A DNA stretch of 64,000 nucleotides. Origin: an uncultured Alphaproteobacteria bacterium. GTDB lineage: Bacteria > Pseudomonadota > Alphaproteobacteria > HIMB59 > GCA-002718135. The DNA is taken from the NCBI GenBank assembly GCA_902600225.1, contig CACKIH010000005.1, positions 5,327 to 69,326 of the forward strand, in the 5' to 3' direction. Numbering within the stretch: position 1 is the first letter of the stretch; every line of letters begins with the position of its first letter. Positions 1 to 64,000 of the stretch are shown here, in pieces. Below the pieces are notes generated by a model. That model was not told where the DNA came from. It worked only from the letters and a program-made list of their open reading frames with translations, and made no database searches. The translations under genes and the position numbers were made by a program.

Positions 1-354
1 GATATATAAGTTGGATTTAATATTATTAACAACATTTTCATTTTTTAGTGCATCTTTGGAATTATTATGTAAGCTTAATTTAACTTGTACGTATCCACCA
101 CAACATTGTCCAATTCCTGGCCCAAGCGGAATATTCATTACTTTATTTGCTATATTATTATCAATTAATTTTCTCGCTTCATCGATAACTAAATATTCTA
201 AGTTTCCGCCACCGATAGTTCCAAAGATAGTATCAGTTGAGATTAATATAATGTCATCTAAACTATTGGGCGATGATCCTTTAACTTCAATAATTTTAGC
301 CTTAACTATTTTACTATTAAAATTTATATTTTTACTTAATTTTTTAAGATACAT
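1..354 (-). CDS. xdhC: xanthine dehydrogenase accessory/maturation protein XdhC, N-terminal part (gene runs off the left edge)
   Basis: Own translation of the minus strand from ATG (complement of 352-354): MYLKKLSKNINF...GTIGGGNLEYLVIDEARKL...NIPLGPGIGQCCGGYVQVKL. The frame is open to position 1. GQCCGG box as remembered for XdhC. Starts 1 nt after the xdhB stop. Absent from the ORF track because it is truncated. Confidence 0.75.
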   Translation of the reverse strand, partial: MYLKKLSKNINFNSKIVKAKIIEVKGSSPNSLDDIILISTDTIFGTIGGGNLEYLVIDEARKLIDNNIANKVMNIPLGPGIGQCCGGYVQVKLSLHNNSKDALKNENVVNNIKSNLYI

Positions 355-355
355 T

Positions 356-2629
356 TTAATGCAAACTTTTTAAAATATTTTCAGCAGTAGCAGGTGCAAT
401 TAAATTTTCAGAATTTTTTCCTTTATTGGCATTATATACTGCATCCTTTAATGCAATAAAACTTGAAATTGCTAGCATAAATGGTGGCTCTCCAACAGCT
501 TTAGAGCGATTAATAACCTTTTCTTTATTAAAACCACGATCATAAATTTCGACATTAAATTTAAATGGTGTCTCACCTGCAGTTGGTATTTTGTAAGTTG
601 AAGGACTATGAGTTGTTAGAACTCCATTTGATTTCCAAGACACTTCTTCAGTTGTAAGCCAACCTAATCCTTGAATATAACCACCTTCAATTTGCCCCTT
701 ATCAATTCTTTTATTAATAGAATTACCAACATCATGAATTATATCAACTTGAAGAATTTTATTTTCACCTGTTAATTTATCAATGATTACTTCTGTTACC
801 GCTGCTCCATAAGTAAAATATAAGAATGGTCTACCTTGAAGTGTTTTTGTATTTACATTAATTTTGTTAGTTTTATAGAAACCCGAAGATGACAATGGGA
901 TTCTATTTAAGTAAGCAGTATTTATCAATTCTTTAAAAGATATTTTTCTTTTATCAAAATAAACAAAATTATTTTCATATTTTATTTTGCTATTCGTTTT
1001 AAAATAATCATAAATAAATTCATTTAGTCCTGATTTAATATTATTTATAGCATTAACAATTGCTGCTCCATTTATATCAGTTGTAGCTGATGCTGCACTT
1101 GCTGATGTGTTAGGCACTTTTTCTGTGTCCGTTGAAGAGATTTTTATATGTTCGTAATTAAGGCCAAATTCATTTGAAGCCACTAAAGCAAGTTTTGTCA
1201 TTAATCCTTGACCCATTTCAATTCCTCCATGATTTAAATGAATGGATCCATCAGTGTAGATATGAACTAAGGCACCACCTTGATTTAAATGAGTAGTTGT
1301 AAATGATATTCCAAACTTTACAGGTGTTATTGCTATTCCTTTTTTTAAAACTTTATTTTTTTTATTAAAATTATCAATTTCTATTTTTCTTTTTTTGTAA
1401 TTAGATTTTTTAATTAGTTTATTAAAAATATCTTCAATCACATTGTCAGTAATTTTCATCCCATAATGAGTAGTATTTTTAATTTTATCTTTATAAAAAT
1501 TAATTTTTCTTATTTCACTTGCTTCTCGATTTAATTTTTGAGCAATGTTTTCAATTATATTTTCAATACAAAACATTCCTTGAGGCCCACCAAATCCACG
1601 AAAAGCTGTATTAGAAACAGTATTTGTTTTACATCTATACGAATTAATTTCTATATTTGGTAAGAAGTAGGCATTATCTATATGATAGATGGCTCTATCA
1701 TTTATAGCTCCTGATAAATCTGGAGAGATACCACATCTCGATGCCATCATTATTTTTAGAGCAAGTATTTCACCACTATTTTTAAAACCTACTTCATAAT
1801 CAAATAAAAAATCATGCCTTTTTCCAGTCATGATCATATCATCATCTCTATCGACTCTTAACTTTACTGGTTTAGATAATTTTTTTGCTGCAATGCTTGT
1901 AATGGCTGCAAACAAAAAAGATTGTGTTTCTTTTCCTCCAAAACCACCACCAATTCTTCTTACTATCACATGGATACTATTGTAATTTTGTTTAAGAACT
2001 TTACCGATAATTTGCTGTGTTTCTGATGGATGTTGTGTTGAAGAATAAACTAAAAAATTATTATCTTCTTGTGGAATAGTAATTGCAATTTGACCTTCTA
2101 AATAAAAATGATCTTGACCCCCTGAATACAATTTACCTTTTAGAATGTTGTCAGATTTTTTAAACCCATCTTTTATATTTCCTCTAGTTAGATGCTTCGG
2201 TTTTAAAACAAATGATTTTTTCTTTAATGCTTCTTCAATTGATACGATCGGTTTAGATATTTTTAATTCTATTTTTACTTTTAATGCAGCTTTTTTTGCT
2301 AAATTATTGGTCTTTGCTATAACTGCAAAAATTGGTTGCCCATAATATTCTATATTTTTTGAAGTAAATATTTTATCTCCCTTAAATATTGGCCCAACAT
2401 CATTTATACCTTCAATGTCTTTTTCAGTAATAATGTCTACTACACCTTCTGAAGATAAAACATCTTTATAATCAATTTTTTTTATTACTCCTTTACTGCA
2501 ATTACTGTATCCAATTACTGCGTGAAGTAAATTTTTAGGCTCTGATATATCATCAGTATAAATTGCTTTTCCAGTAACATGTTTTACTGCACTTTCATGT
2601 TCAATATTTTTTGTAAATATTTTATCCAT
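356..2629 (-). CDS. xdhB: xanthine dehydrogenase, molybdopterin-binding large subunit
   Basis: 757 aa with aldehyde oxidase/xanthine dehydrogenase a/b-hammerhead and MoCo-binding features (GGGFGGKE, FRGFGGPQG, GEPP near the C-terminus). Directly downstream of the Fe-S/FAD subunit. Confidence 0.9.
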   Translation of the reverse strand: MDKIFTKNIEHESAVKHVTGKAIYTDDISEPKNLLHAVIGYSNCSKGVIKKIDYKDVLSSEGVVDIITEKDIEGINDVGPIFKGDKIFTSKNIEYYGQPIFAVIAKTNNLAKKAALKVKIELKISKPIVSIEEALKKKSFVLKPKHLTRGNIKDGFKKSDNILKGKLYSGGQDHFYLEGQIAITIPQEDNNFLVYSSTQHPSETQQIIGKVLKQNYNSIHVIVRRIGGGFGGKETQSFLFAAITSIAAKKLSKPVKLRVDRDDDMIMTGKRHDFLFDYEVGFKNSGEILALKIMMASRCGISPDLSGAINDRAIYHIDNAYFLPNIEINSYRCKTNTVSNTAFRGFGGPQGMFCIENIIENIAQKLNREASEIRKINFYKDKIKNTTHYGMKITDNVIEDIFNKLIKKSNYKKRKIEIDNFNKKNKVLKKGIAITPVKFGISFTTTHLNQGGALVHIYTDGSIHLNHGGIEMGQGLMTKLALVASNEFGLNYEHIKISSTDTEKVPNTSASAASATTDINGAAIVNAINNIKSGLNEFIYDYFKTNSKIKYENNFVYFDKRKISFKELINTAYLNRIPLSSSGFYKTNKINVNTKTLQGRPFLYFTYGAAVTEVIIDKLTGENKILQVDIIHDVGNSINKRIDKGQIEGGYIQGLGWLTTEEVSWKSNGVLTTHSPSTYKIPTAGETPFKFNVEIYDRGFNKEKVINRSKAVGEPPFMLAISSFIALKDAVYNANKGKNSENLIAPATAENILKSLH

Positions 2630-4044
2630 TAATATAACGTTGATTTAATTTTATTATTTTCATTTAAAAACCTCTCTAGAAGGTTTTGACTAATTTTAGT
2701 TCTATAATTTTTTGACGCTCTCATATCATCTATTGGATCAAATTCTTTTTTAATAATTTTCTTTGCTTCATTAATATTTTCTTCATTAAATATTTTATTC
2801 AATAAAAATTTTTGTGCTTTTTCAGCTATTTTTGGAGTTTCTGCCAAACCTCCACAAACAATTTTTATTTCTTTAATAATATTTTTTTCAATCCTAGCAT
2901 TTATAGCCATGAAAACAGAACTTATGTCATCATCTATTCTTTTTGAAATTTTATAACATTTAAGAATATTTTTTTTATAAATGGGTATTATAATTTCTTT
3001 AATTATTTCATTAGGTTTTAATTTAGTTTTCCGATAGCTGAGAAAATAATTATCCAATAATAAAGTTTTTTTAACTTTTCCTTGAATTACAATTTTACTA
3101 TTGAGTGCAATTAACACAGGCAAACTATCACCTATTGGAGATGCGCTTCCAATGTTACCTCCAAGAGATGCAGTATTTCTTATTTGCTCAGATCCGTATC
3201 TTTCAAACATTTTAGCAAATGTTGGATAAATATTTTCTAAAATTGGTAAAATATCATTTATGGGGGTAGCTGATCCAATGTGTAAATTATTGTTTTTATT
3301 TTTAACATAATTTAAATCATTATTTGATCCTAAATAAAAAATATTTTTTAAATCTTTTCTTTTTTTTGTTACTTCAAGAGCGAGATCTGTACCCCCGACT
3401 AGTAAATGTCCATTACTAATCTTTTGATAGTCTTTTATTAGAGAATTTAAATTATAATGGATGAAAAACTTAGAATCATTTTTTTTAATAACAATATCAG
3501 TTTTCTTAATTGATTTTAATAATCTAATAACTTTACTTTTTGAAAATTTATTACTTTTATAGTTATACATATTCTTAATTGCATTTTTAATTGGAAGATA
3601 ACCTGTACATCTACATAAATTTCCAGAAAGAAATTTATCTATATTTTCTTCTGTTGGTTTTATTTTGTTTTCGTACATATTATACATTGACATAATAATA
3701 CCAGGTGTACAAAAACCACATTGAGATCCATCACTATCAATCATTGATTGTTGAACAGGATGAAGTTTATTTTTTTTTATATGTTCAACTGTTATTAATT
3801 GCTTGCCATGAAGAGAGTACAAAAAAGTAATACAAGTATTTATACTTTTATAAGAAATTTTATTCTCTTTTAATTCTCCTACAACTGCAGTACATGCTCC
3901 GCAATCACCAGATGCGCAACCTTCTTTTGTTCCAGTTAACTCATGATTATTTCGAAGATAATTTAAGACCGTAGTATTTGTGTCTAAATCTTTGATAGAG
4001 ATTTTTTCTTCATTAAGAAGAAAATCGACATGCGCTTTAGACAC
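2629..4044 (-). CDS. xdhA: xanthine dehydrogenase small subunit (2Fe-2S + FAD-binding)
   Basis: 471 aa. N-terminal ferredoxin-type cysteines (GCASGDCGACT) and a second cluster (CGFCTPG...CRCTGY), followed by a CO-dehydrogenase flavoprotein-like FAD domain. Its stop overlaps the xdhB start. Confidence 0.9.
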   Translation of the reverse strand: MSKAHVDFLLNEEKISIKDLDTNTTVLNYLRNNHELTGTKEGCASGDCGACTAVVGELKENKISYKSINTCITFLYSLHGKQLITVEHIKKNKLHPVQQSMIDSDGSQCGFCTPGIIMSMYNMYENKIKPTEENIDKFLSGNLCRCTGYLPIKNAIKNMYNYKSNKFSKSKVIRLLKSIKKTDIVIKKNDSKFFIHYNLNSLIKDYQKISNGHLLVGGTDLALEVTKKRKDLKNIFYLGSNNDLNYVKNKNNNLHIGSATPINDILPILENIYPTFAKMFERYGSEQIRNTASLGGNIGSASPIGDSLPVLIALNSKIVIQGKVKKTLLLDNYFLSYRKTKLKPNEIIKEIIIPIYKKNILKCYKISKRIDDDISSVFMAINARIEKNIIKEIKIVCGGLAETPKIAEKAQKFLLNKIFNEENINEAKKIIKKEFDPIDDMRASKNYRTKISQNLLERFLNENNKIKSTLY

Positions 4045-4397
4045 TAGCTTCCTCTATATGTTGAATAACTCCACGGGGTAATAAGAAGAGGTACATGGTA
4101 GTGCTCTTCTTTGTTAATTCCAAATCTAATTATTACGTCATCAAGAAAAAATGGTTCATCAAGATTTGTAAATTCCTTAAAATAACTCCCGCAAAGAAAT
4201 AATAACTCATATTTTCCAAGTATAAAATTCTTTTTACTTAATATAGGCTCATCACATCTGCCATCTTCATTGAGAATGAAATTTGAAATTTTAACTTTAT
4301 TTTCACCATCAATTTTGAAAAGTGACCCTTTTATACCAGAACCAGGCTTACCATTATAGGTATCCAAAACATGAGTAGTTAAATATCCTTTAGACAT
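4044..4397 (-). CDS. hiuH: 5-hydroxyisourate hydrolase (transthyretin-like)
   Basis: 117 aa. THVLD near the N-terminus and the C-terminal YSTYRGS signature of HIUases. First gene of the xdh string. Confidence 0.85.
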   Translation of the reverse strand: MSKGYLTTHVLDTYNGKPGSGIKGSLFKIDGENKVKISNFILNEDGRCDEPILSKKNFILGKYELLFLCGSYFKEFTNLDEPFFLDDVIIRFGINKEEHYHVPLLITPWSYSTYRGS

Positions 4398-4449
4398 AAT
4401 ACTTATTCGTTTATACAGTATTTAGCTAAATATTAAATCAAGCATTTTT

Positions 4450-5361
4450 ATGAAAGACGACAGAAATTATAAAGGCTACGGAAATAATGACTCTAACTTT
4501 TATTGGCCTAATAAATCAAAACTAGCTCTTCAATTTGTTCTAAATTATGAGGAAGGTGCTGAAAATTCAATAATGAATGGTGACGAAGGATCAGAAACTT
4601 TTTTATCGGAAATAATTAATGCAAAGGAAATAATAGGTGCCAGAAATATGAATATGGAATCAATATATGAGTATGGCTCAAGAAGGGGTTTTTGGAGAAT
4701 ACATAATGAGTTTGAAAAAAGAAAATTACCTTTAACAATATTTGGCGTTGGCATGGCTTTAGAAAAAAATCCTGATGTTTGTGAACAAATAATTAAATCA
4801 AAGTATGAAGTAGCTAGCCATGGTTATCGATGGATAGACTATCAAAATATAACTGAGGAAGTTGAAAAAGAACATACTATAAAATGTAACAACATTATTA
4901 AAGATATTTTTGGTTATTTTCCGTCTGGTTGGTATACTGGTAGAACAAGCCCAAATACAAGAAATATAATTCTAGAAAATACAAATATTATTTACGATAG
5001 TGATTCCTATGCTGATGATTTACCCTACTGGATAAAAGTAAAAAATAAAAAACATCTAATTATTCCATACACTTTAGATAATAATGATATGAGATTCTCT
5101 ACCTTACAAGGTTTTAACACAGGTGAGGATTTTTATAATTATTTAAAAAACTCATTTGATACATTATACAGAGAAGCAAACGAGTTCAATAAACCAAAAA
5201 TGATGAGTGTGGGTTTACATTGTCGTTTAATAGCCAGACCTGGAAGATTTATGTCTTTGGTAAAATTTTTGAATTATGTTTCTGGTTATAATGATATTTG
5301 GATATGCAAAAGAGAGGAAATTGCCAATTATTGGTATGAAAATTTTAGTGATGAAAATTGA
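4450..5361 (+). CDS. puuE: PuuE-type allantoinase (polysaccharide deacetylase fold)
   Basis: 303 aa, polysaccharide-deacetylase-like, about the PuuE size. Heads the uraD-alc-allA string and is divergent from hiuH across a 52 nt spacer. Confidence 0.75.
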   Translation: MKDDRNYKGYGNNDSNFYWPNKSKLALQFVLNYEEGAENSIMNGDEGSETFLSEIINAKEIIGARNMNMESIYEYGSRRGFWRIHNEFEKRKLPLTIFGVGMALEKNPDVCEQIIKSKYEVASHGYRWIDYQNITEEVEKEHTIKCNNIIKDIFGYFPSGWYTGRTSPNTRNIILENTNIIYDSDSYADDLPYWIKVKNKKHLIIPYTLDNNDMRFSTLQGFNTGEDFYNYLKNSFDTLYREANEFNKPKMMSVGLHCRLIARPGRFMSLVKFLNYVSGYNDIWICKREEIANYWYENFSDEN

Positions 5362-5860
5362 AGATATTAATAATTATAACTCTGAAAAATTTATTGATTC
5401 TTTTAAAAATATTTATGAAGAATCTAAATTTATAACAGAACATGCTGATAAAAAGCGACCATTTAAAAATAAAAAAGAAATGATATTAATATTTTTAGAG
5501 TTGTTTGATAATTTAGATGAAGAAACTAAAATAAATATAATTAAAAAACATCCTGATCTAGCCGATAAAATAAAAATAAATAAAGGTTTGTCTGAATTAT
5601 CTGATGAAGAACAAAGTAGATCTGGTTTAAAAGATTGTTCAGAACAAGAATTTAACTTATTTAAAGATTTAAATTCAAGATTTAAAAATAAATTTAATAT
5701 TCCATTTATTTTTGCAGTTAGAAATAAAAATAAAAATGAAATTATAACAGAGTTTAAAAGTAGATTAGACAATAATGATTTAAACTTAGAAATAAAAACT
5801 TCAATTTCACAAGTAAAAGAAATTGCAAAATTAAGATTAACAGAATTAATTAATGAATAA
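5351..5860 (+). CDS. uraD: 2-oxo-4-hydroxy-4-carboxy-5-ureidoimidazoline (OHCU) decarboxylase
   Basis: The track ORF 5276-5860 begins inside puuE. Internal ATGs at 5336 and 5351 give about 170 aa (MKIEDINN...). HPDLA motif, size and purine context fit UraD. The exact start is uncertain. Confidence 0.7.
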   Translation: MKIEDINNYNSEKFIDSFKNIYEESKFITEHADKKRPFKNKKEMILIFLELFDNLDEETKINIIKKHPDLADKIKINKGLSELSDEEQSRSGLKDCSEQEFNLFKDLNSRFKNKFNIPFIFAVRNKNKNEIITEFKSRLDNNDLNLEIKTSISQVKEIAKLRLTELINE

Positions 5861-6830
5861 GAATTACATTCAAAAAAATTATATAAACTTATCTAGTAAG
5901 GTTTTAGGTACAAAAATTCATAGATTTTCTGATCAGTTTTTTGGATCAGCATCCAGATTGCTTAAAGAGGAACAGCCAATTTTTAAAGAAGGAGTTTACG
6001 ATAAAAATGGGAAATGGATGGATGGATGGGAAACAAGAAGAAAAAGAATTGAAGGAAATGATTATGTTACTATTAAATTAGGCCTTCCTGGTAAAATTAA
6101 TTTTGCTGAAATAGACACAAGCTATTTTAATGGCAATCAACCTGAATACGCAAGCATTGATGCTTGTTATTTTGAAAAAAATAAATTTAATTGGGTAAAT
6201 ATTTTATCAAAAAGGAAACTTCATCCAAATTATCTTCATGGTTTTAAAACTCAACAGAATAATAAAGTTTTTAACTTCATAAGATTGAACATCTATCCAG
6301 ATGGAGGAGTTGCAAGATTAAAATTATTAGGAAATCTAGATGTATCAAAATTAAAATTTCCAAATAAAAAATTTGATTTACTTAGCATCCTTAATGGTTC
6401 AAAAATTGTGGCATGTAGTGATGAACATTTTGGAAAGGCAGAAAATTTATTACTTCCATTTAAATCTAAAAATATGGGCAATGGTTGGGAAACTAAAAGA
6501 AGAAGAGGATCAGGATATGACTGGGTTATAATTAAACTTGGCAAACCTGGTTTAATTGAAAAGTTTAATATTGAAACTCATTATTTTAAGGGTAATTATC
6601 CATCTCATTGCTCAGTACAAGGTCTTTATTCAATAAAAAATATAAATATAAGCAAATTAATAAATGGAAGCAAAAATTGGAAATTTTTAATAAAAAATAA
6701 AAATCTTAAACCCAATTCATCATTAAAAATTAATTCATCTAAACACATTAAAAAAATAAATTATTTGAAGTTAAATATTTATCCTGACGGTGGTATTTCA
6801 CGGATCAGGGCAATTGGAAAGTTTTTGTGA
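5853..6830 (+). CDS. alc: allantoicase
   Basis: 325 aa with two internal allantoicase repeats (WETRRKR...YPDGGVARLK and WETKRRRG...YPDGGISRIRA). Overlaps uraD by 8 nt. Confidence 0.85.
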   Translation: MNKNYIQKNYINLSSKVLGTKIHRFSDQFFGSASRLLKEEQPIFKEGVYDKNGKWMDGWETRRKRIEGNDYVTIKLGLPGKINFAEIDTSYFNGNQPEYASIDACYFEKNKFNWVNILSKRKLHPNYLHGFKTQQNNKVFNFIRLNIYPDGGVARLKLLGNLDVSKLKFPNKKFDLLSILNGSKIVACSDEHFGKAENLLLPFKSKNMGNGWETKRRRGSGYDWVIIKLGKPGLIEKFNIETHYFKGNYPSHCSVQGLYSIKNINISKLINGSKNWKFLIKNKNLKPNSSLKINSSKHIKKINYLKLNIYPDGGISRIRAIGKFL

Positions 6831-7321
6831 ACTATAAAATAAAGAATATTAGTAAAGAGAATTTCAAAAATTATGGTGATTTAATTACAACATCTAATAA
6901 AAATTATGAAAGTATTAATAAAGATACAACCGATAGTTTTTTTGATTTAGCAAATATTCAAATAATTGGTGATGACAAAAGATCTAGATTAAATATTTTT
7001 CAGGCAAAGAAAAGAAACTTTCCATTAAAAATTAACATGTTAGAAAACCACCCCTTTAGTTCTCAAGTATTTCTTCCGTTTAATGCTACAGGCTTTTTAG
7101 TTTTAGTTGCTCCAATAGGTAACAAACCTAAAATTGATTTAATTGAAATATTCAAAGTAAGCGGTGGTGATGGTATAAATTTTAATCCCAAAGTATGGCA
7201 TTTTCCTCTAATATCTCTTGAGAATGAAAAATATATTACCATTGATAAAAAAGATGCGGATAATAATATTGAGATTTATAATTTTGAACAATCAGAAATA
7301 TTTGAATTAAATTATGAGTGA
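6827..7321 (+). CDS. allA: ureidoglycolate lyase
   Basis: 164 aa with AllA-like features (NHPFSSQVFLP, WHFPL). GTG start in a GTGA overlap with the alc stop. Confidence 0.8.
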   Translation: MNYKIKNISKENFKNYGDLITTSNKNYESINKDTTDSFFDLANIQIIGDDKRSRLNIFQAKKRNFPLKINMLENHPFSSQVFLPFNATGFLVLVAPIGNKPKIDLIEIFKVSGGDGINFNPKVWHFPLISLENEKYITIDKKDADNNIEIYNFEQSEIFELNYE

Positions 7322-8819
7322 TACAATATTAAATATAGAAAATATTACAAAATCTTTTCCAAGAGTAATTGCAAATAAAAAGGTTACTTTTGATATTAAA
7401 AAAAATGCAGTTCATGCAATTTTAGGAGAAAATGGAGCAGGGAAATCTACGTTGGTAAAAATTCTATATGGTCTCTTAGAGCCAGATGAAGGAAATATTA
7501 AATTAAATAATAAGGATTTTAAAGTTAATTCCCCAGCAGAAGCAAGGAAACAAGGAATAGGAATGGTATTTCAGCATTTTTCTTTATTTGATTCTTTATC
7601 AGTAAAAGAAAATTTAATTTTAGGAATTGATGAAAAGATGTCTTATTCAGATTTAGAAAATAAGCTAGAAAATATAAGCTCAAGATATAATCTTCCCTTA
7701 GATTTAGATGCTCCAATTACGGCTTTATCAGCTGGAGAAAAGCAGCGTGTAGAAATTGTAAGAATTTTATTACAAGACCCTCAGATACTTATTATGGATG
7801 AGCCAACTTCAGTCTTAACACCACAAGAAGTTGAAAGTTTATTTGTAACATTAAATGCACTCGTCAAAGAAGGTCGTACAATATTATATATCACTCATAA
7901 ACTCGAAGAAGTAATATCAATATGTGATACAGTTACTATAATGAGAAGTGGTGAAATTATAGACACTTCAAGTACTGCAAATCAAACTGCAAAAACACTT
8001 GCAACAAAAATGCTAGGACAAAAATTAGATGACTTAAAAACTAATTATGGACATATAAAAGACGAAGTTAACTTTGAAGTAAAAAATATTTCATGTAACT
8101 TTAATGATCCATTTTTAACAGATCTTAAAAATATTTCTTTTCAAGTTAGAGTGGGTGAAATTTATGGCATTGCTGGAGTTGCTGGTAATGGACAATCAGA
8201 ATTAATGGATATTTTAACAGGAGAAAATATAAATATTAAATCTGGATCAATTACTTTTGATAATAAAAAAATTGAAAAGTATGGGCCACAAAAAAGAAGA
8301 GATTTATCTATTTCTTTTGTTCCGGAGAATAGATTGGGTCATAGTGCGGTACCTGAGTTAAGTTTGTCTGAAAATATTCTTTTGAGTCAATTTCCAAAAA
8401 ATAATTTTATTAGAAATGGCATAATATTGAAAAATAACGTTGATGATTTTGCGAATAATGTAATTAATGAATTTAAAGTTATTACTCCTGGTAATGATGC
8501 TAAAGCATCAAGCTTGTCCGGAGGAAATTTACAAAAATATGTCATCGGTAGAGAAATATCATCTAAGCCAAAAATATTAATTATTTCACATCCTACTTGG
8601 GGGATAGATGCTGGTGCTGAGCATTCTATAAGAGAGTCTTTGATAGAATTATCTCAAAATGGAACGTCTATAATCGTTATTTCTCAAGATTTAGATGAAT
8701 TGATTGAAATTACTCATAAAATATCTGTTATTTATGATGGTAATTTATCCAAACCTTTTAAAACTAGTGAAATAGAAATAGAAAAATTAGGATTATTGAT
8801 GGGTGGAAAAAATGAATAG
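7314..8819 (+). CDS. ABC transporter ATP-binding protein with two NBDs (nucleoside/purine-type, BMP-family system)
   Basis: 501 aa. Walker A GENGAGKST, signature LSAGEKQR, second NBD GVAGNGQSE / LSGGNLQK. Overlaps allA by 8 nt. Confidence 0.9.
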   Translation: MSDTILNIENITKSFPRVIANKKVTFDIKKNAVHAILGENGAGKSTLVKILYGLLEPDEGNIKLNNKDFKVNSPAEARKQGIGMVFQHFSLFDSLSVKENLILGIDEKMSYSDLENKLENISSRYNLPLDLDAPITALSAGEKQRVEIVRILLQDPQILIMDEPTSVLTPQEVESLFVTLNALVKEGRTILYITHKLEEVISICDTVTIMRSGEIIDTSSTANQTAKTLATKMLGQKLDDLKTNYGHIKDEVNFEVKNISCNFNDPFLTDLKNISFQVRVGEIYGIAGVAGNGQSELMDILTGENINIKSGSITFDNKKIEKYGPQKRRDLSISFVPENRLGHSAVPELSLSENILLSQFPKNNFIRNGIILKNNVDDFANNVINEFKVITPGNDAKASSLSGGNLQKYVIGREISSKPKILIISHPTWGIDAGAEHSIRESLIELSQNGTSIIVISQDLDELIEITHKISVIYDGNLSKPFKTSEIEIEKLGLLMGGKNE

Positions 8820-9885
8820 TTTATTTCCATCTATAGTTTCTCGCTCACAGAGTTCGGGTTTAATGAATTTTTTTGTTCCTATAATATCAATAGTTTTAAC
8901 TTTAATTACAGGTTCAATTATTTTTGTTCTTCTTGGTTTTGATCCAATTTATGCATTGTATACATTTTTTATTTCACCTATTTCTTCAACCTACGGTATT
9001 TCTGAATTGTTTGTAAAAGCAACTCCTTTAGCCTTAATTGCAATTGGTCTCTCATATTGTTTTAAGAATAATATTTATAATATTGGAGCTGAAGGACAAC
9101 TTACCATGGGTGCAATTTTTGGAGGAGGTATTGGAATATTTTTTCATGATACAAATGCTTTCTGGTTGTTGCCATTAATGATTTTTGCAGGAGCAATTGG
9201 AGGCGCATTGTGGGGTTTGATACCTGCTATTTTAAAAACAAAATTTAATACAAATGAAATTTTAACAAGTTTAATGTTAGTTTATGTTGCTTTATTTATT
9301 TTAGATTATTTAGTAGTGGGACCTTGGAAAGATCCATTTGGTTATAGTTTTCCTAAATCAAGACCATTTAGTGAATCTGGAAGAATGCCTTTATTATTTG
9401 ATGGTTTGAGGGTGCACTTTGGTCTAATTATAACGCTATTTTTAATTTTTGTATCTTGGTTTATATTTTCAAAAACTATTTTTGGCTTTCAATTAAAAGT
9501 ATCCGGTTACAGCCCCAAAGCTGCTAGATATGCTGGTTTTAATCAAACAACTTTAGTTTTTTTTGCTTTTGCAATTTGTGGCGCTTTTGCAGGTATTGCA
9601 GGTTTAGCTGAAGTATCTGGTCCAATTGGATTATTATATAGAGATATTTCTCCAAATTATGGATTTACTGCAATAATTGTTGCTTTTTTAGGTAGACTGC
9701 ACCCAATTGGTATTATTTTTGCTTCTTTAGTTATCGCTCTTACTTATCTTGGTGCTGAAGATGCACAATTGTTTTTACAAATACCTTCAGCGGTAGGTTT
9801 TATATTTCAGGGTTTGGTTTTATTTTATTTATTAGGTGCGGAATTACTAATTAACTATAAATTAACTTACAAAAAATTATTATGA
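8803..9885 (+). CDS. ABC transporter permease (BMP-family system)
   Basis: 360 aa polytopic membrane protein. Overlaps the ATPase gene by 17 nt. Confidence 0.85.
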   Translation: MEKMNSLFPSIVSRSQSSGLMNFFVPIISIVLTLITGSIIFVLLGFDPIYALYTFFISPISSTYGISELFVKATPLALIAIGLSYCFKNNIYNIGAEGQLTMGAIFGGGIGIFFHDTNAFWLLPLMIFAGAIGGALWGLIPAILKTKFNTNEILTSLMLVYVALFILDYLVVGPWKDPFGYSFPKSRPFSESGRMPLLFDGLRVHFGLIITLFLIFVSWFIFSKTIFGFQLKVSGYSPKAARYAGFNQTTLVFFAFAICGAFAGIAGLAEVSGPIGLLYRDISPNYGFTAIIVAFLGRLHPIGIIFASLVIALTYLGAEDAQLFLQIPSAVGFIFQGLVLFYLLGAELLINYKLTYKKLL

Positions 9886-10751
9886 ATTTAGATTTAATAT
9901 TTGGAATATTACAAATTGTTTTAATTGCAACAACACCTCTAGTTTTTGCTGGTATAGGTGAGTTAGTTACAGAAAAATCTGGAGTATTAAATTTAGGTGT
10001 AGAAGGAATGATGTTGGTAGGAGCAGTGTCAGCTTTTATTATCTTAGTAATTACCGGAAGTTATTTTTTAGCTTTTTTTGTATCTATATTATCTGGAATT
10101 ATCATGTCTGGTTTATTTGCTTTTTTAGTTCTATTTTTAATGTCAAATCAAATTGCGACAGGATTAGCATTAACTATTTTTGGAATAGGGCTGAGTTCTA
10201 TGCTTGGCAAACAATATATTGGAACACCAATTGATGGTCTGTCACCATGGTTTTTTGTTATATTTTCTTTCTTAATTGTTTTTTTGGTTAGTTATTTTTT
10301 TTACAAAACTAAAGCCGGTTTGATTTTAAGAGCAGTAGGGGAATCTCATAATTCTGCTCATGCATTAGGATATAGCGTTATTAAAATTAGATTTTTATCA
10401 ATTATATTTGGAGGTTCTATGTGTGCTCTTGCAGGATCATATATTTCAATTTGTTATGCTCCAATGTGGCAAGAGGGTATGACAGCTGGACGAGGATGGA
10501 TAGCATTAGCTTTAGTTGTATTTGCAACTTGGAAACCAGAAAGAGTACTTATTGGAGCTTATATATTTGGAGGTGTAACTATTCTTCAAATGAATCTTCA
10601 GGCTTTAGGTTTAAGATTTCCTGGTCAATTTTTCAGCATGGCGCCATATGTTGCAACTATTATAGTTTTAGTATTAATTTCTAGTAATAAATTAAGAATA
10701 AAACTCAGTGCACCAGCTTCATTAACTATTCCTTTTTATAAAGGCAGATAA
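9882..10751 (+). CDS. ABC transporter permease (BMP-family system)
   Basis: 289 aa polytopic membrane protein. ATGA overlap with the preceding permease gene. Confidence 0.85.
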   Translation: MNLDLIFGILQIVLIATTPLVFAGIGELVTEKSGVLNLGVEGMMLVGAVSAFIILVITGSYFLAFFVSILSGIIMSGLFAFLVLFLMSNQIATGLALTIFGIGLSSMLGKQYIGTPIDGLSPWFFVIFSFLIVFLVSYFFYKTKAGLILRAVGESHNSAHALGYSVIKIRFLSIIFGGSMCALAGSYISICYAPMWQEGMTAGRGWIALALVVFATWKPERVLIGAYIFGGVTILQMNLQALGLRFPGQFFSMAPYVATIIVLVLISSNKLRIKLSAPASLTIPFYKGR

Positions 10752-10857
10752 ATATCCACTTCTTTTTTTCTATAATCATATAGATTTATTGATCAAACCT
10801 ATTTGTATATATTAAGTATATACTTGAGTAATCGTTATATTAGCAGGTGAGGTTAAA

Positions 10858-11925
10858 ATGATTAGAATAATAACTTTTTTATCTACTTTTTTGGTAATTG
10901 CATTTGGTTCAGCATATGCAGAGCCTAAAAAAGTTGGATTTATATACATAGGTCCCCCAGGCGATCATGGTTGGACATATATGCATGATGTAGGTAGAAA
11001 ATATATGGAGAGCCAACTTGGTGACTCTATTACTACTACTTATCTTGAAAATATTCCTGAAAACGCAGATGCAGTGAGAGCAATCCGAAAACTAGCAGAC
11101 TCAGGGCATGATTTAATATTTACAACGTCTTTCAACTATATGGATCAGACACATGAAGTAGCTAAGGATTTTCCTGATATAAAATTTGAACATGCTACTG
11201 GGTATATCCAAGCAGATAACGTTGCTACGTATTCAGCTAGATTTTACGAAGGTAGAATGATTGAAGGGCATATTGCCGGTCATATGACTGAAACTAATAC
11301 TATTGGTTATATAGCTTCATTCCCTATTCCTGAAGTTGTAAGAGGAATTAATGCATTTTATTTAGCGGCTTCAAAAGTAAATCCAGATATCAAAATGAAA
11401 ATTATTTGGGTATTTACTTGGTACGACCCAGGTAAAGAAGCTGATGCAGCTAATACATTAATTAACCAAGGAGCTGACATAATTGTTCAGCATACTGATA
11501 CATATGCTCCTTGCCAAGCTGCTCAAAAAGCGGGTGTTTATGCATTTGGTCAAGCTTCAAACCAAGAAGAATTTTGTCCTGATGCACATTTAACTTCAAT
11601 TGAAGATATTTGGGGCCCTTACTATGCTGAAAGAGCAAAAGCTGTTGTGGACGGGACTTGGTCTTCTGGTGATACTTGGGATGGTATGGATAAAGGTATG
11701 GTTGTAATGTCACCATATAATACTAAACTTATGCCAGCAAGTTTAATTCAAGAAGCAGTAAATATGGAAGTTGGAATTAAAGATGGAACTATCCATCCTT
11801 TCACGGGTCCAATTTACAATCAAGCTGGTGAGCTTGTGGTTCCTGAAGGTGAAGTAGCGCCTGATGGAATGTTACTTGGAATGAACTTTTATGTTCAAGG
11901 TATTGACGGCGAAGTACCACAATAA
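10858..11925 (+). CDS. BMP-family (Med/PnrA-like) ABC substrate-binding protein, probable purine or nucleoside binder
   Basis: 355 aa with a signal peptide (MIRIITFLSTFLVIAFGSAYA). Noticeably less AT-biased codon usage than its neighbours. Strong SD (AGGTGAGG) 6 nt upstream, and a hairpin follows the gene. Confidence 0.85.
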   Translation: MIRIITFLSTFLVIAFGSAYAEPKKVGFIYIGPPGDHGWTYMHDVGRKYMESQLGDSITTTYLENIPENADAVRAIRKLADSGHDLIFTTSFNYMDQTHEVAKDFPDIKFEHATGYIQADNVATYSARFYEGRMIEGHIAGHMTETNTIGYIASFPIPEVVRGINAFYLAASKVNPDIKMKIIWVFTWYDPGKEADAANTLINQGADIIVQHTDTYAPCQAAQKAGVYAFGQASNQEEFCPDAHLTSIEDIWGPYYAERAKAVVDGTWSSGDTWDGMDKGMVVMSPYNTKLMPASLIQEAVNMEVGIKDGTIHPFTGPIYNQAGELVVPEGEVAPDGMLLGMNFYVQGIDGEVPQ

Positions 11926-11941
11926 TTAAAATTCTTATAAC

Positions 11942-11972
11942 CCTCTCTCTTTTAAAGGGAGAGGTTTAATTC
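11942..11972 (+). terminator. rho-independent terminator-like hairpin after the binding-protein gene
   Basis: CCTCTCTC (11942-11949) pairs with GGGAGAGG (11957-11964). That is 8 bp including one G-U, with a 7 nt loop TTTTAAA, followed by TTTAATTCTT. It is one of the very few GC-containing hairpins I saw in the window. Confidence 0.5.
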
Positions 11973-11992
11973 TTAATTTCAAAGGAAGATTT

Positions 11993-12496
11993 ATGTCTGA
12001 TTTACACATTAGTTGGGACGAATATAGAAGTAAAACAGAAGATTTAGCAAAACAAATTCATAAGGATGGATGGCAATTTAATCAGGTTGTATGCATTGCA
12101 AAAGGAGGTATGAGAGTAGGGGATGTAATGGCAAGAATATTCGATGTTCCTTTAGCAATTCTTTCTGTTGAATCATATAAAGGTGAGGGAGTAAAAAATA
12201 AAAGAGGTGCAATCACATTTTCTAGAGATTTAGCAAAAACAAGCCCTAACATTGGATCAAAAGTTTTAATAGTAGATGATTTAGCAGACTCAGGAATTAC
12301 TCTTAAAAAAAGTATTGATTGGTTAAATCATACTTATGGTTTTTATATAGATGAACCAATAAGAACTGGAGTTTTGTTTTATAAGTCAGTATCTTCGTTT
12401 AAACCAAATTATTATGTTGATTATTTAGAAGATTCTCCTTGGATACATATGCCTTATGAGGTTTATGAAACTATGAAACCAGAAGAACTTGGTTAA
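11993..12496 (+). CDS. type I phosphoribosyltransferase, xanthine-guanine PRTase-like
   Basis: 167 aa. PRPP-binding loop VLIVDDLADSGITL, and overall layout like the small Gpt family. Lies at the end of the purine cluster. Confidence 0.6.
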   Translation: MSDLHISWDEYRSKTEDLAKQIHKDGWQFNQVVCIAKGGMRVGDVMARIFDVPLAILSVESYKGEGVKNKRGAITFSRDLAKTSPNIGSKVLIVDDLADSGITLKKSIDWLNHTYGFYIDEPIRTGVLFYKSVSSFKPNYYVDYLEDSPWIHMPYEVYETMKPEELG

Positions 12497-13170
12497 AAAA
12501 TTGAAGTAATTTCCTCAAACTTTTTCTTTTGTTTTGCAAACTTTGGAACTTTTACATCTTTATCTGGTCGTCCAACAATAAGTAAAACAAATGGTTTTTC
12601 ATTACTAGGTCTTTTCAAAATTTTGTTAAGGAATATCATTGGACTTGGCGTATGTGTTAACATTGCTAAACCAGAAAAATGCAAACAAGTAATTAATATA
12701 CCAGTAGCTATACCAACAGATTCTTTTACATAATAATTTTTAATTTTTTTATTTTTTGATACTGAAAATTTTTTTTCAAATATAGCTATTAAATAAGGTG
12801 CATTTTCAATAAATTTTTTATTTTCATCAGTTCCTAAGGGAGTTAACGCATCTAACCACTCTTGAGGAGCTTTGTACTTGTAAAATTTTTCTTCTTCTTT
12901 TTCTGCTTCTATTCTAATTTTCTTTTTTACGGTTTTATTTTTTATTACTACAAAATGCCAAGGTTGAAGATTTGCTCCACTTGGAGCTGATCCTGCAGAT
13001 AGAATTGCATTTTTAATGATATTTATATCGATTTTATCTTTTGAAAATTCGCGTATGCTTCTTCTCTCTTTAATATTATTATAAAAATTTTTAGAATTAA
13101 TTTTCATTTCTTTGATAGTTTGATTTGAAAATTTTAAATCTTCAGCTATGTATTTTTTAACTTTATGCAT
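12493..13170 (-). CDS. nitroreductase-superfamily flavoprotein, iodotyrosine deiodinase (IYD)-like
   Basis: 225 aa. RRSIREF...SAGSAPSGANLQPWHFVV...EAEKEEEKFY...PFVLLIVGRP aligns by eye along its length with my memory of animal IYD (RRSVRF...TAGTAPSGAHTEPWTFVV...EEEEEINY). Confidence 0.65.
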   Translation of the reverse strand: MHKVKKYIAEDLKFSNQTIKEMKINSKNFYNNIKERRSIREFSKDKIDINIIKNAILSAGSAPSGANLQPWHFVVIKNKTVKKKIRIEAEKEEEKFYKYKAPQEWLDALTPLGTDENKKFIENAPYLIAIFEKKFSVSKNKKIKNYYVKESVGIATGILITCLHFSGLAMLTHTPSPMIFLNKILKRPSNEKPFVLLIVGRPDKDVKVPKFAKQKKKFEEITSIF

Positions 13171-13353
13171 TGGTTTGTTATTATTATCGGGATACTATTA
13201 ATTTCTCTATCAATTAGTAATCCTCTATATAAACTAATTATAAAAAAACGAATAAGATTTAATCTTTTCATTGAAATACTGTTTAGGATAATACTGTTTT
13301 TAATTAGTATAATTATTATTTTTCTAGGTTTGTATTTAGAGAGTATTTCTTAA
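13165..13353 (+). CDS. hypothetical small membrane protein (62 aa)
   Basis: Two hydrophobic segments. It exactly fills the gap between two minus-strand genes and overlaps both ends. No family recognised, and it may be spurious. Confidence 0.3.
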   Translation: MHWFVIIIGILLISLSISNPLYKLIIKKRIRFNLFIEILFRIILFLISIIIIFLGLYLESIS

Positions 13354-13682
13354 TATCTTCTTATATTTCTATCTATTAATGCAGCCCATGCATCTATTCC
13401 TCCAAGTACATTAACACAATGATTATAACCTTGTGCTTTAAGCCATTTACATACAGCTTGGCTTCTTGTTCCGGTATGACACATTACAAAAATATTTTTT
13501 TTCTTATCTAATTCGGTGTATCTTTTAGCAATCTCTGAAAGTTTCATGTGTATTGTGCCTTTAATATGGGCATGATCTCTCTCAGTATCTTCTCTTACAT
13601 CTATAATTTGAATTTTTTTGTCATCTTGCTTTAGCTCATTTAATTGATGAACTGTAATTTCACTGCTACTGTAAAGATCCAT
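13350..13682 (-). CDS. single-domain rhodanese (sulfurtransferase)
   Basis: 110 aa with an intact active-site loop CHTGTRS. Confidence 0.85.
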   Translation of the reverse strand: MDLYSSSEITVHQLNELKQDDKKIQIIDVREDTERDHAHIKGTIHMKLSEIAKRYTELDKKKNIFVMCHTGTRSQAVCKWLKAQGYNHCVNVLGGIDAWAALIDRNIRRY

Positions 13683-13791
13683 TAGATTATCTTATTATAA
13701 ATACCATTAGATTTCTACTATTTTAAATAAAATTAATTTTGAAAATTAAATTTGTTATTTCTAAGTTTTTAATGTAAGAGCGCATATCATT

Positions 13792-14091
13792 ATGACGAAG
13801 AAAATAACTTTTTCAGCTTTTGGTAGAGATTCATATTATCACAGAGATTGGTTCAAAAAAAATGGTTTCAAATTCGATAGAAGTGCTAGAAAATGGACTG
13901 TAGAAAATTTACCAATAGATAATGCAGAAGAATTTGCCAGTTATTGTAGGAAATACGGTTTAACATTTGAAAGATCTGATAGAATGATTACAGAATTTGA
14001 TTACGCAGATTATCTCTGGGATGGAAGAAGAGATGAATTTATGAAACCTTCTGAAAATATTGAAATTCCACAACCAAAAAATAAAATCTAA
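13792..14091 (+). CDS. hypothetical soluble protein (99 aa)
   Basis: Charged, aromatic-rich ORF with no family recognised. The segment WFKKNGFKFDRSARKWTV vaguely recalls small K-x-G-x-x-W/F-D...W-x-V modules. Preceded by a 109 nt spacer. Confidence 0.5.
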   Translation: MTKKITFSAFGRDSYYHRDWFKKNGFKFDRSARKWTVENLPIDNAEEFASYCRKYGLTFERSDRMITEFDYADYLWDGRRDEFMKPSENIEIPQPKNKI

Positions 14092-14094
14092 TTT

Positions 14095-15012
14095 TTGTTT
14101 AATAAATTATTATCAAATAATTTAATACTTCTTATAATTTTAGCTGCAATTTGGGGATCTTCTTTTTTTGTTATTAAAATTTGTTTGTCTAGTTTTACAC
14201 CTACAAGTATTGCTTCCTTAAGATTAATTATAGCGTCAATTTTCTTAATTATTTTATATTATTCATATAACAATCATCCTAAATTAAATCTCGATTTAGT
14301 TTTAATTCTTTCTTTTATTGGCATTACTGGAAATTTTTTACCATTCTATCTGATTAGTTGGGCTGAACAATACCTTCCTTCTTCTACTGCAGGTTTATTA
14401 ATGTCGGTTGGTCCCTTAATAACATTACTAATGTCTCATATTTTAACTTCAGACGATAAGTTTACTTGGATTAAATTTTTATCAATTATTATAGGTTTTG
14501 TAGGTATTATTTTTATTTTAGATATAAGTAAATTTAATTTTCAAGATGAAAACTATATTAGTACTTTAGCAAAAATTTTTGTGATTATAGCTGCATTTGG
14601 CTATATGATTTCAAATATTGCTGCTTATAATAAATTGAAGAAATTAAGCCCTATTTCGATTACTACTTTTGCTACATTATTTGGAGCGATAATATCATTA
14701 CCTTTTTTATTCTATGATTTTATTAATTATGAGAATAATATTAATATGATATCTTTAATTTCTATTATTTATTTAGGTGTTTTTCCAACAGCTATTGCAT
14801 TTCATATGCGCTATCATATAGTTAAACAATCTGGTCCGGTTTTCTTGTCTTATGTTGCCTATTTAATTCCTGTTTTTGCATTAATATGGGGATTCATATT
14901 TCTTTCTGAAAAAATAGTATTTAGTTCTGTAGTTGGAATTATTCTAGTTTTTATTGGTCTGTTTGTTGGGCAAAAAAGATCAATGAGTAAAATATCCGTA
15001 AAAAACATATAA
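14095..15012 (+). CDS. EamA/DMT-family transporter
   Basis: 305 aa with about 10 TM segments in two EamA-like halves. TTG start 3 nt after the previous stop. Confidence 0.85.
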   Translation: MFNKLLSNNLILLIILAAIWGSSFFVIKICLSSFTPTSIASLRLIIASIFLIILYYSYNNHPKLNLDLVLILSFIGITGNFLPFYLISWAEQYLPSSTAGLLMSVGPLITLLMSHILTSDDKFTWIKFLSIIIGFVGIIFILDISKFNFQDENYISTLAKIFVIIAAFGYMISNIAAYNKLKKLSPISITTFATLFGAIISLPFLFYDFINYENNINMISLISIIYLGVFPTAIAFHMRYHIVKQSGPVFLSYVAYLIPVFALIWGFIFLSEKIVFSSVVGIILVFIGLFVGQKRSMSKISVKNI

Positions 15013-15110
15013 TACTAATAAAACAGCAATAAAAATAGACACATTTTTGAAGTTAAAGTATTTCATTTATGGTTGAAATTTAATTTTTTATAGTCCAATA
15101 TACTTTTATT

Positions 15111-16475
15111 ATGAGCGACTCAATTAAATACTTACTTGAAGAAAATAAAGCACCAAAGTTTTGGTATAATATTAATGCAGACTTACCAAGTCCACCACCA
15201 CCACCATTACACCCTGGAACTAAACAACCAGCAGGTCCTGATGACTTTGCTCCTTTATTTCCAATGAGTTTAATTATGCAAGAAGTATCTACTGAAAGAG
15301 AAATAGAAATTCCTGAACCAGTAAGAGAAGTATACAAACAATGGAGACCTTCTCCTTTATTTAGAGCAAGAAGATTAGAAAAGTTTTTAGATACACCAGC
15401 TAAAATTTATTATAAATATGAAGGTGTTAGTCCTACCGGAAGTCACAAACCAAATACTGCAGTCCCACAAGCATTTTTTAATAAGGAAGAAGGAATAAGT
15501 AAAATTTTTACTGAAACGGGCGCAGGTCAGTGGGGAAGTTCACTAGCTTTTGCAGGCCAAATCTTTGGTATAGATATAGAAGTTTTCATGGTTAAGGTTA
15601 GTTTTGATCATAAACCTTACAGAAAATTAATGATGCAATCATTCGGTGCTAACTGTCACGCTAGTCCATCTAATTTAACTGACTTCGGTAACAAGTTATT
15701 ATCAGAAAATCCTGATAACCCTGGTAGTTTGGGAATAGCTATATCAGAAGCAATAGAAGCAACTGTTAAAAGTGGAGGTAAAGCAAAATACTCACTTGGA
15801 AGTGTTTTAGGCCACGTTCTAATGCATCAAACTATAAATGGTAATGAAGCTATTATGCAAATGGAGATGGCTGGAGATTATCCTGATATTATTGTTGGCT
15901 GTACAGGTGGTGGGAGTAATCTTTCTGGATTAATGTTCCCATTCTTAGGACAACAATTAAGAGGTGGTCAGAAAATTGATATAATTGGTTGTGAGCCTGC
16001 ATCATGTCCATCATTTACGAAAGGTAAGTATGCATATGATCATGGTGATATGGCAAAAATGACTCCATTAATTAAAATGCATACTCTTGGATCTGATTTC
16101 TTACCGCCGGCTAATCACTCTGGTGGATTAAGATACCATGGCATGTCTTATCATTTAAGCCACTTATATGAGTTAGGTCTGATGAGAGCAAAGGCTTACG
16201 GTCAAAAAGATTGTTTTGAAGCTGGTTTAACTTTTGCAAAACAAGAAGGAATTATTCCTGCTCCAGAAGGAAACCATGCAATCAAAGGTGCTATTGATGC
16301 GGCTTTAGAATGTAAAGAAAAAGGTGAGTCAAAAACTATTCTCTTTAATTTATGTGGCCATGGATATTTTGATATGTCAGCTTATGATGATTATCTAAAT
16401 GGATCAATGGCTGATGATGTTATTGATGATGATGGAATAGGTAAATCTATTTCTCAAATACCAGAAGTAGCGTAA
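15111..16475 (+). CDS. trpB2: TrpB2-type tryptophan synthase beta-like PLP enzyme
   Basis: 454 aa with the long N-terminal extension typical of TrpB2 (WYNINADLPSPPPPPLHPG), the PLP lysine region (GSHKPNTA) and GCTGGGSN. Confidence 0.85.
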   Translation: MSDSIKYLLEENKAPKFWYNINADLPSPPPPPLHPGTKQPAGPDDFAPLFPMSLIMQEVSTEREIEIPEPVREVYKQWRPSPLFRARRLEKFLDTPAKIYYKYEGVSPTGSHKPNTAVPQAFFNKEEGISKIFTETGAGQWGSSLAFAGQIFGIDIEVFMVKVSFDHKPYRKLMMQSFGANCHASPSNLTDFGNKLLSENPDNPGSLGIAISEAIEATVKSGGKAKYSLGSVLGHVLMHQTINGNEAIMQMEMAGDYPDIIVGCTGGGSNLSGLMFPFLGQQLRGGQKIDIIGCEPASCPSFTKGKYAYDHGDMAKMTPLIKMHTLGSDFLPPANHSGGLRYHGMSYHLSHLYELGLMRAKAYGQKDCFEAGLTFAKQEGIIPAPEGNHAIKGAIDAALECKEKGESKTILFNLCGHGYFDMSAYDDYLNGSMADDVIDDDGIGKSISQIPEVA

Positions 16476-16521
16476 TTTAAGTTTAAATTTTTTTTTATTT
16501 AATTAAAGGTGTTTCTTTATT

Positions 16522-17736
16522 ATGGTTGAAATTAAACCTTTTAAAGGAACACGTCCTTACAACGAAGATGCAAAAAATTTAATTGCTCCCTCTACTGATC
16601 ATTTAAGTATTGAAAATATAGAAATATTTAAAAAAAATAATTATTGGAATTATTTAAAAATTTTGAATCCTGTTGGGCAATTAAAAGAAGCAGATACTCT
16701 CTTAGAAGCTAAATCACATTTTAATGAAATGAAAGAAAATGACGTAATTAAAAAAGATAAAAAATTATTTTATTACATTTATCAAATTGAATTTAAAGGC
16801 CATACTCAACTAGGTTTTTTATCTCTTTCTAAAATATCAGATTTCGTTGATGAAAAAATTAAAGCACATGAAAAAATTTATGAAACAAGGATGAGAGAAA
16901 GAGCAGAGCAAATGTTAAATATAAAAACACAAATTGGTCCTATTTATGTGGTATATAAAAAAAACAATAAGATAAGAAATTTATTATCCTCTATAATATC
17001 AAATACTCCAAATTATGATTTTGAAAGTTTTGATAAATCTATTCATAAACTTTGGTGTGTCTCTGATGAATCTTTCATTAAAAAACTGTCATCTATTTTT
17101 TTAAATGAGGTAGATAATTTTTATATTGCCGATGGACATCATAGAATGGGTGCAATGAAAATTATTGGTGAATTAAATTATAATAAAAATATTTTACAGG
17201 AAGATTTTATGATAGCGGCGTTTCCAAGTGATGAAGCTAAAATATTTGATTATAATAGAGTTGTTAAAGATTTAAATGGTTTGAGTGAAGAAAATTTTTT
17301 AAACATTCTTTCTGAAAACTTCGAAATAAAAAAAGAAAAAAATCCCTTCAAACCTCAATCTAATAAACAATTTGGAATGTATCATGAAAAAAAGTGGTAT
17401 TCATTACATTTTAAAACTGAATTAAAAACTGATAATTTTGTTGATACGCTAGATATTAATATTTTAAATAATTTTATTTTCAAAAAACATTTAAATATAT
17501 CTGATGTTAATAATGATGAAAGAATAAGATTTATTGCCGGATGTCATGGATTGGAAGCTTTAGAAAAAAAAGTTGATGAAAATAATGACAGTGTGGCATT
17601 TTCTATCTTCCCATCTTCAATAAGTGATGTTATTACAGTCGCAAATAAAAATTTGACTATGCCTCCTAAATCAACATGGTTTGATCCAAAACCTTTAGAT
17701 GGTTTAGTAGTTTATGAGTTTGAAAAAAATGTATGA
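16522..17736 (+). CDS. DUF1015-family protein
   Basis: 404 aa with the YIADGHHRM motif as remembered for DUF1015. Overlaps serC by 4 nt. Confidence 0.8.
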   Translation: MVEIKPFKGTRPYNEDAKNLIAPSTDHLSIENIEIFKKNNYWNYLKILNPVGQLKEADTLLEAKSHFNEMKENDVIKKDKKLFYYIYQIEFKGHTQLGFLSLSKISDFVDEKIKAHEKIYETRMRERAEQMLNIKTQIGPIYVVYKKNNKIRNLLSSIISNTPNYDFESFDKSIHKLWCVSDESFIKKLSSIFLNEVDNFYIADGHHRMGAMKIIGELNYNKNILQEDFMIAAFPSDEAKIFDYNRVVKDLNGLSEENFLNILSENFEIKKEKNPFKPQSNKQFGMYHEKKWYSLHFKTELKTDNFVDTLDINILNNFIFKKHLNISDVNNDERIRFIAGCHGLEALEKKVDENNDSVAFSIFPSSISDVITVANKNLTMPPKSTWFDPKPLDGLVVYEFEKNV

Positions 17737-18896
17737 ATAAACCTAATACTAAACCTAACAATCCAAACTTTTCAAGTGGACCAACCTCAAAAAGACCAGG
17801 CTGGGATATATCTGTTTTGAGTAATGCTTTAACTGGTAGATCTCACAGATCTGTTGAATGTAAAGCAAGATTAAAAGAAGCCATAGATAAATCTAAAGAT
17901 ATTCTTAAATTACCTGATGATTATTTATTAGGTATAATGCCTGGATCAAATACTGGTGCTTTAGAAGCTGCTATGTGGTGCCTATTAGGTAAAACGGGAG
18001 TCGATATTCTTGCATGGGAAAATTTTGGAAAAGATTGGGTAATCGATGCAATCAGCGAATTAAAATTAGATAATTTAAATATTCATGAAGAAGATTATGG
18101 GAAACTACCTGACCTAAGCAAAGTCAATTTTGATAATGACGTTATTTTTACTTGGAATGGAACAACATCTGGTGTCAAAGTTCCAAATGGAGATTGGATA
18201 CCTGATGACAGAAAAGGCCTAACCATTTGTGATGCTACTTCGGCAATCTTTGGTATGCATATAGATTATAATAAATGTGATGTTATAACTTGGTCTTGGC
18301 AAAAAATACTTGGAGGAGAAGCCGCTCACGGAATGATAGCAATTTCTCCACGCGTTGTTGAAAGATTAGAAAGTTTTACACCTAGTTGGCCAGTACCAAA
18401 ATTATTTAGATTAGCTGAAAAGCAAAAATTAATAAAAGGTATTTTTGAAGGAAACACAATTAATACACCGTCAATGATATGCGTTGAAGATATAATAGAT
18501 TCATTAAATTGGGTTTCTTCTCAAGGAGGATTAAATTCATTAATTTCTAAATCCCAGAATTCTTTACAAAAAATTAGAGAATGGATTAATGAGAGAGATT
18601 GGGTCACCTTTTTATCTGAAATTGAAGATGATAATTATATCTCAAACACTGGAATAACTTTTAAAATTATTGAAGATTGGTTTACTAATAAAGATGAAAG
18701 CAGTCAAAGAGCTGTAATGGCTGATATATGTAAATTACTTTCTGAAAATAATGTTGGATTTGATTGCAATGGATATCCCAAAGCACCACCTTCTTTTAGA
18801 ATATGGGCTGGAGGTACGGTTCAAACTTCAGATGTAGAATTAGTTTTACCTTGGATTGATTGGGCTTATTCGGAAATCAAATCTAAACATGCCTAA
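17733..18896 (+). CDS. serC: phosphoserine aminotransferase (long alphaproteobacterial/archaeal type)
   Basis: 387 aa class V aminotransferase-like (NPNFSSGPTSKRPGW..., WSWQKILGGE). Adjacent to serA. Confidence 0.8.
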   Translation: MNKPNTKPNNPNFSSGPTSKRPGWDISVLSNALTGRSHRSVECKARLKEAIDKSKDILKLPDDYLLGIMPGSNTGALEAAMWCLLGKTGVDILAWENFGKDWVIDAISELKLDNLNIHEEDYGKLPDLSKVNFDNDVIFTWNGTTSGVKVPNGDWIPDDRKGLTICDATSAIFGMHIDYNKCDVITWSWQKILGGEAAHGMIAISPRVVERLESFTPSWPVPKLFRLAEKQKLIKGIFEGNTINTPSMICVEDIIDSLNWVSSQGGLNSLISKSQNSLQKIREWINERDWVTFLSEIEDDNYISNTGITFKIIEDWFTNKDESSQRAVMADICKLLSENNVGFDCNGYPKAPPSFRIWAGGTVQTSDVELVLPWIDWAYSEIKSKHA

Positions 18897-19827
18897 AGTA
18901 CTAATATCAGATTCACTAGACAATATTGCATCTGAAATATTAATAAAGAACAACATTTCAGTTGATACAAAAACAAACTTATCTCCTGAAGATTTAAAAA
19001 AAATAATTGATAATTATGATGGCTTAATCATTCGTTCTGCAACTAAAGTGCGAAAAGATATAATTGATTCTCTTTCAAATTTAAAAATTATAGGTAGGGC
19101 AGGAGCAGGAGTAGATAATGTTGATGTGGAAGCTGCTAAAAATAAAAATATTATCGTAATGAATACTCCAGGAGGAAATACAAATGCTACAGCAGAACAC
19201 ACAATTGGTTTAATTTTTGCATTGCAAAGAAAAATTACTGTTGCCAATGAAACAACTCATAAGGGTCTTTGGGAAAAAAAGAAATTAAAAGGAAATGAAA
19301 TTAAAGGCAAGAAAATTGGTATCGTAGGTTTTGGTAATGTAGGTAAAAGAGTTGCAGAAATATCTAATGTATTGGGAATGCACGTTTCAATATTTTCTTC
19401 ATACTTTAAAACAATTAAGAATAGCTACCCTGAATATAATTCTTGTTCTATCGATGAGATTATTAAAGATTCAGATATTATTTCTTTTCACTGCAAACCC
19501 AATAAAGATGGTAATCCGATTATGAATAAAAATCATCTATCGCTAATGAAAAAAAATTGCATAATTATCAATACTGCTAGAGGTAACTTAGTTGATGAAA
19601 ATGATCTTAAAAATGCTCTAGAAAAAAAAGAAATTAAAGGTGCTGCATTAGATGTTTTTAAAAATGAGCCTTTAGAAAAAAGTGGGTTTTATAATTTAGA
19701 TAATATAATTTTAACTCCACATATTGCTGCTTCTACTGATGAAGCACAAATAGTTGTAGCAGAAATGGTTGCTAATCAGTTTGTTGAATTTTTTAATAAT
19801 AATAAAATTATAAATTCAGTTACTTAA
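18889..19827 (+). CDS. serA: D-3-phosphoglycerate dehydrogenase, short form without ACT domain
   Basis: The track ORF starts at 18856 inside serC. ATG at 18889 gives MPKVLISDSL..., 312 aa. D-2-hydroxyacid dehydrogenase motifs are present (GIVGFGNVGKRVA, RGNLVDE, TPHIAAST). Confidence 0.85.
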   Translation: MPKVLISDSLDNIASEILIKNNISVDTKTNLSPEDLKKIIDNYDGLIIRSATKVRKDIIDSLSNLKIIGRAGAGVDNVDVEAAKNKNIIVMNTPGGNTNATAEHTIGLIFALQRKITVANETTHKGLWEKKKLKGNEIKGKKIGIVGFGNVGKRVAEISNVLGMHVSIFSSYFKTIKNSYPEYNSCSIDEIIKDSDIISFHCKPNKDGNPIMNKNHLSLMKKNCIIINTARGNLVDENDLKNALEKKEIKGAALDVFKNEPLEKSGFYNLDNIILTPHIAASTDEAQIVVAEMVANQFVEFFNNNKIINSVT

Positions 19828-21679
19828 TAAAAATTTCAGTTAAATTTTCCAAGTAAGCAGATGGATTTGAGAGAATGTTACCATCTAATATATTAGCTTG
19901 ATCTAAAATTAAATTTGAAGCTTTTTTATGGTCAATTTTTGTTAAATTTTGAGATAAATTTACAATCATCGGATGGTTTGGATTAATTTCAAGTATCTTT
20001 TTTGAAACAGGAGTTTTTTGATTATGCATTTTCATCAGTTTTTCCATATTTATATCCATCCCAGCTTCTTCAGCAACAAGCAGAATTGGGCTTTTGGTTA
20101 ATCTGTTAGATACAATAACATCAGATATTGTCTCTTTAAGCTCTGTTTTAAGTACATTAATTAAATCATTGATTTTACTATCTATTTCCTTTTTATCTTC
20201 ATCTTTCTTATTTGATTTTTCCCCAACTTTTGAAACATCAACCTTACCTTTGGTTATTGATTTAAATTCTAAATCTTTAAATTTATTTACATTTTGTATC
20301 CAAAACTCATCTACTGCATCAACCATAAACAAAACTGGTATTTTTTTATCAGTGAAAACTTCTAATTGAGGAGAGTTTTTAATATGATCCTTATCAGTAT
20401 TAGCAAAGTAATAAATTTCTTTTTGATCTTTAGCCATTAATTTAGTGTACTCTTCAAGAGATATTTTTTTATCATTTAAAGAATTTTCAAACTTTAGTAG
20501 CGGTAGGATTTTTTCATGATGATCATTATGTTCGTATAACCCTTCTTTTAGAACAGGACCAAAATTATTCCAAAATGTCTCAAATTTATCCTTTTCTTTC
20601 TTAGCTAAACTATCAATTTCACTTAGAATTTTATTTGTAATACCTTTTTTTATTTTTGTAATAATAGGATTGTTTTGAAGCATTTCTCTACTTATGTTGA
20701 GTGAAATATCTTGTGAGTCTACTACTCCCGGAATAAAACGTAACCAATTAGGAATTATATCTTCACAATCATCAGTGATAAAAACTTTTTGAACATATAA
20801 TTTTATTTTATTTTTCCTATCAGCATTGAATAAATCCATAGGTTGATTTGTAGGAAAATAAAGTAAAGCCTTATAACTAATAACACCCTCAGCGTTATAG
20901 TGAATAGTTTTTAAGGGATCATCAAAGTTAAATGAAATATTATTATAAAATTGTTTATAGTCTTCCTCTTTTATATCTTTTTTATCTTTTAGCCATAATG
21001 GACTACCTTCATTTATTTTTTCTTCTTTTTCTTTGTCATCAAGATCTTTAAGATAAATTGGAAAAGGAATGTAATTTGAGTATTTTGTTATAATTGATCT
21101 TAAGCGAAATGAGTCTAAAAATTCATCAGCATCCTTCTTTATATTTAATGTTATACAAGTACCTCTTTTATCTTTTTTAGCTTCTTCTATTGTATAATTT
21201 TCCTTTCCATTGGATGACCAAAGATTTGTTTCTTCATTTTCAGCATCTTTAGAAAGCACTTCAACATTATCTGCAACCATATATGAGGAATAAAAACCAA
21301 CGCCAAACTGTCCAATAGCAGAAATATCGTTGTTTTTTTTATTTTTCATTGCTTCAATAAATTTACTAGTTCCTGATCTCGCTATAGTTCCTAAATTATC
21401 AATAAGTTCATTTTTTGACATTCCAATTCCATTATCTTCAATTTCAATAATATTTTTCTTTTTTGAAACTCTGATATTAATTTTTAAATCCTTTTCATCT
21501 TTCAAAAGATTTTTTTTGGATAGTGATTGATATCTTAATTTTTCGCAGGCATCAGCTGAATTAGATATTAGTTCTCTTAGAAATATTTCCCTTTCACTAT
21601 AAAGAGAATTAGCAACAAGATCTAAAAGCTTACTTACTTCAGCTTGAAATGTTAAATTTTCTTTAGTTTTTTCTGACAT
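19820..21679 (-). CDS. htpG: molecular chaperone HtpG (Hsp90)
   Basis: 619 aa with ELISNSADA, GIGMSK and GQFGVGFYS motifs. Convergent 8 nt overlap with serA. Confidence 0.95.
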   Translation of the reverse strand: MSEKTKENLTFQAEVSKLLDLVANSLYSEREIFLRELISNSADACEKLRYQSLSKKNLLKDEKDLKINIRVSKKKNIIEIEDNGIGMSKNELIDNLGTIARSGTSKFIEAMKNKKNNDISAIGQFGVGFYSSYMVADNVEVLSKDAENEETNLWSSNGKENYTIEEAKKDKRGTCITLNIKKDADEFLDSFRLRSIITKYSNYIPFPIYLKDLDDKEKEEKINEGSPLWLKDKKDIKEEDYKQFYNNISFNFDDPLKTIHYNAEGVISYKALLYFPTNQPMDLFNADRKNKIKLYVQKVFITDDCEDIIPNWLRFIPGVVDSQDISLNISREMLQNNPIITKIKKGITNKILSEIDSLAKKEKDKFETFWNNFGPVLKEGLYEHNDHHEKILPLLKFENSLNDKKISLEEYTKLMAKDQKEIYYFANTDKDHIKNSPQLEVFTDKKIPVLFMVDAVDEFWIQNVNKFKDLEFKSITKGKVDVSKVGEKSNKKDEDKKEIDSKINDLINVLKTELKETISDVIVSNRLTKSPILLVAEEAGMDINMEKLMKMHNQKTPVSKKILEINPNHPMIVNLSQNLTKIDHKKASNLILDQANILDGNILSNPSAYLENLTEIFIK

Positions 21680-21762
21680 TTTTGAAATTTAAGCATTCAT
21701 ATCTATAATTCAATAGTAAGCAATAATTTTTTGCCACATTTAAGACTATATAAGTAAAAATT

Positions 21763-22395
21763 ATGGTATTTAGATTTATAATGAAAATTGATAATTTTTT
21801 AAAATTATTGTGCATTACATTGTTATTTTTATATGCATGTACTTCAAATCAGTTAACAAATACTGCTGATAGTTGCATAATTTTTGATGAAAAGAAAAGC
21901 TGGTATAAAGCAACAAAAAATTCTTACGATAAATGGAATACCCCAATAGCATTCCAATTAGCAGTTATAAAACAAGAATCATCTTTTACCCAATTTGCAA
22001 AACCGAAAAGAAAAAAATTTCTAGGTTTAATTCCAACCTCTAGACCATCAACTGCTTTTGGTTATGCACAAATAACAAATCCTACTTGGGATTGGTATAA
22101 GAATAAAACTGGAAATCAAAATGCATCAAGGGCGAATTTTAAAGATGTAACTGATTTTATTGGTTGGTACACTACACAATCAGAAAATATGGTTGGAATT
22201 TCAAAAAATGATTACTATAATCAATATTTAGCATATCATGAAGGTCAAAATGGATGGTCTAAAAAGACATATAAAAGCAAAGATTGGTTGATTGATGTTG
22301 CTAAAAATGTAGAAAGAAATACTAAGATGTTTAATACGCAACTAAAACAATGCGAAGAAAAATTAAATAAAAAAGGTTTCTTTGGAATATTATAA
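21763..22395 (+). CDS. putative lipoprotein with lytic-transglycosylase-like segment
   Basis: Lipobox LLFLYAC. The VIKQESSF...FGYAQIT pattern resembles SLT catalytic Glu-Ser and GLMQ-like motifs. The start may instead be ATG 21781. Confidence 0.5.
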   Translation: MVFRFIMKIDNFLKLLCITLLFLYACTSNQLTNTADSCIIFDEKKSWYKATKNSYDKWNTPIAFQLAVIKQESSFTQFAKPKRKKFLGLIPTSRPSTAFGYAQITNPTWDWYKNKTGNQNASRANFKDVTDFIGWYTTQSENMVGISKNDYYNQYLAYHEGQNGWSKKTYKSKDWLIDVAKNVERNTKMFNTQLKQCEEKLNKKGFFGIL

Positions 22396-23573
22396 TGCCA
22401 ATTTTAAATAGCATAAATCAAATGCAAGATCAAATGACTGAATGGCGTCAAGATCTTCATAAAATCCCAGAAATAGGTCTCCAAGAATATGAAACATCAA
22501 AATATATTAAAAACAAACTTAAAGAATTTAATATAGATTTTAAAGATGGGTATGCAGGTACAGGTATTGTGGCTTGGGTTGAAGGCCAAAATAATAATAG
22601 TGAAAAAACAATAGGATTACGTGCAGATTTTGATGCATTACCAATGACTGAAAAAAATGATTTTGAGCATAAATCAACTAAAGAAGGAATGATGCATGGT
22701 TGTGGTCATGATGGTCATACTACAATGCTGCTTGGTGCTGCTAAATATTTAAGTGAAAATAATAATTTTGATGGAAAGGTTTATTTTATCTTTCAACCTG
22801 GTGAAGAAGGCTTCGCAGGTGGAAAAAAAATGATTGAAGATGGAATGTTCAAAGATTTTAAGATAGATGAAGTTTACGCTCTTCATAACTGGCCAGATAC
22901 ACCATTAGGAACTTTTGGAGTAAATAATGGCCCTATGATGGCAGCTGTTGATGAATTTGACATAACAGTTAAAGGAAAAGGAGGCCACGCTGCAATGCCG
23001 CATCAAACAATAGATCCAATCGTAATTGCCAGTCAAATAATTAATGCAATTCAAACTATTGTAAGTAGATCAATTGATCCAGTCGATAAAGCTTTAGTTA
23101 GTATAACTAAAATAAATGCAGGTAGCGCTCATAATATAATAAGTAATGAAGCTACCTTTGGAGGAACTATTAGAACATTTAAAAAAGAAACAAGATCTTA
23201 TGTTGAAAAAAGAATTAATGAAATAACAGAAGGTATAGCAAAGGCTCATGGAGCGGAGGTAAAAATAAAGTTTGATTTAACAAATAAATATCCACCAACA
23301 TACAATTCAAAAAAAGAATCAATCTTTGCTTCGCAAGTTGCAAAAGAACTTGTAGGCGAAGATAACGTACAAACTGATATAGATCCTTGTATGGGAGGTG
23401 AAGACTTTTCATATTTATTAGAAGAAAAACCTGGTTCATATTTATTTATAGGTCAGGGTGATGAAGATCATACAGCAAGCCTTCATACAACTAAGTATGA
23501 TTTTAATGATAAATTACTTCCTATTGGTGTTAACTTTTGGGTAGATTTAGTTAAGAAATATTTTTCAAAATAA
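22395..23573 (+). CDS. M20D-family amidohydrolase (N-acyl-amino-acid/hippurate hydrolase-like)
   Basis: 392 aa with HGCGHDGH, FQPGEEG and an ALHNWP-type pattern. Confidence 0.85.
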   Translation: MPILNSINQMQDQMTEWRQDLHKIPEIGLQEYETSKYIKNKLKEFNIDFKDGYAGTGIVAWVEGQNNNSEKTIGLRADFDALPMTEKNDFEHKSTKEGMMHGCGHDGHTTMLLGAAKYLSENNNFDGKVYFIFQPGEEGFAGGKKMIEDGMFKDFKIDEVYALHNWPDTPLGTFGVNNGPMMAAVDEFDITVKGKGGHAAMPHQTIDPIVIASQIINAIQTIVSRSIDPVDKALVSITKINAGSAHNIISNEATFGGTIRTFKKETRSYVEKRINEITEGIAKAHGAEVKIKFDLTNKYPPTYNSKKESIFASQVAKELVGEDNVQTDIDPCMGGEDFSYLLEEKPGSYLFIGQGDEDHTASLHTTKYDFNDKLLPIGVNFWVDLVKKYFSK

Positions 23574-23587
23574 AAAAAATTTTTTTA

Positions 23588-24349
23588 ATGTTAAATTTTA
23601 GTGCAATTAATACAATTGTTGCTTCAAGACTTAGAGAATTTTTTCATGAATATCATTATTCACTATTAGCTCCCCTCACTACAAATCTATTATTTATTTT
23701 AGTATTTTTGACAGTAGAGAATTATTATTCATTATCTATAGATTCTGGATCTTTTGTTGAATTTATTGCTCCTGGATTAATTATTATGATCGTTGCTCAG
23801 GAAAGTTACGATAATTCATCTGCTACTCTAATTCATATGAAGCAAATTGGTTCTTTAGATGATTGGTTAATGGCACCTATTTATAGGATTGAAATATTAA
23901 TATCTTTAATATTCACATCTCTTATTATTGGAATTATTTTAGCATTATTTAATTTTTTAATATTTACTTTTTTAATAGATATTGAAATTTATAATTTTTT
24001 TTATTTTTTTTATTACCTATTTTTAGTTATAATATTTTTCTCATGCCTAGGATGTTTTGTAGGAATAATTTTTAATTCTTGGGATTCACAAAGTACATTT
24101 TCAAGCTTTTTTGTTGGACCTTTAAATTTTTTATCAGGAACCTTTTTTTCAATTAATTATCTTCCTGATAATTTTAAAGCTATACTTTTATATAATCCTT
24201 ACTATTATGTTGTAAGCTTTTTTAGGAATTCATTTAATGATGAATTTTCTTTTAATTTAGTTGAAAATATTTTTATAATATTTTTTATTTTATTAACTTT
24301 GATTATTACATCATTTATTTTTTTCAAAGGTTTTAAAATTATTAAATGA
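23588..24349 (+). CDS. ABC-2 type transporter permease
   Basis: 253 aa with 6 predicted TM segments and ABC-2-like topology. No ATPase gene is adjacent. Confidence 0.65.
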   Translation: MLNFSAINTIVASRLREFFHEYHYSLLAPLTTNLLFILVFLTVENYYSLSIDSGSFVEFIAPGLIIMIVAQESYDNSSATLIHMKQIGSLDDWLMAPIYRIEILISLIFTSLIIGIILALFNFLIFTFLIDIEIYNFFYFFYYLFLVIIFFSCLGCFVGIIFNSWDSQSTFSSFFVGPLNFLSGTFFSINYLPDNFKAILLYNPYYYVVSFFRNSFNDEFSFNLVENIFIIFFILLTLIITSFIFFKGFKIIK

Positions 24350-24939
24350 TTGATGTTATTTTTAATTTTTTAATTCAATTTGATTTATTAATTAAAAATA
24401 ATTTAGAATTATCTTTAATTTTATATTTTTTATTTTCATTTTTGTTTTTTACATTCTCTCTACCTGGTAGTTTAATAATTATACTAGCATCAAGTTTCTT
24501 TTTTGGATTTATTACAGGTTTTATAATTAATATAACAACTATTGTTTTAGGTAGTTTGTGTTTTTTTCTTTTTTTTAAAAATATATTTAAAAAATATTTT
24601 AATAAACAAATTGAAAAATTTAGTGATAAACTAAATAAAATTATTAAAAAATCATCTTTTGAATACTTAGTTTTATTACGACTTATCTTTGGAGTGCCAT
24701 TATTTGTTCAAAATTTATTTTTATCAACATTAAATATTTCTAAAACTAAATTTATAATTTCATCTTTTATTGGTTTCACTCCCTATTTTATTCTTTTTTC
24801 ATTTATTGGCAATCAATTTTCTGATCTTATTGAAGTTAAAGAATTTCAACTTAGTAATATTTTATCATTTGAATTAATTCTAATTTTTTTACTATTAATT
24901 ATTTTTTTATTACTTAGAATTTTTTTTAAATTTAAATAA
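24346..24939 (+). CDS. DedA/TVP38-TMEM64 (SNARE-associated) family membrane protein
   Basis: 197 aa polytopic protein with an LRLIFGVP-type re-entrant loop motif. ATGA overlap with the preceding gene. Confidence 0.6.
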   Translation: MIDVIFNFLIQFDLLIKNNLELSLILYFLFSFLFFTFSLPGSLIIILASSFFFGFITGFIINITTIVLGSLCFFLFFKNIFKKYFNKQIEKFSDKLNKIIKKSSFEYLVLLRLIFGVPLFVQNLFLSTLNISKTKFIISSFIGFTPYFILFSFIGNQFSDLIEVKEFQLSNILSFELILIFLLLIIFLLLRIFFKFK

Positions 24940-25315
24940 AAAGTTTTTTAAATCTAATTGAAATGAATAATAAATAAATAGTAACAATTATTGCTGCATA
25001 AATAGTTATATCAATAATTATTAAATTATTTGCTGAAAATTCATTTGTTATTCTTGAATATATCAAAGCTGATGTCTGTATTACGGATGTAATAATAATA
25101 ACAATAAGTAATCTGATTGAACCCTTTGTATTTAAGTAGATCATTATAAGACCAATAAATAAAAGTCCTGTTATAGCTCCTCCAAGATTTCTTAGCCATG
25201 CTATATTAGTACTTTCAGCAACAGTTAAATTTACAAAACTATATGGAAAAATTAAAAAATAAATTCCATAAATTAAAGAAAAAATTGATAAAAGTAATAT
25301 GCTTAATCTGATCAT
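24932..25315 (-). CDS. hypothetical membrane protein (4 TM)
   Basis: 127 aa hydrophobic ORF with no family recognised. Confidence 0.45.
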   Translation of the reverse strand: MIRLSILLLSIFSLIYGIYFLIFPYSFVNLTVAESTNIAWLRNLGGAITGLLFIGLIMIYLNTKGSIRLLIVIIITSVIQTSALIYSRITNEFSANNLIIIDITIYAAIIVTIYLLFISIRFKKLFI

Positions 25316-25383
25316 CTACTAAAAACTATTTATTAAGATATAATTAGTATTGCAAATTAATTTTTACTAAATATAGAAAATAT

Positions 25384-25617
25384 ATGATCCGATTGTTAAT
25401 AGTTTTAATTGTTATAGTTATTATACTATTTATTTTGAGATCAAGAGCCAAATCACAATATAATAATTATGGTAACTTTTATAGAAATTTAATTCTGATA
25501 GTCATAATTGGAGGTATAATCTTCTTCCTTGCAACAACTGGAAAATTCTTGATACCACAGTTATTAAATCTTATTAAAGTTGGTTTACCATTCTTGACAA
25601 AATTAATAGGAATATAA
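25384..25617 (+). CDS. hypothetical small membrane protein (77 aa)
   Basis: Two or three TM segments. Its stop overlaps the start of the next gene (TAATG). Confidence 0.4.
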   Translation: MIRLLIVLIVIVIILFILRSRAKSQYNNYGNFYRNLILIVIIGGIIFFLATTGKFLIPQLLNLIKVGLPFLTKLIGI

Positions 25618-26480
25618 TGAAATATTTTTCAACAAACGATCTACCCTTAAACGATGAAATGATTAAATTTTGGAATGATAATGGATATTTGGTTATAGAA
25701 AATTTCAACACAGATAAAGAATGTGATGAATTAATGGAACGGTCATCATATCTTATCGAACATAATAATTTTAATAATCAAAAATCTATTTTTGATACAG
25801 TCAATCAAGCTCATAATGATGATAATTATTTTTTAGAATCAGGAGATAAAATTCGTTTCTTCTTTGAAGAAAAAGCTAATTTAAATGATGATAACATAGA
25901 AGAAAATAAACATTTTATTGTAAATAAAATCGGTCATGCGTTGCACGACTTAGATAAAGTTTTTTATAAATTTTCTCATAAACAAAAACTTCAAGATATT
26001 GCTTTATCACTTGGTTTCTCAAAACCAAAATTACTTCAGTCTATGTATATTTTTAAACAACCTAAAATAGGTGGTGAAGTAGTTTGCCATCAAGATTCTA
26101 CTTTTTTATATACTGAGCCAGAAAGTACTATCGGTTTCTGGTTTGCATTAGAAGATGCAAATAAAACAAACGGATGTTTACAAGTTGCAAGCGGTGGACA
26201 TAAAGGCCCATTAAGAAAACTTTTTAAAAAAGTAGACGGTAAAATGCAAATGATAGATCTAAATGATGAGCCATTTCCTGAAACTGATACTTTTGTAGAA
26301 GTAAAAAAAGGATCACTTGTTTTATTACATGGTAGACTTCCTCATTATTCATGTGAGAACACAAGTTTAAAATCAAGACATGCTTACACAATTCATGTAA
26401 TTGATAATAACAACGAATATCCTGAATGGAATTGGTTACAAAGATCTTCAATACCTCTTAAAAGTTTTATTAATGACTAA
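25617..26480 (+). CDS. phytanoyl-CoA dioxygenase (PhyH)-family Fe(II)/2-oxoglutarate oxygenase
   Basis: 287 aa. WNDNGYLVIENF N-terminus, an H-x-D facial-triad candidate (VCHQDS) and a distal His (SRHAYTIH). Confidence 0.8.
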   Translation: MKYFSTNDLPLNDEMIKFWNDNGYLVIENFNTDKECDELMERSSYLIEHNNFNNQKSIFDTVNQAHNDDNYFLESGDKIRFFFEEKANLNDDNIEENKHFIVNKIGHALHDLDKVFYKFSHKQKLQDIALSLGFSKPKLLQSMYIFKQPKIGGEVVCHQDSTFLYTEPESTIGFWFALEDANKTNGCLQVASGGHKGPLRKLFKKVDGKMQMIDLNDEPFPETDTFVEVKKGSLVLLHGRLPHYSCENTSLKSRHAYTIHVIDNNNEYPEWNWLQRSSIPLKSFIND

Positions 26481-27417
26481 AAAAATAATTTTAGATTGTG
26501 ATCCAGGTCATGATGATGCTGTAGCAATAATGTTAGCTGCTTCTTCTAAAGAGATTGACATACTGGGTATCACTTGTGTCGGTGGAAATAGTGGTTTAAA
26601 TAATACAGTAAATAATGCTCTTAAAGTTTGTACGTTAATTGAAAGAACGGATATCAAAGTTTACTCTGGTGCAAATAAACCTATTCATTATGAATTATTT
26701 ACAGCTGAATATGTTCACGGAAAAACTGGATTAGATAAAAAAGGTGACCCTATAATAATAGATACAAATTATAAACATCAAGAAAAACATGCAGTTGATT
26801 TTATAGTAGAAACTTGTAAATCTTCAACAGAGCAAATTTATTTATGTCCAACAGGTCCTCTTACAAATATTGCCTTAAGTTTAAAAAAAGATCCGTCTAT
26901 TAAAGAAAATATAAAAGAAATAGTTTTTATGGGTGGAGCTGCTATGTGCTTAGGGAATACTACACCATCAGCTGAATTTAATATTTATGTAGATCCACAT
27001 GCGGCTAATATTGTTCTAGAATCAGGCATTCCTCTAACAATGATGGGTTTAGATGTTACTCATCAGGTAAATGTAAATTCAAAAATTATCAAATCAATGA
27101 ATGAAAATAAAAATAAAAGTTCTAAGTTTTTTGGAGAACTAATGGAATTTTATACAATATTTCATAAAGAATTATATGAAACCGAGGAAACTCCTTTGCA
27201 TGACCCATGTGTTATTGCATATTTGTTAGATCCATCTATTTTTAGTGGAAAAGAAGTTAATGTCACAGTTGAAGAAAATTCTGAATTAACAAGAGGGGAG
27301 ACTGTTGTTGATTGGCTAGGTGTTACTAAAAGACCAGTAAATTGTTTTGTGATGAATGAAGCTAATGATGAAAAATTTTTTCAATTACTTAAAGCTAAAT
27401 TATCGCTATTACCTTAA
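26473..27417 (+). CDS. nucleoside hydrolase (IU-NH family)
   Basis: The track ORF starts at 26401 inside the PhyH gene. ATG 26473 gives MTKKIILDCDPGHDDAVAI, the N-terminal aspartate cluster of nucleoside hydrolases. Confidence 0.85.
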   Translation: MTKKIILDCDPGHDDAVAIMLAASSKEIDILGITCVGGNSGLNNTVNNALKVCTLIERTDIKVYSGANKPIHYELFTAEYVHGKTGLDKKGDPIIIDTNYKHQEKHAVDFIVETCKSSTEQIYLCPTGPLTNIALSLKKDPSIKENIKEIVFMGGAAMCLGNTTPSAEFNIYVDPHAANIVLESGIPLTMMGLDVTHQVNVNSKIIKSMNENKNKSSKFFGELMEFYTIFHKELYETEETPLHDPCVIAYLLDPSIFSGKEVNVTVEENSELTRGETVVDWLGVTKRPVNCFVMNEANDEKFFQLLKAKLSLLP

Positions 27418-28334
27418 CTATAAAAACTCTTTGCAATCTTTCCAGCTAAATTCGCATTATTAATTATTAAAGATACATTAGCATTTAGAGTTTCATTTTG
27501 TGATTGTTCGTTAATTTCTTTTATAAGAAACGGGGTTAATTCTTTTCCACTAATATTATTTCTATCAGCTTTTATTGTTGCATTATTTATCCATTTTTCT
27601 ACGTCATTTTTATTAAGTGCTTTTTCTAATGGAACTTTATTAAATATGAGAATTGATTTTTTATTTTCCATATTTTCATTGAGTTTTAAAAAAGAAGAAA
27701 TTTCATGAATTTCATCAAATTTATTATCGACTTTATTTTCTGTTTCTTCATACCAAAAACCAGGCATATAATTTGTTTGATAACCAATTCTTGTAATTCC
27801 TAAAGTTTCAAGAAGTTCATTCGTTTTACTTAAATCTAATATAGATTTAGCACCACTACAGATTACAAAATTTGAATTCTCAGAAAGTGCATATAGATCT
27901 GCAGATACATCATTGGTATTTTCAACATTTAGATGCACACCACCAATTCCTCCTGTTGCAAAAAATCTTATTTGAAATTTAGAGGCTATAGAAATTGTAC
28001 TTGCTACTGTTGTAGCAGCATTTTCTTTATTAAATATTGATAAATTTATATTGTGGTTTGAAACTTTTTGTACATTTTTCTCTTTTGCTAATATTTGAAT
28101 ATCTTCTTCCGATAATCCTATTTTAACCTTACCTCTAATTATTCCTATTGTTGCAGCAATTGCACCGTTATCTTCAACAGCCTTTATAGACTCATTTGCG
28201 ACTTTAATATTTTCTGGATAGGGCAATCCATGACTAATCAATGTACTTTCTAAAGCTACTATTGGTTTTTTTCTATTTATTGCTTCTTGAACTTTTTTAC
28301 TTATATCAAATATTTCATTCATACTATTGTACAA
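27414..28334 (-). CDS. psuG: pseudouridine-5'-phosphate glycosidase
   Basis: 306 aa. VALESTLISHGLPYP, TTVASTI, ATGGIGGVH and GAKSILD match remembered E. coli YeiN/PsuG blocks. Confidence 0.85.
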   Translation of the reverse strand: MYNSMNEIFDISKKVQEAINRKKPIVALESTLISHGLPYPENIKVANESIKAVEDNGAIAATIGIIRGKVKIGLSEEDIQILAKEKNVQKVSNHNINLSIFNKENAATTVASTISIASKFQIRFFATGGIGGVHLNVENTNDVSADLYALSENSNFVICSGAKSILDLSKTNELLETLGITRIGYQTNYMPGFWYEETENKVDNKFDEIHEISSFLKLNENMENKKSILIFNKVPLEKALNKNDVEKWINNATIKADRNNISGKELTPFLIKEINEQSQNETLNANVSLIINNANLAGKIAKSFYS

Positions 28335-37241: not shown

Positions 37242-37805
37242 ATGAAATTATATCTTATTAGACATGCAGAGTCAGAAGCTAATGCAGCATCAGATTTAGA
37301 TAACCCAACTTATTATTATGATGCAAGAATTACTCAAAGAGGAGTTGAGCAAGCAAAAAAATTAAATAATAGAATTAAAAATCTCAAATTTGATAATTAT
37401 TTTTGTTCCCCCTTAACAAGAACATTGGAAACATTCTCTATTGTTTTTCCATCTAATAAACCTGTAATTGAACCTTTAATAAGAGAACATTTGTACCACT
37501 CATGTGATGTAGGAAGACAGCCAAAAAAATTAAAAAAAGAATTTAATGATTTTGATTTTAATAATTTAAATGATTTTTGGTGGAATAATAACAAACCTAT
37601 TAATGAAAAAAAAATTATACAAGAGTCTCACAATGATATTAAAATGAGATTAAGGTATTTTCTGCTATCTATCAAAAACCTTAATTTACAAAAAATTGTA
37701 TTAGTCAGTCATGGTACATTCTTAAGTCAAATAACTGAATATATGTTGGATAACTGTGAGATATACGATTGTGAGTACAATGAGGTATACGAAAAATTTT
37801 TTTAA
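37242..37805 (+). CDS. histidine phosphatase (phosphoglycerate mutase-like) family protein
   Basis: 187 aa with an N-terminal LIRHAESEAN catalytic motif and a distal SHG. Confidence 0.75.
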   Translation: MKLYLIRHAESEANAASDLDNPTYYYDARITQRGVEQAKKLNNRIKNLKFDNYFCSPLTRTLETFSIVFPSNKPVIEPLIREHLYHSCDVGRQPKKLKKEFNDFDFNNLNDFWWNNNKPINEKKIIQESHNDIKMRLRYFLLSIKNLNLQKIVLVSHGTFLSQITEYMLDNCEIYDCEYNEVYEKFF

Positions 37806-37828
37806 TTTAATTCTTAATAAATAAAAAT

Positions 37829-38596
37829 CTAAAACATCTCATTTATTATCTTATCTAATTTTTGTGTAACTCTATCAATTATTTTTTTTCCTATCTGTGC
37901 ATTGGATTTTCTAGGGTCTCCAATAATTCCACTTTTACTTAATTCTTTAGTTACCCAAGCTTTCTTAATATTTTTTTCATAAGAAATGGTTTTAGATGAT
38001 AAATAATCGGGAGATAATCTATGTTTAGAAATTTTAGATTGCCTAACTAGGTTTGGAAATAAATATAACATAATAGATGTTTCAAATTCTCCACCGTGAT
38101 AACCAAAATCTTTTTCTTTATTTGATATAATTTCTTTAAATTGATCAAATAAAAAATATGTGCCTTTTACTATGTTTACCTTAAATTCTGATTTCAATTC
38201 TTTAGCAATAATATCTATATGGCTAATTTGTCCACCATGACTATTTAAAAGTAATATATTTTTAAATTTCAATTTACATACATTTTCTAATATTGACAAA
38301 GAGTGCGATATAAATTCCAATGAATCAATACTTATTGTTCCATCAAAATCTGTATGTTCAGCAGCTGAACCAAAATATATCTCAGGCATAATTAAATATT
38401 TATTTGAATTATATTTTTTATTGAATTCTAATAATATTCCTTCAAGAATTTTTTTATCAGTATTTAATGGAAGATGCGGACCGTGTTGTTCTATTGATGA
38501 AAATGGGAAAATTAAAACTGTTTTTCTATTTATTTTTTTAATTTCATTTGTTGTTAATTCTTCCCAAAAGTTTGTTAGCATTTTTTTATTATACAT
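37829..38596 (-). CDS. creatininase-fold metal-dependent amidohydrolase
   Basis: 255 aa. The EQHGPHLPLNTD, NSHGG and HGGEFETS ligand motifs of the creatininase/ArfB/MftE fold are all present. Confidence 0.8.
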   Translation of the reverse strand: MYNKKMLTNFWEELTTNEIKKINRKTVLIFPFSSIEQHGPHLPLNTDKKILEGILLEFNKKYNSNKYLIMPEIYFGSAAEHTDFDGTISIDSLEFISHSLSILENVCKLKFKNILLLNSHGGQISHIDIIAKELKSEFKVNIVKGTYFLFDQFKEIISNKEKDFGYHGGEFETSIMLYLFPNLVRQSKISKHRLSPDYLSSKTISYEKNIKKAWVTKELSKSGIIGDPRKSNAQIGKKIIDRVTQKLDKIINEMF

Positions 38597-38609
38597 TTAT
38601 AAGTAAATT

Positions 38610-39569
38610 ATGAAATCTTATTCTTTATGGATTGATAAAAAAAAACAAGCTAAAATTTATCAAAAAAAACTTGTTTACAATAAAAATAACAAAACAGTTT
38701 TAGTTAAAACTATTTACTCAGGTATTAGCAAGGGAACTGAAAAATTAGTTTCATCTAAAAGCGTAAGTAAGGATCAATTTGAATTAATGAAAGCCCCTTT
38801 TCAAGAGGGTTCTTTTAATTTACCTATAAAATACGGTTATATAAATGTTGGGAATATTATCGATGGTCCAAGGAAATATATAAATAAAAAAATATTTAGT
38901 CTTTATCCTCATCAAGATTTATATGAAATTTCTATTCAAAATTTAATTTTTTTACCAAAAGGAAATTTGAGAAAATATGTTCTAACTGCAAATATGGAAA
39001 CAGCAATTAATATCTTTTGGGACGCTCAATCTAAAAGTAATAACAAAATTCTAATTGTAGGACTTGGCTCTGTAGGATTATTAACTGCATTTTTTTTTAA
39101 AATTAATGGATATAAAAATGTTTATGTTTTTGATAATAATAAAAATAAAAGAAAAATTGCCAACTATTTAGGATTAAATTTTATTGATATAAGAAAGATT
39201 GAGAAAATAGATGTAGCAATAAACACTACAGCTAATTATAAAGTTTTAAATTCTTTAATGGAAAAATTATCTATCGAAGGAAAAATAGTAGAAGCTAGTT
39301 GGTATGGTAAAAATAAAGGAGAAGTTGCCTTAGGTGGGTATTTTCATTCTAAAAGATTAAAAATTATTAGCTCACAGGTATCTAAAATACCAAAATACAT
39401 GAAAAATAAATATAATTTTGAGGGGAGATTAAAATTAGCAATTAAATCTTTAAAAAATTCAAAATTAGAAAAATTAATTACTAGTGAAAGTAATTTTTTT
39501 GATTTAGAAAAAGATTACTATAAAATCCTTCAAAATAAGGATACAATAATGCATCTAGTTAAATATTAA
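38610..39569 (+). CDS. MDR-superfamily dehydrogenase, BchC-like (no catalytic Zn-Cys motif)
   Basis: 319 aa. It has GISKGTEKLV where Zn-ADHs have GICGSD/H. Rossmann motif IVGLGSVGLL. Confidence 0.65.
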   Translation: MKSYSLWIDKKKQAKIYQKKLVYNKNNKTVLVKTIYSGISKGTEKLVSSKSVSKDQFELMKAPFQEGSFNLPIKYGYINVGNIIDGPRKYINKKIFSLYPHQDLYEISIQNLIFLPKGNLRKYVLTANMETAINIFWDAQSKSNNKILIVGLGSVGLLTAFFFKINGYKNVYVFDNNKNKRKIANYLGLNFIDIRKIEKIDVAINTTANYKVLNSLMEKLSIEGKIVEASWYGKNKGEVALGGYFHSKRLKIISSQVSKIPKYMKNKYNFEGRLKLAIKSLKNSKLEKLITSESNFFDLEKDYYKILQNKDTIMHLVKY

Positions 39570-39571
39570 TT

Positions 39572-39970
39572 ATGTATTCGATAAAAGTAAGAGAAAATAT
39601 TCTAATAGCTCATTCTTTACCTGGAGAAGTATTTGGACCAGCCCAAAATATGCATGGAGCTACATATTTAGTAGATGCAGAATTTTTTACTGATAAACTT
39701 AATAAATACAATATAATTATGGATTTAGGAATAGTGTCCACGACTTTAAAAGATATTCTTAAAATATATAATTATCAAAATTTAGATGAAATTGATGAAT
39801 TTAAGGGAAAAATTACCTCAACAGAGTTTTTAGCAGAGGATATTTGCAATAAGATCTTGAATAGACTAAGAAATGAATTCTCTGAAGATTACAAATCTTT
39901 AAAAAAAATTAAAATAACCTTGCAAGAATCAAATGTTGCATGGGCATCATATGAAAAAGAGGTTATCTAA
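39572..39970 (+). CDS. 6-pyruvoyl-tetrahydropterin synthase/QueD-fold protein, divergent active site
   Basis: 132 aa. IAHSL...MHGATYLVD...MDLG...YQNLDE...TSTEFLAEDI follows the PTPS pattern. HGH is replaced by HGA, and no Cys precedes it. Confidence 0.7.
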   Translation: MYSIKVRENILIAHSLPGEVFGPAQNMHGATYLVDAEFFTDKLNKYNIIMDLGIVSTTLKDILKIYNYQNLDEIDEFKGKITSTEFLAEDICNKILNRLRNEFSEDYKSLKKIKITLQESNVAWASYEKEVI

Positions 39971-40997
39971 AAATAAATCTGATATTTATTTTGTCTATCC
40001 AGGAAATATTAATGCAAAAACTGGAGGATATATTTATGAAAAAAATATCCTAGAATATGCAAAGATTAGAGATATAAATATTAGACCAATTGCTCTAAGT
40101 GAAAATTATCCTTTTCCTACAAATAACGATATAAAATATTTTCTTAACATTTTAGATAAAATTGATCCTCACTCTAAAATTATTATAGATGGATTAGCTT
40201 TAGAAGGAATGTATTCTATTTTTAAAAAAATACTTACTTATAATGTTATCGCGCTAATACATCATCCTTTATATCTTGAATTTAAAGGTCAAAGGTCAAA
40301 AAAATTCTTACGATTAGAAAAAGAAAATTTCAAAAAAATAAATAAATTTATTGTGACTTCTAAAAATACAAAAAATTTATTAATAAATGAATTTAAGGTA
40401 CTAAATAATAAAATTTCTGTAGTTGAACCTGGAATAGAAAGACTAGCAAATTATAGTTTTAAAAATAATAGTAAAATTCATCTTTTAACATGTGGAAGTA
40501 TAATAAATAGAAAAAATTATCTTTTTTTATTAAAAGTTTTAAAGCCTTTAGATAATTTTATTTTAGAAATTGTTGGTGATACTACAAGAGATATAGGTTA
40601 TTACAAAAAACTCAAAAATTTTATTTCTAAAAATTCAATGAACAGAAAAATAATATTCCATGGTACTATTTCAGATACAAAATTAGCTAAATTATATTCT
40701 AAAACAGATTGTTACATTTCGGTAAGTAAATATGAAGGTTTTGGGATGTCTTTAGCAAATGCATTAATAATTAAAAAGCCAATTATAACCTTTTTTACTA
40801 ATACTATCTTAAATACACTGGGAAAAAAGGGTGTTATTTATTTCAAAAAATTTGAAGTTAATGATCTTAGAAATATAATTATTAAAAATATATTAAATAA
40901 AAAAAATTTTAAAAAACTAAATATTGATATTTATAAAAACAAAAGATATCTTCTTACTCCTCTAGAATCAGCTAAGAAATTTGTTAATTTAATTTAA
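39951..40997 (+). CDS. GT4-family (group 1) glycosyltransferase
   Basis: About 348 aa with the C-terminal EGFGMSLANAL (E-x7-E region). The start is ATG 39951 or 39933, and both overlap the preceding gene. Confidence 0.75.
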   Translation: MKKRLSKNKSDIYFVYPGNINAKTGGYIYEKNILEYAKIRDINIRPIALSENYPFPTNNDIKYFLNILDKIDPHSKIIIDGLALEGMYSIFKKILTYNVIALIHHPLYLEFKGQRSKKFLRLEKENFKKINKFIVTSKNTKNLLINEFKVLNNKISVVEPGIERLANYSFKNNSKIHLLTCGSIINRKNYLFLLKVLKPLDNFILEIVGDTTRDIGYYKKLKNFISKNSMNRKIIFHGTISDTKLAKLYSKTDCYISVSKYEGFGMSLANALIIKKPIITFFTNTILNTLGKKGVIYFKKFEVNDLRNIIIKNILNKKNFKKLNIDIYKNKRYLLTPLESAKKFVNLI

Positions 40998-40998
40998 T

Positions 40999-41787
40999 AT
41001 GCATGAATTTCAAAATAAATGGTTAAATCTCAGAGAAACTGTCGATAGAAATTCACGAAACCAAAGAATACTATATTTAATTAATAAATTTTTTAAAATT
41101 AAAAAAAATATTAGAATAGTTGACTTAGGTTCAGGCGCTGGATCTAATTATAGATTTCTTAAGTCACGATTATTAAATAATCAATATTGGTCTTTTGTAG
41201 ACATTTCACATCAATCAACAAATTATTTTAAAAAAAATATAAAACTATCATCTAAAATAAAAAAAATTAATTTTAAAATTTTTGATGTAATTAATAATCT
41301 AGAAAAAATAAATTTTAATGATTATAATTTAGTTACAGGATCTGCTTTTTTAGATATTCTTCCAAAAACATGGTTTAAGTATTTTCATAAATTAAATGTT
41401 GATACTGAAATTGTCTACTTTGCCTTAAATTATAACGGTAATTTTAAATTTTTTCCAAAACACAAGGATGATAAAAGAATTCTTAATATTTTTAATAAAG
41501 ATCAAAAATCTGACAAAGGAATAGGGGAAGTGGCCGTTGGACCAGATTGCACTGAATTAATAAATAAAGTATTTAAAAGAACTCACAAAACATATGTTTT
41601 AGATTCTACGTGGGATGTTAGTACAAATTATAAATTTCAAATTTATTTTTTAAATTTTTGTAGAGAAATTATTCAAAAAAATCAACTTAACTTTGATGAT
41701 TGGTTAAAATTTCGTTTAAAAAGTATTAAAGAAAAAAATTCTAGATTCATTTTAAATAATACAGATTTTTTAGCTATTAAGAAATAA
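40999..41787 (+). CDS. class I SAM-dependent methyltransferase
   Basis: 262 aa with motif I, RIVDLGSGAGSN. Starts 1 nt after the GT stop. Confidence 0.7.
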   Translation: MHEFQNKWLNLRETVDRNSRNQRILYLINKFFKIKKNIRIVDLGSGAGSNYRFLKSRLLNNQYWSFVDISHQSTNYFKKNIKLSSKIKKINFKIFDVINNLEKINFNDYNLVTGSAFLDILPKTWFKYFHKLNVDTEIVYFALNYNGNFKFFPKHKDDKRILNIFNKDQKSDKGIGEVAVGPDCTELINKVFKRTHKTYVLDSTWDVSTNYKFQIYFLNFCREIIQKNQLNFDDWLKFRLKSIKEKNSRFILNNTDFLAIKK

Positions 41788-42603
41788 ATTAACAATAATT
41801 TCATTATCTAATTCATTAAAATTATGTTTTGGTCTGATAACTTTATTGAGATTTGAAATTTCTTTTAAATTTAATGAATTAATTCCGGAACCTATTAATA
41901 TTGGGGCAATCATAAATTGAAGAATATCAATATATTTATTATTTATTAATTCTGAAATAGTTTTTGATCCTCCCTCTACTAAAATATTTTTATATTTAAG
42001 TTTTTTTATTTGCGTAATTAAGTTTTTAGTAAAATTTTTTTCTTTTAATCTAATTATTGTTGAATTATTCAATCTAATATTTTTATTACTTTTTGTAAAA
42101 ATTATATTTTCATTACCGTCATTAAATATTTTATATTTGTTATTTAGTGAAAGACTGCCATCGATAATAATTCTTTTTGGATTTGTGCCCTTTATTTTTC
42201 TTGTAGTTAATAGGGGATCGTCTTTTTTAATGGTATTTGAACCTACAATAATCGCATCACTGATACTTCGTAAGCAATGAAGATAAATAATACTCTTGGG
42301 ATTATTTATGTAATGTGAATTACCATTATTTAATGCAATTCTACCATCAATACTTTGTCCTATCTGAGCTATAACTAATTTTTTATTTTTTCTTAGTATT
42401 GGGACAAGGATATTTAAAATTGATTGGTAAAATTTATTTATATTAATTTTAGATTCCAGATTATTATTTTTTAAGTAAAAGTTACTTTTTCTTTTTGAAG
42501 ATAAAGAAATACTATTGTTTTTAACCAATAAATATAAATCACTATTCTTTTTAGAATTTTTTATAAAATCTAGTAAAATTCCTATATTTTTTGATGTAAT
42601 CAT
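41770..42603 (-). CDS. RibD C-terminal-domain (pyrimidine reductase-like) protein without deaminase domain
   Basis: 277 aa. IAQIGQSIDGRIA, DAIIVGSNTIKKDDPLLT, KRIIID and VEGGSKT are present. An unrelated N-extension of about 70 aa replaces the CMP/dCMP-type deaminase domain. Confidence 0.75.
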   Translation of the reverse strand: MITSKNIGILLDFIKNSKKNSDLYLLVKNNSISLSSKRKSNFYLKNNNLESKININKFYQSILNILVPILRKNKKLVIAQIGQSIDGRIALNNGNSHYINNPKSIIYLHCLRSISDAIIVGSNTIKKDDPLLTTRKIKGTNPKRIIIDGSLSLNNKYKIFNDGNENIIFTKSNKNIRLNNSTIIRLKEKNFTKNLITQIKKLKYKNILVEGGSKTISELINNKYIDILQFMIAPILIGSGINSLNLKEISNLNKVIRPKHNFNELDNEIIVNLFLNS

Positions 42604-42639
42604 TTGTTTTTATTTCAATTATATCTATATAAAGTTTTC

Positions 42640-43761
42640 ATGAGTTTCAAATCTAATACAGGAACTATAATAGATAGAGCAATTAACGAACTTAGGACCG
42701 GAAGACCCTTAATAATTCAGAATAACAAGGAATATTGGATGTTCTTTAATATAGAGCATTCCCAAAGTAAAATTTTTAATCAATTCAATAAGCACTTAAT
42801 TGATGAAAAATATCTACTTATTACTAAACAAAAAGCTCAATCAATTTTTAATAAGAATATTAAAAGTAATATTTATTTTGAGATAAATCCCAAAACAGAT
42901 GTAAATCAAATAATAAATTTATTTGTTAATCCTCTTAGCAATAATAAAGTAATTAAATTTACCAATATTAAAAAATTCAAATCTAAAAATTTTCATAATG
43001 TTTGTATTGATCTTTCCAAAAATGCTAAAATGATACCATCGCTAGTTTTTAAAAAAATTAATAAAAAATATTACAAAAATATAAATGAATTTGGATTTAA
43101 GAATGGAATTTTAATATTCGATTACAAAGATTTATTGAAGCAAAATGAATTAATCTGTGAAAGTATTAAATTAGTTTCTAGTGCAAAAGTTCCACTACCA
43201 AAAAACGAAAATTCTAATTTTAAAATATTCAAATCATATATTGGATCTGATAAGCATGTAGCGATAATTGTTAATCCAAAAAAAATAAATAAAAAATCTG
43301 TTAATTTAAGAATACATTCAGCTTGTTTTACAGGTGATATTTTTCATTCTTTAAAATGTGATTGTGGTGAACAATTAAATCAATCAATCAATTACATGGT
43401 TAGAAATAATGGTGGAATTATATTATATTTAGAACAAGAAGGTAGGGGAATAGGATTAGCTAATAAAATGAGAGCTTATTCTCTTCAAGCAAGAGGTATG
43501 GATACAATAGACGCCGATCATAATATTGGTTTTTTAGATGATGAAAGAGATTTTAATATTGCAGCTAGAATACTGAAATTATTAAAAATAAATAAAGTTA
43601 ATCTTATTACAAATAATAAAAATAAAATTAATTCTATTAAGAAAGCTGGAATTAAAGTCGAAAATCAAATAAATACAAAGCCAACCTTGAATAAATTTAA
43701 TAAAAATTATTTTAGAACAAGAGTAAAAAAAGCTGGGTACGGTCTTAAACTAGTAGTATAA
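42640..43761 (+). CDS. ribA: GTP cyclohydrolase II with degenerate RibB-like N-terminal domain
   Basis: The C-terminal half has RIHSACFTGDIFHSLKCDCG (Zn cysteines), LEQEGRGIGLANKMRAYSLQ and DERDF. The N-terminal ~215 aa lack the DHBP-synthase acidic loop and His motifs. ATG 42640 is preferred over the TTG at 42604. Confidence 0.85.
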   Translation: MSFKSNTGTIIDRAINELRTGRPLIIQNNKEYWMFFNIEHSQSKIFNQFNKHLIDEKYLLITKQKAQSIFNKNIKSNIYFEINPKTDVNQIINLFVNPLSNNKVIKFTNIKKFKSKNFHNVCIDLSKNAKMIPSLVFKKINKKYYKNINEFGFKNGILIFDYKDLLKQNELICESIKLVSSAKVPLPKNENSNFKIFKSYIGSDKHVAIIVNPKKINKKSVNLRIHSACFTGDIFHSLKCDCGEQLNQSINYMVRNNGGIILYLEQEGRGIGLANKMRAYSLQARGMDTIDADHNIGFLDDERDFNIAARILKLLKINKVNLITNNKNKINSIKKAGIKVENQINTKPTLNKFNKNYFRTRVKKAGYGLKLVV

Positions 43762-43763
43762 TT

Positions 43764-44207
43764 ATGAAAAAAATTCCTAAGATAAAACTCCAATTAACAA
43801 ACGATAATGAGTTTGATTCATCTAAATTAAAGAATAAAATAGTTTTATTCTTTTACCCTAAGGCGTTAACTGGTGGATGCTCAGTAGAAGTTGCGGATTT
43901 TCAGAAATATTTAACAAAATTTAATAAAATTGGCTTTGATGTAATAGGAGCTTCTAAAGATCCTGTTGATCGGAATAAAAAATTTTCAGATAAGTATAAA
44001 TTGAAATATCCTCTTGGTTCGGATGAAGGAAAAAATTGTGATAAACTTGGTATTTGGATAGAAAAATCTATGTATGGTAGGAAATATTTTGGGATAGATA
44101 GATCTACATTTGTGATCGATAAAAATGGAAAAATTCTAAATTCTTGGAATAAAGTTAAAGTTAAAGGTCATGTTGAAGAAGTTTATAATTTTTGTAAGGA
44201 TCAGTAA
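43764..44207 (+). CDS. bcp: peroxiredoxin, Bcp type
   Basis: 147 aa with FFYPKALTGGCSVE (T-x-x-C peroxidatic site). Starts 2 nt after the GCH II stop. Confidence 0.8.
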   Translation: MKKIPKIKLQLTNDNEFDSSKLKNKIVLFFYPKALTGGCSVEVADFQKYLTKFNKIGFDVIGASKDPVDRNKKFSDKYKLKYPLGSDEGKNCDKLGIWIEKSMYGRKYFGIDRSTFVIDKNGKILNSWNKVKVKGHVEEVYNFCKDQ

Positions 44208-44211
44208 AATT

Positions 44212-45105
44212 CTATTTAATTTTACCGATTTCTTTTTCTCTTTTGATTACAAATAAACCACTTAATGTAATAATTATTGCACCTATAATCATATTATAAG
44301 TTGGAGTTTCACCTAGTATTAAATACCCAAAAATCATACCAAATATAATTACACTGTATCTAGCAGAGGCCGTTAACGAGAGTGGTGCATAAAAAACCGT
44401 TAATACTGAAAATAAATATCCAAATAAAACAAATACACTGGAAGCAAGAATGTAATTTATATCTTCTCCTCTTACTTGATAACCAAAAATAATTGAACCC
44501 AACCCTGCAAACCCAGTAATTAACAATGCTGTTACAAATGTAATTTCAACACTATTTGATTTAGTTGCTAAACTTTTTGTAGCAATATCTCTAATAGTCA
44601 AAAAAATAGCAGCTAAAATTGGTAACACTAAAAGATAATTAAATTGAAAATTTTGTGGATTTACAACAACTAGTACACCTAAGAAGCCAACTATAACTGC
44701 ACACCATCTTCTTATACCGACTTTCTCTCCCAAAAAAAGAAAAGCAAATATTGTCACAAAAAAAGGATTAGTCATTAAAAGTGTATAAACCTCAGATATT
44801 GGAAGTAATATTAATCCAACCAAAAAAAATAATGCCGTTAAAACTTCATATAAACCTCTTATATGAAAACTTTTGATTGATAGTATTTTAATTAAATTCT
44901 TTTTTTCGAAAAAAATTAAATATAAACCTAATAGACTTGATGTAACTAGACCTCTTAAAAAAATTACAGAATATAATGAATTGTCATCGCCTATATTTTT
45001 TACAACAAGTTTGACATAACTATCATTTATAGAGAATGATAATTGGCCAGCCATCATAAAAAGTACACCTATCGTCCCAACTGAAAATAAAATCTTGCTT
45101 TTCAT
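44212..45105 (-). CDS. EamA/DMT-family transporter
   Basis: 297 aa with 10 TM segments. Confidence 0.8.
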   Translation of the reverse strand: MKSKILFSVGTIGVLFMMAGQLSFSINDSYVKLVVKNIGDDNSLYSVIFLRGLVTSSLLGLYLIFFEKKNLIKILSIKSFHIRGLYEVLTALFFLVGLILLPISEVYTLLMTNPFFVTIFAFLFLGEKVGIRRWCAVIVGFLGVLVVVNPQNFQFNYLLVLPILAAIFLTIRDIATKSLATKSNSVEITFVTALLITGFAGLGSIIFGYQVRGEDINYILASSVFVLFGYLFSVLTVFYAPLSLTASARYSVIIFGMIFGYLILGETPTYNMIIGAIIITLSGLFVIKREKEIGKIK

Positions 45106-45129
45106 AATAAAAAAAAATATTTAACTGAT

Positions 45130-46464
45130 ATGTTACAAAGAAATACTTCCAGCCATTTATATGGATTTACTGACTTGAAGTCATTAAATGAAAGAGGCCC
45201 TTTAGTTATTTCTTATGGAAAAGGAATATATGTTTACGATACAAAAGGTAGTAAATATCTAGATGGGAATTCTGGTCTATGGAATCAGTGTGCTGGTTTC
45301 GATCATCCCGGATTAATTGAAGTTGCAAAAAAACAGTATGAAAAATTTGCAGGTTATCATTCTTTATTTGGAAGATTGTCTGAAGAAACGTTGCAGTTAT
45401 CTGAAAAAATTATTGAAGTGTCACCTTTTGATCAAGGTCGTGTATTTTTTTGTAATTCAGGATCTGAAGCAAATGACACCATGGTCAAAATGTTATGGAT
45501 GTTAAATGCAAGAATTGGAAAGCCAAATAGACGAAAAATTATAACAAGAATTAATGGATATCATGGCGTTACTTTAGGAGCTTCTTCAATGACAGCTAAA
45601 CCATACAATAAAGAGTTTGGTTTACCATCTGAAGAATTTATTCATATTGAATGTCCTCATTATTGGAAATATGGATTAGAGAATGAAACGGAAGAAGAAT
45701 TTTCTCTTAGGATGGCCAAAAATTTAGAAGAAAAAATTATCAAAGAGGGTCCAGAAACTATTGCAGGTTTTGTTGCAGAACCTGTGCAAGGAGCAGGAGG
45801 GTGTATACCTCCTTCAAAATCGTATTTTGATTTAGTTCAGCCTATTTTAAAAAAATATAATATTCCTTTTATCGCAGATGAAGTAATTTGTGGATTTGGT
45901 AGAACTGGAAATTTATGGGGTTGTGAAACCTACAATATCAAACCAGATATAATTATCTCATCTAAATGTTTAACTGCTGGGTATTTTCCTATGGGTGCAG
46001 TTATAGTTAATAAAGAATTTTCAGATAAATTTGTTGAAGTATCAGAAGAAGCAGAAGAATTTCCTCATGGTTTTACAGCTGGTGGTCATCCTGTGGGATG
46101 TGCAATTGCTTTGAAAGCAATAGATGTAATTATGAATGAAGGTTTATTAGATAATGTAAAGTTAATGGAGCCCTATTTTTTTGAAAGATTAAATGAATTT
46201 AATGATTATGAACACATTGGAGAAACTAGAGGTATAGGTCTTATGGCTGCACTAGAGATGGTAAAAAATAAAGATACAAAAGAACCTTTTGAAGGTCATC
46301 TTAATATGGGAGATAAAGTTGCTAATTTATCAATTGATAATGGCTTAATTTGCAGACCTTTAGGTCCTGCAATTGTTTTGTGTCCTCAATTCATAATTAC
46401 TAAAAATCAAATTGATGAAATATTTGATTCTCTTCACAAAACTATAAAGCAAGTTTTTAATTAA
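45130..46464 (+). CDS. class III (omega) aminotransferase
   Basis: 444 aa with SGSEANDT, DEVICGFGRTG and the SSKCLTAGY lysine region. Confidence 0.85.
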   Translation: MLQRNTSSHLYGFTDLKSLNERGPLVISYGKGIYVYDTKGSKYLDGNSGLWNQCAGFDHPGLIEVAKKQYEKFAGYHSLFGRLSEETLQLSEKIIEVSPFDQGRVFFCNSGSEANDTMVKMLWMLNARIGKPNRRKIITRINGYHGVTLGASSMTAKPYNKEFGLPSEEFIHIECPHYWKYGLENETEEEFSLRMAKNLEEKIIKEGPETIAGFVAEPVQGAGGCIPPSKSYFDLVQPILKKYNIPFIADEVICGFGRTGNLWGCETYNIKPDIIISSKCLTAGYFPMGAVIVNKEFSDKFVEVSEEAEEFPHGFTAGGHPVGCAIALKAIDVIMNEGLLDNVKLMEPYFFERLNEFNDYEHIGETRGIGLMAALEMVKNKDTKEPFEGHLNMGDKVANLSIDNGLICRPLGPAIVLCPQFIITKNQIDEIFDSLHKTIKQVFN

Positions 46465-46757
46465 GTTTCGTATTTAACTATAAAACCTGAGTACTTAACA
46501 TTACTAATGATACTATTTGGAATAACTCCTTCAACTAGAGCTAGTGATGGACCATCTTTAGCTTTTTCAGTAATAGATAGTATACTTTGCATATCTCCTT
46601 GAATTATGGCCTCTACTTCATCTTTACTTTCTTTATTTTGAATATAACCATTTAATCCCAAAGATATTGCTAAATCACTAAACCAATGTCTAAAGCCCAC
46701 TCCCTGAACTTTTCCTTTAATTATAAGTCGATAAGTTTTTATTTCATTTGTATTCAT
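46461..46757 (-). CDS. acyP: acylphosphatase
   Basis: The track ORF (146 aa) has an implausible N-extension. From Met49 the protein is 98 aa, with IKGKVQGVGFRHW. Confidence 0.8.
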   Translation of the reverse strand: MNTNEIKTYRLIIKGKVQGVGFRHWFSDLAISLGLNGYIQNKESKDEVEAIIQGDMQSILSITEKAKDGPSLALVEGVIPNSIISNVKYSGFIVKYET

Positions 46758-46810
46758 TGAAGTATCAATATAAGTACTTTTTTTTATCATACAATCCTTC
46801 AATTCATTAT

Positions 46811-47689
46811 ATGAAAAAAAGTATAATTTATTCTTCAATTTTTTTATTTTTTGCCGGAATTTTTTTTGTGACAAATGATGCAATAATAAACTACCTAGCA
46901 CAAACAGATGTAAAATTTTATCATTTCATCTTTTATGGAATACCCATATTTTTATGCTTCCCTTTATATTTATTAATTAACGGAACTTTAAAAAAAAATA
47001 TAAAATGTACTAATTATCTTCCACCTATTTTCAGAGGTTTTTTAAATATTCCTTTGCCTTTTATTGCATTTATAACTCTCGAACAAATTAAACTTCCAGA
47101 ATTCACAACACTGAATATGACTGCGCCATTAATGGGAACAATATTTGCTATTTTTTTACTAAATGAAAAATTAAATATTTTGACTTATCTTTCTTTATTT
47201 ATTGGTTTCTTAGGAGTTTTGTTTGTTATTCAGCCAGGTTTTGAAAGTTTTAATATCTATTATTTAATTGTCCTTATTGGAGTTTTTTTAATTACCGTAA
47301 CAACTTTTATAGTAAATAAATATAGTCATGTAACAACAAATATTGGTTATTTTTTGTATGGTGGTTTTTTTGTTCATTTAATTTCAATACCTTTATTTTT
47401 AATGAATCCATTAAAAGTGACTTTTTTTGATTTTTTTTTAATTTTAACTGCTGCATTATTTATTAACTCAGCTATGTTTTTTGCAACAACTGCATTTAAA
47501 ATTGCACAAAAACATTATGCATCAGTATTTAGCTTAGTTTACTTGCAGGTATTGTGGTCATCATTAGTTGGAATATTTATATTTAATGAATATATGAATT
47601 TATATGCTTATATTGGAGCAATATTTATTGTTTTAAGTGGAATAGTTTCATTACCTTCACAAATTAAACAATTAAAAGAAGCTGAATAA
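46811..47689 (+). CDS. EamA/DMT-family transporter
   Basis: ATG 46811 (MKKSIIYSS...). About 292 aa with 10 TM segments. Confidence 0.75.
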   Translation: MKKSIIYSSIFLFFAGIFFVTNDAIINYLAQTDVKFYHFIFYGIPIFLCFPLYLLINGTLKKNIKCTNYLPPIFRGFLNIPLPFIAFITLEQIKLPEFTTLNMTAPLMGTIFAIFLLNEKLNILTYLSLFIGFLGVLFVIQPGFESFNIYYLIVLIGVFLITVTTFIVNKYSHVTTNIGYFLYGGFFVHLISIPLFLMNPLKVTFFDFFLILTAALFINSAMFFATTAFKIAQKHYASVFSLVYLQVLWSSLVGIFIFNEYMNLYAYIGAIFIVLSGIVSLPSQIKQLKEAE

Positions 47690-48411
47690 TGATCAAAATT
47701 TTATTATTTTTATTTATTTGTATTTTTAGTTACAAATCTTTTTCTACTGAAGTTCAAATCGTAAACGAAATTATAGGAAATGGTTTAGAGGTAAAAAATC
47801 ACTCAAAAGTATCTGTTCATTACATTGGTAAATTAGAAGATAATACTGTTTTTGATAGTTCCTATGATAGAGGACAATTGTTTGATTTTCAAATAGGTGT
47901 AAGACAAGTAATCTTAGGTTGGGAAACTGGTTTACTTGGAATGAAAGAAGGAGGCAAAAGAACAATTTTTATTCCGTATGAGTTAGCATATGGAGAAAGT
48001 GGCGCAGGCAATTTGATTCCACCAAAATCAAATCTTATTTTTGAAATTGAAGTCATAAAAGTAATTCCTCCAGGATATAAAGAAATAGATGGTTATCAAC
48101 TTAAATTAGCAATGACTGGCGATTTTAAAATTATAGATATTAGAACTAATGATGAAATCATTAATTCAAATAAAATACCTGGTGCTATTCAAATAACTGC
48201 ATTTGACAAAAATGGAAATTTTTTCCCAAATTTTTTTGATAAGTATAAAGAGAATGTAGAAATTGGAGAAAAAGTTATCTTTGTAAGCCAGAACGGAGAT
48301 ATATCATCAATTTTAGCTAATGGATTTGTTGAGCAACTAAAGCAGAATAATATATATCATTTAAAAGATGGTATTTCTGGTCTTAAAAATATAAATTTTG
48401 ATTTTGAATAA
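47689..48411 (+). CDS. exported FKBP-type peptidyl-prolyl isomerase fused to a Cys-less rhodanese-like domain
   Basis: Signal peptide, then an FKBP core (VHYIGKL...FDSSYDRG...GWETGLLGMKEGGKR...LIFEIEVIKV). The C-terminal rhodanese-like fold has VIFVSQNGDIS where an active rhodanese has C-x-x-G-x-R. Confidence 0.8.
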   Translation: MIKILLFLFICIFSYKSFSTEVQIVNEIIGNGLEVKNHSKVSVHYIGKLEDNTVFDSSYDRGQLFDFQIGVRQVILGWETGLLGMKEGGKRTIFIPYELAYGESGAGNLIPPKSNLIFEIEVIKVIPPGYKEIDGYQLKLAMTGDFKIIDIRTNDEIINSNKIPGAIQITAFDKNGNFFPNFFDKYKENVEIGEKVIFVSQNGDISSILANGFVEQLKQNNIYHLKDGISGLKNINFDFE

Positions 48412-48412
48412 A

Positions 48413-49216
48413 TTAAAAATCTATTTTCTTATTTTTTTCAGCTGCATAATTAACTACAAATTGCCATGCTGACCTACCTGTTCTATTACCTCTTTGCAAA
48501 CTCCATTTAATTGCTTCTTTTTCTGTATCTTTATTAAATGGCATATTAAACTTCTCACAATATTTACTAATGATATTAATAAAATCATTTTGAGAAATAT
48601 TATGAAAACCAATCCATAAACCAAATCGATCACTTAGACTTATTTTTTCTTCAACACTTTCATCTGTATGTATTGCAGAAGATCTTTCATTTTCTATCAT
48701 ATCCCTAGGCATTAAATGTCTTCTATTAGAGGTAACATATAAAATAATATTCTTAGGTTGATTTTGTATACTTCCATCTAAAGTAGATTTAATTATTTTG
48801 TAATCACTATCTATTTTTTCAAATGATAAATCATCAATAAAAATTATAAAATTAAAATTTTTAAAATTTGCATATTTTTCATAAATTATTTCAATATCAA
48901 AAATATTATTCTTATTTAATTGTATTAATTTTAAATTTTTATTTTTTTTGTTTACTTCATTAAAAACAGATTTAATCAGAGAACTTTTACCATTACCTCT
49001 AGATCCCCATAGTAAAGCATTGTTTGTAAAATTACCTTCTGAAAAATTTACCGTATTATTTAATATAGTTTTTTTCTGTCTTTCTACTCCAACCAGAAGA
49101 TCTAAATCCAAACATCTAAAATTCGATATTATTTTGAGATTTTTTATTTTACTATCCCAAATAAATGCACTTCCTCTTGAGACAGTAAGATTTGATAAAA
49201 AATTGCTTAAAAACAT
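48413..49216 (-). CDS. AAA-type ATPase, DUF815 family
   Basis: 267 aa with Walker A GSRGNGKSS and Walker B IFIDDL. Confidence 0.7.
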   Translation of the reverse strand: MFLSNFLSNLTVSRGSAFIWDSKIKNLKIISNFRCLDLDLLVGVERQKKTILNNTVNFSEGNFTNNALLWGSRGNGKSSLIKSVFNEVNKKNKNLKLIQLNKNNIFDIEIIYEKYANFKNFNFIIFIDDLSFEKIDSDYKIIKSTLDGSIQNQPKNIILYVTSNRRHLMPRDMIENERSSAIHTDESVEEKISLSDRFGLWIGFHNISQNDFINIISKYCEKFNMPFNKDTEKEAIKWSLQRGNRTGRSAWQFVVNYAAEKNKKIDF

Positions 49217-49291
49217 AATAAATACTTTATTTGATTTTTCTTATTACACAGTATAATAAATCACTCAAATTAAATCATCATAGGTACTATT

Positions 49292-49633
49292 ATGGAAGCT
49301 TTTGGAACATTTTTACCACTTATTTTAATATTTGTAGTTTTTTATTTTTTACTAATTAGACCGCAACAAAGAAAAGTTAAACAGCATAAAGAAATGCTTT
49401 CTAATTTAAAAAGAGGGGATAAAATAGTAACCTCTGGTGGAATTATTGGAACTATAAATAAGGTTGCAGATAACAGAGAATTAACTTTAGAAGTTGCAGA
49501 TAATGTTGAAATTAAAATTGCATCAGGAATGGTTGCAGATTTATATACAATTCCAGAAGTTCAAAAAAAGGAACCAACAAAAGAAGATAATAAAAGTAAA
49601 TCTGGCTTCTCTTTATTTTCTAGAAAAAAATAA
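49292..49633 (+). CDS. yajC: preprotein translocase subunit YajC
   Basis: 113 aa with a single TM segment and LIRPQQRK...GDKIVTSGGI. Precedes secD. Confidence 0.85.
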   Translation: MEAFGTFLPLILIFVVFYFLLIRPQQRKVKQHKEMLSNLKRGDKIVTSGGIIGTINKVADNRELTLEVADNVEIKIASGMVADLYTIPEVQKKEPTKEDNKSKSGFSLFSRKK

Positions 49634-49644
49634 TTTTTTTATTA

Positions 49645-51195
49645 ATGAAAAATTATCCTATCTGGAAATCATTTACCGTAATATCGTTAGTTCTATTAGG
49701 AATAATTTTTGCAATTCCTTCAATTATTTATGATGAAAATTCAGAAAATTGGTTTTTAAAAAATAAGATTAATTTAGGTTTAGACTTACAAGGTGGATCA
49801 TATTTATTATTAGAGGTTCAGCTAGATGTTTTATATAAAGAAGAATTAGATAATTTTGTAGATAGCGCTCGATTGATTTCAAGAGATCAAGCTGCAAAAA
49901 TTGAAAAAATTGATATTCAAGAAAATTCAGTTGTTATTTTTTTTGCTAATAATGAAAAGATAAAAGATATTAGAGATAGTTTTTTTCAAATGTACAGAGG
50001 AGTTACTTTACAAATTAATAACAATATACTCATTATAAAGTTAAATGATGAATATAGAAAAATTATTCAGGACTCAGCAATTAAGCAATCACTTGAAATT
50101 GTTAGAAAAAGAATTGATGAATCTGGAACAAAAGAACCTTTAATTCAAAGATCTGGTAAAAAGAGAATACTTTTACAATTACCAGGAGTAAAAGACCCAG
50201 AAAGAATTAAAGATTTATTAGGTAAAACAGCCAAACTTACTTTTCATATTGTTGATAATGATAATGTTTCTGCTCTTCAAAATAACCTAGCTCCTTTTGG
50301 AAAAATTATTGTTCAAGACATGTATGATGAAAATACAAAATACTTATTAGACAAAAGAGCAGTTGTTGGTGGAGAAAATTTAGTAGATGCAAAAGGTTCT
50401 TTTGATCAAACAGAAGGTCATGCAGTATCATTCCGTTTTGATACAGAAGGTGCACAAAAATTTGGTAAAGTCACAACAAACAATATTGGGAAAAATCTTG
50501 CAGTTGTATTAGATGGTGTAGTGATCACAGCCCCTAGAATTAGTAGTGCTATTACAGGAGGCTCAGGCATTATAACTGGTAATTTTAATGCTCAAGAAGC
50601 ATCTGATTTAGCAGTTTTATTAAGAGCTGGTGCTTTACCTGCACCTTTAGAAATAGTTGAAGAAAGATCAGTAGGTGCTGGGTTAGGAGCAGACTCTATA
50701 GCTGCAGGTCAAATAGCTGCTATCATTGGTATGGTCTTAGTGTGTGTATTTATGATACTCATTTATGGAACATTTGGCGCTCTTGCTAACGTTTCGTTAA
50801 TAGTAAATTTATTTATAATTATTTCATTATTAGGAACAATTGGAGCAACATTGACATTGCCTGGTATAGCCGGAATAGTATTAACAATTGGAATGGCAGT
50901 AGATGCAAATGTTCTAATATTTGAAAGAATTAAAGAAGAAAGTCTAAAACAAACAAAAGTTTTTCAGATTGTAAAAAATGGCTTCGACAGAGCCATGTCA
51001 ACTATACTTGATGCCAATATTACAACTCTTATTGCTGCCGTGTTACTATTTGCATTTGGCTCTGGTCCAATAAGAGGTTTTTCAATTACACTATCTTTAG
51101 GTGTGATAGCATCAATGTTCACAGCTTTAATGCTTACAAATTTTTTAGTATATATGTACTTATCATTTGCAAATAAAAAAGAATTAAAACTATAA
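49645..51195 (+). CDS. secD: protein translocase subunit SecD
   Basis: 516 aa with the periplasmic domain and C-terminal 6-TM SecD/F core. Confidence 0.95.
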   Translation: MKNYPIWKSFTVISLVLLGIIFAIPSIIYDENSENWFLKNKINLGLDLQGGSYLLLEVQLDVLYKEELDNFVDSARLISRDQAAKIEKIDIQENSVVIFFANNEKIKDIRDSFFQMYRGVTLQINNNILIIKLNDEYRKIIQDSAIKQSLEIVRKRIDESGTKEPLIQRSGKKRILLQLPGVKDPERIKDLLGKTAKLTFHIVDNDNVSALQNNLAPFGKIIVQDMYDENTKYLLDKRAVVGGENLVDAKGSFDQTEGHAVSFRFDTEGAQKFGKVTTNNIGKNLAVVLDGVVITAPRISSAITGGSGIITGNFNAQEASDLAVLLRAGALPAPLEIVEERSVGAGLGADSIAAGQIAAIIGMVLVCVFMILIYGTFGALANVSLIVNLFIIISLLGTIGATLTLPGIAGIVLTIGMAVDANVLIFERIKEESLKQTKVFQIVKNGFDRAMSTILDANITTLIAAVLLFAFGSGPIRGFSITLSLGVIASMFTALMLTNFLVYMYLSFANKKELKL

Positions 51196-52094
51196 TGTTT
51201 GGATTAAATAAAATTATTCCTGTTGAGCCTAATATTAATTTTTTAGGTTTAAGAAGAAATTTTTTAATTTTTTCTATTTTAGCAATGCTAATTTCAATTG
51301 TTTTATTAAGTATAAAAGGTTTAAATCTAGGTATTGATTTTAAAGGAGGTACTTTAATAGAGGTTAGTACAAAAAATACTTCAATTGGAGAATTAAGAGC
51401 AATTTTATCTTCTTCTTATAGTGATGTATCTTTACAAGAATTTGGTAATGAAAATATTATTTTGATTAGGCTTCAAAATAAAAGTAATCAAGAAAGTATT
51501 GAAACTGTTAATTCTGTTAAAAATTTAATTCAAGATAAAGTTGTTGAATTTAGGAGATCTGAATTCGTAGGGCCCACAATTAGTTCTGAGCTATTGTTTC
51601 GAGGTTTTCAAGCAGTCTCTTTTGCATTAATTGCTATTTTAATTTACATTTGGTTGCGTTTTGAATGGCAATTTGGTTTTGGTGCAGTTGTAGCATTAAC
51701 TCATGATGTATTATTTACTCTTGGATTGCTCTCTATTTTAAATGTAGAATTTTCTCTAGCAACAATAGCTGCAATTCTAACAATTGCTGGTTATTCCATT
51801 AATGATACTGTTGTAATATTTGATAGAGTACGTGAAAATTTGAGAAAATATAAAAAGTTAGAGTTAGTAGATCTATTTAATTTATCAGTTAATAATACTT
51901 TATCCAGAACTATAATGACAAGTTTAACTACACTTCTTGCTCTAGTATCTTTATTTATTTTTGGAGGAGAGGTTATTAGACCCTTCGCACTAACAATGAT
52001 TATAGGTGTAATAATTGGAACATATTCATCAGTTTTTATTGCGGTCCCAACTTTATTAATCTTTAAGTTTAGACCGCAAGATGAAGATGATTAA
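51195..52094 (+). CDS. secF: protein translocase subunit SecF
   Basis: 299 aa with GIDFKGGT and the SecF core. Overlaps the secD stop. Confidence 0.95.
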   Translation: MFGLNKIIPVEPNINFLGLRRNFLIFSILAMLISIVLLSIKGLNLGIDFKGGTLIEVSTKNTSIGELRAILSSSYSDVSLQEFGNENIILIRLQNKSNQESIETVNSVKNLIQDKVVEFRRSEFVGPTISSELLFRGFQAVSFALIAILIYIWLRFEWQFGFGAVVALTHDVLFTLGLLSILNVEFSLATIAAILTIAGYSINDTVVIFDRVRENLRKYKKLELVDLFNLSVNNTLSRTIMTSLTTLLALVSLFIFGGEVIRPFALTMIIGVIIGTYSSVFIAVPTLLIFKFRPQDEDD

Positions 52095-52687
52095 GCGTTA
52101 ATCAAGTTTTCTGTAACTTTTTCCCAATTAACTAAATTATCAATAAAAGCTTTTAAATAATCAGGTCTTCTGTTTCTATAATCGACATAATATGAGTGTT
52201 CCCATACATCACATCCAAGTAGAGGAGTGTGACCATGAACAATTGGGTTTTCTCCATTTGGTGTTTTAGTAATTTCTAATTTTCCATTATTTAGAACTAA
52301 CCAACACCAACCTGATCCAAATTGACCAATACCTGCATTTATAAAATCTTCTTTCATCTTTTCAACTGAACCTATGTCTGAATTTATTTTATTTTCAAGC
52401 TCAGAGGGAATTTTACCATTTGGATTATTTTTCATTACTTCCCAAAAATGAACATGATTTATATGTTGTGCCACATTGTTGAATACTGGAGCATTTTTAT
52501 TATAAGAGTTGATTACAATATCATTAACATTGTCATCTTCTATATTTTGTTCTTTAATAAACTTATTTCCATTAGTAATGTAAGCCATGTGATGCTTATC
52601 ATGATGCAACTCTAAAGTTTCAGCCGACATATACGGCATTAGAGCATCTTTACTATAGGGTAGATCTGGTAACTCTAGATTTATCAT
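52091..52687 (-). CDS. sodB: superoxide dismutase, Fe type
   Basis: 198 aa with LPDLPY, HHDKHH and DVWEHSYYVDYRNRRPDY (DYRN as in Fe-SODs). Confidence 0.85.
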   Translation of the reverse strand: MINLELPDLPYSKDALMPYMSAETLELHHDKHHMAYITNGNKFIKEQNIEDDNVNDIVINSYNKNAPVFNNVAQHINHVHFWEVMKNNPNGKIPSELENKINSDIGSVEKMKEDFINAGIGQFGSGWCWLVLNNGKLEITKTPNGENPIVHGHTPLLGCDVWEHSYYVDYRNRRPDYLKAFIDNLVNWEKVTENLINA

Positions 52688-52702
52688 TTTATTTCCTTTG
52701 AT

Positions 52703-55507
52703 TTATAAAATTTTCTTTAAAAATTCACCTGTATAGCTTTTTTTATTATTTGCAATATCTTCAGGTGTTCCTGTTCCAACAATTTGACCACCATTAACAC
52801 CTCCCAGTGGACCAAGATCAATTATATGATCAGCTGTTTTAATAACATCAAGATTGTGCTCAATAACGATTACAGTGTTTCCTTCATCAACAAGCGTATG
52901 AAGAATTTTAAGTAATTTTTTAACATCATCAAAATGAAGACCAGTTGTTGGCTCATCAAGAATATATAATGTTTTTCCTGTAGATCTTTTTGATAACTCT
53001 TTTGATAATTTTATTCTTTGAGCCTCGCCACCAGATAAAGTAGTAGCTGATTGACCTATTTTTATATAATCTAATCCAACATCCATAAGTGTTTGTAATT
53101 TTTGCTTTATTGCGGGAATTTTATCGAAAAATTTATAACCCTCCTCAACAGTCATTTCTAAAACATCTGAAATGGATTTATCTTTATATTTTACTTCTAA
53201 AGTTTCTCTATTATACCTTTTTCCTTTGCAAATATCACATTCAACATAAACATCAGCTAAAAAATGCATCTCTATTTTTTTTACTCCATCGCCTTCGCAT
53301 GATTCACATCTTCCACCCTTAACGTTAAATGAAAAACGACCTGGTTTATAACCTCTAGCACTTGATTCATTTAAGTTTGCAAACCAATCTCTAATAGGAG
53401 TAAAACATCCTGTATATGTTGCTGGGTTTGATCTTGGTGTTCTTCCAATTGGAGATTGATCAATATCAATTACTTTATCGATATGATTGATACCTTTAAA
53501 GTTAAAACGACTTTCATCTTTATTTAAAGATTTATTGAAATAGTCATCTAACCTTTGATACAATGTATCAATAATTAATGAAGATTTACCACTTCCAGAT
53601 ACACCTGTCACAGTAATAAAATTCCCTAAAGGTAAAGTGATATTAAGATTATCTAAGTTGTTTGTTTTTATTTTGTTAAGTTTAAAAACTTTATTTTTAT
53701 TAAATTTTCTTCTATTTTTTGGAACTTCTATTTCTAAGGATTTATTCAAATATTTTGCTGTCAAACTTTTATTGTTTTTTAGTATTTTTTTAAGTCCACC
53801 CTCAGCAATTATATGACCTCCATTAACGCCAGCCTTAACACCTATATCAATTATATGATCAGATTGTCTAATTGCATCCTCATCATGCTCAACAACAATT
53901 ACTGTATTACCTAAATCTCTTAATCTAAATAAAGTTTCAATCAGTTGTTGATTATCTTTTTGATGTAACCCAATAGAGGGTTCGTCTAAAACATACAAAA
54001 CACCTGTTAACCCAGAACCAATTTGACTTGCCAATCTAATTCTTTGACTTTCACCTCCAGATAAAGTTTTACTAGCCCTTGCCAATGATAAATAATCTAG
54101 GCCAACTCTATTTAAAAAAACTAATCGATCTTTAATTTCTTTAATTACTCCTTCAGCAATTTTTTTATTATTTTTGTCTAGTTTATTTTCCAGAGATGAA
54201 AACCAACTTAAACACTCACTAATTGATTTTTTAGTAATATTACCAATATGATTTTCATCAATTCTTACGGCTAAAGCTTTTTCGTTAAGACGGTAACCAT
54301 TGCAAACTTCACAGTCTCTTTCAGATAAATATTTTTCTAATTCATACTGAAGCCACCATCTCTCAGTTTCTTCATATTTTCGATCAATAAAGTTAATTAT
54401 TCCTTCAAAATCATATAAAAAATTTAGTTCACTATTCTCATCTCCATAAAGAATTATATTTTTAACTTTTTTTGGAATTTCACTCCATGGAGCATTTTTC
54501 TTTACCTTAAATTGTTTTAAAATTTTATCTATTGTTTCAACAAAATATTTTTTTTGGTAACCAAATACTTTCGTTTCCCATGGTTTAATAGCTCCATCAG
54601 AAATAGATCTAGTTTCATCGGGTACAATCTTGTATTCATCAAAAAATTTTTCAACTCCTAATCCATCGCATTCAGAGCAAGCACCCTGTGGAGCATTAAA
54701 ACTAAATAATCTAGGTTCAATTTCTTCAATACTAAATCCAGATACAGGACATGCAAATTTTGATGAGAATATGGATATTTTATTTGTATCTAGATTTTCT
54801 AAATATAATAAACCATCCGATAATGTTAACGCAACTTCTATACTTTCACTCAATCTCTGTTGGATATTTTTTTTTACAACAAGTCTATCAATAACAACAT
54901 CGATATTATGTTTAAAATTTTTTTTAAGTGAAGGCACTTCATCTATATCATAAACTACATTATCTACTTTAAGTCGTTGGTAACCCCTTTTTTTTAAATC
55001 TTCGATTTCTTTTCGATATTCACCTTTTCTGTCTCTAACTATTGGAGATAAAATATAAATTCTCTTATCAATATTATTTTTAATTATAAGATCAGTCATT
55101 TCACTTACTGATTGTGATTTAATTGGCTTGCCTGTTGTGGGAGAGTAGGGAACTCCGACTCTAGCATAAAGAACTCTTAAGTAATCATAAATTTCAGTAA
55201 CGGTTCCAACTGTACTACGAGGATTTTTTTGTGTTGTTTTTTGTTCAATAGAAATAGCAGGTGATAAACCGTCAATACTATCTACATCAGGCTTATTCAT
55301 CATTTGGAGAAATTGTCTTGCATAAGCTGAAAGACTTTCAACATATTTTCTTTGTCCCTCAGAATAAATTGTATCAAATGCTAATGTCGATTTTCCTGAG
55401 CCACTTACACCAGTTATTACTACGAGTTTATTCTTTGGTATTTCTAAGTTTATATTTTTAAGATTGTGCTCTCTTGCACCTTTTATAACAATTTTATCTA
55501 AATTCAT
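52703..55507 (-). CDS. uvrA: excinuclease ABC subunit A
   Basis: 934 aa with two ABC modules (GVSGSGKS twice, LSGGE twice) and Zn-finger cysteines. Confidence 0.97.
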
Positions 55508-55564
55508 GAATATTAGTGTTATCTAATAACGTTAATATGTTATATGGATATATATAGAATTCTT

Positions 55565-56038
55565 ATGGTTGGTAGTGTTAATAAAACAATTTTATTAGGA
55601 AACTTGGGAAGAGATCCTGAAATTAGATCTATGCAATCTGGAGCAAAAATGGCATCATTTTCAATTGCAACATCAAAAAGATGGAAAGATAGAAATACTC
55701 AAGAACAAAAAGAAAAAACATCTTGGCATAACATTGTTGTTTTTGGAGATGGTCTTGTTGATATAGTAGAAAAATATGTAAAAAAAGGATCTAAAATTTA
55801 TGTCGAAGGGGAACTTCAAACAAGGAAATGGCAAGATAAAGATGGAAATGATAGATACACTACAGAGGTCATTTTACAGGGATATAATTGTAATTTAACT
55901 CTCTTAGACAGTAGAAATAGTAATTCTCAGATATCAGATAATTCTCAAGAAATGGATCAATCTAAGCCAATTGAAGACAATTCTTTCGGAAATCAATCAG
56001 GCGATTCTGATGATTTAGATGAAGATATACCTTTTTAA
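55565..56038 (+). CDS. ssb: single-stranded DNA-binding protein
   Basis: ATG 55565 gives MVGSVNKTILLGNLGRDPE. OB fold with an acidic C-terminal tip DDLDEDIPF. Divergent from uvrA. Confidence 0.9.
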   Translation: MVGSVNKTILLGNLGRDPEIRSMQSGAKMASFSIATSKRWKDRNTQEQKEKTSWHNIVVFGDGLVDIVEKYVKKGSKIYVEGELQTRKWQDKDGNDRYTTEVILQGYNCNLTLLDSRNSNSQISDNSQEMDQSKPIEDNSFGNQSGDSDDLDEDIPF

Positions 56039-56180
56039 ACTTATTTATTAGATATTATTATTTAATTACTGAAAAATATAGTTTTTTTTATATAATTTAA
56101 TCATTTATTTATATTGGTTTAAATAGTGCTTTTTGATATAAAAAATTCTTAATTTTTCTTAGAAAACTTGGATTTTTTTA

Positions 56181-64000: not shown

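What the first reader, a model, noticed from the sequence alone, without database searches (positions are those of the whole stretch)
15111..19827. trpB2-DUF1015-serC-serA: an O-phosphoserine-centred operon linking an orphan tryptophan-synthase-beta paralogue and a domain of unknown function to the phosphorylated serine pathway
Seen: four co-directional genes. The last three overlap (ATGA at 17733-17736; serA start inside the serC 3' end). trpB2 is 46 nt upstream. No trpA and no serB lie next to them.

Established: SerA and SerC make O-phospho-L-serine from 3-phosphoglycerate. As I recall, biochemical work on TrpB2 enzymes showed they prefer O-phosphoserine over serine as the indole acceptor. 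I also recall DUF1015 sitting beside serA/serC in unrelated phyla (Bacteroidetes).

Inference: the cluster may be an indole-salvage and phosphoserine-utilisation module in which phosphoserine is consumed directly. DUF1015 is then a prime candidate for a missing phosphoserine-pathway function, such as a phosphatase substitute, regulator or channeling partner. If the organism is SAR11, serA/serC are also notable. Cultured members are reported to depend on exogenous glycine/serine. I am unsure which ser genes they lack.
Basis: partly seen in the sequence, partly recalled or inferred. Interest (0 to 1): 0.65.

Follow-up and report, generated by a model that had tools for sequence, protein, structure and literature searches.

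The report
Phosphoserine operon linking TrpB2 to serine kinase
An abundant uncultured ocean bacterium has one four-gene operon holding two enzymes that make phosphoserine, a likely serine kinase (formerly DUF1015) and a phosphoserine-using tryptophan synthase; the DUF1015 role is already published, but its repeated pairing with the tryptophan enzyme looks new.

Summary
Four co-directional genes lie at 15111-19827: TrpB2, DUF1015, a serC_2-type SerC and a short SerA. SerA is 312 aa and starts at ATG 18889, not at TTG 18856. The junctions are a 46-nt gap, an ATGA overlap and an 8-nt overlap.

The DUF1015 idea is right but no longer new. A 2026 preprint names the family SerBK, shows that a Clostridium member rescues an E. 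coli serB mutant, and proposes that it is a serine kinase. My AlphaFold model of the window's divergent member (pLDDT 94) significantly matches only free serine kinases (SerK, SbnI) in the PDB. It also keeps their HE, DGHHR and PKST motifs.

The apparently new element is that TrpB2-DUF1015 is a recurring pair in Alphaproteobacteria. Here it comes with serC-serA. In a marine Rhodospirillaceae lineage it stands alone. In a Magnetospiraceae MAG it follows a canonical serB. TrpB2 also abuts serB in a further lineage. This supports an O-phosphoserine hub in which SerA-SerC and/or the kinase feed the phosphoserine-dependent TrpB2.

There is no biochemistry for any of these proteins. I could not check for serB, trpA or trpB1 genome-wide. 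The organism may be AEGEAN-169/HIMB59-like rather than true SAR11. Interest is moderate.

The parts
15013..15110 (+). Intergenic leader upstream of trpB2; presumed promoter region, not demonstrated
   Evidence: 98 nt, AT-rich. It is conserved in close relatives L006 and L005. No Rfam family matches even at E<=1. Promoter-like hits are at shuffle expectation.
15111..16475 (+). trpB2: TrpB-like PLP enzyme (TrpB2 class), 454 aa; predicted O-phosphoserine-dependent tryptophan synthase
   Evidence: NF009057 scores 701 bits and TIGR01415 607 bits, both above their cut-offs; canonical trpB TIGR00263 scores only 133. PDB TrpB2 chains 6hul_B (458 bits) and 4qys_B (389 bits) far outscore TrpB1 (about 117 bits). 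K113 aligns with E. coli K87, and R341 (GGLRYHG) with E. coli D305.
16476..16521 (+). 46-nt spacer between trpB2 and DUF1015, with an AAAGGTG ribosome-binding site and no terminator-like hairpin
   Evidence: Sequence read. No terminator-like site falls in the gap. Metatranscriptome contigs bridge it in 3 of 4 runs.
16522..17736 (+). DUF1015 / SerBK-family protein, 404 aa; predicted free serine kinase that interconverts L-serine and O-phospho-L-serine
   Evidence: PF06245 scores 226.8 bits. The AlphaFold2 model has pLDDT 94.2 and pTM 0.92. The only significant Foldseek PDB hits are SerK (5x0k, 5x0b and others), 1vk1 and SbnI (5uje, 6nr6, 5ujd), at E 1.5e-8 to 5e-6. Residues E117, D204, G205, H207, R208, K383 and T385 are invariant across 99 family members. 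They line up with SerK's KPHE (E30), VDGHHR and SPKTT motifs.
17733..18896 (+). serC: phosphoserine transaminase of the atypical serC_2 type, 387 aa; its start overlaps the DUF1015 stop (ATGA)
   Evidence: NF002841 scores 587 bits (cut-off 477) and TIGR01365 521 (cut-off 448). Pfam Aminotran_5 scores only 23 bits. Homologues carry no or only faint Pfam hits on record. The best PDB hit is M. tuberculosis PSAT 2fyf at 66 bits.
18889..19827 (+). serA: short 3-phosphoglycerate dehydrogenase, 312 aa, without ACT or ASB regulatory domains; its ATG overlaps the serC stop by 8 nt
   Evidence: The best NCBIfam hit is PGDH TIGR01327 at 320.8 bits. It covers only model positions 1-308 of 525, so it falls below the full-length cut-off of 454. 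The best PDB hits are all PGDHs: 1wwk (307 aa) at 220 bits and human PHGDH at 219, against glyoxylate reductase at 164. The ATG 18889 start was read and matches the gene calls.

Best explanation
The four genes form an operon built around one metabolite, O-phospho-L-serine (OPS).
- SerA and SerC make OPS from 3-phosphoglycerate.
- The DUF1015 protein belongs to the recently named SerBK family. It is a free serine kinase of the SerK/SbnI fold and interconverts L-serine and OPS. That lets the cell either complete serine synthesis without a SerB or charge imported serine to OPS.
- TrpB2 condenses OPS with indole to give tryptophan and phosphate.

The conserved functional core is the TrpB2-SerBK pair. 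This is a kinase that makes an activated serine for a fold-type-II PLP beta-replacement enzyme, the same logic as SbnI feeding SbnA, or Thermococcus SerK feeding an OPS sulfhydrylase.

Shown here: gene identities, overlaps, fold, conserved motifs, and recurrence of the gene pair in other lineages.
Inferred: the substrates of these particular proteins, the direction of flux, and co-transcription of trpB2 with the other three genes.
For: 1. Family assignments are above curated cut-offs for TrpB2 and SerC. PGDHs are the best hits for SerA.
2. Overlapping start and stop codons couple DUF1015, serC and serA.
3. In the published SerBK work, the DUF1015 protein CBO1128 rescues E. coli serB::kan, and BT1151 is needed for growth on L-serine as nitrogen source. 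Foldseek there links the family to SbnI.
4. For the window's own protein, at only 30-37% identity to most of the family, a confident model hits only free serine kinases among 350,542 PDB chains; the next hit has E=0.012. The invariant E117, D204-G-H-H-R208 and K383-S-T385 align collinearly with SerK E30 (the residue mutated in 5x0g and 5x0k), DGHHR and PKTT.
5. TrpB2 keeps the catalytic Lys and has Arg where TrpB1 has Asp305. The OPS-using Sulfolobus TrpB2 structures share the GGLRYHG motif. PMC11917138 states that OPS is the TrpB2 substrate.
6. The pair recurs. TrpB2 sits directly upstream of DUF1015 in a 47-48% GC marine Rhodospirillaceae lineage with no serA or serC within 8 kb (L033, L086-L088, L101). 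It does so again in a Magnetospiraceae MAG, preceded by a canonical serB (L105; TIGR00338 209 bits). The flanking genes differ in all three contexts.
7. TrpB2 also abuts a canonical serB in L106.
8. A canonical SerB next to DUF1015 in L105 argues that DUF1015 there is not just a SerB substitute.
9. All four genes are transcribed in seawater metatranscriptomes, and contigs bridge the trpB2-DUF1015 gap in 3 of 4 runs.
Against: - No enzyme of this operon, and no proteobacterial TrpB2 or any SerBK, has been assayed for these reactions. The SerBK authors themselves note that the kinase reaction run in reverse is thermodynamically unfavourable and that the phosphate donor is unknown.
- The TrpB2-DUF1015 pairing is uncommon overall: 1 of 79 diverse DUF1015 loci and 2 of 8 sampled TrpB2 lineages outside the window's clade. 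All cases are alphaproteobacterial, so inherited synteny is possible.
- On the NJ tree the window's DUF1015 sits on a long branch of uncertain placement.
- The RNA evidence is weak. Logan contigs are unstranded and may include DNA. One contig bridges the convergent serA/htpG ends. Contigs break at the DUF1015/serC junction, and serC word depth is about 10 times that of DUF1015.
- The role of the Arg at the D305 position as the specificity determinant rests on my memory of Busch 2014, which I could not read.
Confidence: 0.55

Rival explanations
1. The operon runs catabolically, as a serine-assimilation route. Imported serine, or serine made from glycine by GlyA, is phosphorylated by DUF1015. 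SerC then converts it to 3-phosphohydroxypyruvate, and SerA working in reverse converts that to 3-phosphoglycerate for gluconeogenesis. TrpB2 merely taps the OPS pool.
For: BT1151 is needed for growth on L-serine as nitrogen source. Makino 2016 proposed exactly this route for SerK and found serK next to PGDH and aminotransferase genes in Desulfurococcales. The SerA here lacks the ACT feedback domain expected of a dedicated biosynthetic enzyme. The kinase direction is the thermodynamically favoured one.
Against: CBO1128 supports serine biosynthesis in E. coli. In the published survey, genomes with DUF1015 close to serA mostly lack SerB, which implies a biosynthetic need. This reading does not explain why TrpB2-DUF1015 persists where serC and serA are not nearby. 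It differs from the best explanation in flux direction rather than in kind.
Confidence: 0.2
2. trpB2 is only a syntenic neighbour. DUF1015-serC-serA is an ordinary SerB-independent serine biosynthesis operon. TrpB2 is separately expressed and does something unrelated to this operon, such as indole salvage with serine, serine or OPS deamination, or another beta-replacement.
For: trpB2 is the only one of the four genes without a start/stop overlap; the gap is 46 nt here and 187 nt in relatives at about 70% identity. The whole 20-kb neighbourhood is collinear within the clade, so conservation there proves little. 78 of 79 diverse DUF1015 loci lack TrpB2, and 5 of 8 TrpB2 lineages have no phosphoserine gene nearby.
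Against: The same adjacency and orientation, with different flanking genes, occurs in two further lineages whose DUF1015 is only about 33% identical to the window's. TrpB2 also abuts serB twice. For a random pair of genes in genomes of a few thousand genes, such recurrence is very unlikely. Published TrpB2 biochemistry gives a direct chemical reason for the link.
Confidence: 0.17
3. The window's DUF1015 is too divergent to be a SerBK orthologue. It has another role, such as a phosphatase, a regulator, or a kinase for a different small molecule.
For: It is only 30-37% identical to the bulk of the family, with the nearest outside representatives at 45% and 39%. No sequence-level match to any characterised protein was found. 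About two thirds of diverse DUF1015 loci have no ser gene nearby.
Against: Its translational coupling to serC-serA is the tightest possible context. All family-invariant residues are retained. The fold hits are exclusively serine kinases.
Confidence: 0.08

Closest known systems
SerBK (DUF1015) with serA and serC in Clostridioides difficile, Clostridium botulinum (CBO1128) and Bacteroides thetaiotaomicron (BT1151); Hofmann 2018 and the GapMind 2026 preprint 10.1101/2024.10.14.618325
   Same: A DUF1015 protein is encoded with a PGDH and a phosphoserine transaminase, with no SerB alongside. The fold resembles SbnI/SerK. SerC and SerA are also the top two neighbour families in my own 79-genome sample.
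   Different: A TrpB2 gene heads the cluster here, and the preprint never mentions TrpB, indole or tryptophan synthase. The order here is DUF1015-serC-serA, whereas BT1151 lies downstream of serA. SerC here is the serC_2 type rather than serC_1. Sequence identity to those clades is only about 30-37%. The window's protein is untested.
Free serine kinases SerK (Thermococcus kodakarensis TK0378; PDB 5x0b and others) and SbnI (Staphylococcus; PDB 5uje, 6nr6)
   Same: The fold matches (Foldseek E 1.5e-8 to 5e-6, TM 0.48-0.60 on the target length). The catalytic Glu, DGHHR and PK(S/T)T motifs are collinear. The pathway logic also matches: the kinase makes OPS for a PLP beta-replacement enzyme, and in Desulfurococcales serK sits near PGDH and aminotransferase genes. 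That SbnI supplies OPS to SbnA is from my own knowledge.
   Different: There is no significant sequence similarity (profile E 0.18 and 1.5). DUF1015 is about 160 residues longer. The phosphate donor is unknown; SerK uses ADP, and GapMind 2026 notes only that known serine kinases are either ATP- or ADP-dependent. The partner enzyme here is TrpB2, not SbnA or a cysteine synthase.
TrpB2 tryptophan synthase beta paralogues (Thermotoga maritima TrpB2o; Sulfolobus solfataricus TrpB2i and TrpB2a, PDB 4qys, 6hte, 6hul)
   Same: The window protein scores above the equivalog cut-offs and has 389-458 bits to the solved TrpB2 chains. It shares the GGLRYHG motif and lies outside any trp operon.
   Different: Known contexts are stand-alone or inside trp operons, as in Geobacter. 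Here the gene sits with phosphoserine-pathway genes. The characterised enzymes come from hyperthermophiles; this one is from a mesophilic marine alphaproteobacterium and is untested.

Membership tests
TrpB2 (TrpB-like PLP enzyme; NF009057 / TIGR01415) | Scores above the curated equivalog cut-offs and well above canonical TrpB1 models | tested here: met
   701 bits against 366, and 607 against 519. TIGR00263 trpB scores 133 against 392. PDB TrpB2 chains score 389-458 bits against about 117 for TrpB1.
TrpB2 (TrpB-like PLP enzyme; NF009057 / TIGR01415) | Catalytic PLP-binding lysine, and Arg in place of TrpB1 Asp305 (I recall this as the phosphoserine-specificity position; not verified in a readable source) | tested here: met
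   K113 aligns with EcK87 and R341 with EcD305. The same GGLRYHG motif is present in 4qys_B and 6hul_B.
TrpB2 (TrpB-like PLP enzyme; NF009057 / TIGR01415) | Prefers O-phospho-L-serine over L-serine as co-substrate with indole | not testable with these tools
   Needs enzyme kinetics. The literature basis is Busch 2014 as cited in PMC11917138.
SerBK / DUF1015 (PF06245) | Pfam PF06245 match above the gathering score over the full domain | tested here: met
   226.8 bits against 25.8, covering profile positions 1-323 of 325.
SerBK / DUF1015 (PF06245) | Encoded next to serA and/or serC | tested here: met
   ATGA overlap with serC, which in turn overlaps serA. The same linkage is seen in 26 of 79 diverse loci.
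SerBK / DUF1015 (PF06245) | [quoted passage not shown] | not tested
Identity to Firmicutes and Bacteroidota family members is about 30-37%.
SerBK / DUF1015 (PF06245) | Genome lacks a canonical SerB | tested here: inconclusive
   There is no SerB in the 64-kb window, but the rest of the genome could not be searched. L105 shows that DUF1015 and a canonical serB can coexist side by side.
SerBK / DUF1015 (PF06245) | Functionally replaces SerB, or phosphorylates serine | not testable with these tools
   Needs complementation or an enzyme assay. This has been shown only for CBO1128.
Free serine kinase SerK/SbnI (ParB/Srx-like fold) | Significant sequence similarity to SerK or SbnI | tested here: not met
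   phmmer finds no PDB hit at E<=1. The family profile gives E=0.18 (1vk1) and 1.5 (5x0b). So the protein works like these kinases but is not a sequence-level member of their family.
Free serine kinase SerK/SbnI (ParB/Srx-like fold) | Shared fold, with the catalytic Glu and the DGHHR and PK(S/T)T nucleotide/phosphate motifs | tested here: met
   The nine top Foldseek hits are all SerK, 1vk1 or SbnI, each at probability 1.00. The motifs are collinear and invariant in DUF1015.
Phosphoserine transaminase, serC_2 type (TIGR01365 / NF002841) | Scores above the equivalog cut-offs | tested here: met
   587 bits against 477, and 521 against 448.
D-3-phosphoglycerate dehydrogenase (SerA) | Scores above the PGDH equivalog cut-off (TIGR01327) | tested here: not met
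   320.8 bits against a cut-off of 454. The match covers only the catalytic half (model positions 1-308 of 525) because the ACT and ASB domains are absent.
D-3-phosphoglycerate dehydrogenase (SerA) | Closest characterised relatives are PGDHs rather than other 2-hydroxyacid dehydrogenases, including short forms without regulatory domains | tested here: met
   The top 13 PDB hits are all PGDHs (1wwk, 307 aa, 220 bits; 2ekl 204). Glyoxylate reductase scores 164. The PGDH model is also the best NCBIfam hit.
Operon (single transcription unit) | One transcript spans all four genes | tested here: inconclusive
   Overlapping codons join the last three genes. Unstranded metatranscriptome contigs bridge trpB2-DUF1015 and serC-serA but break at DUF1015/serC. 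There is no terminator-like site in the gaps.

The most novel reading that the evidence does not exclude
TrpB2 and the DUF1015 serine kinase are a dedicated two-enzyme route: serine + ATP or ADP gives OPS, and OPS + indole gives tryptophan. TrpB2 would then be a physiological sink that explains why a kinase-fold enzyme sits in the serine pathway. In this very abundant AT-rich marine lineage the SerA / SerC(serC_2) / SerBK set would be a complete non-canonical phosphoserine pathway. Standard serA/serB/serC scoring misses it, so some 'serine-pathway-incomplete' calls for streamlined marine alphaproteobacteria would be annotation artefacts.
Probability: 0.35. Interest if true: 0.7.

Novelty: new variant of a known kind. 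Interest (0 to 1): 0.5.

Why it matters
Two open questions become directly testable.

1. The physiological role of TrpB2 and the source of its phosphoserine have been unclear since 2014. A conserved gene pair with a serine kinase offers a concrete answer.
2. The authors who named SerBK could not explain why a kinase-fold enzyme replaces a phosphatase. An OPS-consuming partner encoded next to it, in one case with a canonical SerB alongside, suggests that the kinase direction matters in vivo.

There is also a practical point. The serC here is barely visible to Pfam, and DUF1015 is in no standard pathway definition. Automated reconstructions would therefore score this extremely abundant ocean bacterium as lacking serine synthesis. 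That bears on the much-discussed glycine/serine dependence of streamlined marine bacteria.

All of this remains comparative-genomic inference until the enzymes are assayed.

Tried and rejected
- Promoter and terminator consensus scans gave counts at shuffle expectation in this 27% GC DNA and were uninformative.
- Rfam found no riboswitch, T-box or leader near the cluster, either at gathering threshold over the whole window or at E<=1 over 13600-20000.
- A direct sequence search of DUF1015 against the PDB found nothing. NCBIfam has no model for it.
- I rejected the TTG 18856 start for serA in favour of ATG 18889.
- I rejected the antisense ORF 15080-15337 as a by-product of the coding strand.
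- I tried to read Busch 2014, Tripp 2009 and Carini 2013; none is held. The supplements of two SAR11 papers held nothing on these genes.
- I tried to name the organism through DNA runs, which were all metagenomes, and through cluster-member names, which included no isolates. The taxon stays unresolved between SAR11 and AEGEAN-169/HIMB59.
- I treated conservation within the clade as non-independent evidence, because the whole 20-kb region is collinear.
- Metatranscriptome contig depth (serC about 10 times DUF1015) was not used as an expression measure. It pools strains, and the tool itself warns against that use.
- The apparent frameshifts in DUF1015 on some long-read contigs (L096, L098, L100) come with breaks in many other genes. 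I treated them as assembly errors.

Full report
**Observation.** The window is about 27% GC.
- 15111-16475 is a TrpB-like PLP enzyme of the TrpB2 class. NF009057 scores 701 bits against a cut-off of 366. TIGR01415 scores 607 against 519. Canonical trpB TIGR00263 scores only 133.
- 16522-17736 is a full-length DUF1015 protein (PF06245, 226.8 bits).
- 17733-18896 is a phosphoserine transaminase of the atypical serC_2 type (NF002841 587 against 477; TIGR01365 521 against 448). Pfam barely sees it (23 bits).
- The last gene is a 2-hydroxyacid dehydrogenase. Its best family and structure matches are 3-phosphoglycerate dehydrogenases (TIGR01327 320.8 bits over the catalytic half only; 1wwk 220 bits against glyoxylate reductase 164). 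It lacks ACT and ASB regulatory domains.

The junctions are as described: a 46-nt gap with an AAAGGTG ribosome-binding site, ATGA at 17733-17736, and serA overlapping serC. The one correction is that serA most likely starts at ATG 18889 (ATGCCTAA, an 8-nt overlap, 312 aa), not at the mechanical TTG 18856. Gene callers on related contigs agree. No E. coli-type TrpA, TrpB1 or SerB is encoded anywhere in the 64 kb.

**The organism.** The identical TrpB2 protein is indexed in 1,545 blocks of the collection and occurs on at least 999 contigs, one of them 1.26 Mb long. The four genes are arranged the same way at every place examined; the breaks in some long-read contigs look like assembly errors. 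Every DNA run that holds the stretch is a marine metagenome. NCBI labels the near-identical proteins 'Pelagibacteraceae bacterium'. The nearest named relatives, at about 70% identity, are MarineAlpha5 bins. One paper groups MarineAlpha5 with HIMB59 and notes that several MAGs called Pelagibacteraceae are really HIMB59 relatives.

**DUF1015 is already explained in outline.** Hofmann 2018 proposed the C. difficile DUF1015 protein as the missing phosphoserine phosphatase. The GapMind 2026 preprint reports four things:
- Homologues cluster with serA and serC.
- Genomes with such clusters mostly lack SerB.
- C. botulinum CBO1128 rescues E. coli serB::kan.
- B. thetaiotaomicron BT1151 is needed for growth on L-serine as nitrogen source.

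That preprint also found that the predicted structure resembles the serine kinase SbnI. It named the family SerBK and left its reaction direction and phosphate donor open.

I repeated these tests on the window's own, divergent protein. Outside its lineage the closest cluster representatives are 45% and 39% identical, and most of the family is 30-37%. An AlphaFold2 model built on 99 family members is confident (pLDDT 94.2, pTM 0.92). Against 350,542 PDB chains its only significant matches are free serine kinases: T. kodakarensis SerK in five liganded forms, the P. furiosus homologue 1vk1, and SbnI from two staphylococci (E 1.5e-8 to 5e-6). The next hit has E=0.012.

There is no significant sequence similarity to these kinases. 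Even so, the family profile aligns three collinear motifs with SerK:
- kkHE (window H116-E117, with E117 invariant) aligns with KPHE, which contains E30, the residue mutated in the SerK crystal structures.
- ADGHHR (203-208) aligns with VDGHHR.
- PPKST (381-385) aligns with SPKTT.

In an unbiased clustering of the genes within 2.5 kb of DUF1015 in 79 phylogenetically diverse genomes, the two largest neighbour families were SerC (20 loci) and a short PGDH-like SerA (19 loci). Together they occur in 26 of the 79 loci. The other families were lineage-specific synteny.

**The TrpB2 link.** Conservation of EamA-TrpB2-DUF1015-serC-serA within the window's clade (70-98% identity) says little, because the whole 20-kb region is collinear. 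The informative cases are distant ones.
- Among the 79 diverse DUF1015 loci, one has a TrpB2 directly upstream. It is L033, a 48% GC marine Rhodospirillaceae MAG. Its DUF1015 is only 33% identical to the window's, and its TrpB2 is 63% identical.
- Longer relatives (L086-L088, L101) show DegP-like protease | TrpB2 | DUF1015 | GNAT. No serA or serC lies within 8 kb downstream.
- I sampled TrpB2 neighbourhoods in eight lineages outside the window's clade (L101-L108). DUF1015 was immediately downstream in two (L101 and L105).
- L105, a Magnetospiraceae MAG, reads serB | TrpB2 | DUF1015 with gaps of 94 and 11 nt. That serB is canonical (TIGR00338 209 bits against 144; 40% identical to E. coli SerB).
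- A further lineage (L106) has a canonical serB convergent with TrpB2.
- Five lineages had nothing related nearby.

So TrpB2-DUF1015 recurs with three different sets of flanking genes, and the accompanying phosphoserine gene varies: serC-serA, serB, or none. The GapMind preprint does not mention TrpB, indole or tryptophan synthase. No paper in the searchable library combines TrpB2 with a serine kinase.

**Mechanism proposed.** TrpB2 enzymes are reported to use O-phospho-L-serine as their substrate and to have high affinity for indole (citing Busch 2014 and Hettwer & Sterner 2002). The window's TrpB2 keeps the catalytic lysine (K113 = EcK87). It has Arg341 where TrpB1 has Asp305, within the GGLRYHG motif shared with the solved Sulfolobus TrpB2 structures. 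That this position determines specificity is my recollection, not something I could verify.

The simplest reading is an OPS hub. SerA and SerC supply OPS from 3-phosphoglycerate. The DUF1015 kinase interconverts serine and OPS. TrpB2 consumes OPS with indole. The pair follows the same logic as known systems in which a free serine kinase feeds an OPS-dependent fold-type-II PLP enzyme: SerK with an OPS sulfhydrylase in Thermococcus, and SbnI with SbnA in staphyloferrin B synthesis (my knowledge). A canonical SerB beside DUF1015 in L105 argues that DUF1015 is more than a SerB substitute.

Flux direction cannot be decided from sequence. The choices are serine synthesis, or serine assimilation to 3PG as Makino et al. 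proposed for serK-PGDH-aminotransferase clusters.

**Expression.** Seawater metatranscriptomes hold about 45% of the region's words. Logan contigs from four runs cover all four genes. They bridge the trpB2-DUF1015 gap in three runs and the serC-serA junction in three. This is weak evidence for four reasons: the contigs are unstranded, they may include DNA, one bridges the convergent serA/htpG ends, and contigs break at the DUF1015/serC junction, where word depth jumps about tenfold.

**SAR11 angle.** Published tables score cultured SAR11 genomes and HIMB59 as having serA but no serC, with serB only in HIMB114. A 2026 preprint calls the serA/serB/serC pathway absent or incomplete in 129 of 135 complete Pelagibacter genomes, and only partial in the other six. 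The serC here is nearly invisible to Pfam, and DUF1015 is in no standard pathway definition. A genome like this one would therefore be scored the same way while possibly having a working route. I could not determine whether true Pelagibacter carries the cluster. No named isolate appears among DUF1015 relatives down to 68% identity.

**Verdict.** [quoted passage not shown] What remains, and appears undescribed, is the recurrent TrpB2-SerBK pairing and the four-gene OPS operon in a very abundant marine bacterium. I rate it a new variant of a known kind, of moderate interest, with clear and inexpensive experiments that would settle it.

Noticed in passing
window 4450-12496: A purine/ureide catabolism and nucleoside-uptake block lies upstream of the cluster. 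It holds a polysaccharide-deacetylase-like gene, OHCU decarboxylase, allantoicase, ureidoglycolate lyase, a Bmp-type ABC transporter (ATPase, two permeases, binding protein) and a phosphoribosyltransferase. The Pfam calls come from the collinear loci L093-L100 and the ORFs.
   Followed up: no
window 14095-15012: An EamA-family transporter sits 98 nt upstream of trpB2 on the same strand and is conserved there throughout the clade. It has weak, below-cut-off similarity to the aromatic amino acid exporter YddG and to the O-acetylserine/cysteine exporter EamA. It is not present beside TrpB2-DUF1015 in the other lineages.
   Followed up: partly
window 13792-14091: A 99-aa ORF has no Pfam or NCBIfam match. 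It is conserved in the same position (between rhodanese and EamA) in all related contigs.
   Followed up: no
window 17678-18340 versus 16573-17677: In four metatranscriptomes the contig word depth over the 5' half of serC is about 10 times that over DUF1015, and contigs end at about 17727, just before the ATGA junction. This could reflect an internal promoter or differential stability. It could equally reflect pooling of strains that share serC but differ in DUF1015.
   Followed up: no
L105 4016-7630; L106 4001-6331: A canonical serB lies directly next to TrpB2 in two Rhodospirillales-type lineages. In L105 it is co-directional and followed by DUF1015. In L106 it is convergent and there is no DUF1015.
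   Followed up: partly
window 17733-18896 and homologues in L001-L005, L093-L100: The serC_2-type transaminase has no or only a 'faint' precomputed Pfam hit in nearly all relatives, and just 23 bits (cut-off 21.5) in the window. Pipelines that rely on Pfam, or on strict thresholds, will tend to miss it.
   Followed up: partly
L096, L098, L100 (about 11993-12035, corresponding to window about 17100-17150): Three long-read, pilon-polished reef contigs split DUF1015 at the same place. They also split several other genes (htpG, M20 peptidase, EamA, allantoicase). These look like homopolymer assembly errors rather than pseudogenes.
   Followed up: no
L070, L018, L076, L087, L105: In Alphaproteobacteria, DUF1015 tends to lie near ilvB-ilvN-ilvC and miaA whether or not TrpB2 is present. 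TrpB2 therefore seems to have been added to, or lost from, an older syntenic block.
   Followed up: no

Follow-up and report, generated by a model that had tools for sequence, protein, structure and literature searches.

A conserved SAR11 gene cluster of a widespread, uncharacterised type built round a PTPS-IV T-fold protein

Organization and conservation of the cluster

The window, which is the whole 64-kb stretch of DNA analysed here and belongs to a SAR11 (Pelagibacteraceae) genome, contains a conserved unit of seven genes at positions 37829–43761 that runs from a creatininase-fold hydrolase to a GTP cyclohydrolase II (GCH II). The creatininase-fold gene (37829–38596, minus strand) is separated by a 13-nt gap from a plus-strand series encoding a predicted BchC-like MDR dehydrogenase (38610–39569), a PTPS-fold protein (39572–39970), a GT4 glycosyltransferase (39933–40997) and a SAM-dependent methyltransferase-like protein (MT; 40999–41787). 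A 2-nt gap lies between the MDR and PTPS-fold genes, the PTPS-fold and GT4 genes overlap by 38 nt, and the methyltransferase gene follows after 1 nt. The GT4 gene may begin at its second ATG (39951), in which case the overlap is 20 nt. The methyltransferase gene is convergent with that of a reductase-only RibD homologue (RibD_C; 41770–42603, minus strand), with an 18-nt overlap, and the reductase gene is head-to-head with that of GCH II (42604–43761, plus strand), whose start is either the TTG at 42604 or the more probable ATG at 42640.

Two local neighbours, both on the plus strand, are a branch 1 histidine phosphatase (37242–37805; Pfam His_Phos_1, 79.5 bits) and a Bcp/PrxQ-type peroxiredoxin (43764–44207; Pfam AhpC-TSA, 93.3 bits), the latter 2 nt from GCH II. 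When the open reading frames were located again, all nine genes and their spacings were as described in an earlier note on this DNA, and the motifs quoted there (EQHGPHLPLNTD, NSHGG, HGGEFETS, GISKGTEKLV, EGFGMSLANAL and VDLGSGAGSN) were all present in the translations. That note also suggested that the phosphatase and peroxiredoxin might assist the pathway, but comparison of 80 SAR11 loci indicates that neither is conserved as a member of the cluster. The phosphatase adjoins it in 55 of the 80 and was not found at the nine divergent SAR11 loci listed (L055–L079) or in the clusters of other phyla; Bcp is retained in 47 of the 80, only the closer ones. At one locus (L056), a GST gene lies upstream of the cluster and a CMD/AhpD-family gene occupies, on the opposite strand, the place where Bcp would follow.

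The seven genes are syntenic, in unchanged order, across SAR11 lineages that share 50–70% protein identity and have differing flanks. Outside SAR11, the block of MDR, PTPS-fold, GT4 and methyltransferase genes occurs in Actinomycetota, Alpha-, Beta- and Gammaproteobacteria, Nostoc, Bacteroidota and haloarchaea, and is present in 70–71 of 80 randomly returned diverse loci of 8 kb each, representing at least seven phyla. Within the same 8 kb, GCH II was found in 30 of these loci, RibD_C in 29 and a creatininase in 15. Since gene order is kept at such divergence while the flanks differ, and since many phyla share the four-gene core, the linkage is more than chance. Annotated examples include those of Agrobacterium pAt, Methylosinus, Streptomyces and Haloarcula; the first two bear out the earlier note's tentative mention of similar sets in other Alphaproteobacteria, although the spread is far wider.

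GCH II, the reductase and the supply of riboflavin

Of the families for which a Pfam search had been suggested, Creatininase, PTPS, Glycos_transf_1, RibD_C and GTP_cyclohydro2 were recovered, while the MDR and methyltransferase matches stayed below their cutoffs. GCH II matches GTP_cyclohydro2 over residues 193–356 (164.9 bits) and passes NF001591 (217.5 bits; cutoff 148) but does not reach PRK08815 (266 bits; cutoff 464). Its N-terminal region is DHBP-synthase-like but degenerate, as in the PRK08815 architecture, and gives no Pfam match to DHBP_synthase. The three zinc cysteines, EGRGIGL and the equivalents of Tyr105 and Arg128 are present; HSEC reads HSAC. As for separate rib genes, for which the earlier note had proposed a check, SAR11 does possess a ribD-ribE-ribBA operon with a full bifunctional RibD. 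In 5/5 loci, the cyclohydrolase domain of this operon's ribBA lacks the zinc cysteines, EGRGIGL and the Tyr105/Arg128 equivalents. Because this domain is degenerate, the cell probably has no active GCH II besides that of the cluster, which probably also feeds ordinary riboflavin synthesis, rather than being a spare copy beside normal rib genes. Its adjacency to the other genes could therefore partly reflect riboflavin housekeeping.

The RibD_C homologue (108.8 bits) carries an N-terminal extension of about 70 residues and no deaminase domain detectable with Pfam. In the PDB it comes closest to true RibD/ArfC-type reductases (2HXV, 2e-17; 2AZN, 4e-14), and the invariant reductase residues are retained. 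Lys152 (E. coli numbering) is replaced by glutamine; this position holds Gln, His, Ser or Arg in 26/26 cluster homologues and lysine in 10/10 canonical RibD proteins. The archaeal DAROPP reductases 2AZN and 6P8C, which have asparagine here, are likewise without the lysine. These residue patterns suggest a pyrimidine ribosyl-to-ribityl reductase that is predicted to use the non-deaminated 2,5-diamino substrate.

The creatininase-fold protein (Pfam Creatininase, 188.5 bits) has its metal-ligand motifs intact by eye and scores below each NCBIfam equivalog cutoff considered (MftE, 105 bits against 172; creatininase, 81 against 235; ArfB, 30.6 against 180). Its gene is syntenic at all 80 SAR11 loci, and creatininase-family genes also occur in the clusters of Streptomyces, Amycolatopsis, Halomonas, Defluviicoccus and Haloarcula. 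These proteins do not form one clade: an alignment of the SAR11 protein with the Streptomyces type scores about 80 bits, one with the Defluviicoccus protein 157. In Streptomyces-type clusters, GCH II has methionine at the Tyr105 position and a creatininase gene always adjoins; this GCH II variant halts at the formyl intermediate. The SAR11 GCH II has tyrosine at this formyl-retention position, so that SAR11 may not need a formamidase. By analogy with ArfB and BrbF, we propose that the protein may be a formamidase for 2-amino-5-formylamino-6-ribosylaminopyrimidinone 5'-phosphate, or may perform another amide hydrolysis in the pathway. BrbF, a bacterial creatininase-family enzyme, is a proven deformylase of the formyl intermediate and is essential for riboflavin synthesis in Sinorhizobium meliloti and Brucella (PMC9478397).

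It could thus be argued that GCH II, a BrbF-like formamidase and RibD_C simply serve riboflavin synthesis, and that the dehydrogenase, GT4 and methyltransferase genes are unrelated sugar or envelope genes crowded next to them by genome streamlining. The degenerate operon cyclohydrolase and the essential role of BrbF are in keeping with this, as are N-extended GCH II genes that stand alone in other Alphaproteobacteria (L351) and the short intergenic spacers found throughout SAR11. However, many phyla whose genomes are roomy have the four-gene block together with GCH II and RibD_C, the block often lying on plasmids of organisms with chromosomal rib genes, and a natural RibD_C–MDR fusion protein exists (P0215). 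Moreover, the cluster reductase belongs to a distinct class lacking Lys152, and SAR11 already possesses a full RibD; Pfam finds no deaminase, DHBP_synthase, lumazine synthase or riboflavin synthase in the cluster, and the 64-kb window contains no FMN riboswitch. We regard this explanation as improbable. The co-conservation of GCH II and a reductase-only RibD with the PTPS-fold, dehydrogenase, glycosyltransferase and methyltransferase genes upholds the earlier view that this is not a normal rib operon.

The PTPS-IV protein and the enzymes encoded beside it

The PTPS-fold protein (Pfam PTPS, 74.5 bits) bears FGPAQ, the signature of the PTPS-IV subfamily (PMC5445326), and on this basis is assigned as a PTPS-IV T-fold protein of COG0720. 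Relative to E. coli QueD, Cys27 and His33 are both replaced by alanine, while His16, His31 and Glu110 are retained. The protein has thus lost the catalytic cysteine and one zinc histidine and is not a canonical PTPS/QueD; the retained glutamate presumably anchors the pterin ring. Among PDB entries the protein matches 3D7J ('uncharacterized protein SCO6650' from Streptomyces coelicolor; E = 7.9e-34), a crystal structure with no assigned function. The subfamily has thus already been named, its neighbourhood with GCH II and RibD_C published (PMC5445326; PMC5041015) and a member crystallized, and the gene set is not undescribed.

PTPS-IV has also been linked to F420 synthesis on the basis of unpublished data (PMC5041015), a remark which would point to a different role from that proposed below. 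GCH II, the formamidase and the reductase would then act first, in the archaeal order, on a route to 5-amino-6-ribitylaminouracil for flavin or F420/Fo, with PTPS-IV as the missing deaminase or some other step. The resemblance of the reductase to the archaeal type acting before deamination, the lack of a deaminase domain in the cluster and the PPOX/F420-type oxidoreductase genes near it in Streptomyces and Haloarcula agree with such a route. Nevertheless, it leaves the universally linked GT4, methyltransferase and MDR genes unexplained, a canonical bifunctional RibD is already present in SAR11, and PTPS-IV has neither a metal site nor a known deaminase motif. SAR11 is not known as a producer of F420, which also counts against this route, and overall we consider it rather unlikely.

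None of the MDR, PTPS-IV, GT4 and methyltransferase proteins exceeds an NCBIfam equivalog cutoff. The MDR protein falls below the Pfam cutoffs for ADH_zinc_N (24.8 against 31.8) and, also weakly, Glu_dehyd_C, reaches 51 of the 291 bits required by TIGR01202 (BchC), lacks the catalytic zinc cysteine and has no PDB relative at E < 0.01; its AlphaFold model (pLDDT 52) was too poor for use. SAR11-type MDR peptide patterns occur in 551 species-level genomes, and homologues with 25–41% identity occupy the corresponding block in Agrobacterium, Methylosinus, Streptomyces and Haloarcula. We predict a BchC-like MDR-superfamily dehydrogenase of a cluster-specific family. The next enzyme is, from its matches to Glycos_transf_1 (65.3 bits) and Glyco_trans_1_4 (49.7 bits), a GT4-family (GT-B) glycosyltransferase, whose gene directly follows that of PTPS-IV in 71 of the 80 diverse loci. 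The predicted class I SAM-dependent methyltransferase-like protein has a sub-threshold best Pfam methyltransferase match (19.6 bits; cutoff 27) and, by eye, the glycine-rich motif VDLGSGAGSN; it is homologous to the product of the same-position gene in Agrobacterium (31% identity) and Methylosinus, and is present in 53 of the 80 diverse 8-kb loci.

Proposed pathway and comparison with known systems

In the same 80 diverse loci, genes for a CDP-alcohol phosphatidyltransferase (CDP-OH_P_transf; 38 loci), LPG_synthase_TM (25) and a sulfatase-like protein (11) lie within the 8 kb, the families being confirmed by Pfam, and the same membrane genes accompany the clusters of Agrobacterium, Streptomyces and Haloarcula. 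Usual companions of the cluster outside SAR11, they were not visible to the earlier note. They raise the possibility that the product is a lipid or envelope head group, in which a GTP-derived glycosylated unit is joined by the phosphatidyltransferase to a phospholipid or phospho-alcohol and translocated by LPG_synthase_TM, SAR11 having kept only the soluble half or using unlinked membrane genes. Against this, the 64-kb window contains no homologue of the three membrane genes, they are also missing from several 8-kb loci of Alphaproteobacteria, Nostoc and Bacteroidota, which suggests that they are accessory, and the seven SAR11 proteins give no match to a membrane-protein family in Pfam or NCBIfam. 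We think this reading unlikely. As these membrane genes are common elsewhere and none of them lies in the window, the end products may differ between lineages.

In our view, the cluster is a real, conserved orphan pathway of an already known, uncharacterised type, and is most likely the SAR11 version of a widespread biosynthetic cluster built round a PTPS-IV T-fold protein. A modified GTP-derived heterocycle is the best reading of the gene set, and we incline, by a little over even chances, to the view that the seven genes turn GTP into a glycosylated, methylated aminopyrimidine or pterin. GCH II would open GTP to 2,5-diamino-6-ribosylamino-4(3H)-pyrimidinone 5'-phosphate, and the creatininase-fold hydrolase would strip any formyl group left on N5, as its homology and the Met-variant/creatininase pairing in Streptomyces suggest. 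The RibD_C homologue, judged by its residue patterns, would then reduce ribosyl to ribityl without prior deamination, so that the 2-amino-4-oxo ring is retained. More speculatively, the BchC-like dehydrogenase might re-oxidize a side-chain hydroxyl, and the zinc-less T-fold protein might bind the 2-amino-4-oxopyrimidine for a rearrangement or ring closure; in one variant, oxidation at C2' and closure onto the 5-amino group would give a dihydroneopterin-phosphate-type pterin. Finally, GT4 may attach a sugar, and methylation would fall to the methyltransferase. These last two stages draw on family-level homology. The product would be soluble, and the extra membrane genes in Actinomycetota and haloarchaea suggest that in those groups a phospho-alcohol or lipid may then be attached to it.

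A precedent for a route of this kind comes from Chlamydia, where RibA and TrpF together bypass FolE, so that the GCH II product leads to a pterin.

A seven-gene unit in SAR11

The ORF list reproduced the gene coordinates and spacings of the earlier note. The creatininase-fold gene (37829–38596, minus strand) diverges across a 13-nt gap from the gene for the MDR, or BchC-like, dehydrogenase (38610–39569, plus strand). After a further 2 nt comes the PTPS-fold gene (39572–39970), which overlaps the GT4 glycosyltransferase gene (39933–40997) by 38 nt, and the methyltransferase (MT) gene (40999–41787) begins after a 1-nt gap, all on the plus strand. The MT gene has a convergent 18-nt overlap with the minus-strand gene for RibD_C, a reductase-only RibD homologue (41770–42603), which is head-to-head with the plus-strand gene for GTP cyclohydrolase II (GCH II; 42604 or 42640 to 43761); a Bcp gene (43764–44207, plus strand) follows 2 nt later. 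Pfam and NCBIfam searches confirmed the families previously assigned to the seven proteins from creatininase to GCH II, except that the MDR and MT matches fell below cutoff. None of the seven reached the cutoff of an NCBIfam equivalog model, and the only NCBIfam model passed was the RibA subfamily model NF001591, by GCH II. The G+C content of the window is about 27%. A promoter and terminator scan was uninformative in such AT-rich sequence (60 sites compared with 68 expected), and Rfam detected no FMN or other riboswitch in the 64-kb window, its sole match being a tRNA (59394–59466).

The nearest relatives of the window are Pelagibacteraceae single-cell genomes with protein identities of 97–99%, which places it in SAR11. 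When the window proteins were compared by tblastn with 80 SAR11 loci, the order and orientation from creatininase to GCH II were found to be held even in a SAR11 lineage with 50–70% protein identity. The histidine phosphatase gene (37242–37805), the Bcp gene and the upstream HpcH/thiokinase genes are missing from the nine divergent SAR11 loci printed (L055–L079); one of these, L056, is flanked instead by genes for glutamine synthetase, a GST, a CMD-family protein and an MFS transporter. Because the order is kept across SAR11 while the phosphatase and Bcp flanks vary, we define the unit as the seven genes at 37829–43761. The phosphatase and the peroxiredoxin, previously offered as possible contributors to the pathway, are thus only local neighbours. 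The earlier note had also named a joint alternative, namely that the riboflavin-type genes are the only such copies in the genome and that the genes flanking them are not co-conserved. The gene neighbourhoods clearly contradict its second part, since the cluster genes are co-conserved, and the cluster is real and non-random.

Upstream of the cluster (34036–37033) lies an HpcH/HpaI gene of malyl-CoA or citryl-CoA lyase-like type, after which comes an ATP-grasp/CoA-ligase pair of either succinyl-CoA synthetase or malate thiokinase character. These genes suggested a methanopterin (H4MPT) cluster, but as flanks they are not conserved with the seven genes, and to our knowledge none of the seven families is among the known H4MPT genes. 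Peroxide-related genes of different families lie near the cluster in three contexts: Bcp in the window (43764–44207), a gene of the CMD/AhpD family (L056:13562–13969) in the divergent SAR11 lineage and, about 3 kb from the Agrobacterium cluster, an OsmC-family gene (L081:16225–16656). This recurrence may be coincidence or a hint at a redox-sensitive product. We also note, at 47689–48411, a secreted-looking protein in which an FKBP-type peptidyl-prolyl isomerase domain is fused to a rhodanese-like domain.

The PTPS-IV protein and the distribution of the cluster

The PTPS-fold protein carries the motif FGPAQ (in the window protein, EVFGPAQNMHGATY), which is invariant across the Agrobacterium, Methylosinus, Streptomyces and SAR11 sequences. 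FGPAQ has been given as the signature of PTPS-IV, a subfamily with PF00925 and PF01872 in its gene neighbourhood (PMC5445326); in the window the GTP_cyclohydro2 and RibD_C genes both lie within 2.7 kb of the PTPS-IV gene. None of the catalytic motifs of the canonical PTPS/QueD groups of COG0720, PTPS-I, -II and -III, is present (CxxxHGH, CxxxxxHGH or ExxHGH), QueD Cys27 being replaced by alanine in FGPAQNMHGA. At the zinc site, His16 and His31 of Escherichia coli QueD are kept and His33 is an alanine in all five PTPS-IV sequences compared, so that the H...HxH pattern is lost. With this motif, this neighbourhood and neither a zinc triad nor a catalytic cysteine, the window protein falls within the PTPS-IV subfamily. 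The glutamate aligned with QueD Glu110, which we take to anchor the 2-amino-4-oxo ring, is also kept in PTPS-IV. The sole relative in the PDB is entry 3D7J (E = 7.9e-34), titled 'uncharacterized protein SCO6650', from Streptomyces coelicolor, which likewise has no assigned function. Spoonamore and Bandarian are said to have found in 2008 that SCO6650 binds no zinc and is without PTPS activity.

Nor is the gene set undescribed, the key family being already named and its homologue SCO6650 crystallized. PTPS-IV is a named subfamily of COG0720 (Phillips et al., 2012, as cited in PMC5041015 and PMC5445326), for which the literature consulted gives only an unpublished link to F420 (PMC5041015) and no reaction. 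No description of the full seven-gene context, with MDR, GT4, MT and creatininase, or of its product was found in the literature that could be reached. The cluster therefore belongs to a recognised but unsolved type and is not a categorically new system.

A tblastn search of plasmids with the MDR protein returned homologues of 22–41% identity from Agrobacterium, Rhizobium, Methylosinus, Rhodobacteraceae, Thiodictyon, Streptomyces, Arthrobacter and haloarchaea. The annotated context on Agrobacterium pAt is ribA, then MDR–'6-carboxytetrahydropterin synthase'–GT4–MT, then a RibD-family gene, and Methylosinus has the same order without ribA. In Streptomyces fungicidicus a CDP-alcohol phosphatidyltransferase gene precedes MDR–PTPS–GT4–MT, with creatininase and ribA genes further on. 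Plasmid pNG700 of Haloarcula marismortui carries creatininase, CDP-alcohol phosphatidyltransferase, sulfatase-like, MDR, GT4 and MT genes together with an apparently frameshifted PTPS-like frame. This unannotated frame (L084:9961–10398), between MDR and GT4, has a T-fold-like start and then turns into low-complexity sequence rich in Ser, Thr and Pro, which probably reflects either a pseudogene with a frameshift or an error of sequencing in the record.

A DNA pattern for FGPAQxxHGAT, scanned over one genome per species, gave at least 120 matches; those listed include Actinomycetota, Alpha-, Beta- and Gammaproteobacteria, Nostoc, Bacteroidota, Myxococcota and Acidobacteriota. Gene content was counted in 80 loci of at most 8 kb, the counts being minima since the frames are arbitrary. 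GT4 was found in 71 of the 80, MDR in 70, MT in 53, CDP-alcohol phosphatidyltransferase in 38, GCH II in 30, RibD_C in 29, LPG_synthase_TM in 25, creatininase in 15 and a sulfatase-like gene in 11. The CDP-alcohol phosphatidyltransferase, LPG_synthase_TM and sulfatase-like families are all absent from the 64-kb SAR11 window; in the lineages that have these membrane genes, they suggest attachment of the product to a phospho-alcohol or lipid.

A representative search with the MDR protein gave 129 clusters (50% identity) at E ≤ 1e-30. One member, P0215, is a natural fusion of RibD_C and MDR, which ties the reductase to the dehydrogenase. The MDR protein itself scores 51 bits with the BchC model TIGR01202 (cutoff 291), and the GISxGTE-type N-terminal motif common to the two is a resemblance only. 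It lacks the catalytic zinc ligands, with GISKGTE replacing the GxCxxD-type motif, and an AlphaFold2 model built from SAR11-only homologues was poor (pLDDT 52). PDB sequence searches with GT4, MT and MDR gave generic matches or none. The searches gave no support for relating GT4 to known pterin glycosyltransferases, as it has no detectable sequence match to any solved one.

GTP cyclohydrolase II, the reductase and riboflavin synthesis

The cluster GCH II has the equivalents of all of the E. coli RibA features compared: the zinc cysteines Cys54, Cys65 and Cys67, Arg128, Tyr105 and the EGRGIGL loop. It scores 217.5 bits with NF001591 (cutoff 148) and is nevertheless divergent, as indicated by scores below the cutoffs of TIGR00505 (185; cutoff 205.85) and PRK08815 (266; cutoff 464). 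Residues 1–190 have no DHBP_synthase match in Pfam, so the protein is not a bifunctional RibBA. By the ORF list and Pfam/NCBIfam searches, the cluster contains no lumazine synthase, riboflavin synthase, deaminase domain or DHBP-synthase domain. It is unlike a canonical rib operon, in which lumazine synthase, riboflavin synthase and an FMN riboswitch would be expected.

Separate riboflavin genes, whose presence had been left as a check, were found away from the cluster. A RibD deaminase motif pattern located at least eight Pelagibacteraceae loci, of which L240 reads glyA–nrdR–ribD (deaminase plus RibD_C)–ribE–ribBA and so contains the riboflavin synthase gene. In all five loci compared, the C-terminal domain of the operon ribBA lacks the zinc cysteines, the EGRGIGL loop and Tyr105 (TIGR00505, 34.8 bits; cutoff 205.85), and its DHBP synthase half is intact (262 bits, RENEGD motif). 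The genes at L240:6606–7706 and window 42604–43761 thus look like a pair of ribBA type in SAR11 that has decayed reciprocally, RibB activity being apparently left to the former and RibA activity to the latter. Since the cyclohydrolase half is decayed in the operon and intact in the cluster, the cluster GCH II most likely also supplies riboflavin synthesis; a genome scan for a second SAR11 GCH II recovered one SAR11 locus, the cluster itself, so that a unique GCH II is supported only indirectly. Automatic annotation as 'bifunctional RibBA' would mislabel both genes, and the split matters when oceanic vitamin B2 synthesis is annotated.

In the clusters of SAR11, L150 and Halomonas, a creatininase gene accompanies a GCH II in which HSAC replaces HSEC; tyrosine at the Tyr105 position is confirmed for SAR11 and L150, the Halomonas motif being unreadable. 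More widely, the glutamate of the conserved HSEC motif at the zinc site is Ala, Ser or Arg in N-extended GCH II proteins of alphaproteobacterial and Halomonas clusters (window 43159–43200 and loci L081, L109, L144, L149, L150 and L152). Such variants could give an altered product, for example with the formyl group retained, and could be candidates for the 'missing GCH III' postulated for Rhizobiales in the BrbF paper (PMC9478397).

The creatininase-fold protein has the fold and metal motifs of its family and scores 30.6 bits with the ArfB equivalog model (cutoff 180). Between Actinomycetota and SAR11, the cluster creatininases share no more than distant similarity (about 80 bits to Streptomyces), so the fold may have been recruited into the cluster more than once. 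On Rhizobium plasmids, the creatininases that most resemble the SAR11 protein lie in catabolic contexts and give no functional clue.

RibD_C is the sole Pfam match of the cluster reductase (residues 77–242) and an N-terminal zinc deaminase is absent; the canonical SAR11 RibD, with dCMP_cyt_deam_1, is encoded at another locus. The best PDB matches of the cluster reductase are RibD/ArfC reductases, not DHFR-like proteins. In an alignment of ten canonical RibD proteins and 26 cluster homologues, the residues that are invariant among the canonical proteins (E. coli Asp158, Arg184, Thr196, Asp200, Arg207, Glu299 and Gly301) are kept by the window protein and by every one of the cluster homologues. 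Lys152, which lies beside the pyrimidine and presumably has a role in substrate choice, is a lysine in all ten canonical proteins and in none of the 26, where it is replaced by Gln (14), His (6), Ser (5) or Arg (1); the window protein has Gln80. HMMER alignments place Lys here in the bacterial RibDs 2HXV and 9NO2, and Asn in the archaeal reductases of 2,5-diamino substrates 2AZN and 6P8C. This replacement pattern supports a cluster reductase that would act before, or without, deamination and would thereby preserve the 2-amino-4-oxo ring, the ring type bound by T-fold proteins.

A possible route and its precedents

On the directly observed gene families, synteny, co-occurrence, RibD_C–MDR fusion and residue patterns we base the following scheme. 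GCH II would convert GTP to the diaminoribosylaminopyrimidinone phosphate, partnered or backed up by the putative formamidase, and RibD_C would then give its ribityl form. More speculatively, MDR would oxidise the side chain, PTPS-IV would catalyse a rearrangement or ring closure, GT4 would glycosylate and MT would methylate the product. Such a reduce-then-oxidise pair at C1′/C2′ would parallel the Amadori step catalysed by GTP cyclohydrolase I and would allow closure to a pterin of the dihydroneopterin-phosphate type. In its full form we consider the proposal rather improbable, and offer it only tentatively: a new cofactor, either a glycosylated and methylated pterin or a 2-amino-ribitylpyrimidine so modified, would be made without GTP cyclohydrolase I, by a redox-neutral RibD_C/MDR 'Amadori-like' isomerisation and pyrazine closure by the zinc-less PTPS-IV, the product being a core SAR11 metabolite that is phosphodiester-tethered to a lipid or alcohol in Actinomycetota and haloarchaea.

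SAR11 are the most abundant marine bacteria and their genomes are extremely streamlined. The retention of seven genes in these streamlined, divergent genomes, with a core that recurs across phyla and in haloarchaea, argues for an important, still unnamed small molecule as the product, and makes the cluster a worthwhile experimental target. Its identification would provide functions for four 'generic' gene families that are very widespread, and would extend the inventory of marine dissolved organic matter by a GTP-derived compound so far unrecognised; it might also bring to light a new cofactor based on a pterin or pyrimidine, or a lipid head group.

The toxoflavin tox cluster joins GCH II, a RibD-like enzyme and a methyltransferase to build a non-flavin heterocycle, and cyanobacteria glycosylate pterins with a GT-B enzyme (BGluT). 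The analysis gave no support for placing the SAR11 cluster in either system; it has no tox-specific genes, and its GT4 is unmatched to solved pterin glycosyltransferases. A chemical precedent for the proposed T-fold step is provided by Chlamydia, in which RibA and TrpF bypass FolE and take the GCH II product to a dihydroneopterin-type pterin without GTP cyclohydrolase I (PMC4161248). However, that bypass uses a TIM-barrel isomerase, not a reductase, dehydrogenase and T-fold protein, and serves folate synthesis without glycosylation or methylation.

The early steps of the archaeal and fungal riboflavin route (ArfA/ArfB/ArfC, Rib7) and BrbF are similar in that a creatininase-fold deformylase, in the cluster a putative one, precedes the reduction of a non-deaminated diaminopyrimidine; where the archaeal DAROPP reductases have Asn, the residue of the cluster reductase is polar and uncharged. 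BrbF, a creatininase-family protein described in 2022, deformylates the formylaminopyrimidine intermediate and is essential for riboflavin in S. meliloti and Brucella (PMC9478397), so that this fold performs the deformylase job in Alphaproteobacteria also. In contrast to that route, the ring opener in the cluster is GCH II rather than GCH III, and the cluster has MDR, T-fold, GT4 and MT genes in place of those for a deaminase, lumazine synthase and riboflavin synthase.

The S. coelicolor region SCO6650–SCO6655 and other Streptomyces loci share MDR–PTPS–GT4–MT, creatininase and GCH II with SAR11 in matching local order. They differ in having a CDP-alcohol phosphatidyltransferase and an LPG_synthase_TM protein, and in several 8-kb loci RibD_C was not seen. 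The Streptomyces GCH II is short with Met at the Tyr105 position, whereas that of SAR11 has Tyr, HSAC for HSEC and a degenerate N-terminal domain of about 190 residues. Wherever the motif is readable, the GCH II of Streptomyces-type clusters has Met at this position and adjoins a creatininase gene; among the loci shown, clusters of other types carry Tyr or His there and lack a creatininase gene, L150 excepted. SCO6655, the GCH II paralogue near SCO6650, is reported by Spoonamore and Bandarian (2008) to stop at the formylaminopyrimidine, with Met replacing the active-site Tyr; the pairing of Met with creatininase in Streptomyces-type clusters agrees with such a stop.
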